From Minisyncoccota bacterium (GTDB lineage: Bacteria > Patescibacteriota > Minisyncoccia > Phycocordibacterales > PALSA-1337), in contig JBAYFW010000001.1 in assembly GCA_041667005.1 (NCBI GenBank), positions 1 through 25,847 on the forward strand: a stretch of DNA of 25,847 bases, in the 5' to 3' direction. Positions within the stretch are counted from its first letter, which is position 1. Every line of letters starts with the position of its first letter. Below, piece by piece: positions 1-25,847 of this stretch. The notes below the pieces were generated by a model that worked only from the letters and a program-made list of their open reading frames with translations, was not told where the DNA came from and made no database searches. A program made the translations under genes and the position numbers.

Positions 1-1380
1 ATAGTTCTGGAAAGTGATCGAAGCGTAAGTTCGCGATTCTTGCTGAACCGAGACGCCTTCTTTGGCCTCAATAGCCTGATGAAGGCCATCGGACCAGCGG
101 CGACCAGGCTGCAAACGGCCGGTGAACTCGTCGACAATGACGATCTCATTGCCTTTAACAACATATTCCTTATCGCGATGATAGAGTGCGGTCGCTTTGA
201 TGGCTGTCTCCAGATGGTGAACCGACTTTATACCCTTATCGGTGTAAATATTGTCTATGCCCAAAATCTTCTCAGCTTTGCTGATGCCAGCTGCCGTCAG
301 AGAAATAGAGCGATGCTTTTCCTCGACAATATAATCTTCCTCCACCTTGAATGATCGGACCATAGAGGCAAACTGCCGATATATGCTTTCGGCATCTTTG
401 ACCGGAGCGGAAATTATGAGAGGTGTCCGGGCTTCGTCGATCAAGATTGAGTCGATCTCATCGACAATGGCATAGTTGAAATCACGCTGGCGCAAGCGGG
501 CCGGCTCATATTCCAGATTATCACGCAGATAATCAAAACCGAATTCATTATTGGTTCCGTAAGTTATGTCAGCCCTGTAGGCTTCTGGTCGAGAAACTGG
601 CCGAAGAAATTCATGAACCACTTTGAAAGCACCAATGGAGTCGCGTTCTTTATCCAACGGGTCTGTTGTGCCTTTTCCTCTTGCATTGTCATTCCCGCGA
701 AGGCGGGAATCCAGTGTCTGGCCACTTAATCCAGAATCCTTGGTTTGATCCTGGATTCCCGCCTTCGCGGGAATGACACGATCACGATGTTCCGGATCAT
801 ATACAAAGGAAGACTCATGATTGATCACACTCACCGAGAGACCAAGAGCAGCATAGATCTGACCCATCCAGACGGCATCTCGGCGAGAGAGATAATCATT
901 AACGGTTACAATATGAACACCTTTGCCGGAAAGAGCGTTCAAATATGCCGGTAAAGTCGCCACCAAAGTTTTACCTTCACCGGTCCTCATCTCGGCAATA
1001 GCACCGGAATGGAGAACCATGCCGCCCAGAAGCTGGACATCGAAATGCCGCTGACCCAAAGTCCGCCTGGCCGCTTCCCGAACCACGGCGAACGCCTCCG
1101 GCAAGATCTCGCTTAAGGCTTTCTCATAGTCAGAATCGGATTTAGAGGAATCATTAAAACTCTCGCTTTGCTCTACTTTCAAATCTCCAATCTCTAATCT
1201 CGATTCTCTTACTCCCAGCTTCTTTCTAAATTCCGCTGTTTTCGCTTTCAGTTGTTCATCACTTAAAGCCTTAATAGCCGCTTCAAAAGCGTTAATTTTG
1301 GAAACAATCGGGGCGAATTTCTTCAAGCTCCCCGTTGGTGCCGAACCGTTGAATTTGCCTAGAAATGACAGGAAAGACAT
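1..1380 (-). CDS. secA: Preprotein translocase ATPase SecA, N-terminal 460 codons (runs off the left edge)
   Basis: Hand translation from ATG at 1380 is open to base 1: MSFLSFLGK..., [28 protein letters not shown], Walker [40 protein letters not shown], Walker [57 protein letters not shown]. Confidence 0.98.
687..778. repeat. REP/RPE-like palindromic element inserted in frame in secA
   Basis: Perfect 28-bp inverted repeats TGTCATTCCCGCGAAGGCGGGAATCCAG (687-714) and its reverse complement (751-778), with a 36-bp spacer. Each arm has an internal 8-bp stem ATTCCCGC-GAAG-GCGGGAAT. It encodes VIPAKAGIQ...LDSRLRGND in SecA. Confidence 0.93.
1171..1212. repeat. Six degenerate in-phase heptamers (consensus CTCTAAT) inside secA
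   Basis: ctctact ttcaaat ctccaat ctctaat ctcgatt ctcttac; encodes [14 protein letters not shown]. Confidence 0.65.
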
Positions 1381-1386
1381 GAAAGC

Positions 1387-1395
1387 ACTTTAGCA
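1387..1395 (-). promoter_or_regulatory. Extended -10 element for a probably leaderless secA transcript
   Basis: TGC-TAAAGT lies 6 nt before the secA ATG; no SD motif. Confidence 0.55.
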
Positions 1396-1406
1396 CAAAA
1401 CTTGCT

Positions 1407-2417
1407 CTAATTCACCCACTCCACCTCAGCTTCAATCTTAATGCCTGTCTTTTCAAAGACACAATTGGCAATCTCCCGGCTCAGTTCCATAACCTCAGAA
1501 GCCGTTGCCCCGGAACGAGCCACGATAACCAAGGCCTGCTTTTCATATAGATAAACATGTTCATGGCCTTTGCCTTTAAGTTTGCAAACCTTGTCGATAA
1601 TCCAGCCAAGAGAAACTTTTACAAAACCATTTGGTTCTGGATAGCTCGGCAAATCAGGATAATGGAGTTTCAATTCGACAGACTGTTGCAGAGAAATAAT
1701 CGGGTTCTTGAAGTAAGAACCGGCCGTTCCCCACTGTTTCCAATCGGGTAGTTTGGCCGCTCTGATACCAATAACAGCTTCCCGAACCTCGGCTGGTGTT
1801 GGTAACCGCCCCAAATTCTTCTCTTTGAAATAGAGAACCAAATCTTTATACTCTATATTGACTCGCCCATCCCGAGTCAGCTTGAAAACTGTCCGGCTGA
1901 TTATATGACGACCTTTTTGATGTTTGAAAATACTATCTCGATAGGCGAAAGCGCATTCGGCTTTGGAGAGATTACTGAAATTTAAATTTTGCGTATCAAG
2001 AACTCGAACTGATTCAAGAACATCCCCAATATCAACTCCGTAAGCGCCAATATTCTGGACGGCCACCGCCCCAACTGTCCCTGGTATGGCCGAAAGGTTC
2101 TCAAGACCGCAAAAACCTCGACTGACCGACTCGGCAACGAGATCATCCCAAATTTCGCCGGCCGCGGCCGATACGCGATCATCAGAAAAAGTTACACCCT
2201 TAAGCTCCATCTTTATGACCAAACCGGCAAAACCAGCATCAGAGATGAGAAGATTAGAGCCGCTCCCTAAGACAAAATAAGGAATATTCTTCTCCTGGGA
2301 AAATTTGACAGCCTCAACTAAGTCTTCCTCGCTTGCAACCTCACAAAAGAACCGGGCCGGGCCGCCAATTTTAAAAGTCGTATACTGAGCAAGAGGAATG
2401 TTTTCTTTGATTTGCAT
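1407..2417 (-). CDS. murB: UDP-N-acetylenolpyruvoylglucosamine reductase
   Basis: YTTFKIGGPA, LGSGSNLL, GLENLSAIPGTVG, QNIGAYG, YRDSIFK, GTAGSYFKNP, C-terminal EAEV. Confidence 0.97.
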   Translation of the reverse strand: MQIKENIPLAQYTTFKIGGPARFFCEVASEEDLVEAVKFSQEKNIPYFVLGSGSNLLISDAGFAGLVIKMELKGVTFSDDRVSAAAGEIWDDLVAESVSRGFCGLENLSAIPGTVGAVAVQNIGAYGVDIGDVLESVRVLDTQNLNFSNLSKAECAFAYRDSIFKHQKGRHIISRTVFKLTRDGRVNIEYKDLVLYFKEKNLGRLPTPAEVREAVIGIRAAKLPDWKQWGTAGSYFKNPIISLQQSVELKLHYPDLPSYPEPNGFVKVSLGWIIDKVCKLKGKGHEHVYLYEKQALVIVARSGATASEVMELSREIANCVFEKTGIKIEAEVEWVN

Positions 2418-2488
2418 GATGAAATAGGCATACCGGAAGTCAAAGCCTCTCTACTTAGCTTGATAAGTTATTTTAATAAAGTTTTGCG

Positions 2489-2565
2489 CCCAATGATGGC
2501 GACGGGTGCGAGCTCCAAATAAAATGTTTAAATTTAATGTGAGTACAGCCGTCGCCATCATTTGG
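2489..2565. repeat. ~77-bp hairpin with a perfect 14-bp inverted repeat in the putative murB leader
   Basis: AATGATGGCGACGG (2492-2505) and CCGTCGCCATCATT (2549-2562), extendable with mismatches, around an AT-rich centre. Confidence 0.8.
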
Positions 2566-2579
2566 TACAATCCTGATTT

Positions 2580-2609
2580 ATTATAACCTGAATTTCAATA
2601 AAAATGCAA
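2580..2609 (-). promoter_or_regulatory. Sigma70-type promoter upstream of murB
   Basis: TTGCAT (2609-2604), 18 bp, TATAAT (2585-2580). Confidence 0.55.
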
Positions 2610-2641
2610 AGCGAACAACCAAAAAGGCCGATCTGGACCCT

Positions 2642-2676
2642 AAAACGCAAAAACCCGCCGAGTGCGGGACTTTGCG
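2642..2676 (-). terminator. Intrinsic terminator
   Basis: The minus strand reads CGCAAAGT-CCCGC-ACTCG-GCGGG-TTTTTGCGTTTT. Confidence 0.75.
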
Positions 2677-2714
2677 AAACATTTATTCTTGGAAACTCAC
2701 TGTATCACGAGTTT

Positions 2715-2742
2715 ATCTTACCATATTTACAGACAAAAGCAA
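2715..2742 (-). promoter_or_regulatory. Sigma70-type promoter with extended -10, pointing at the 2642-2676 terminator
   Basis: TTGCTT (2742-2737), 16 bp, TAAGAT (2720-2715), preceded by TGG. Confidence 0.45.
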
Positions 2743-2758
2743 GCGAGAAATCCCCAAG

Positions 2759-2767
2759 TTATCCACA
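2759..2767 (+). promoter_or_regulatory. Single perfect DnaA box
   Basis: TTATCCACA matches the consensus TTATNCACA. Confidence 0.5.
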
Positions 2768-2788
2768 GTTTGATAAACAAAAACAGAG

Positions 2789-2874
2789 ATTTGTAATTGG
2801 ATATTAGTAATTAGGAAATCACATTTTTTAATTGTTCTCTTCTCATCTCTAATTTCTAATCTCTAATCTCTAAT
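2789..2874. repeat. Two inverted arrays of heptamer repeats downstream of the ligase-like gene
   Basis: atttgta attggat attagta attagga (2789-2816) faces ttctcat ctctaat ttctaat ctctaat ctctaat (2840-2874). Confidence 0.75.
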
Positions 2875-2877
2875 TCG

Positions 2878-5232
2878 CTACTTGATGCTTTTAATGATCG
2901 CTTCAATCTGATCTTTAAGATCAGGCCGATCTTTCTCCATACCACGCAAAGTCGCAACCGATTGAGAAATGTAACCGGCTGTATATTGGATCTGGGCTAG
3001 CCGGAGAGGCAGGTTTATATCAGACGGAGTGGCCGCGGCCAGCTTTTTGTAGACGGCGATAGCCTTGTCATATTCCTTGAGGCTAACATATGCCTGAGCC
3101 ATTTGGGCTGTCTCAAAGATCGTCGTGTCCGGAGCGGCGATCATCCGGGCGACATTTTCCTGTCCGGCTAGAACCAAAACCGTCAGATAGGCGGCCTTAA
3201 CCTGATAGAAATCCGGCGCCGCTTCATAGGCGCCCTTCAAGAGGCTCAAAGCTTCGGCCAGTTTGCCGTTATTCAGATACGTAGTGGCCAACTCCAAACT
3301 GATTGTTTGCTTAGCCGGAGAAAGCTCATGGGCGGAGAGAAGAATTGGTAAAGACTCGGTAAATTTGCCAACACTATTCAGATATGAACCGCCCAAAGTG
3401 TAGATCCGAGTGTCCTTAGGAGTAACAGAGATTTGGTCTTTGAGAGCCGTGTCAGCCAAAGCGAAGAAAGCCTGTTTGGTCGGACCAGGAACTTGAGCGG
3501 CGCTAATCGTCCGGCCGGCACAGAAGAGAATCTGTTCCCTGATCTCTTGATTGGCGGCGTAGGAATTGACATTCAAGGCGCTTTGGAACAGAGCGGCATC
3601 AGGGCTATTGCTACCGGAACAGCTCTGCATGGCATAAATCAGTTGGGTATTAGCCCGAATAACCCTGATATTAAAGAAGTAAATGCCGGCAATCAAAACC
3701 ACAATAACAATTGGCAAAACAATGTATTCGACGGCGTCATTCCTTGTCGGCTTGATTCCGAAAGGCCGGACCGCCCACTCACTTGAAAAAGTGTTGACCA
3801 GGCCTAGGGCAGCAAAGAACAAAGCGTAACTGGCCAGGTTATCGAAGACGAAGAAGTTATGGATAGCGTAGCCGGCCAAGAGCCCAGTTAGAAGGCTTTT
3901 CTCGGCCAGAGAAAGATTGTTCTTCCTCTGCCAAATGACTCGAAGGAATATGATATAGAGTGCGAGATAGGCAATAAGCCCAACAAAACCGGTCGCCACG
4001 AACCAGTCAAGAAAGACATTGTGAGCCCGGTCGAACCATTGCTCCTGGTTGTACATAGCCGGGTTGTAGTTGGCGTTGAAGATATAATTGAAATTCTCCT
4101 GGCCCCAACCGAAAATCGGTCTTTCCATAGTTCCTTTCAAAGCCATCGGCCAGATGTAACCGCGAGCCTGAGTCTTAACATCGGAGAGAGAAATTGTTGC
4201 CAAACGGTTCAGAACTTCGCTATTTTTTATGAACTGGCTGCCACGATTGAACCAGAAAACTAGACCGACTAGGATGATGAGAATAACGATGCCCGCCGAA
4301 ATAAACCTGGAAATCCTGGCTTCCTTCTTGGCCAGAAGAGCATATAGAACCAAGGCTAAAATAATTCCGCCAAGCAAGCCAAGAATCGTACCGCGAGTCT
4401 GTGTTTCAAAAATCAGAAATGAAAAAAGAAGGGGCAAGATGTAGTACGGATAAAGAACGGCCAAAACAAAGACGATAAAACCGACCAGGAATGACCAGAA
4501 ATGGGCTTTGATGAAAACCCCTAGAAGCGGCAAAAAGGCGCTTGATTCAGAGGCTCCGTAGACGAAAGTCAGGAAGATTATGGCCGACACGATCGAGAGC
4601 CAGAAGATCCAAAGACGTTCCCTTCTGATCTTCCAGGTCCACCTAACCTTCTCTCCCAGGAAAAGATAGACAACCATACCGGCATTGATGAGCATGTAGA
4701 CGGCCAGATAAGCCGAGTTACCAAGTGAGGCATCAAGACGAGTGCTACCTTGATGAATAGCCAGGACTCCACCCAATTGCAAAAGTCCATAAAGAGCGGC
4801 AACCAGAGCCGTACCTAAAGAAAAGAGCAGCCAATTCTTCCAATGGCGCCGACCCTCCTCGCCATGGCCAAAAAGACTAGTTGAAGTCACGAAGAACATC
4901 CAGAGATGAAGAACAGTGATCCAGCCTTCCATACGCTCAAAGTTAGACCAGAAGCTTCGAAGCGGATTAACTCCCAGAAGATTAGCCACCAAGCTAACTA
5001 GGGCGAATATGGAAATAGCCAGGAAAAGCGGGGTGATCTTCGGCCGATATTTCGCATCAATGAAGGCCAAGATAAGCCAAGCGGCGAAAGCCACCTCGAC
5101 CAACATTCGGAAATAGAAAGCTTTTCCGGTTATGAAAGGAAAAAATAAAGAGTTATCGACAATAAGCGGGAAAAAAGGGATCAGAAACAAAGCGGTAAAA
5201 GCCACAGCCGATGAGATTTTTTTTATTTGCAT
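2878..5232 (-). CDS. O-antigen ligase-like (Wzy_C/WaaL/PglL-type) polytopic membrane protein with C-terminal TPR-like repeats
   Basis: Many TM segments; GN-x-xYLA, TQTRG, RGYIWPMA...RPIFGWGQENF and DRAHNVFLD motifs; helical C-terminus with TPR-like patterns (LAQIQYTAG, KAIAVYKK). Confidence 0.85.
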   Translation of the reverse strand: MQIKKISSAVAFTALFLIPFFPLIVDNSLFFPFITGKAFYFRMLVEVAFAAWLILAFIDAKYRPKITPLFLAISIFALVSLVANLLGVNPLRSFWSNFERMEGWITVLHLWMFFVTSTSLFGHGEEGRRHWKNWLLFSLGTALVAALYGLLQLGGVLAIHQGSTRLDASLGNSAYLAVYMLINAGMVVYLFLGEKVRWTWKIRRERLWIFWLSIVSAIIFLTFVYGASESSAFLPLLGVFIKAHFWSFLVGFIVFVLAVLYPYYILPLLFSFLIFETQTRGTILGLLGGIILALVLYALLAKKEARISRFISAGIVILIILVGLVFWFNRGSQFIKNSEVLNRLATISLSDVKTQARGYIWPMALKGTMERPIFGWGQENFNYIFNANYNPAMYNQEQWFDRAHNVFLDWFVATGFVGLIAYLALYIIFLRVIWQRKNNLSLAEKSLLTGLLAGYAIHNFFVFDNLASYALFFAALGLVNTFSSEWAVRPFGIKPTRNDAVEYIVLPIVIVVLIAGIYFFNIRVIRANTQLIYAMQSCSGSNSPDAALFQSALNVNSYAANQEIREQILFCAGRTISAAQVPGPTKQAFFALADTALKDQISVTPKDTRIYTLGGSYLNSVGKFTESLPILLSAHELSPAKQTISLELATTYLNNGKLAEALSLLKGAYEAAPDFYQVKAAYLTVLVLAGQENVARMIAAPDTTIFETAQMAQAYVSLKEYDKAIAVYKKLAAATPSDINLPLRLAQIQYTAGYISQSVATLRGMEKDRPDLKDQIEAIIKSIK

Positions 5233-5256
5233 AAGTTCTTTTATTAAGTTTTGGTC

Positions 5257-5265
5257 ACTATAACA
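5257..5265 (-). promoter_or_regulatory. Extended -10 element upstream of the ligase-like gene
   Basis: TGT-TATAGT, 24 nt before the ATG. Confidence 0.4.
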
Positions 5266-5295
5266 TAAGGGGTATCGGAAATACTAGAGTCGAAG

Positions 5296-6405
5296 TCAGT
5301 AGGGCTCGCCCACTATTCTTTTACGAAGCTCCGGCACATCGACATAGCCCCCCAAGACCGGTTCATTTTCCGCCAATTTCACCAAAAGGCGCAATGTCGC
5401 CTTCTCGGTCGGGTGGGCCGGATCGTAGAGTTCCTTGTCTGACGATCCAATGGCCTTAAGATCTCGCAGATCATAAAAGCGATAGCCGTGCTGACTGAAT
5501 ACGGCCCTGAGTTGGCTCGGGACTTTCCGGATGTTATCTCCATATTCGCCGGGAAGAGACTGGATCTTTTCGTAAATCTCTTCGGCATAAGGAGAAAAGT
5601 AGCCGATAACATATACATTTCTCTGGCGGCTAGCTTCGAGGAAATTTCCGATTTCGGTTAAATTTTCCGGATCAGCCGTCGAATCAAAGCTGGCTACGGG
5701 CTTTCCAGCCACAATTCCCGATAGATTTTGTGCTATGAGATTTGGCACTTTTTCGATTATGACTTTAATCTCTTCAGCATTCCCACGGGAAAGGCTTCCG
5801 TCTTTTCGATATCCTTCGTGGCGAATCAGAGCATTCAAACCAATCGACGGCAAAATGGCTTTTTCCCTAAGTAGTCCGGACAGACTGAATTTCTTGTTAA
5901 GATAGCTTATATAAACCTCACGCCAACCGGAAACAAGAAAAAGCTTAAGGCCCGTAAGCATTTCTCCACCCCTCACGGTTTCCTCTGGAGCGCGCTCATC
6001 AGTTAGAAAATTAGATAAGTCCAAAAGAATTACTTTGAGTTTGGCCTCTTTTGGAATATTGGCTAGAAATTCACGCAATTCGGAAACTTTATGCATCGGC
6101 ACGCCGGCATTATAGAAAGCCGTCCCGTCCTTAAAGAAATCAGAACGAAAGGTTAGCGTCCGAGAGCGTCCGAACACGGCGATTTCCGGATCATGAACAA
6201 TCGTTTGGAAAATCTTATACGATTTGTCGTTTATGCCGGTAAAGGCCGACATGTAAAGAATATCTTGTGAACTTTCATTCTGCTGTCTGACAACCGTCTG
6301 GGCCGAAAGAAATTCTCCGCTCAATACGAATACGGTAAACGGAAATAATAGCAACACCGCGATCGGAATCAGGAAAATCAGAAGTTTTACTAGGAATAGT
6401 TTCAT
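5296..6405 (-). CDS. Membrane-anchored SGNH-like protein (DltD/AlgJ/PatB-type acyl relay)
   Basis: N-terminal TM helix, VFGRSR (candidate catalytic Ser block), C-terminal YDPAH (DxxH); starts 3 nt after the MBOAT stop. Confidence 0.7.
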   Translation of the reverse strand: MKLFLVKLLIFLIPIAVLLLFPFTVFVLSGEFLSAQTVVRQQNESSQDILYMSAFTGINDKSYKIFQTIVHDPEIAVFGRSRTLTFRSDFFKDGTAFYNAGVPMHKVSELREFLANIPKEAKLKVILLDLSNFLTDERAPEETVRGGEMLTGLKLFLVSGWREVYISYLNKKFSLSGLLREKAILPSIGLNALIRHEGYRKDGSLSRGNAEEIKVIIEKVPNLIAQNLSGIVAGKPVASFDSTADPENLTEIGNFLEASRQRNVYVIGYFSPYAEEIYEKIQSLPGEYGDNIRKVPSQLRAVFSQHGYRFYDLRDLKAIGSSDKELYDPAHPTEKATLRLLVKLAENEPVLGGYVDVPELRKRIVGEPY

Positions 6406-6408
6406 TGT

Positions 6409-7887
6409 TTAAAATTGGAAATATATGAAAGTCCGGGCGCCTAAATATCCAACTCCTAGAATCGTAAAAATTAGGAGATAATACCATCCCCAGCGAAGCA
6501 AAAGACTTTTGTTTTCGAAGATAAACTGGGTCTTTCGCTTAGCTTTCAAATATTGGATATACTCGAGAAGAATCATCGCCAGAACTATTACGAGAATCGA
6601 TTGCGAACGGAGGCCGATATTTTCAAGAGTAAATATATTCCTCCAATTGAGTAAGAATGACGGCAAATCGGAGAAAGCCCGTCCAAGTTTTTCGAATACC
6701 TGAAAGGCCTGGCCCAGGCTTGCCGCCCGGAAAAAGACAAAGCTGATCGTTACCAATATGAAGGTCGCGATCACCTGCCAAGATTTCTCTAATGACGGTC
6801 TTTCGGCAAGTCCAATCGCCCGAGAAAGGTGTTTCCTGATTTTGGCTGTCCAGATTGAAAATACGCTATACAGCCCATGAATCAAGCCGAAAACAACATA
6901 GGTCCAGTTGGCTCCATGCCATAAGCCAATCAAAGTGAAAGTCACGAGGAGACTCAAATTGATTCTTGATTTTGTCACTCTTTTACCGGCCAGGGCCAGC
7001 GGATAATAGAGGTAATCACGAAGCCAATTTGACAGAGAAATGTGCCAGCGGCGCCAGAAATCTCCGATCGATCGGGCTGAGAAAGGCCGATTGAAATTGT
7101 TAGTGAGATCATAGCCGAAGACCAAGGCCGAACCGACGGCTATATCAGAGTAGCCGGAAAAATCGCAATACAACTGGTACGAGAAAGCGAAAACGGCCAG
7201 GAAAACGGTAAAGCCGTTCATTACTTCGAGATTGGAGTAAACGGCGTTGACCAAGGGCGCGATCTTGTCGGCAATGACCAGTTTCTTCCAAAGGCCCCAG
7301 AGTATGAGTTCCAGTCCACGTCTGACCTTCAATGAATCGAAAGGATGTTGTTCCCGGAATTGGTGGAGCATATGCTGAGGCCTTTCGATCGGTCCGGCCA
7401 CAAGTTGGGGAAAGAACATTATATAGAGCGCGTATATTCCGAGATTACGTTCCGGTTCCTGTTTGCCGCGATAGACCTCGATCACATAACTCAGACTTTG
7501 GAAGATATGGAAAGACAGTCCCAGAGGCAAGGTAATTTGGAGGATAACGAGCGGATAATTCCAATGGATGATGCTGGCCAAAGCTGCTGCGTTTTCGCTA
7601 AAGAAGTTAAAGTACTTGAAAAAGAAAAGTGCACCGAGGTTGGCAACGAGGCTACCGATAAGGAAAAATCTCCGCCTTGTGCCCGTTGCCTTCGAAATCC
7701 GCAAACCGAAAAAGAAATCGGTCGCGATCAACGCAAACAAGATGAGAACGTAGGCCGGCACGAAAGCCATGTAGAAGTAGCAGCTGGCCACAAATAGAAG
7801 CGCCGGCCGGTACCGGTTCGGGATCGAGTAGTAAGCGATGAAAACCGCCGGCAAAAATATCAGAAACTGGAGAGAGTTGAAAAGCAT
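6409..7887 (-). CDS. MBOAT family O-acyltransferase (AlgI/DltB/PatA-like)
   Basis: MLFNSLQF start, LPLGLSFHIFQ, FFPQLVAGPIER, YCDFSGYSDIA, DFWRRWHISLS, catalytic GLWHGA, C-terminal FIYFQF. Start placed at the ATG at 7887, adjacent to the SDR stop, rather than 7914. Confidence 0.95.
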   Translation of the reverse strand: MLFNSLQFLIFLPAVFIAYYSIPNRYRPALLFVASCYFYMAFVPAYVLILFALIATDFFFGLRISKATGTRRRFFLIGSLVANLGALFFFKYFNFFSENAAALASIIHWNYPLVILQITLPLGLSFHIFQSLSYVIEVYRGKQEPERNLGIYALYIMFFPQLVAGPIERPQHMLHQFREQHPFDSLKVRRGLELILWGLWKKLVIADKIAPLVNAVYSNLEVMNGFTVFLAVFAFSYQLYCDFSGYSDIAVGSALVFGYDLTNNFNRPFSARSIGDFWRRWHISLSNWLRDYLYYPLALAGKRVTKSRINLSLLVTFTLIGLWHGANWTYVVFGLIHGLYSVFSIWTAKIRKHLSRAIGLAERPSLEKSWQVIATFILVTISFVFFRAASLGQAFQVFEKLGRAFSDLPSFLLNWRNIFTLENIGLRSQSILVIVLAMILLEYIQYLKAKRKTQFIFENKSLLLRWGWYYLLIFTILGVGYLGARTFIYFQF

Positions 7888-7888
7888 T

Positions 7889-8638
7889 TTAAGATACGCA
7901 TTCCGGCGCGACAAGAACTGTCAGTGTCTTCACATTTTGCGAAGCCTCCGAGCAAAGAATTGCGACCTGCTCGGCCACATCTTCTGCCGTCGCCAATTTT
8001 TTCGAGGGAATTTTTTCTCGAACCATATCCAGAAAGGCTTTCGGCGTGGCTTTATTCAAACCTCCGGCCATCACCCCCGGCGCGACGGAGTAGACTCTGA
8101 TACTATAGGCAGCCAACTCCTCTCTGAAAGCGACCAGCATTCCTTGAACGGCGTATTTGACCATACTATATGCGCCTCGTGCTTTGGTATTGCGGTCAGT
8201 CACCACACCCGCCGTGGTAATGCCGACAATAACTCCCTCCTTATGCTCTTTGAGCCGGCTTACGCAATTTGAAAGAAAATTGAAGCTACCGAAAACACCG
8301 GCTTCGAATTGCTCGCGAACATCTTCAAGACTCGAAGCCGAAAGCTGTTTCGGCCTGGGTAGAGAGCCGCTGGCGTCTATAACGGCAAAGATCGGCCCTA
8401 TTTCCCCCTCGATTCTTTTCAGAACTTCCTTAGTAAACCGGGTGTCCCCGAAATCGCATTGATAAGCCCGATGGCCGCCTCCTGAAAGCCTGGCCAGAGC
8501 TTGGTCGACAACATCCTCTTTAGTCGTATGATAAAGCAAAGCGATAATAAAACCGTCTTGGGCTAAATGGCGAACAATGGCTGAGCCGACGAAACCCATG
8601 CCGCCGGCAACCACCGCTATTCTCAAATTTTTATTCAT
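7889..8638 (-). CDS. Short-chain dehydrogenase/reductase (FabG-like ketoreductase)
   Basis: VAGGMGFVG Rossmann motif, YSMVK (YxxxK), VAPG. Confidence 0.9.
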   Translation of the reverse strand: MNKNLRIAVVAGGMGFVGSAIVRHLAQDGFIIALLYHTTKEDVVDQALARLSGGGHRAYQCDFGDTRFTKEVLKRIEGEIGPIFAVIDASGSLPRPKQLSASSLEDVREQFEAGVFGSFNFLSNCVSRLKEHKEGVIVGITTAGVVTDRNTKARGAYSMVKYAVQGMLVAFREELAAYSIRVYSVAPGVMAGGLNKATPKAFLDMVREKIPSKKLATAEDVAEQVAILCSEASQNVKTLTVLVAPECVS

Positions 8639-8668
8639 GATTAATGCTGATATCTTTAAACGATTTTA

Positions 8669-9088
8669 TTAGGCAAGCACTCGGGTTGTCGCTTCTCCCG
8701 TGGCCGCAATCTCTTGGCCTTTGGAAATGGAAATATCAATCTTGACTATTCTAGTGGAATGACTCCTCGATGTCACCGTGCCTATAACTTTAAGAGTCTC
8801 GCCGATAAAAACCGGCTTTTTGAATAAGAGCGTCTGACCGAGATAGAGACAGCGCTTACCGGGAATGTGCATTCCGACGAGTCGCGAACAAAGCGATCCG
8901 ACTAACATTCCCTGAACAAGACGCCGGCCAAATTCGGTTTTTTGGGCATATTCCTCATCCAAATGAAGCGGGTTTTGATCGCCGCTAAGTCTGGCGAAAG
9001 TCTCCACGTCTTTTTCAGTGAAAGCGTGTTCGAAAGTTATCGTGTCGCCCACTTCGATGTCTTTAACTGAAAGGTCCGGTATTTCCAT
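8669..9088 (-). CDS. MaoC/PhaJ-like hot-dog dehydratase
   Basis: FARLSGDQNPLHLDEEYA...FGRRLVQGML and FKKPVFIGETL. Confidence 0.92.
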   Translation of the reverse strand: MEIPDLSVKDIEVGDTITFEHAFTEKDVETFARLSGDQNPLHLDEEYAQKTEFGRRLVQGMLVGSLCSRLVGMHIPGKRCLYLGQTLLFKKPVFIGETLKVIGTVTSRSHSTRIVKIDISISKGQEIAATGEATTRVLA

Positions 9089-9089
9089 G

Positions 9090-9314
9090 TCATTTTCCCC
9101 TCGCTTTTACCGCTTTTCTCAAGTCACCGACCGTTTTGGCATTCATAACTTCATCCATGGTGAAAGAGAAGTCGAAGCGTTTTTCCAATTCGGCGATGAA
9201 AAGCAGATAATTCATTGAGTCCCAAGCGGGAATATCTTTGGCGGACATTTCATTGCGAATATCCTCGATCTTGATCTTGAATATCTGAGCCAGTATTTCA
9301 TTAAAACTTTCCAT
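9090..9314 (-). CDS. Acyl carrier protein
   Basis: 74 aa, acidic, with WDSM phosphopantetheine attachment motif, ELEKRFD and TVGDL. Confidence 0.92.
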   Translation of the reverse strand: MESFNEILAQIFKIKIEDIRNEMSAKDIPAWDSMNYLLFIAELEKRFDFSFTMDEVMNAKTVGDLRKAVKARGK

Positions 9315-10362
9315 AGGTGGTTGTTATCCAATCGGGACCGACCGGAACCGAAGGTATATTGAAATAATTATTTCCATTAAGGAGCTTTCCCGCGAATTCC
9401 TGGGCTGGAGCGTTTTTAGGCGTTTCTTCCAGAGCTATCGTCAGCCTGTCTGCCCCCTCTTCGCGAGCCCGCTTCATAATAGTCGTGAGAAATGCGTCCT
9501 CGACGCCGCGTCCGAAAACACGGCAACTCATGAGCAACGACTGGATATACCACTCTTTCTCTTTCTTCGAAATCAAAGCAAAAGCAATTATACCGTAATT
9601 GCCGAATTTATCGAGGAGGGAGGCGTGGAATACGGCACAAGAAGGGTCTTCGGCGCAAATCCGAATCTCCTCGACCGAAAGGGGCCGCTTCAAAGTATTG
9701 AATTGATTGGTCTTTCCGGTAAGCTGGGAAAGACGCTCAAGTGAATCCGTGTTATCTTCGTATACTTCGAGAGCGAGAGACAAGCTTCTCAGGAATTCTT
9801 CCCGACTTCCATGCCTTTTCTCTTCCTCTTTCCTTAAACGCTCCGTGACATAGAGATTACCCCGCATTTTATCCTCGTTCGTAATCGCTTCTTTACCGAA
9901 ACAATCGAGCGTGTTTAAAAAACGGGCATAGTCTCCGGGATCGGCTGGCAGATCGGGCGTCAGAACTTCCGGGACAAGCTCCCGGACCAAGCCGCGGTTA
10001 ATATGATCGTCATCAAGGAAGACCATGGAATCAAGGCCGATATTCAGTTCCGCGGCCAACTCGCGGATGTTCTGGGCCTTGTCATTCCAATTGATGCGGC
10101 TAGCCGCGAAATGTTTCTCCTTAAGGATCATGTTGGGATGATTACGGATCACATTCCAAGCCTCTTCGGGATTATTTCGGCTATTGATCGCCAAGATCAC
10201 GCCCCGACCGTAAAGATCGAGAATGGCCTGCTGGAAAGCCAAATAGGCGTTGCCCGGCCAAACAACCGAGAGGACGATATTTTCGAAACCGTCTTCTCCG
10301 ACAATGCCTCCCCAAAGAGTATTGTCCAAATCCAGCACCAGGCATTTTTTCACGGAATTCAT
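9301..10362 (-). CDS. FkbH-like HAD-IIIC glyceryl transferase/phosphatase
   Basis: KCLVLDLDNTLWGG (DxDxT), INSRNN, RINWNDKA, FLDDD, KTNQFN, DKFGNYG, LLMSCRVFGRGVE. Confidence 0.93.
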   Translation of the reverse strand: MNSVKKCLVLDLDNTLWGGIVGEDGFENIVLSVVWPGNAYLAFQQAILDLYGRGVILAINSRNNPEEAWNVIRNHPNMILKEKHFAASRINWNDKAQNIRELAAELNIGLDSMVFLDDDHINRGLVRELVPEVLTPDLPADPGDYARFLNTLDCFGKEAITNEDKMRGNLYVTERLRKEEEKRHGSREEFLRSLSLALEVYEDNTDSLERLSQLTGKTNQFNTLKRPLSVEEIRICAEDPSCAVFHASLLDKFGNYGIIAFALISKKEKEWYIQSLLMSCRVFGRGVEDAFLTTIMKRAREEGADRLTIALEETPKNAPAQEFAGKLLNGNNYFNIPSVPVGPDWITTTYGKF

Positions 10363-10383
10363 GATGATGGAATTGGGAATATA

Positions 10384-10737
10384 TTAAAAAGCCGCAATGG
10401 CGACGGCCATCTTTGCCGAATGAGAGATGGAAATATGAAGGGAAAGTTTTTTCTCTTTGCTCCAGATTTCTGGCCGACCATCGAGATCATGCCGCACTTC
10501 CAGTTCAATGAAAGGGTACTCGGCGGTACCAAGAGCCTTGCTGGCGGCTTCTTTGGCCGCAAAGATGCCGGCAAAATGCGGCGCGGAATCTTTATGCTCC
10601 AGACAATAAGCGATTTCCAATTTTGAAAATGTTTTGACCAAAAAGCGCCGCTTGATCTGGCTTCGAATAGACTTGAAACGAGAGATCTCCGCCACATCGA
10701 CGCCCAGTCCGCGCAAGCCAATTTTAACCGTCTTCAT
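10384..10737 (-). CDS. acpS: Holo-ACP synthase (phosphopantetheinyl transferase)
   Basis: GLGVDVAEISRF, FAGIFAAKEAASKALG, ISISHS. Confidence 0.93.
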   Translation of the reverse strand: MKTVKIGLRGLGVDVAEISRFKSIRSQIKRRFLVKTFSKLEIAYCLEHKDSAPHFAGIFAAKEAASKALGTAEYPFIELEVRHDLDGRPEIWSKEKKLSLHISISHSAKMAVAIAAF

Positions 10738-10743
10738 CTGGCG

Positions 10744-10796
10744 ATTGTATCAATAAACTGGCAACCATTCAATTCACCAATTTTCTCTGTTATACT
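10744..10796. promoter_or_regulatory. Divergent extended -10 elements for acpS (-) and the FkbM gene (+)
   Basis: Minus strand: TGA-TACAAT (10752-10744), 6 nt before the acpS ATG. Plus strand: TGT-TATACT (10788-10796), 7 nt before ATG 10804. Confidence 0.6.
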
Positions 10797-10803
10797 AAAC
10801 TTC

Positions 10804-11598
10804 ATGAAACGTCTCATAAAAAACGCAATTGTCGGACGCCAATGGTCACAAAGATTTTTTACGAAACTCCTGGGTATTTCACTTGAAGGGCTAAATATGG
10901 TCGGAGCCGGTCGAGGACCGCAAACATGGGGAGAAGCCTGGGCGATCAAATATGTCCTCTCGAAGAGCCGGGCCAACCCGGTTGTGTTTGACGCTGGAGC
11001 ACAGGGCGGAGATTACATGAACGAGATCTTGAATATTTCCCCCACTTGCACTATATACGCTTTCGAACCGGCAAAAAGAGCTTTTATCAAACTTCAAGAA
11101 ATATTTCAAAATCATCCAAATATCAATTTGATAAATATCGCGCTCGGAGCCGAAAATACCACCACTCCTCTCTTTTCGTCCGAAGGAGTCGACGGAGTCG
11201 ATAGTTTGTATAAATTGCCGGATACCAAAGCTAACCATTTTGTAGTTAGCCGCGAAGTGCACGTATCTACCATAAATGGCTTTTGTAAAGATCGAGGAAT
11301 TTCATATATTGATTTACTCAAACTCGATATCGAAGGAGGAGAACTAGCCGCCCTGAAGGGTGCCGAGACTATGATCAAAGAAGAAACAATATCTTTCATT
11401 CAATTCGAACACTCTAATGCTTCATTCTATGCCGGGTATCGTTTTAAAGAAATATTTGATTTACTTTCACCTCACTATAGAATTTATCGCATCCTCAGGC
11501 ACGGCCTGACAAAAATCTTGGAGCCGAGTGCGCTCCAAGATTTGCCTTTCGCAGTCAACTATCTGGCAGAATCCAGAAAGATTAAGGAGCGATTGTAA
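10804..11598 (+). CDS. FkbM-family SAM-dependent methyltransferase
   Basis: VFDAGAQGG, IYAFEP, LLKLDIEGGE, IQFE. Confidence 0.9.
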   Translation: MKRLIKNAIVGRQWSQRFFTKLLGISLEGLNMVGAGRGPQTWGEAWAIKYVLSKSRANPVVFDAGAQGGDYMNEILNISPTCTIYAFEPAKRAFIKLQEIFQNHPNINLINIALGAENTTTPLFSSEGVDGVDSLYKLPDTKANHFVVSREVHVSTINGFCKDRGISYIDLLKLDIEGGELAALKGAETMIKEETISFIQFEHSNASFYAGYRFKEIFDLLSPHYRIYRILRHGLTKILEPSALQDLPFAVNYLAESRKIKERL

Positions 11599-12676
11599 TC
11601 TGGGCACTTATCCCCGAAGACGCTCCGAAGCCAGTCCATGTGTTGCTTTGCGTATAAGAAGTTGTATTAATGATACCGTTGCTGTCCCCAACTTGGCAAC
11701 CACTAAAATCTCCTTCCCTTTGGGTCCAATTTGAACTACTAAAACCATTTTGACCCACCGCTGTGCAAGTAATGTAGACGGACCAATCATTTGTACCTGT
11801 CACGCTACCTGTACCACCACTACCTGTCGTCTGGGAGAATGTGAACGGATCCGAAACGGCCGGTTGACTGATCAGACGATACCAATCCGGTTGACTTGTA
11901 CCGACATTGCTATATGTAACTACTTGCTCAGAAATATACCCTCCTCCTGAACAGCTCAAAGTATGAGAACCAGTGGAAGGGTTCGCCAAAGTCTGTATTT
12001 CAAGCCAATTGGAACCACCGTTTCCCCACTGAGCAGTTGAAAGGTGATTCAAAGAAGTTCCGTTATAAGTGCAAGTTGAGTTGCCAGATGAACTTTTTAT
12101 GATTGCGACGATCATAAAATTACCGCTTGCGTTATTAAAAGAGAAAGAACCAGAAGAATCCGCTCCTGAACTGCTGAAGGAAATAGCAGAAACCGGTACT
12201 TTATAATTTAGACCGTAAGTGCCCAAATAATAGCTTCCATCATATAAGAAATGCGCCGTATCTATACTATTAGCCGTACTCGTCAAAGTTGGAGTAACAC
12301 CATTTGGCCACTTGACATCTGATGGCCAAGTCACCGTACGGCCACCCGTCGAGTCTTGGCCGAGAATTAAAGTGTACTCACCGCCGGCTTGCCCACCGCC
12401 AAAAACAAGAGTAGGACTATTCGAAAGTGTCAGCGACTGCACATTCCCAGCTGACCATAAAATGGTCGACGATGTCGCTGTCACCAATCTACTGTATATC
12501 GCACCAGTAACATCTAGTTTAGATTGTGGATTTATATTTCCAATTCCAACATTTCCATTTTCATCAATATTAAATAATCCGGCTGCAAAAGACTCAAATG
12601 GAGAAGCGAAGGCCCAGCCACAGATTCCAACTACTGCTAATAGAAACGAGACAAAGATTTTTTTGTTTTTACTCAT
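11582..12676 (-). CDS. Secreted Ser/Thr/Gly-rich beta protein with phage-fibre-like segments (putative adhesin)
   Basis: Signal peptide MSKNKKIFVSFLLAVVGICGWAFA (start placed at 12676), GNVGIGNINPQSKLDV motif, QDSTGGRTVTWPSDVKWPNGVTPTLT segment; the 3' end overlaps the convergent FkbM gene by 17 bp. Confidence 0.6.
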   Translation of the reverse strand: MSKNKKIFVSFLLAVVGICGWAFASPFESFAAGLFNIDENGNVGIGNINPQSKLDVTGAIYSRLVTATSSTILWSAGNVQSLTLSNSPTLVFGGGQAGGEYTLILGQDSTGGRTVTWPSDVKWPNGVTPTLTSTANSIDTAHFLYDGSYYLGTYGLNYKVPVSAISFSSSGADSSGSFSFNNASGNFMIVAIIKSSSGNSTCTYNGTSLNHLSTAQWGNGGSNWLEIQTLANPSTGSHTLSCSGGGYISEQVVTYSNVGTSQPDWYRLISQPAVSDPFTFSQTTGSGGTGSVTGTNDWSVYITCTAVGQNGFSSSNWTQREGDFSGCQVGDSNGIINTTSYTQSNTWTGFGASSGISAQITIAP

Positions 12677-12786
12677 AGAGAGTATGAGATTAAAATTGAT
12701 TAATCGTTTACTAATACCTGCAATCATAACATTTACAAATGATCGTGATATTTCATACATGTGAATAAGATTCTATAAAACCGCCC

Positions 12787-12824
12787 CTGACCTTACTTGA
12801 CACCTTTTGACACCCTGCTATCAT
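12787..12824 (+). promoter_or_regulatory. Promoter of the HTH-wzm operon overlapped by three 10-bp-phased direct repeats
   Basis: CTGACCTTAC TTGACACCTT TTGACACCCT; -35 TTGACA (12797-12802), 16 bp, TGC-TATCAT (12819-12824), 8 nt, ATG. Confidence 0.7.
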
Positions 12825-12832
12825 AGACCATC

Positions 12833-13078
12833 ATGGAGGAAATAAAGCCCTTAGCCATATACACTACCGACGAAACCCGCAAGGCTTTAAGGATTAGCGA
12901 GAGTACCGTCAAAAGAATGCTCAAAAAGGGCCTCCTCAAGGCCAATAAGGTCGGCGGCCAGTACCGCATCTTGGGCAAAGAGATCCTTCGCCAAGTCTCA
13001 CCTGAACTAGAAAAAGAGGCCGTCCAGTCCTATCTGTCCCTCAAGAAAAAAGTCGTCAATAAATTAAACAAATGGTAG
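12833..13078 (+). CDS. Small MerR-like/excisionase-type (HTH_17) DNA-binding protein
   Basis: YTTDETRKALRISESTVKRMLKKGLLKANKVGGQYRI, followed by a basic C-terminal helix. Confidence 0.85.
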   Translation: MEEIKPLAIYTTDETRKALRISESTVKRMLKKGLLKANKVGGQYRILGKEILRQVSPELEKEAVQSYLSLKKKVVNKLNKW

Positions 13079-13923
13079 ACTTCAACGATATGTCATTAAA
13101 CTCTAGTCCGACAATTACCATACGTCCAAAAAAAATCTTCCGTATTTCCGATCTTTCAGAATTATGGAAATACCGCGAACTTATGTATTTTTTTGTCTGG
13201 CGTGATCTCAAGGTACGCTATAAGCAGACTTTCGTCGGCGTCGGCTGGGCCCTTTTTCAACCATTTATAAATATGGTTGTCTTTTCGATCTTTTTCGGCC
13301 AACTGGCCAAGATACCTTCCGATGGTGTTCCTTACCCTATTTTCGTCTATGTCGGCCTTCTTTTTTGGCAATTTTTCTCCAGCGCCCTAGCCGATACCAG
13401 CAACTCCTTGGTCGGCAACCAGGCCATCATCACCAAAGTTTATTTTCCTAGGCTAATTCTACCCATTTCTTCTGTGGCCACGAAATTCGTGGATTTTCTG
13501 GTTTCCTCGGTCATCCTGGTCGGCCTGATGTTCTATTACGGCTATACACCACATCTCATCGGTTTTTTGCTCACTCCTCTACTCTTGGCTATCAGCTTCA
13601 TGGCGGCCGTTGGCGGTGGACTCTTCTTGGCGGCCATTAATGTCAAATACCGCGATGTCCGCTATGTTCTCCCCTATTTCATCCAATTACTGATGTTTTT
13701 GACCCCGGTTATCTACCCGGCTTCGATCGCCGGAAAATACTCCATCTTCTTGGCCCTGAACCCAATGATGGGAGTCATCCAGAACGCTCGAGCCGCCCTT
13801 CTCGGCACCGCCCCGATCAACTGGACCCTTCTTGGCATATCCTTCGTCGCTTGTCTCATCCTTTTATTTGTCGGCATCTATGTCTTCAAAAAGGTCGAGA
13901 GATATTTCGCCGACATCGTCTGA
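13072..13923 (+). CDS. wzm: Polysaccharide ABC exporter permease (Wzm/RfbA-like)
   Basis: RDLKVRYKQT..G..WA..QP, KVYFPR, YRDVRY, TPVIYP, LNPM. Confidence 0.9.
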   Translation: MVDFNDMSLNSSPTITIRPKKIFRISDLSELWKYRELMYFFVWRDLKVRYKQTFVGVGWALFQPFINMVVFSIFFGQLAKIPSDGVPYPIFVYVGLLFWQFFSSALADTSNSLVGNQAIITKVYFPRLILPISSVATKFVDFLVSSVILVGLMFYYGYTPHLIGFLLTPLLLAISFMAAVGGGLFLAAINVKYRDVRYVLPYFIQLLMFLTPVIYPASIAGKYSIFLALNPMMGVIQNARAALLGTAPINWTLLGISFVACLILLFVGIYVFKKVERYFADIV

Positions 13924-13930
13924 ACCACAT

Positions 13931-15205
13931 ATGAATCCCATAATCGAAGTAAAAAACATCGGCAAGAGATACAAGATCACCCACGAACGCGGGCGGTATG
14001 TGGCTTTGCGCGACGTTCTTACGGCCATTATCCGAAAACCTTTCGCTTATATGAAGCAAAAAGCCAAATCGGTGGCCGGCCTTTCGAAGAAAGAGGATTT
14101 CTGGGCCCTCAAAGACATAAATTTCACCATAAATAAAGGCGAAGTTGTCGGGATTATCGGAAGAAACGGCGCGGGCAAATCGACTCTTCTCAAGATTCTT
14201 TCTCAAATTACGCCGCCGACGGACGGCGAAATAATCATGCGCGGCAGCGTTGGCAGTCTTCTTGAAGTTGGAACTGGTTTTCATCCGGAATTGACCGGCC
14301 GAGAGAATATCTTTCTGAACGGCGCGATCCTCGGTATGGGTCGGAAAGAAATCGCCAAGAAATTCGATCAGATAGTCGATTTCGCCGGCATCGCCAAATT
14401 CCTCGATACTCCCGTCAAGTATTACTCTAGTGGGATGTACGTTCGATTGGCTTTCTCGGTGGCCGCCCATATGGAACCGGACATTCTCCTAGTTGATGAA
14501 GTCTTGGCCGTCGGCGACGCCGAATTCCAGAAGAAGTGCTTGGGTAAAATGGAAGAAGTTACACGGAAAGACGGGCGGACAATCATCTTCGTTAGCCACA
14601 ATCTCGACGCCATCGAAAAGTTATGCAAAAAGACCATCCTCCTCAAAAACGGCCAGATCGAAGCTATCGGAGAAACAGCCGGCATAATCAAGCGTTATCT
14701 TTCTGAAAACGAGATCGATTCGAAAATTCCGCTCAGAGAGCGGCCCAGTCACGGCGCCGGCAAAGTGATCTTTACCGGCTGCGAACTACTGGGCAACACG
14801 CCGGAAAACGGTTCCCTGAAAATTAAGATTTCTTACGAAAACACAACAAGCCATGCTTACGAAAATGCCCGGATTTCTCTCTCCATAAAAAACGCCGAGG
14901 GAATGCATCTTTCCAATATGACCAATAGCGTTCTTGACCAGCGAATCGATTTCTGGCCGGGCAAAGGCGACATTGTCCTAGAGATCAAGAATTTCAATTT
15001 GGAGAGCGGAGAATACTGGATCGACCTCTTTATGTCGACCGATGACGTCAATTCGGAAATTTTGAGCTGGATGGCCGATGCCGCTCTGGTCAAGATCAAC
15101 AACGACACCTTCTATCGGACGGAAAAGCTTCCACCGGTGCCCTGCAAGATGTTCTTCGATTTCACATTCCAAAATGTCAAACCTACGGAAACTACTCAGA
15201 AATAA
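13931..15205 (+). CDS. wzt: Polysaccharide ABC exporter ATPase with C-terminal Wzt_C-like domain
   Basis: GRNGAGKST, YSSGM, ILLVDE, VSH, plus a ~170-aa C-terminal extension. Start placed at ATG 13931, just after the wzm stop. Confidence 0.9.
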   Translation: MNPIIEVKNIGKRYKITHERGRYVALRDVLTAIIRKPFAYMKQKAKSVAGLSKKEDFWALKDINFTINKGEVVGIIGRNGAGKSTLLKILSQITPPTDGEIIMRGSVGSLLEVGTGFHPELTGRENIFLNGAILGMGRKEIAKKFDQIVDFAGIAKFLDTPVKYYSSGMYVRLAFSVAAHMEPDILLVDEVLAVGDAEFQKKCLGKMEEVTRKDGRTIIFVSHNLDAIEKLCKKTILLKNGQIEAIGETAGIIKRYLSENEIDSKIPLRERPSHGAGKVIFTGCELLGNTPENGSLKIKISYENTTSHAYENARISLSIKNAEGMHLSNMTNSVLDQRIDFWPGKGDIVLEIKNFNLESGEYWIDLFMSTDDVNSEILSWMADAALVKINNDTFYRTEKLPPVPCKMFFDFTFQNVKPTETTQK

Positions 15206-15875
15206 ATTCTATTCGGCCAGAAACAGGCTTTTCCCGGCCAAGGAGTACGAAAATCAATCGTATTCCCAGGAAGGCGAAGACATGGTCTTGAATAAAATCT
15301 TTGGCGGCAAAAACCGCGGCTTTTATGTCGATGTCGGGGCTCACCATCCCTACCGTTTTTCCAACACTTATTTTTTCTACAAAAAAGGCTGGAGAGGAAT
15401 AAATATCGATCCGAATCCGGGCACCGTCGCGCTCTTCAGCAAAAAAAGGCCTCGTGATATAAACTTGGAAATTGGTATTAGCTCCAAGAATGGCACAATG
15501 AAGTATTACGAGTTTAGTGAGCCAGCCTTAAACAGTTTCTCCGAAGCACTTTCCCAGGAAAGAAACCGGCTTAGCGGCTGCCGGATAGTGTTCATAAAAG
15601 AAGTGCCAGTCGTCCGGCTAGATAAGGTTCTCGATGAGAATATCAGGGACGGACAAACTATAGATTTCATGAGTATTGACGTCGAGGGACATGAGCTTGA
15701 AGTTTTGAAGTCCAATAATTGGAGTAAGTACCGGCCGACCGTTATCCTGGTCGAGATACTAGATTTTGATATGATAAGACCCAGCCAGTCAGAAATCTTC
15801 AATCTTCTGGTATCATTAGGCTACAAGCTGTACGCCAAGACGGGATTAACCAACATTTTTATCTTGAAGCCCTAG
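15174..15875 (+). CDS. FkbM-family methyltransferase
   Basis: YSQEGED, YVDVGAHHP, WRGINIDP, FMSIDVEGHE. Start placed at ATG 15174. Confidence 0.9.
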   Translation: MSNLRKLLRNKFYSARNRLFPAKEYENQSYSQEGEDMVLNKIFGGKNRGFYVDVGAHHPYRFSNTYFFYKKGWRGINIDPNPGTVALFSKKRPRDINLEIGISSKNGTMKYYEFSEPALNSFSEALSQERNRLSGCRIVFIKEVPVVRLDKVLDENIRDGQTIDFMSIDVEGHELEVLKSNNWSKYRPTVILVEILDFDMIRPSQSEIFNLLVSLGYKLYAKTGLTNIFILKP

Positions 15876-15925
15876 AGAAATTTGTGGCGTTTATCTACTT
15901 TTATAAGAATTCTTAAGATAAAAAA

Positions 15926-16684
15926 ATGATCAGAAATACTTTAAAAAAAATTAGCGCCGGGTTCGAGAGAGCTTCCGGCCTCCGCATTATTCCCTCAAAG
16001 AAAAAGCAGGGCCTTTATGGCGCCTGCAAAACCGTCCTGGGTATAAAAGATATCCCGCCCCGGAAACCGGACCCCAAAGAATATTCGACCATCGTCGGCA
16101 AAGGTTCTATTGTTCCCTGCCAGCAAGAGTCATACTTTCTGGCTCTTCGGGAATATGTCCAGGAAAAGGACGTCGTGCTCGATGTCGGCTTCGGCCTCGG
16201 TTATGGCATGAATATCCTTTCTATAAAAGCCGGGGCCATTCACGGTGTCGATATCGACAAAAAAGTCTATGATTACTGCAACGAGACCTTGATCGGCCGA
16301 AATCCGAAGATTGTTAAAATTTCCCTCTATGACGGATACAAGCTTGACTACCCGGACAATTTCTTTGATGTCGTAACCTGTGGCGATGTGATCGAACATG
16401 TTGAAGATTATCATCGTCTGATCAAAGAACTTCTCCGAGTTTCAAAAAGAGGCTTGTTCTTGAATACGCCGAACCGACGGCCCGAATACACCAACGCCGA
16501 CGGCACGCCCAAAAATTATTGGCATCTCCGAGAATGGAATTATGAGGAATTAGACAAAATTATTAAGCAACATGGTAAACCGGACTGGAATTTCATCAAC
16601 GGCCCTTTCGAGGGACCGTTCACAATTTCTAAAGTTCCCAAAGAAAACACTCTAGCCCTTTCACCTTTTATCAGAAAATCCTAA
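15926..16684 (+). CDS. Class I SAM-dependent methyltransferase
   Basis: VLDVGFGLG, GVDID, FDVVTCGDVIEHV, TPNR. Confidence 0.88.
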   Translation: MIRNTLKKISAGFERASGLRIIPSKKKQGLYGACKTVLGIKDIPPRKPDPKEYSTIVGKGSIVPCQQESYFLALREYVQEKDVVLDVGFGLGYGMNILSIKAGAIHGVDIDKKVYDYCNETLIGRNPKIVKISLYDGYKLDYPDNFFDVVTCGDVIEHVEDYHRLIKELLRVSKRGLFLNTPNRRPEYTNADGTPKNYWHLREWNYEELDKIIKQHGKPDWNFINGPFEGPFTISKVPKENTLALSPFIRKS

Positions 16685-16702
16685 GTCGCCAAAATCACCA
16701 TT

Positions 16703-18484
16703 ATGTGCGGAATTTTTGGAGTTGCCGGAAATGATCTCAAAGGATATACCCCGAAAGTAGTCGAGGACGCCTTGACTGCTCTTTCCAAGCGCGGACCCAA
16801 CGACAAAGGCGCCGATCATCTCTCTAATTGCATCCTTGGCCAAACCCGCCTTTCGATCATCGATCTCTCTGGCGGTCATCAACCGATGAAGGATAGCAAA
16901 AAAGACCTAACTATTGCCTTCAACGGTGAAATCTACAACTTTCTCGAGCTCCGTGAGACTCTCCAAAAAAAGGGCTATGTTTTCTCGACGCACTCTGACA
17001 CCGAGGTTATTCTAAAAGCTTACCAGGAATATGGTAACGGGTGTCCGAAATATCTGAACGGAATGTTCGCTTTTGCCATCTGGGACGGCGGAAAGAAGGA
17101 ACTTTTCATGGCTCGCGATCGTTTCGGCAAAAAACCCTTCTATTACGCTTTCGATCACAAAGCCAACCTTCTCATCGCCTCGGAAATAAAAGCGATTTTC
17201 GCGACGGGTCAAATAAAAGGCCTAATTGATTATGGAGCGATCGATAATTATTTAACCTTGATGTACATTCCGCCCTGGAAGACTGTCTACAAGAACATAA
17301 ATGTCCTTCCGCCGGCCACCTCCGCCGTTTTCAAAGAGGGGCGCTTGTCTATAGAGAAGTACTGGCGGCTGGAGAAGAAGCCCGCATCAATCTCTTACTC
17401 GGAAGCCAAAGAAAAGGTCAGGGAACTTTTAACGGAAGCGGTCAAGAAAAGAATGATTGCCGATGTCGAAATCGGCTCCTTCCTTTCCGGCGGCGTCGAC
17501 TCAACCTTGGTCACGGCCATTGCCCAGAGTTTTTCCAAGACACCCATTAAGACCTTCTCCGTCGGCTACGAAGACTATATCAACGAACTGCCTTTTGCCG
17601 CGGAAGCCGCATCCAAGATTGGCACGGACCACAATACCCTTCAAGCTAAAGATGATATGGTAGCCGAATTGGAAAAGACTTTGGCCTATTTTGATGAACC
17701 GCACGCCGATTCTTCTGATTTTCCCCAGTACTTGCTTTCCAAATTCACCGCCTCCAAGGTCCGGGTTGCTCTTTGTGGCGACGGTGCCGACGAGCTTTTC
17801 CTCGGCTACGGCTGGTACATGCGGCACAAAAATCTTTCCTATCGAGCCCATTTCTTTGAAAAAGTTTTCCTGAGCCCGTTTAAAGGGTACCTCCAAGCAA
17901 CGCAGATCTTCAGCTCTCAAGAACGAACTCGACTCTGGAAAGATTCTTCTTATAAAAAGAATGATATTATCTCGGAAGAAGTCTTAACTTCTGATCTTGA
18001 CTCAGCGAAAAAAATAAACCTTTTCGATCTGACGACATATCTGCCCGGACAGCTTCTGGTCAAAGCTGACCGGATGGGCATGATGAATTCCCTGGAAGTC
18101 CGCTCGCCTTTCTTGGACCACCATTTGGCCGAATTTGTTTATAGTTTGCCGGATGATTATAAGACAAACCAAACGACCTACAAGCGAATCTTGAAAGATC
18201 TCTTGGGTGAAATCATGCCTCCGGAATTCGTTCATCGCCGCAAACAGGGCTTCGGCGCGCCGGTTAAGAAATGGTTGCGCCAGAAGACTTTCAAAGACGA
18301 GATCTATTCAAAGCTCTATAATACGGAAGCTGACATTTTCTCCATATTCAAAGAACGAACCATAAAAGCCATGATTGATGATTTCTACAACAATAACAAC
18401 GACCGCTACAATTACAAGATATGGGTTCTTTATTGCCTTGAACTCTGGTTCAATAGCCATAAGTCATATTTCGCTTCCAAATGA
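16703..18484 (+). CDS. asnB: Asparagine synthase (glutamine-hydrolysing)-like amidotransferase, glycan-cluster type
   Basis: MCGIFG (Ntn Cys), RGP, RLSIIDL, FNGEIYN, RDRFGKKP, LSGGVDS, GDGADE, EVRSPFLD, KQGF. Confidence 0.93.
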   Translation: MCGIFGVAGNDLKGYTPKVVEDALTALSKRGPNDKGADHLSNCILGQTRLSIIDLSGGHQPMKDSKKDLTIAFNGEIYNFLELRETLQKKGYVFSTHSDTEVILKAYQEYGNGCPKYLNGMFAFAIWDGGKKELFMARDRFGKKPFYYAFDHKANLLIASEIKAIFATGQIKGLIDYGAIDNYLTLMYIPPWKTVYKNINVLPPATSAVFKEGRLSIEKYWRLEKKPASISYSEAKEKVRELLTEAVKKRMIADVEIGSFLSGGVDSTLVTAIAQSFSKTPIKTFSVGYEDYINELPFAAEAASKIGTDHNTLQAKDDMVAELEKTLAYFDEPHADSSDFPQYLLSKFTASKVRVALCGDGADELFLGYGWYMRHKNLSYRAHFFEKVFLSPFKGYLQATQIFSSQERTRLWKDSSYKKNDIISEEVLTSDLDSAKKINLFDLTTYLPGQLLVKADRMGMMNSLEVRSPFLDHHLAEFVYSLPDDYKTNQTTYKRILKDLLGEIMPPEFVHRRKQGFGAPVKKWLRQKTFKDEIYSKLYNTEADIFSIFKERTIKAMIDDFYNNNNDRYNYKIWVLYCLELWFNSHKSYFASK

Positions 18485-19011
18485 AAAATTTCCTCAACAA
18501 TTTGCTAAGAAAGATCGGGTACGAGATATCCCGGTTCGACTCGTCTCGATACAATTTTCGGGACGAACTCAAAACCTTTCTGACAAAAGAAGTTGTCGGA
18601 AGCAAGATTTTAGATATCGGCTCGGCCCAATGGAATTACCCAAAAGATCATTTCAAGGGCATCACGACCCTTGACCTGCAAGCGCCGGCTGATGTTATAG
18701 GCAGTGTGATGAAAATGCCCTTTAAAGACGGCAGCTTTGATTGCGTTATTTGCCTGGAAACTTTAGAGCATGTCGAGAATCCCCTAAAGGCTATGGAAGA
18801 AATCCATCGGGTTCTTAAATCAGGCGGTAAGTTCGTGGGCTCTACCCCTTTTGATTACGAACTGCACGGCGAGGAATACGGCGATTATTGGCGTTTTACT
18901 CGGCAAGGCTGGTCAAAAATACTTTTAAAGAACTTCAGAGAAGCCACCGTCCGTCCTTTCGCCGGAAAAGAGCTTTTTCCAGGCTGGTATTTCGTCACGG
19001 CTATCAAATAA
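18481..19011 (+). CDS. Class I SAM-dependent methyltransferase (type 11-like)
   Basis: ILDIGS, MPFKDGSFDCVICLETLEHV, RVLKSGG, DYWRFT; ATGA overlap with asnB. Confidence 0.88.
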   Translation: MKNFLNNLLRKIGYEISRFDSSRYNFRDELKTFLTKEVVGSKILDIGSAQWNYPKDHFKGITTLDLQAPADVIGSVMKMPFKDGSFDCVICLETLEHVENPLKAMEEIHRVLKSGGKFVGSTPFDYELHGEEYGDYWRFTRQGWSKILLKNFREATVRPFAGKELFPGWYFVTAIK

Positions 19012-19012
19012 A

Positions 19013-19984
19013 ATGAACAACCAAGAAACAAAGCAGAAAGACGTCCCGAAGGCAGTGCCTGCGGTCGCCTTCATCATCTTTAACCGGCCCGACTACACCC
19101 AAAAAGTCTTTGACCAAATCAGGACTGCCCGTCCGAAAAAACTTTTCGTCATCGCCGACGGGCCGAGAAATCCGGCGGAAGCTTTACTCTGCAAAGAGAC
19201 TCGAGCAATCATTGACGGAGTCGACTGGGATTGCCAGGTACAGAAAAATTATTCCGTGATTAATCTCGGCTTAAAGAAAAGGATTTCATCTGGGCTCGAT
19301 TGGTTTTTTGAAAATGTGAAGGAAGGCATCATCCTCGAGGACGACTGTCTGCCTCATCCCTCCTTCTTTAGGTTTGCAGCCGAGATGCTGGAAAAATACC
19401 AGCACGACGAGCGAATCATGATGATTTCCGGCGATAATTTTCTTCCCGATCTCCAGATTGAAGACGGTTATCTTTTTTCCAGATTCTTCTCAATCTGGGG
19501 CTGGGCTACCTGGCGGCGGGCTTGGAAAAAATACGATGTCCACATGGAAAGCTGGGCAAATCCGGAAAACAAAGAATTGATCAAAAAAACTTTCTCCCAA
19601 AAGTATATGGCCGAAATCATGATCAGGGATTTCGATCGCGCCTATCTGGGCCAGGCTTCAACCTGGGATATTCAATGGGCTTACGCCTGCCTCATGAGCG
19701 GCGGATATTGCATCGTGCCTAAGGTAAATCTCGTTTCCAATATCGGACTTTCCGGCACCCATTCCGAAGGCGGTAACCAGAACCGGCCAACTTTTCATCT
19801 TTATGAAGAATATTTGATTTATCCGGAAGAGATAGTCCACAATACCGACTATGACGAAACTCTTTACGAACGCGATTTCAAGCCCAAATCGCAGAATATC
19901 TTCCAGCGCTTCCGCTTGAAAATCGTCGCTTTTGTGGCCAAGTCGGATAATGCCAAGCGGGTTTACCGGTCGTTGTTTCGATAA
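19013..19984 (+). CDS. GT-A fold glycosyltransferase (GT2-like)
   Basis: FNRP, IADGPR, IILEDDCLP, WGWATWRRAW, WDIQW, NLVSNIG. Confidence 0.85.
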   Translation: MNNQETKQKDVPKAVPAVAFIIFNRPDYTQKVFDQIRTARPKKLFVIADGPRNPAEALLCKETRAIIDGVDWDCQVQKNYSVINLGLKKRISSGLDWFFENVKEGIILEDDCLPHPSFFRFAAEMLEKYQHDERIMMISGDNFLPDLQIEDGYLFSRFFSIWGWATWRRAWKKYDVHMESWANPENKELIKKTFSQKYMAEIMIRDFDRAYLGQASTWDIQWAYACLMSGGYCIVPKVNLVSNIGLSGTHSEGGNQNRPTFHLYEEYLIYPEEIVHNTDYDETLYERDFKPKSQNIFQRFRLKIVAFVAKSDNAKRVYRSLFR

Positions 19985-20044
19985 TAGCCAGAAGACCTGA
20001 CTCGTCAAAATAGAAATATCGTGATAAAGTGGCCTCAAATAAAT

Positions 20045-20956
20045 ATGAAAAAAACATTAGGGAAATTGAAGGATAAAATCTGGTATTATCTCAATTTCGA
20101 CAACCGAATCAGGGCAGTCGAAAGGCTGATCGTCCGCGAATCGAATTCCCAAAAAATGCTCTTGGGCCAAATCCTGGTCGACAACCTTCTAAAAAAGGGC
20201 GACTTAGACGACATCCGTGAGGCCGAGTTCAAAGTCTTTTCCCAGTGGGGCGACGACGGAATAATCCAATATCTCATCAATAAAATAGAAACACCGAAAA
20301 CTTTCGTCGATATCGGCGGTGGCACTTACACGCAACCTGATACGCGGTTCTTGTTGGAGCACGATAACTGGTCCGGCCTGGCCATCGACGCCTCGCCGGT
20401 CGATTCATTGAGAAATAGTGATCTTTACCCAGTCTACGATATCACGGCCAAACAAGCTTTCGTTACGGTCGAAAATGTTAACGAATTGATCACTTTCAAG
20501 GAAGTCGGTCTTCTCAATATCGACATCGATGGCAATGATTACTGGGTCTGGAAATCCATCAAGATCAATCCAGTGATCGTCATAATCGAATACAACACTT
20601 ATTTCGGATTAAGACCGATCGCTATCACCTATAACAAGGATTTCAGGCGAACAGAAGCCCATCACAGTTCCATGTACTTCGGAGCTTCTTTGACCTCTAT
20701 GTGCGATTTGGCGGAAAAGAAAGGTTACGCTTTTATTGGTTCCAATAATAACGGGGGCAACGCCTACTTCGTGAGAAAAGATAAGCTCGGAAATTTGAAG
20801 GTTCTGACTCCGGAACAAGGTTTTATAGCCACAAAATCTAGAGAACACCGGGATAGAAAAGGCAATCTAACTTTCACCGCCCCGGAAAAAGCCAAAGAAA
20901 GCATGAAAGGAATGCCGGTCTTCAATACCCGGACTAATACAATCGAAAAGTTCTAG
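20045..20956 (+). CDS. FkbM-like putative methyltransferase
   Basis: FSQWGDDGIIQYL, FVDIGGG, LLNIDIDGNDYWVW, IIEYN, GNAYFV. Start placed at ATG 20045; the GTG at 20021 overlaps a TGA-TAAAGT -10-like element. Confidence 0.65.
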   Translation: MKKTLGKLKDKIWYYLNFDNRIRAVERLIVRESNSQKMLLGQILVDNLLKKGDLDDIREAEFKVFSQWGDDGIIQYLINKIETPKTFVDIGGGTYTQPDTRFLLEHDNWSGLAIDASPVDSLRNSDLYPVYDITAKQAFVTVENVNELITFKEVGLLNIDIDGNDYWVWKSIKINPVIVIIEYNTYFGLRPIAITYNKDFRRTEAHHSSMYFGASLTSMCDLAEKKGYAFIGSNNNGGNAYFVRKDKLGNLKVLTPEQGFIATKSREHRDRKGNLTFTAPEKAKESMKGMPVFNTRTNTIEKF

Positions 20957-20985
20957 CTTAGGCTCGGTCTTTGCCGATTTTTCTT

Positions 20986-22134
20986 ATGATCATATCTAAA
21001 ATTTTACGGTCGTATAAAAACAAAATCACCAACAAGATAAATGGAGTCGTTCATATGCCGGCTCAAGGAAAAAAGAAAGGGTCTGTCCTGCTCTCGTACA
21101 TCACAGAACCTTTTACGAAACTACCCTGGCAAAGTCTCTCCAATCGTCATACCAATTACTGGGAATGTTTGGAAATCGCCCGTCTATTTTCGGCCCGCGG
21201 CTACGCCGTAGATGTTATCAATTGGGATAACAGTAAGTTCATTCCGAAAAAGAAATATGCCGTTTGCGTCGATGTTCAAAACAATCTCGAACGCCTGTCG
21301 AAATATCTCCCCAAAGAATGCAAAAAAGTGGCTCACATAGTGAGCTCGGCGGCTTCTTTCCAGAACACGGCTGAAAAAACAAGGCTTCAAGAATTAAAGA
21401 AACGAAGAGGGGTAGAGCTGATTACTCAGAGACAAGTTGGAATTTCAAACAATGTCCATGTAGCGAACTTTTTGGAAGGCTTCGGCAACAAGACTGTCTG
21501 GGCCAGCTATGGAAATCTAGACAAGCCCATCTTCCCCATACCCATTTCCTCAGTCAAAATTTTTGACTTTCCGGAAAATATAAACTTCGAAGCGGCTTCT
21601 AAAAATTTCCTTTGGTTGGGCGGTGGCGGAGCGGTTCTCAAAGGACTGGATCTGGTTCTTGAAGCTTTTGCCCAAAACCCAGATTTAACCCTTCACATCT
21701 GCGGACCGGTTCAAGCCGAGAAGGATTTCTGTCAAGCTTACAATAAAGAATTATTTGAAACAGCCAATATTCATTTACACGGCCGAATCGACGTTACTTC
21801 AGACCTATTCAAGGAACTTTCCCTCACATGCGGCGCTTTGATTTACCCAGCTTTCTCAGAAGGAACATCGGGCGCGGTCGTTCAAGCTATGCAAGCGGGA
21901 ATTGTTCCCATAATTACTCCTCAAACGGGGATATACGAAGAGGCTCCAGCAATCATCATCACCGAACCAACCGTTGAATCGGTAACCAAAGCCGTTAAGG
22001 ATTTTTCTCTATTGTCACCGGAGCGCATTGAGACAGTCTCTCGAAATGTTTGGAAATACGCCCAAGCACACTATACCCGAGAGGAATTTAGCAAAGCTTA
22101 CGGACATTTCATAGATGATATACTTAAAATATGA
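20986..22134 (+). CDS. GT-B fold glycosyltransferase (GT4-like)
   Basis: KGLDLVLEAF, LHICG, PAFSEGTSGAVVQAMQAG. Start placed at ATG 20986. Confidence 0.8.
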   Translation: MIISKILRSYKNKITNKINGVVHMPAQGKKKGSVLLSYITEPFTKLPWQSLSNRHTNYWECLEIARLFSARGYAVDVINWDNSKFIPKKKYAVCVDVQNNLERLSKYLPKECKKVAHIVSSAASFQNTAEKTRLQELKKRRGVELITQRQVGISNNVHVANFLEGFGNKTVWASYGNLDKPIFPIPISSVKIFDFPENINFEAASKNFLWLGGGGAVLKGLDLVLEAFAQNPDLTLHICGPVQAEKDFCQAYNKELFETANIHLHGRIDVTSDLFKELSLTCGALIYPAFSEGTSGAVVQAMQAGIVPIITPQTGIYEEAPAIIITEPTVESVTKAVKDFSLLSPERIETVSRNVWKYAQAHYTREEFSKAYGHFIDDILKI

Positions 22135-22955
22135 GCAACCCTTTGATTTCGGTCATTATGCCGGCCCACAATTCGGCTCAATCTATCAAAACAGCCATTG
22201 ATTCTATTATTGCTCAAACTTACAGGAATCTTGAGATCATTGTGGTCGACGACTTCAGCACTGACAACACGAAAGATGTTATTCTGGGGCTAACCAAGAT
22301 CGACCCAAGAATCCATTACTACGCCCTCACGGAAGATGACCCTGATCGTTTCGATCCCAAACTTCAAAGAAACATTAACGCCGGCTACTCGGCTCGGAAT
22401 TTCGGCTTCACTCAATGTCACGGGGAGCTTATAACTTTCCAAGATGCCGATGACGCTTCCCTCTTGAATCGCCTTGAAATACAGCTTGGTTTGCTGGAGA
22501 AATATAAAGCCACTCATATCTGCACCACGACGGCCTCTTTTGATGAGAAAAAACTGGGTACGACATTCGATTTGAAAAAGCATCCTGATGCCGGCAAGCT
22601 TATAGCCGACCCGCAAGAATTATATAGATTATCCCAAAAAACCAAAGGTTTGGTAGCCAAGATTTCCCCGGCCTTGAACTCTCGAATACCGTTTCATTTT
22701 AAGCGTTTGAAAATCCTCAACAAACTTTTCTTTGGCTCCCTAGCCCCTTATCCCGGTGCTGGCAACAGTCCCCTTTTCAAGCGAGAGGTTATTGATAAGG
22801 TTTCATTTCGAAAGCTCTCTAACCGCATCTGGCCATCCTTTATGGGTCGCGGCGCCGACCGTGATTTCAACTTCCAAGTGGCGGAAACCTTTAAGAATAG
22901 TTATGTTTTTGATTTTCAACTTTATATGTGGAGCCGAGAGGTGGTTGTGAAATAG
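22131..22955 (+). CDS. GT2 family glycosyltransferase
   Basis: ISVIMPAHN, QTYRNLEIIVVDDFSTD, ARNFG, FQDADD; ATGA overlap with the upstream gene. Confidence 0.9.
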   Translation: MSNPLISVIMPAHNSAQSIKTAIDSIIAQTYRNLEIIVVDDFSTDNTKDVILGLTKIDPRIHYYALTEDDPDRFDPKLQRNINAGYSARNFGFTQCHGELITFQDADDASLLNRLEIQLGLLEKYKATHICTTTASFDEKKLGTTFDLKKHPDAGKLIADPQELYRLSQKTKGLVAKISPALNSRIPFHFKRLKILNKLFFGSLAPYPGAGNSPLFKREVIDKVSFRKLSNRIWPSFMGRGADRDFNFQVAETFKNSYVFDFQLYMWSREVVVK

Positions 22956-22956
22956 G

Positions 22957-22989
22957 AAAACCGCACCCCCAAAAGAGTGGTGCGGCTTT
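22957..22989. terminator. Probable bidirectional intrinsic terminator between convergent genes
   Basis: AAAA-CCGCACC-(11 nt)-GGTGCGG-CTTT. Confidence 0.65.
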
Positions 22990-23009
22990 ATGAATTCGCG
23001 AACAACCGA

Positions 23010-23801
23010 TTAGGACTTGAGCGACACGGTCCCCGAAAGGGCGCCGTGGTCACTCACACTGAAGGTTACTTGAACATCGGAGACCTGGTAGGCATCTCCG
23101 AAGCCGAGAAAGTAGTCAGAGACCACTTCTACTCTCCCTTTAAGGGGGTGCAAATCGGGGTCTAAGGTATTATTGATTCTGGCGGGAACACAGTCTTGAA
23201 GACCTTTCGCAGTCAGCATTTCGTAAATCTCGCCCCCGCGTCCGGCGTTGAGATCCCCGGCCAGCACCATCGGTCCCTGTCCGACGGCGATCTGTGCGAA
23301 CCGCATCATACTCTCCTTCTGGTGATCATCCGTCTTTCCACCCGGCACCCAAGTGCCGTGGGTGGTGCCAATCTTGAAGATCTCACCACCAAGCTCGATC
23401 TCAACAAAGAGAGCTAAGCGGCTCTCCGTGGCCCGGACGAGGGCCAGGTCGTGATTCCGGCTGTTTCCTTCGGCATCAACTTCGACACCTTGGAGGTCGT
23501 GGACCGGCAGGACACTGCCCACATAGGCGTGGGCCGAAATGGCCTGGAACGGGAACCGGGAAAAGATCCCGATTCCCACCGGCTCCCGATGACCACCGGC
23601 AACCAGATGCCGGCACATCGGGACGAAATGCCTGGTCGGATATGCTCCAACCAAAGCTCCCAAATGCCGTTCCTGAACATCCTGGAGACAGAGTACATCT
23701 GCATCACATGTGTTCAGGAACTCAACAGTACGGTCGAGGTGTTTCAATCCTCGACCGACATTGAGTGTCACAACCCTGAGGGTTGGGCTAATTTTACCCA
23801 T
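23010..23801 (-). CDS. Endonuclease/exonuclease/phosphatase (EEP) family protein
   Basis: VVTLNV, DVLCLQDV, SRFP, THG, LAGDLN, SDY, SDH. Confidence 0.88.
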   Translation of the reverse strand: MGKISPTLRVVTLNVGRGLKHLDRTVEFLNTCDADVLCLQDVQERHLGALVGAYPTRHFVPMCRHLVAGGHREPVGIGIFSRFPFQAISAHAYVGSVLPVHDLQGVEVDAEGNSRNHDLALVRATESRLALFVEIELGGEIFKIGTTHGTWVPGGKTDDHQKESMMRFAQIAVGQGPMVLAGDLNAGRGGEIYEMLTAKGLQDCVPARINNTLDPDLHPLKGRVEVVSDYFLGFGDAYQVSDVQVTFSVSDHGALSGTVSLKS

Positions 23802-23840
23802 TTAAGGCCCCTTTCTTTGTTTTTTCTCTATTTCAATCTA

Positions 23841-23863
23841 GAATTGGCCTCCTCAGCCAATTC
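23841..23863 (-). other. Hairpin in the EEP gene leader
   Basis: 8-bp perfect stem GAATTGGC/GCCAATTC with a 7-nt loop. Confidence 0.5.
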
Positions 23864-23876
23864 CCTTCTGGTCAGA

Positions 23877-23943
23877 ACAATAGCACACATGTATTTAATA
23901 AGTCAAATATTATCTTGACTTATACAGTTCACTATGCTACCGT
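23877..23943. promoter_or_regulatory. Back-to-back symmetric sigma70 promoters
   Basis: Plus strand: TTGACT (23915-23920), 17 bp, TACCGT with TGC. Minus strand: TTGACT (23906-23901), 18 bp, TATTGT with TGC. Together they make a 9-bp inverted repeat ATAAGTCAA-N8-TTGACTTAT. Confidence 0.6.
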
Positions 23944-24030
23944 TTTCACAAAGCTCTTCACAGACAGCCAAGATCCACTCGCTTGAATGAGGGGGATCTT
24001 TCAATCAAACATCAAACAAAAGGGACGGAA

Positions 24031-24447
24031 ATGAACTTGAACAGTATCGCCCTGGCCATCACTTTGGCCCTAATCATGGGCTCGTGGCCCATCTTCGGGA
24101 AGTTCGCGGGCGCGACGGCCGCCTGGACGTTCCTCGTGGTCAATGTCGGGACGATCACGACGGGAACTATATTGTTTGGAAACAGGCTAGTTTCCGAGCC
24201 CTGCACGAACCGCACATGGGCGATCTTATTGACGGTAGGGATCGTAAACGGTATCGCCTGTTACTTTTCAGTCAAGGAATGCCTGAAGGTTACGGTCAAC
24301 ACCGGCCTATTCTTGACAGTAATCGCAGTAGCGTCTTGCGTCTTCGGACCAGTCATTAACCTGGTCCTCAACCACGAGACATTGACTCTCAAGCAGGTCT
24401 GCGGGATCTGCCTAGCGGGTCTATCGATCTGGCTCTTGAAAAAGTAG
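24031..24447 (+). CDS. Single-repeat EamA/DMT-like small membrane transporter
   Basis: About 4-5 TM helices; C-terminal VLNHETLTLKQVCGICLA pattern; purine-rich AGGGA-like RBS before ATG 24031. Confidence 0.7.
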   Translation: MNLNSIALAITLALIMGSWPIFGKFAGATAAWTFLVVNVGTITTGTILFGNRLVSEPCTNRTWAILLTVGIVNGIACYFSVKECLKVTVNTGLFLTVIAVASCVFGPVINLVLNHETLTLKQVCGICLAGLSIWLLKK

Positions 24448-24462
24448 CCGACCGCTTGACCG

Positions 24463-24492
24463 AACGCTCCGATGAAGATCGGAGCGTTTTTT
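24463..24492 (+). terminator. Intrinsic terminator
   Basis: AACGCTCCGAT-GAAG-ATCGGAGCGTT-TTTT. Confidence 0.88.
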
Positions 24493-24546
24493 GCTATCAG
24501 AGGCATTTTCACTGGCACTTCTTCTTTTTCGTAGTAGAATACTCAC

Positions 24547-24921
24547 ATGAAAAAAATAAGCATATTAAAGGCCCAGAAGCACCCCAAAGGCTGGGGCGAG
24601 GAAGTTTGGATTATTAATACCGAGAAATACTGCGGCAAGCTTTTGAAGTTCAGAAAGGGCGCCCGGTTCAGCGACCATTTCCATATCGTCAAGGACGAAG
24701 CTTGGTATGTCCTCTCAGGAAAACTCGAACTCCATCATTACAATCTGGCCGACGCCACCAAGATAACGACAACTCTCAAAGAAGGCGCGGTCGTCCATAT
24801 ACCGCCCAACAATCCCCACCAGGTTCAGGCCTTGGAAGATTCTGTTATCATCGAAGTCTCGACCACTCACGACGAAGCCGATTCGTACCGCATAGGCAAA
24901 GGCGACAGTCAGAAGAAATGA
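24547..24921 (+). CDS. Cupin-domain protein (sugar-phosphate isomerase-like)
   Basis: KGWG.E.W, HFH..KDEAWYVLSG, IPPNNPHQ, IIEVST; TAGAAT lies 6 nt upstream of the ATG. Confidence 0.8.
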   Translation: MKKISILKAQKHPKGWGEEVWIINTEKYCGKLLKFRKGARFSDHFHIVKDEAWYVLSGKLELHHYNLADATKITTTLKEGAVVHIPPNNPHQVQALEDSVIIEVSTTHDEADSYRIGKGDSQKK

Positions 24922-24965
24922 TGCGGCGCGCACATTTCGCTTGTTACTGACGACAATCAAATCTT

Positions 24966-25709
24966 TTACGGCCGCTCGATGACCGTGACACCTTTTTGCG
25001 AGACTACTTTGGAGGCGCATACATTGGCAAATTCGATAGATTTTTCAATCTCGCCTGTCTCGGCGTATTTGACCAGAAGAGCGGCAAAGAAACTATCGCC
25101 GGCGCCGGAGGTATCTTTGACTTCGACCTTATTCTTGACCGGATAATTCTTGCCGTTAAAATAGGCCCCCTCCTCCCCTTTGGTGTAAATCAATTTACCC
25201 ATCAGAGCACGCGGCATTGTGTCTTTGGAATGTTCGTATTCGTAATTGTTGATCTTGATGCACTTGGCCTTCAAAGCCCAGTTTCCCAAAATCTTTTTGG
25301 TGTCAATAAAAACATTCTTATTGTTCTTGCAAATATATTCTATATCTACTTCTTTCAAAAAACCCTTATTGTAATCCGAAATAGCCACGATATCGTAATC
25401 AGCAAGCGGGACTTTTTTTACATCAATCCGTTTGATGTTGTGATCCGTATCCACTCGGATAAACATATGATTGCTCTCCAAATGCATATATCTCGTTTTG
25501 GTGACATTTTCCCAACCTTTATTGGTAAACATCCGGCAGTGGGGGTATATGCTCAAAATATTCCTCTCGACATTCTTGGCCATGCCCGGATTTTCGGTTT
25601 GGTTCACAATGCTCAGAGCCGGAACGGGAATATCCGGGCAAAGCCTGTTGGCTTTGCAATAGACGAAAATATCGCGGCAGCTTTCGCCGATCAGGAGGAT
25701 TTTTTTCAT
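24966..25709 (-). CDS. PfkB-family kinase resembling RfaE/HldE domain I (HldA-like heptose-7-phosphate kinase)
   Basis: LLIGESCRD, RLCPDIPVP (cf. RISPEAPVP), G.AKNV, SDYNKG, DTSGAGDSF. Confidence 0.8.
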   Translation of the reverse strand: MKKILLIGESCRDIFVYCKANRLCPDIPVPALSIVNQTENPGMAKNVERNILSIYPHCRMFTNKGWENVTKTRYMHLESNHMFIRVDTDHNIKRIDVKKVPLADYDIVAISDYNKGFLKEVDIEYICKNNKNVFIDTKKILGNWALKAKCIKINNYEYEHSKDTMPRALMGKLIYTKGEEGAYFNGKNYPVKNKVEVKDTSGAGDSFFAALLVKYAETGEIEKSIEFANVCASKVVSQKGVTVIERP

Positions 25710-25847
25710 TTGATGATAAGCCCCGGCGAAAGATGCAACTCCTCAAAGCTTAATTTCTTTTTCATGAGAGGCTTCTTGAGCATACCTAGAATAGCATTGG
25801 CAACATCGATCTTGGTCGGATAATAAAACTCCGTCAAATTGGTCGAA
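25706..25847 (-). CDS. 3' end of a gene, possibly a TPP-dependent dehydrogenase E1-beta/transketolase C-terminal-like protein
   Basis: The open frame STNLTEFYYPTKIDVANAILGMLKKP...IIK* ends in an ATGA overlap with the kinase. The ..L...YYP...I..A pattern resembles E1-beta C-termini. Confidence 0.4.
   Translation of the reverse strand, partial: STNLTEFYYPTKIDVANAILGMLKKPLMKKKLSFEELHLSPGLIIK

Follow-up and report, generated by a model that had tools for sequence, protein, structure and literature searches.

The secA gene at the start of this contig contains a 90-nt segment that is probably an in-frame, mobile miniature of a unit in which two inverted, hairpin-forming arms flank a small GIY-YIG gene, and that is tolerated by SecA. 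The window (the whole stretch of 25,847 nt that was analysed) belongs to a 0.89 Mb MAG of 98 contigs that represents a CPR/Paceibacteria-type groundwater bacterium. The minus-strand frame 1380..1 is open without interruption over 460 amino acids, and the encoded protein is identified as SecA (Pfam SecA_DEAD, 2.5e-105; SecA_PP_bind, 6e-40; the closest solved structure is Thermotoga maritima SecA, E 7e-117). This gene, a single copy in the genome, leaves the window at the contig start, and the remainder is found on contig C51 (10-nt end overlap); its location on the minus strand and its truncation at the contig start are points absent from the preliminary description of this DNA, which was made from the sequence alone. 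The features are as follows.

1..1380, minus strand: secA, N-terminal 460 codons (NBD1 and preprotein cross-linking domain), from translation and Pfam
889..909, minus strand, aa 158-164: SecA motif VTVNDYL, the upstream anchor, invariant across 22 aligned sequences
631..795, minus strand, aa 196-250: hypervariable NBD1 loop between F-x-Y-D and A-F-K-V, the tolerant host site
526..564, minus strand, aa 273-285: 13-residue SecA motif, the downstream anchor, from translation and the alignment of 22 sequences
687..778, no strand assigned: palindromic element TGTCA...TGACA, from inverted-repeat search and translation
687..714, no strand assigned: left arm in the orientation of the window, 28 nt, equal to the NTS consensus CGTCATTCCCGCGMAVGCGGGAATCYRG except for the first base (consensus from PMC11893778)
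691..710, no strand assigned: hairpin within the left arm, ATTCCCGC-GAAG-GCGGGAAT, 8-bp stem, from repeat search and covariation
715..750, no strand assigned: variable centre, giving 12 residues on the coding strand, from centre comparison
751..778, no strand assigned: right arm, perfect reverse complement of the left arm
755..774, no strand assigned: hairpin within the right arm, 8-bp stem ATTCCCGC/GCGGGAAT, from repeat search and covariation

A repeat search of the window identifies the two 28-nt arms (687-714 and 751-778) as 100% complementary with a spacing of 36 nt, and two occurrences of the 20-mer core are found in the window vs 0 expected from 100 shuffles. The span from GTC to GAC (688-777) comprises 90 nt, or 30 codons, read as SecA aa 202-231 with the peptide outline VIPAKAGIQ...LDSRLRGND, and is located between VTVNDYL and the downstream SecA motif. 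Both the perfect inverted arms, each with its own hairpin in an open secA frame, and the 30-codon span with its peptide had been proposed in the preliminary description and are reproduced here, the latter as an exact match. The transcript of the element is predicted to form a perfect 28-bp stem (-64 kcal/mol, z -9.8). T precedes GTCA and A follows TGAC in each of the 27 in-gene copies that were examined; none of them has A as the second base ahead of GTCA, and direct repeats are absent. A MITE of the IS630/Tc1 type was considered and rejected, given that there is no TA duplication and the flanks read nT/GTCA...TGAC/An.

An arm search of the genome yields 37 matches, vs 0 with a reversed control, which correspond to about 23 elements in 0.89 Mb, namely 15 paired elements and 8 solo or degenerate arms; the regular expression for SRM (pattern from PMC11893778) finds 36 sites. 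The proposed identity of the repeat family holds: 27 of the 28 arm positions agree with the Neisseria NTS/dRS3 consensus, the 8-bp hairpin is the same, and the exact 28-mer turns up in a Rickettsia endosymbiont as well as in many phyla. Seven copies are inserted in frame, in the genes for SecA, DnaG, UvrA, TopA, PolA, DnaE and HisS. The preliminary description had proposed counting the copies genome-wide and the share in frame and, if anything, understated the case, secA being one of seven essential genes that have received such an insertion in this genome. The elements in long ORFs, seven in total, share one frame and have lengths of 84 or 90 nt; the eight intergenic pairs measure 85, 86, 87, 89, 90, 90, 185 and 191 nt. 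With two frames open through the arms, the presence of 7/7 in one of them has a binomial p of 0.016, a bias that is established for the source genome alone because the in-gene copies of other genomes came from a frame-specific peptide query. This query detects at least 45 further copies in long ORFs of eight genomes from elsewhere in the genus, and the in-gene copies span more than 15 different housekeeping proteins. The 90-nt in-gene copies have a common peptide pattern, T-x-x-S-G-x-S/N-G, in the centre. In genome G020, the SecA copy has a centre with 100% identity to that of the RecJ copy and 94% identity to that of the 5'-3' exonuclease copy, and in G074, the copies in LeuS and UvrB share 91% identity. 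Bursts of copies and the occurrence of identical centres in otherwise unrelated genes have the appearance of transposition. Beyond the phylum, one of 56 paired elements (locus L108, 84 nt) resembles a consistent in-frame insertion; the other ORFs spanning elements in these loci were discarded as probably due to chance, with the frame switching between the arms and mostly Proteobacteria-type contigs.

The likely origin of these elements is suggested by their relatives within the genus. In G068, two inverted arms flank an ORF of 96 aa with a GIY-YIG domain (Pfam GIY-YIG, 1e-18), and the subterminal sequences of this unit, CCAGGATATTACCA and TGGTAATATCCTGG, match the inner ends of the miniature elements. 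Arm-flanked genes of this kind are found in about 3-4 instances (contigs C1 and C3 of G068 and C3 of G010). The 84-90-nt elements can accordingly be read as miniature derivatives of the arm-GIY-YIG-arm unit because inverted arms flank the 96-aa GIY-YIG gene in G068 and G010. The nearest solved relative of the protein in PDB is UPF0213 protein BH0048 (E 5e-4); in NCBIfam, there is a sub-threshold match to a group I intron endonuclease and no specific family. A close copy of the arm-flanked gene is absent from the source assembly, which encodes two unflanked small GIY-YIG proteins with 37-40% identity, and was not found in the high-copy genomes G020 and G085 either (MAGs 84-92% complete). The GIY-YIG gene is present in 4 of 8 genomes with at least 20 arms vs 5 of the 85 others (Fisher p 0.0025, for relatives that are not independent), and a GIY-YIG homologue is located within 500 nt of the exact arm in 6 of 118 cross-phylum loci. 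Thus, of the two arm-flanked partners that had been anticipated, a GIY-YIG nuclease or a RAYT, the former exists as a unit in relatives but not in the source assembly, and the RAYT-type genes lie on arm-free contigs (see below).

The arrangement closely resembles that of the Ssn systems, in which an arm, a single-domain GIY-YIG gene of about 96 aa and an inverted arm follow one another. The Neisseria nuclease SsnA binds and cuts single-stranded DNA at NTS hairpins, and the NTS-ssnA-NTS unit has been noted to resemble an insertion sequence (PMC11893778). The differences are also clear. The first arm base is T here and C in the Neisseria consensus, where this C is reported to be important for SsnA, and 7 of the 15 paired elements of the source genome are in frame in essential genes vs just 2% of the NTS of N. 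meningitidis that are inside genes (PMC11893778); the same paper does not mention Patescibacteria. The scenario that we favour is as follows. A non-autonomous miniature of an NTS-type arm, an Ssn-like GIY-YIG gene and an inverted arm would have entered between T and A in a hypervariable surface loop of the first nucleotide-binding domain of SecA. Members of this subfamily, with a length divisible by three and no stop in one frame and one orientation, would leave the gene open, and the element would most likely be transcribed and translated into a hydrophilic, disordered extra loop of 30 residues that SecA tolerates. Selection would purge insertions elsewhere, in a stop-carrying frame or in a stop-containing orientation, so that the survivors would be those copies that keep the reading frame and occupy tolerant loops of large essential proteins. 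The GIY-YIG protein would presumably mobilise the elements via single-stranded DNA. The arms would be kept near-invariant at the level of the DNA or RNA hairpin, presumably as recognition sites for the cognate nuclease.

Indeed, among the copies of the source genome, the arms are 95-96% identical vs about 65% (64-66%) for the centres, and across 96 distinct arm variants, there are 56 compensatory cells compared to a mean of 9.7 and a maximum of 23 in 1000 shuffles, with two-sided compensatory changes at 6 of the 8 stem positions. This contrast between arms and centres, together with the compensatory pairs, indicates, in addition to any recency, selection or homogenisation acting on the hairpins of the arms. 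As for the two causes of arm symmetry that had been put forward, recent insertion or selection, constraint or homogenisation is therefore a better explanation than recency alone.

The same conservation of arms far beyond that of centres, with its compensatory changes, is what would be expected if the arms served the cell, either by labelling essential genes so that an Ssn-type nuclease cuts incoming single-stranded DNA or by tuning mRNA through the stem and RNase III. The former variant would limit allelic replacement in natural transformation and the latter would affect mRNA stability or translation; both are compatible with the main explanation. In Neisseria, SsnA together with NTS lowers the integration of NTS-bearing DNA about 5-fold (PMC11893778), and the source genome encodes RNase III, next to which the strong RNA stem is suggestive. 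However, the distribution of the arms in the genus is patchy, with 59 of 93 genomes lacking any arm, and orthologues work without the element; the copy bursts with identical centres look like transposition, and the cognate nuclease was not found in the source assembly. A cellular function of the arms therefore appears rather unlikely as the primary explanation.

Mobilisation of REPIN-type doublets by a RAYT (Y1 transposase), in which case the GIY-YIG gene would simply be carried along or exploit the hairpins secondarily, seems unlikely as well. Two inverted REP-like hairpins at a short spacing fit the definition of a REPIN, the ATTCCCGCGCAGGCGGGAATC REPINs of Neisseria have been tied to Group 2 RAYT by Bertels and Rainey (bioRxiv 10.1101/2021.07.10.451892), and the lack of a visible target-site duplication is reminiscent of single-stranded DNA transposition of the IS200/IS605 type. 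The likeness extends to the shared Neisseria core and to copy bursts that differ between close relatives. The genome also contains three Y1_Tnp genes, but the respective contigs (C56, C9 and C63) hold no arm, so that no RAYT flanked by the same arms is found on them, and in the relatives, it is the GIY-YIG gene that the arms flank; furthermore, REPINs are described as extragenic (bioRxiv 10.1101/2021.07.10.451892).

Returning to the insertion of a miniature element into a tolerant site of SecA, comparison of orthologues defines both the empty site and the site itself. Among 33 relatives, the length of the loop varies from 14 to 81 aa, and same-genus orthologues with a loop as short as 14 residues lack the element peptide, in agreement with the earlier proposal that the element landed in an already extended, here hypervariable, loop. 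Empty sites are likewise found for TopA, HisS and DnaG. The loop is occupied in five genomes, the source genome and four others, in three of which the position is identical. Because the copies in the loop resemble the paralogous copies of their own genomes, the comparison indicates that the loop has been hit repeatedly and independently. The SecA tree requires 4 changes and is poorly resolved, such that well-supported branches force just 1; the similarity of the centres argues for copies that are independent or have been replaced. When the element DNA is compared to the long SecA loops of relatives, the match in G020 is significant and represents a real copy, that in G009 is marginal (score 37 vs a shuffle maximum of 34), and in G005 there is no significant DNA alignment despite a suggestive peptide, IIP...SGL...AGND. 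Partial end-duplications adjoin several element copies. In an AlphaFold2 model of the truncated SecA (mean pLDDT 62, used solely for the predicted disorder of the insert), aa 202-255 have pLDDT <50 and no secondary structure and are located between strands 191-194 and 259-262. Mapped on this model, the secA insert is predicted to be a disordered loop, and is presumably neutral for SecA; the 28-bp stem, in the presence of RNase III, could still impose an expression cost on this essential gene.

That the element is translated is suggested by its coding properties, because removal or bypass would not require a length divisible by three or the absence of stops. A search for RNA runs containing the locus returned none. 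A very stable hairpin in a coding region might be taken as a sign that the segment is missing from mature SecA through mRNA excision, ribosome hopping (as in T4 gene 60 and the yeast mitochondrial byp elements) or protein splicing. Such a loss is very unlikely, given that every in-gene copy has a length divisible by three and reads through without a stop in the frame of its host, and that none of the essential genes in the source genome was observed to be interrupted by a copy out of frame. Bypass would call for matching take-off and landing codons and a stop after the upstream codon, neither of which is present; 30 residues are too few for an intein, and intein motifs are lacking. A bypass element or intein was rejected on these grounds, the flanking codons being different and the stop-free segment of 30 residues showing no domain match, and so was an intron. 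Mis-threading of an abundant metagenomic repeat into secA is the least probable alternative, and extremely improbable, even though the genome is a 98-contig MAG, the arms have a summed depth of about 25,000 compared to about 8 for the flanks, and Logan contigs end at the repeat, because a Logan contig of run X1 bridges unique secA into the left arm (539-712) with zero mismatches and a flank-like depth of about 8, the insert comprises exactly 30 in-frame codons, the same loop is occupied in the four other genomes, and database HisS proteins likewise carry the element at the G000 site. Among the Logan pieces listed, which break at the repeat, this independent support concerns the left junction only, and none has a joint that skips the whole element.

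The same observations permit a broader, tentative suggestion, namely that coding-competent subfamilies of Ssn-type hairpins might find a refuge in the tolerant loops of essential proteins of very compact CPR genomes and recurrently seed lineage-specific loops of CPR housekeeping proteins, with the arms remaining intact as long as the population has a cognate nuclease and decaying into ordinary loop sequence after its loss. The range of loop lengths, the five occupied genomes, the end-duplications and the weak similarity in G009 are consistent with this possibility. If so, this is a testable route for the emergence of new surface loops in essential proteins. For genome annotation, the practical implication is that peptides of the 18-residue type encoded by these repeats in CPR proteins are repeat-derived.

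The in-frame entry of palindromic selfish DNA into essential genes has been regarded as nearly peculiar to Rickettsia, and a 2024 review calls such insertion outside Rickettsia merely conceivable (PMC10969869). The host considered here is outside the usual lineages, as had been surmised, and literature searches for the element peptide and for coding MITEs in CPR returned no description. The present observations would extend the Rickettsia-type conversion of selfish DNA into protein to an unrelated, uncultivated CPR lineage in which the same loops are hit again. They also tie coding palindromes to a defined type, the NTS hairpins cut by Ssn GIY-YIG nucleases, with an arm-gene-arm arrangement in relatives, which makes the GIY-YIG protein a concrete candidate for the mobilising activity of coding palindromes.

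Among known systems, long perfect inverted repeats of which both arms are translated have been described in mitochondrial genes of Nematomorpha; these repeats (PMC6649704) reside in organelle genes, have arms of up to 284 bp and do not form a dispersed mobile family with a nuclease partner. The closest analogy is with the Rickettsia palindromic elements (RPE), which are about 150 bp long and inserted in frame in Rickettsia genes (Ogata et al. 2000, 2002, summarised in PMC10969869). Like the RPE, the elements analysed here are dispersed multi-copy palindromic miniatures, in frame in conserved ORFs of unrelated housekeeping genes and absent from orthologues, in a host-dependent bacterium with a small genome; in both cases, the added peptide is compatible with the fold, and coding-competent subfamilies pass from gene to gene. 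By this behaviour, the element is RPE-like, the exact 28-mer in the Rickettsia endosymbiont being the sole sequence link found. In contrast to the RPE, the present elements are 84-90 nt long, belong to another phylum and are accompanied, in relatives, by an autonomous-looking partner, the arm-flanked GIY-YIG gene.

The element lies in the 5' part of secA, identified as such by Pfam (SecA_DEAD, 2.5e-105; SecA_PP_bind, 6e-40) and closest, among solved structures, to SecA of Thermotoga maritima (E 7e-117). The window is a complete 25.8-kb contig (C1) of a 0.89-Mb genome (G000; 98 contigs, 91.5% complete). The remainder of the gene is found at the end of contig C51, with a 10-base overlap between this end and the start of C1; no second secA copy was found in the G000 assembly. 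The host is assigned to the CPR bacteria because the named relatives of its HisS and GIY-YIG proteins belong to Candidatus Paceibacterota, Parcubacteria, Taylorbacteria or the "Patescibacteria group"; the secA locus is present in two sequencing runs, both groundwater metagenomes. An inverted-repeat search and conceptual translation bear out the paired arms, each with its own hairpin and in frame in secA, and the 90-bp, 30-codon peptide between two SecA motifs that the preliminary description had reported:

1380..1, minus strand: secA, 5' part, a 460-codon open frame extending past the contig start
687-714: left arm, 28 nt, perfectly complementary to the right arm at a spacing of 36 nt
751-778: right arm, 28 nt, perfectly complementary to the left arm
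One within each arm: hairpin ATTCCCGC-GAAG-GCGGGAAT
688-777: in-frame segment GTC...GAC, 90 nt, SecA codons 202-231
SecA residues 158-164 and 273-285: flanking motifs, VTVNDYL and a 13-residue downstream motif

The 20-mer core of the arm occurs twice in the window and never in 100 shuffles. Separately, heptamer-like repeats of ATTAGAG / CTCTAAT units are present at 1140-1215, in the SecA N-terminal region, and at 2840-2874, in the intergenic region upstream of the next gene.

The arm matches the Neisseria Transformation Sequence (NTS), CGTCATTCCCGCGMAVGCGGGAATCYRG, at 27 of 28 positions, and the exact 28-mer is present in at least 118 loci from Nitrospirota, Chloroflexota, Planctomycetota, Gemmatimonadota, many Proteobacteria, several CPR groups and a Rickettsia endosymbiont, in agreement with the proposed kinship to Neisseria dRS3-like repeats. 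The classical dRS3 repeat forms part of the NTS, which the small GIY-YIG nuclease SsnA binds and cuts in single-stranded form; NTS-ssnA-NTS resembles an insertion sequence, and related motifs are abundant in Rickettsia, Wolbachia and others (Nat Commun 2025, PMC11893778), with no mention of Patescibacteria in that paper. A comparable unit exists in a relative, G068, where a 96-aa GIY-YIG ORF (Pfam 1e-18) lies between two inverted arms spaced 356 nt apart, and the subterminal CCAGGATATTACCA / TGGTAATATCCTGG of this unit match the inner ends of the G000 miniatures; further arm-flanked GIY-YIG genes are found in the same genome (contig C3) and in G010 (contig C3). Given these matching ends, the 84-90-nt elements are read as putative internally deleted derivatives of the arm–GIY-YIG–arm unit. 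The arm-flanked nuclease gene suggested at the outset is thus found in relatives and not in the G000 assembly, which lacks a close copy and contains just two unflanked small GIY-YIG genes (37-40% identity). Close homologues of the flanked gene are encoded in 4 of the 8 genomes with at least 20 arms vs 5 of the 85 others (Fisher p 0.0025, a value to be read with the relatives being non-independent and the MAGs incomplete). The protein family is large (over 7,900 members in the database at E <=1e-10, the best 120 listed being 68-91% identical) and well conserved across phyla; a homologue lies within 500 nt of an arm in 6 of the 118 loci. According to a rival attribution, the same Neisseria repeat is a REPIN mobilised by a RAYT transposase; G000 does encode three Y1 transposases, but there is no arm on any of their contigs:

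C56:1329-1691: Y1 (IS200/RAYT-type) transposase gene
C9:10522-10794: Y1 (IS200/RAYT-type) transposase gene
C63:5576-5836: Y1 (IS200/RAYT-type) transposase gene

A genome-wide count, as proposed in the preliminary description, yields 37 arm matches at <=2 mismatches in G000, vs none for the reversed control; the matches make up 15 paired elements plus 8 arms that are solo or degenerate. A frame-agnostic scan places 7 of the 15 pairs within long ORFs, all in the same frame (VIPAKAGIQ...LDSRLRGND) and all 84 or 90 nt long, the hosts being SecA, primase DnaG, UvrA, topoisomerase I, DNA polymerase I, DNA polymerase III alpha and histidyl-tRNA synthetase; the 8 intergenic pairs measure 85, 86, 87, 89, 90, 90, 185 and 191 nt. 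As read from the sequence, the arms are open in two of three frames, the third hitting the TGA of AATGAC, so that the occurrence of 7 of 7 copies in one of the two open frames has p ~0.016. In the reverse orientation, most copies have a stop in the VIPAKAGIQ...LDSRLRGND frame. An eighth copy open in frame 1, in a 137-aa ORF on C49, was set aside by judgement as spurious.

Several G000 copies depart from the common form. The two long intergenic variants, C19:3978-4162 (185 nt) and C30:7784-7974 (191 nt), have centres with AT-rich CAAAG / CTTTG inverted repeats. Hybrid arms at C20:114-236 and C61:2521-2640 combine half of the usual arm with another hairpin of GTCA type (GTCATTTACCGTCCTCGGC...GCCGAGGATAAAC) and so suggest a second family of Ssn-related motifs. 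The arm at C91:2535-2645 contains a 26-nt insertion within the hairpin loop; both arms in the database HisS P0123 have a nested insertion of this kind. Intergenic copies on C2, C12, C19, C31, C49, C64 and C94 share outer flanks (...TTAGTTGTG before, CACAACTAAAnAACT after), as if a longer composite palindrome existed outside genes.

Of 93 genomes of the genus, 34 contain arms and 59 do not, with bursts in G068 (100), G074 (95), G020 (81), G085 (70), G099 (47), G000 (37) and G010 (31). In nine genomes including G000, a peptide search detects 45 or more copies that are in frame within ORFs of at least 300 aa. Among 17 host ORFs examined and the G020 SecA locus, the hosts are SecA (G074, G069, G086 and, twice, G020), LeuRS (three genomes), TopA (G020, twice), PolA or 5'-3' exonuclease (G068; G020, twice), UvrB, an AddA-like helicase-nuclease, PheT, FtsK, RecJ, LepA, a P-type ATPase and one unassigned protein. 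Database HisS proteins 77-78% identical to that of G000 contain element-derived sequence in the same loop; in one of them the left arm uses the alternative open frame, and another has additional insertions within both arm loops. In the cross-phylum loci, by contrast, only 1 of 56 paired elements looks like a clean in-frame insertion.

An assembly artefact is unlikely because the same insertion recurs in independently assembled genomes. A Logan contig from the probable source run spans 539-712, and hence the left junction only, without mismatch and at a depth like that of the flanks; the Logan contigs listed, which break at the repeat, include no joint that skips the element. Over positions 674-809, the contig depth summed in the two runs, X1 and X2, is about 25,000 on the arms vs about 8 on the secA flanks, so that the 28-mer is among the most abundant sequences in both metagenomes.

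All in-gene copies have lengths divisible by three, contain no stop in the host frame and lie in essential genes that are single-copy; neither the G000 scan nor the in-gene copies examined revealed an essential gene that an out-of-frame copy had split. The in-gene elements are thus probably translated, on indirect but strong grounds, since a removed or bypassed segment would need neither divisibility by three nor absence of stops. A point of caution is the predicted 28-bp perfect stem in the secA transcript (-64 kcal/mol, z -9.8), given that G000 encodes RNase III.

Comparison of SecA across the genus and order (33 sequences) upholds the claim that the element landed in an already extended loop with an empty site in relatives: the stretch from F-x-Y-D to A-F-K-V varies from 14 residues (e.g., PKHTDLDKTRDETG) to 81, and the G000 loop minus the 30 element residues has a typical length of 25. 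T. maritima SecA also has the entire extension, which is absent from the E. coli and B. subtilis proteins; these align in two pieces. In an AlphaFold2 model of the truncated protein (22 sequences; mean pLDDT only 62), residues 202-255, which lie between strands 191-194 and 259-262, have pLDDT <50 and lack secondary structure, as expected of a surface loop. Empty sites are also evident in TopA, HisS and DnaG, where orthologues from five relatives lack the segment and the flanks align cleanly. In the single-contig relative G016, SecA matches (C1:852789-854022) are spread over several short open frames with TAA/TGA stops between, which may reflect a broken gene or consensus errors of long-read assembly.

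The SecA loop is occupied in five genomes, the element starting exactly six residues after Y-D in G000, G074 and G086, 11 in G020 and 19 in G069. A tree of SecA minus its loop places the carriers in scattered positions (4 changes); this tree is weakly resolved and compatible with one origin. The variable centres, which are more decisive on this question, group by genome rather than by host gene: one G020 SecA centre shares 100% identity with the RecJ copy, 94% with a 5'-3' exonuclease copy and 91% with the second SecA copy; the G074 LeuS and UvrB copies are 91% identical; and the G000 SecA centre is nearest to the DnaE and DnaG copies of the same genome (70-72%). This clustering points to independent hits on, or overwriting of, the same tolerant loop, and to coding-competent subfamilies that pass from gene to gene inside one genome.

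In G000 copies, arms are 95-96% identical vs 64-66% for centres. Among 96 distinct arm variants, two-sided compensatory changes affect 6 of 8 stem pairs (56 compensatory cells vs a shuffle mean of 9.7 and maximum of 23), e.g., ATCCCCGC/GCGGGGAT and ACCCCCGC/GCGGGGGT in the PolA copy. These observations identify the small within-arm hairpin, as for the NTS, and not the long inter-arm stem, as the conserved unit, so that the perfect symmetry in SecA is by itself poor evidence of recency. Of the two explanations originally offered for this symmetry, selection on structure, at the level of the hairpin, is favoured over recent insertion alone.

A T precedes GTCA and an A follows TGAC in all 27 in-gene copies examined and in the intergenic copies, the next base usually being A or C; none of these copies shows a direct target duplication. 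Partial duplications of the element ends, 9-18 nt long, occur 5-45 nt outside the element and inside the host ORF, giving peptides such as AVIPAKT... ahead of VIPAKAGIQ or GNDKVNGNDKV behind:

G000 (in DnaG, UvrA and DnaE; among the positions, C4:16071-16088 and C11:15499-15513): partial end-duplications
G069 SecA (locus L192): partial end-duplication
G085 CopA (locus L194): partial end-duplication
G074 PheT (locus L199): partial end-duplication

A collapsed form, GTCATTCCCGC-CTTC-GCGGGAATGAC (G000 C31:2122-2147), is a single hairpin with both element ends and may be an excision or deletion product. Like the end-duplications, it may be a trace of recurrent insertion and loss, or of slippage at the hairpin.

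Thus, the reading of a probably translated palindrome outside the usual lineages is supported, and the case is larger than originally stated. The G000 elements behave like the Rickettsia palindromic elements (RPE), but in a CPR genus and carried by an element of the NTS/Ssn type. Unlike the NTS of N. meningitidis, only 2% of which are inside genes (PMC11893778), nearly half of the paired elements in G000 lie within long ORFs.

Follow-up and report, generated by a model that had tools for sequence, protein, structure and literature searches.

A seven-gene cassette of a Patescibacteria genome probably encodes a carrier-dependent form of MBOAT–SGNH envelope acylation, a reading to which a probability of roughly 0.6 is assigned. 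Herein, FkbH, MaoC, and SDR would produce lactyl-ACP, and the acyl group would pass via a tyrosine of the MBOAT and a serine of an SGNH-type protein to an exported glycan. The cassette occupies positions 5296 to 10737 on the reverse strand of the window, meaning the whole stretch of 25,847 nucleotides that was analyzed. The source genome (G000), of a small Saccharibacteria-like bacterium, measures 0.89 Mb and is 91.5% complete, and the runs holding the sequence are DNA groundwater metagenomes. The ORF listing returns AcpS, FkbH, ACP, MaoC, SDR, MBOAT, and a 369-aa protein, all seven co-oriented and located where the preliminary description of this DNA had placed them. Successive genes are separated by 21, −14, 1, 30, 1, and 3 nt, the negative value denoting an overlap. 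The motifs claimed for these proteins (DLDNT, MSCR, WDSM, DQNPLH, YSMVK, WHG, and GRS/DPAH) are all present in the translations. The promoter proposed along with them corresponds to a sigma-70-like site, TTGAAT-17 nt-TACAAT with a TG upstream (10744–10772, reverse strand), which ends 6 nt 5′ of the AcpS ATG. Being a consensus match only, this site is consistent with a possible leaderless start of AcpS.

The first three genes provide the carrier and its loader. AcpS (117 aa, 10384–10737) matches PF01648 with 54 bits and TIGR00516 with 67 bits against a cut-off of 59.8; no other PPTase was found in the genome, and AcpS, judged by its domains, appears to be a dedicated holo-ACP synthase that would supply holo-ACP. 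CoaE was not found in the 91.5%-complete genome, which leaves the CoA source for AcpS unexplained and weighs against the proposal. The stand-alone FkbH (353 aa, 9301–10362) reaches 294.2 bits with TIGR01686 (cut-off 146.65) and consists of a HAD-IIIC phosphatase and an acyl-transfer domain. Of 65 homologous loci, 59 to 65 keep its D11-L-D13-N-T15 and S279-C280-R281 motifs unchanged. FkbH proteins are known to use 1,3-bisphosphoglycerate to form glyceryl-ACP (PMC7489565). By this established chemistry, the protein is predicted to load D-glycerate: 1,3-bisphosphoglycerate would be dephosphorylated, and glycerate held on Cys280 would move to the phosphopantetheine of Ser33 of the ACP. PGK and GAPDH are present in the genome, which supports a supply of this substrate. 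The ACP (74 aa, 9090–9314; PP-binding PF00550, 28.9 bits) carries Ser33 within W-D-S-M. It is nearer to AcpP-type ACPs than to DltC, which counts against a Dlt-like reading.

The genome contains exactly one each of ACP, AcpS, MaoC, MBOAT, and FkbH, and the ACP is its only PP-binding protein. The window had been claimed to lack ketosynthase and adenylating genes; neither a ketosynthase nor an AMP-binding enzyme was found there or elsewhere in the genome, which is 91.5% complete. With single-copy parts and no other loader found, FkbH is the only visible loader of the ACP. Pta was likewise not found in this genome. The preliminary description had also named a role of MaoC and SDR on CoA esters as a reading that would contradict its own; with a sole ACP and with negative searches for a ketosynthase, an AMP-binding enzyme, Pta, and CoaE, that role is weakened.

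The acyl group would be processed by the next two enzymes. MaoC (139 aa, 8669–9088; PF01575, MaoC_dehydratas, 74.7 bits) is an (R)-hydratase/dehydratase of the single hot-dog type whose D37 and H42 lie in D37-Q-N-P-L-H42; among relatives of solved structure, 3-hydroxyacyl-thioester dehydratase 2 and PhaJ come closest. MaoC is predicted to take off the 3-hydroxyl group of glyceryl-ACP, giving enolpyruvoyl-ACP, which would tautomerize to pyruvoyl-ACP. The SDR (249 aa, 7889–8638; adh_short and adh_short_C2) has FabG-like NCBIfam matches, every one under its cut-off, and is predicted to reduce pyruvoyl-ACP to lactyl-ACP. The Y and K of its Y157-S-M-V-K161 motif are shared without exception by 11 cassette SDRs. 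The conversion of glyceryl-S-ACP to lactyl-S-ACP by DH-KR proteins is described in PMC6162330 and in PMC4765723, which cites He et al. 2014 for it.

We infer a lactyl group, as opposed to a glyceryl or pyruvoyl one. An alternative that keeps the same relay, unlikely yet the likeliest of three, holds that glyceryl, pyruvoyl, or another C3 group is transferred; MaoC and SDR would then work on only a fraction of the pool, or their order or direction would differ. FkbH alone yields glyceryl-ACP, and several FkbH loci contain MaoC and no detectable SDR (for example, L031-L035 and L034 of Thaumarchaeota), so that they would stop at pyruvoyl. In addition, the cassette-clade SDRs carry Thr at the position where the catalytic Ser is usual, and MaoC, as a single hot-dog hydratase, differs from the DH of PKS type whose activity on glyceryl-ACP was shown; the latter point also weighs against the main reading. 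To our knowledge, O-lactyl esters have rarely been reported in bacterial glycans, which speaks against lactyl as well. However, both enzymes are kept in all close cassettes, and they are fused into a single polypeptide in Prochlorococcus, an alphaproteobacterium, Blastocatellia, and Omnitrophota (L080, L065, L029, and L068). Fusion in at least four phyla together with this retention speaks for successive reactions that share a substrate. By established hot-dog and SDR chemistry, a β-dehydratase followed by a reductase on a 2,3-dihydroxy-acyl thioester would have just one sensible outcome, the 2-hydroxy product, that is, lactyl.

The MBOAT (6409–7887, PF03062, 97 bits) comprises 492 aa when read from the ATG at 7887, where its homologues start, and 501 aa as an ORF from the TTG at 7914. 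Its top NCBIfam model is DltB with 173 bits, below the cut-off of 375, which is to be weighed against the Dlt-like reading. DltB is also its only sequence relative in the PDB (E = 1e-30, across residues 131–396). The DltB-like core contains His291 (R-W-H291) and His333 (W-H333-G; TTG numbering), and hydropathy analysis reveals two extra hydrophobic segments at the C terminus. The protein ends with F-I-Y-F-Q-F (codons at 6412–6429, reverse strand), an instance of the FxYxxF acyl-shuttle motif defined in PMC12148441, with the tyrosine at residue 498 if counted from the TTG and at 489 if counted from the ATG. F-[IL]-Y-[FWY]-[QK]-F is the ending of every long MBOAT that is full-length and has a link to FkbH or the family of the 369-aa protein. 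FkbH loci with a DltB-length MBOAT of 395 aa lack this tail. They encode two single-TM, DltX-like microproteins of ~40 to 53 aa ending in FIYTLF and FIYNNF, one of which sits between fkbH and acp, and additionally a GDSL/AlgX-type protein. By analogy to DltB/DltX and PatA, the ACP would hand the acyl group to the MBOAT on the cytoplasmic side, and His333 would help to place it on Tyr498 of the MBOAT's own tail at the outer face.

The seventh protein (369 aa, 5296–6405) has a membrane anchor at its N terminus and an SGNH-type, DUF1574-like domain. It has no Pfam or NCBIfam match. The SGNH-like nature claimed for it agrees with its AF2 model (pLDDT 89.4), which gives an SGNH fold: the top Foldseek matches are GDSL/SGNH hydrolases with a probability of 1.0, with PatB at rank 36, and structural matches in the ESM Atlas include DUF1574 (TM 0.72) and DltD (TM 0.54). 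Its family has 2,868 representatives, one of which passes the PF07611 cut-off, and the protein is considered a remote relative of DUF1574. G79, S81, N99, and H331 do not vary among 16 homologues, S81 and H331 lying in the motifs G79-R-S81 and D328-P-A-H331. Hence, it is predicted to be the final acyltransferase with Ser81, His331, Asp328, and Asn99 as candidate residues; it would take the acyl group onto Ser81 and form an ester with a hydroxyl of the exported polymer. A gene of this family adjoins an MBOAT wherever the contig showed neighbors, which one 1.5-kb contig did not.

The cassette is a recurrent unit of Patescibacteria and not a one-off. MBOAT and partner gene are present in 11 of the 12 sampled loci with a close FkbH homologue (at least 58% identity), which bears out the co-occurrence with fkbH-acp-maoC-SDR that had been put forward as a gene-neighborhood test. 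The seven-gene order or near variants thereof are found in G211, L020, L023, L024, L025, L026, L027, L098, L099, and L100. Among 401 sampled genomes of the phylum, FkbH occurs in 5, MBOAT in 24, and both in 3; the two genes are adjacent in all three, with ~0.3 expected by chance. Adjacency is also seen in Chloroflexota, Omnitrophota, an alphaproteobacterium, Desulfocapsaceae, and Magasanikbacteria. Weighed against this, MBOAT + 369-aa-family pairs also exist without FkbH (L097 and L021), and the carrier-linked MBOAT clade is weak in neighbor-joining (27% for 14 members and 63% for a core of 12).

A second and less likely alternative is that two unrelated modules lie side by side. Herein, the MBOAT and the 369-aa protein would use acetyl-CoA to O-acetylate a polymer in the manner of PatA/PatB or AlgI/AlgJ, and the FkbH-ACP-MaoC-SDR product would go to another cytoplasmic acyltransferase, for example, for amino-sugar N-acylation. 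The C. jejuni flagellin glycosylation locus, which yields N-glyceroyl-type pseudaminic acid derivatives, contains the FkbH-domain gene cj1302. Furthermore, 21 of the 24 MBOAT genomes in the Patescibacteria sample are without FkbH. The MBOAT is present in 10 of 65 FkbH genome loci, so FkbH-ACP-MaoC mostly occurs without it; in L016 and L019 the partner of this module is a GNAT, and in Thaumarchaeota a hexapeptide transferase is located nearby. The module is thus not tied to MBOATs, which weighs against the main reading. MBOATs with a fused FxYxxF motif have been generalized as acyl-CoA users that work without a carrier protein (PMC12148441), whereas an ACP donor is proposed here; this, too, weighs against the main reading. 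Against two separate modules, the window holds no other acyltransferase candidate, as its other unknown ORFs resemble GT-A proteins or unknowns, and no acyltransferase other than the MBOAT is visible in the genome inventory. Neither Pta nor an AMP-binding acyl-CoA synthetase was found in G000, and the genes are interleaved in G158-type loci, where the DltX-like microprotein separates fkbH from acp, and the MBOAT has SGNH genes on one side and acpS on the other. In another Patescibacterium (G206), AcpS-ACP is directly upstream of a fused-motif MBOAT (FIYFQF) and its partner, and the loader is an AMP-binding enzyme; this MBOAT is the closest (47%) among those without FkbH linkage. This chassis with a different loader supports the ACP as MBOAT donor, and the ACP is therefore suggested to donate directly to the fused-motif MBOAT of the cassette. 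The G206 chassis, the MaoC-SDR fusions, the DltX-like microproteins, and the SGNH fold came as extra support for the main reading.

The genes around the cassette point to the acceptor. A co-oriented gene 63 nt downstream (2878–5232, reverse strand) encodes an O-antigen-ligase-like Wzy_C membrane protein (PF04932, 83.7 bits) with TPR repeats, which may be an eighth operon member and act as glycan ligase or polymerase; a Wzy_C gene directly follows the cassette in L099 and is nearby in L024. On the other side, a divergent FkbM-family methyltransferase (10804–11598, forward strand; PF05050 and TIGR01444) is found, and Methyltransf_21 genes flank the cassette in L023 and L024 too. By profile and domain assignments, a glycan operon follows at 12833–22955 (forward strand), encoding an HTH protein, Wzm, a Wzt/TagH-like ATPase, FkbM and other methyltransferases, an AsnB-type amidotransferase, GT-A-like proteins, GT1, and GT2. 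This operon is the candidate source of the acceptor polymer, and its Wzm/Wzt-exported glycan would be the likeliest acceptor. The least likely alternative, in which peptidoglycan, a lipid-anchored polymer, or a surface protein glycan accepts the same acyl group, draws on MBOAT–SGNH systems that act on peptidoglycan (PatAB) and lipoteichoic acid (Dlt) (PMC12148441), on the flanks of L098 and L100, which are not obviously glycan-assembly genes, and on the ligase-like Wzy_C gene, but most cassettes lie within glycosyltransferase/methyltransferase clusters.

Every part of the interpretation as Dlt-like acylation that can be tested in silico held, and no paper describing such a system was found in the literature. 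Compared with known systems, the cassette would follow a Dlt-like logic and is proposed as a cousin of teichoic-acid D-alanylation. Dlt uses the adenylating DltA; the cassette would instead use a three-enzyme module that makes a C3 hydroxy-acyl group from glycolysis. The net DH-KR chemistry of MaoC and SDR would be the same as for the FR901464 and lankacidin starter units, and acyl transfer from an ACP to a fused-motif MBOAT would, if true, be a first.

The cassette consists of seven tightly packed ORFs on the minus strand (10737–5296), spaced by 21, −14, 1, 30, 1, and 3 nt. Pfam and NCBIfam name six of them, all minus-strand genes: AcpS as the first gene of the cassette, a stand-alone FkbH (TIGR01686, 294.2 bits against a cut-off of 146.65), an ACP of 74 aa, a MaoC hot-dog dehydratase of 139 aa (PF01575), an SDR of 249 aa, and an MBOAT (PF03062, 97 bits), for which the best named model is DltB (TIGR04091) with 173.4 bits against a cut-off of 375. 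The seventh, a protein of 369 aa, has no family match in Pfam or NCBIfam. These ORF calls agree with the preliminary description of seven co-oriented, tightly packed genes (gaps and overlaps from −14 to 30 nt), and every sequence motif listed therein was recovered from the translations. Its leaderless-type promoter stands as a prediction: a TTGAAT-17-TACAAT site is located 6 nt upstream of the AcpS ATG, which is a match to the consensus and compatible with a leaderless transcript. The genome measures 0.89 Mb in 98 contigs and is 91.5% complete, and its nearest FkbH loci belong to MAGs of 'Candidatus Saccharibacteria'. In a search for transcript evidence, the sequence of the window was found in groundwater metagenome runs, all of them DNA runs. 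Nearest loci, habitat, and the 0.5–2 Mb size of all sampled genomes of its phylum identify the organism as a member of the Patescibacteria (CPR).

Within this genome, the parts of the cassette are dedicated to it. Whole-genome scans retrieved exactly one PP-binding protein, one AcpS, one MaoC, one MBOAT, and one FkbH, and all five lie in the cassette. The preliminary description had seen no ketosynthase or adenylation gene in the window, and this extends to the whole assembly: ketoacyl synthase, AMP-binding enzyme (PF00501), phosphotransacetylase (Pta), and CoaE were not found in the 91.5% complete genome. With ketosynthase, AMP-binding enzyme, and Pta not found, the ACP, MaoC, and SDR have no fatty-acid, polyketide, or β-oxidation pathway in which they could act. 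An origin of MaoC and SDR as strays from fatty-acid or PHA metabolism was considered and rejected, as the genome has neither a ketosynthase nor a second ACP. FkbH is hence the sole visible loader of the ACP in this genome. Its TIGR01686 match spans positions 2–314 of the 323 in the model, and the HAD motif DxDxT (D11, D13, and T15) as well as S279-C280-R281 are present, these residues being invariant in 59–65 of 65 homologous loci. The ACP gene overlaps the stop codon of FkbH by 14 nt. Judged from its sequence, FkbH would load D-glycerate from 1,3-bisphosphoglycerate onto this cognate ACP; PGK and GAPDH are both encoded in the genome, which makes 1,3-bisphosphoglycerate available. CoaE (dephospho-CoA kinase) is unmatched in the genome, yet AcpS requires CoA. 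The organism may take up CoA from a host, or the CoaE and Pta genes may lie within the missing 8.5% of the genome.

The subsequent enzymes are intact with respect to their catalytic residues. MaoC retains the hydratase Asp and His, and its closest relatives of solved structure are a 3-hydroxyacyl-thioester dehydratase and PhaJ. The SDR retains Tyr and Lys, with Thr occupying the usual Ser position. β-Dehydration of 2,3-dihydroxypropanoyl-ACP would yield the enol of pyruvoyl-ACP, and reduction of the keto or enol form would then give lactyl-ACP. We infer that lactyl-ACP is the only chemically sensible outcome of both enzymes acting in sequence. That MaoC and SDR work as a pair is supported by gene fusions in other lineages. 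Pfam places MaoC and adh_short in a single polypeptide adjoining FkbH in Prochlorococcus (locus L080, 8151–9341) and in an alphaproteobacterium (L065, 11360–12841); BLAST adds MaoC–SDR fusions in Blastocatellia and Omnitrophota (L029 and L068) and points to four more long MaoC ORFs (L051, L059, L066, and L069) as likely fusions. The fusions likewise support a functional analogy with the starter pathway of FR901464 and lankacidin, in which DH-KR proteins produce lactyl-S-ACP from glyceryl-S-ACP (PMC4765723, citing He et al. 2014; PMC6162330).

The MBOAT is a homologue of DltB that carries the tyrosine-shuttle motif on the same chain. Its own homologues begin at an ATG at 7887, 1 nt past the SDR stop, so that the protein probably has 492 aa; residue numbers herein follow the longer ORF of 501 aa that starts with TTG at 7914. 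Residues 131–396 align with DltB, which provides the only sequence relatives of solved structure (PDB, E = 1e-30), and W-H333-G and R-W-H291 align with the W-H-G and R-W-H of DltB, respectively. By its TIGR04091 score, it is a homologue, not an equivalog, of DltB, and it has a C-terminal extension of ~100 aa. Past the DltB-alignable core, it contains two hydrophobic segments (~432–458 and 479–498) and terminates in FIYFQF. The pattern F-[IL]-Y-[FWY]-[QK]-F forms the C terminus of all full-length long MBOATs that are linked to FkbH or to the family of the 369-aa protein. In the window, the MBOAT is the sole ORF ending in FxYxxF, and no separate DltX-type microprotein is present. In the current model, DltB moves D-Ala from DltC via the Tyr of the FxYxxF tail of the microprotein DltX to the Ser of DltD, and in other MBOAT–SGNH pairs such as PatA/PatB, the MBOAT itself bears the hexapeptide, on two additional helices, and the donor is acetyl-CoA, without a carrier protein (PMC12148441).

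A second architecture is found in the FkbH loci of the genome G158 (L018/L049) and in L038 and L039. Herein, the MBOAT has the length of DltB (395 aa), lacks the fused tail, and is slightly nearer to DltB (E = 3e-37) than the MBOAT of the window (E = 1e-30). Instead, these loci encode two DltX-like single-TM microproteins of ~40–53 aa with the ends PFIYTLF and VFIYNNF, in L018 at 9151–9321 and 7627–7761 on the minus strand. One is positioned between fkbH and acp and the other right after the SDR gene; a GDSL/AlgX-type protein adjoins the short MBOAT. The loci are of Magasanikbacteria-type Patescibacteria. The rival explanation that acyl loading and MBOAT relay are two unrelated modules is hard to reconcile with this interleaved order of microprotein, fkbH, acp, and SDR genes. 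With a pair of putative shuttle proteins and a pair of SGNH-like genes (374 and 393 aa), the L018 locus might serve two acceptors.

The fused-motif MBOAT also occurs with another loader. In the genome G206 (L112, 1473–8006), an AMP-binding enzyme, an α/β hydrolase, an inositol-1-phosphate-synthase-like protein, AcpS, ACP, an MBOAT ending in FIYFQF, and a partner of 363 aa are encoded together; an inositol monophosphatase gene lies near them. By gene content, this locus represents a putative second, distinct carrier-dependent MBOAT cassette. Its MBOAT is 47% identical to that of the window, the highest value among MBOATs without linkage to FkbH (the remainder show 31–43%). Two different loaders are thus found with an ACP gene that immediately precedes that of a fused-motif MBOAT. 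In a neighbour-joining tree with 200 bootstraps, the G206 MBOAT is placed beside the FkbH-linked patescibacterial clade, and FkbH-linked MBOATs from other phyla are scattered over the tree. The grouping of carrier-linked MBOATs as one clade was given no weight (27% for the 14-member clade and 63% for its core of 12).

The seventh protein, which the preliminary description had called SGNH-like, is predicted to adopt an SGNH fold. Its AlphaFold2 model (pLDDT 89.4, pTM 0.87) was compared with the PDB by Foldseek, and all top matches were GDSL/SGNH hydrolases (probability 1.0, TM by target 0.5–0.65, E ~2e-3), with PatB at rank 36. An alignment of 16 sequences shows G79, S81, N99, and H331 to be invariant and D328 to be near-invariant, and a hydrophobic anchor is located at the N terminus. 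Structure neighbours in the ESM Atlas include clusters bearing DUF1574 (TM 0.72) and DltD clusters (TM 0.54). By sequence, neither PF04914 (DltD) nor PF07611 (DUF1574) matches the protein even at E up to 1, and its family profile retrieves nothing meaningful among PDB chains (best E = 2). Among its relatives, P0285, a family member from the profile search, matches PF07611 over nearly the full model length with 42.9 bits against a cut-off of 29.1, and P0240 and the L017 orthologue, the latter a row of the query alignment, reach 17.7 bits each against the same cut-off. DUF1574 is a member of the SGNH clan without known function or structure (PMC9487903). The 369-aa family had appeared rare from the 15 relatives found by a word-based search, which was overturned by 2,868 representative clusters (50% identity) in an exhaustive profile search; 873 of these score at E up to 1e-30, and nearly all measure 350–400 aa. 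Wherever the contig showed neighbours, the gene of this family adjoins an MBOAT gene, with or without the FkbH module (one contig was too short). Two further neighbours of MBOATs, a protein of 329 aa in L024 and one of 374 aa in L018, were rejected as members (hhalign probability <2%) and are, by sequence comparison, of other partner families: one L018 partner matches the Pfam models ALGX and GDSL, and GDSL_2 matches the L024 protein weakly.

The gene order is conserved beyond the window. Among 401 sampled genomes of the phylum, all of 0.5–2 Mb, a true FkbH is found in 5 and an MBOAT in 24; both occur in 3 genomes and are adjacent in each. The close loci examined, with FkbH at least 58% identical, comprise that of the genome G211 (L017) and L020, L023, L024, L025–L028, and L098–L100. 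The gene-neighbourhood check that had been proposed for MBOAT/SGNH pairs with fkbH-acp-maoC-SDR turned out in favour of the association, as the order AcpS-FkbH-ACP-MaoC-SDR-MBOAT-partner, or small rearrangements of it, was found in 11 of 12 loci. Most close cassettes sit within clusters of glycosyltransferase and methyltransferase genes. Two paralogues of the 369-aa family are present in the cassette of L020 (8875–11095), and a second MBOAT with partner in L023 (13781–15818) and L099 (4220–6560), a hint that a single locus may deal with several acceptors or acyl groups. L021 (5872–11107) and L022 contain SDR, MBOAT, and 369-aa-family genes without FkbH, ACP, and MaoC, preceded by a polytopic membrane protein of 559 aa and an ORF of 46 aa; this arrangement may be a decayed or re-wired cassette.

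On a wider scale, a word-based search returned more than 7,800 FkbH-like proteins, the best 120 of which have ~345–420 aa and are at least 60% identical to the query. FkbH beside a fused-motif MBOAT is found outside Patescibacteria in Chloroflexota, Omnitrophota, alphaproteobacterial, and Desulfocapsaceae MAGs. The FkbH-ACP-MaoC core also occurs in marine Thaumarchaeota, Nitrospinota, Prochlorococcus, and Acidobacteriota, often without an MBOAT, which is present in 10 of 65 FkbH loci. Without it, the core pairs with other transferases, namely a GNAT (L016 and L019) or a hexapeptide transferase nearby (L031). In two Patescibacteria (L016, 12215–13228; L019, 7141–8166), AcpS-FkbH-ACP-MaoC-SDR is followed by a GNAT-domain protein of ~340 aa with the conserved C terminus DQDRPNPH and no MBOAT, which suggests that the acyl group is the same but is transferred in the cytoplasm. 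In the marine Thaumarchaeota (ammonia-oxidising archaea; L031–L033 and L035), the order is FkbH-ACP-MaoC-AcpS, near a hexapeptide-repeat transferase and sugar-nucleotide genes; BLAST detected neither SDR nor MBOAT in these four loci. Their FkbH of ~580 aa is a long form with an N-terminal extension like that of L016, which gave a weak FkbH_N match. The Chloroflexota MAG L034 has a nearly identical gene order with an MBOAT attached.

The cassette lies near glycan genes. Upstream, a divergent FkbM-family methyltransferase gene is followed by a plus-strand glycan operon that encodes Wzm, a Wzt/TagH-like ABC ATPase with Wzt_C domain, further methyltransferases, an AsnB-type amidotransferase, and GT-A-like, GT1, and GT2 glycosyltransferases. 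The operon is headed by an excisionase-family HTH protein of 81 aa (12833–13078, plus strand; TIGR01764, 31 bits against a cut-off of 28.8), ahead of which lies a strong promoter-like site (12797–12824). Between the FkbM gene and the operon, a minus-strand ORF of 392 aa (11582–12760) without Pfam or NCBIfam match runs antisense to its neighbours. A co-oriented gene for a Wzy_C (O-antigen-ligase-like) and TPR membrane protein of 784 aa (2878–5232, minus strand) lies 63 nt downstream of the cassette, followed by MurB and then SecA. A Wzy_C gene is also found directly downstream of the cassette in L099 and near it in L024, and the protein may be a functional eighth member that joins the glycan to its anchor. 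The window has no acyltransferase candidate other than those of the cassette.

The best-supported reading is a Dlt-like, carrier-dependent MBOAT–SGNH relay with a C3 hydroxy acid from 1,3-bisphosphoglycerate as acyl group, most likely lactate. This group would be delivered to an exported polymer, for which the product of the neighbouring ABC-transporter glycan operon is the most probable candidate. The sequences show the gene content, the intactness of the catalytic motifs, genome-wide dedication, conserved synteny, fusions, and interleaving, together with the modelled fold of the seventh protein; we infer every catalytic step, the hand-over from ACP to MBOAT, the acyl group, and the acceptor. 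We give a probability of roughly one half to the joint proposal, namely that the cassette is the first carrier-dependent envelope acylation besides Dlt, that it contains the first fused-motif MBOAT fed by an ACP, that it decorates a surface polymer of ultra-small Patescibacteria with O-lactyl esters whose acyl group comes straight from 1,3-bisphosphoglycerate, and that it combines two surface-decorating modules that are interchangeable across bacteria and archaea. The preliminary description knew of no characterised pathway with this composition, and in a literature search that left most subscription journals uncovered, no paper was found that connects FkbH with MaoC or with an MBOAT relay. 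FkbH and MBOAT appear together only in the aeruginosin and suomilide clusters, where they act at unrelated steps; no paper joins FkbH with MaoC in a search that scarcely reached subscription journals, HAD-IIIC gave nothing relevant, and glyceryl-, lactyl-, and pyruvoyl-ACP gave secondary-metabolite papers only, with subscription journals mostly outside the search.

If the proposal is true, the Dlt paradigm of carrier protein, MBOAT, tyrosine shuttle, and SGNH protein reaches past D-alanine and Firmicutes. The predicted ACP-to-MBOAT hand-over would contradict the published rule by which MBOATs bearing the shuttle motif on their own chain take the acyl group from acyl-CoA. FkbH-ACP-MaoC(-SDR) would be a portable C3-acyl donor, spread from Thaumarchaeota to Prochlorococcus, and AcpS-ACP-MBOAT-SGNH would be a portable unit for export, in which an adenylating enzyme can also act as loader. 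Polyketide starter-unit chemistry would thereby serve primary envelope biogenesis in organisms without fatty-acid or polyketide synthase, and a function would be given to thousands of stand-alone FkbH-like proteins of ~350 aa and to the DUF1574-related SGNH family with its ~2,900 representative clusters at 50% identity. In bacteria of the Candidate Phyla Radiation, lactyl or glyceryl esters would be a new envelope modification; the surfaces of these cells, almost unknown in their chemistry, mediate an episymbiotic lifestyle. Since each step should change the mass of the 74-aa ACP by a defined amount, the proposal is directly testable.

Among known systems, four share features with the cassette. 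By locus description, it resembles the cj1302 locus of C. jejuni, in which an FkbH-domain gene lies inside a surface-glycan modification locus (flagellin glycosylation). There, the modification consists of glyceroyl-type N-acyl groups on pseudaminic acid, which would be put on the nucleotide sugar in the cytoplasm, and no MBOAT/SGNH relay is reported. With the lactyl-ACP starters of trans-AT PKS (FR901464, lankacidin, and bryostatin-type loading modules), it shares an FkbH in which both the HAD and the Cys motif are present, the ACP that goes with it, and a dehydratase followed by a reductase, the likeness being extended by the fused, DH-KR-like MaoC–SDR proteins of other phyla. However, the dehydratase is a single MaoC hot-dog and not a PKS DH, all parts stand alone, and in a genome without ketosynthase, the product is predicted to be passed to the MBOAT relay instead of a PKS. 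As in PatA/PatB, AlgI/AlgJ/AlgX, and similar pairs, the MBOAT measures ~490 aa, carries two additional helices at its C terminus with FxYxxF as the last residues, and is followed by an SGNH-type partner. Those systems are described as dependent on acyl-CoA and devoid of a carrier protein (PMC12148441), whereas the cassette has a co-operonic AcpS, ACP, and ACP-loading module, acyl-CoA-forming enzymes were not found in its genome, and its partner belongs to a DUF1574-related family without a characterised member.

The Dlt system of Firmicutes (DltA, DltC, DltB, DltX, and DltD), which D-alanylates teichoic acids, shares a dedicated small carrier protein adjoining a DltB-related MBOAT, the FxYxxF tyrosine shuttle, an N-terminally anchored final transferase of the SGNH clan (predicted for the cassette), and, by analogy, the presumed extracytoplasmic esterification of an exported polymer. 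The sister loci of the G158 type come closer still, with an MBOAT of DltB length and separate DltX-like microproteins (FIYNNF and FIYTLF). In contrast to Dlt, the shuttle motif of the window is fused to the MBOAT, whose score of 173 stays below the cut-off of the DltB model (375); for the seventh protein, Pfam gives no DltD match and the TM to DltD models is 0.54, and the cassette brings its own AcpS. DltA or any other adenylating enzyme was not found in the window or in its 91.5% complete genome, and the carrier is instead predicted to be loaded by FkbH from 1,3-bisphosphoglycerate, with subsequent processing by MaoC and SDR. The acyl group delivered by this route would hence be a neutral C3 hydroxy acid in place of the cationic amino acid of Dlt.
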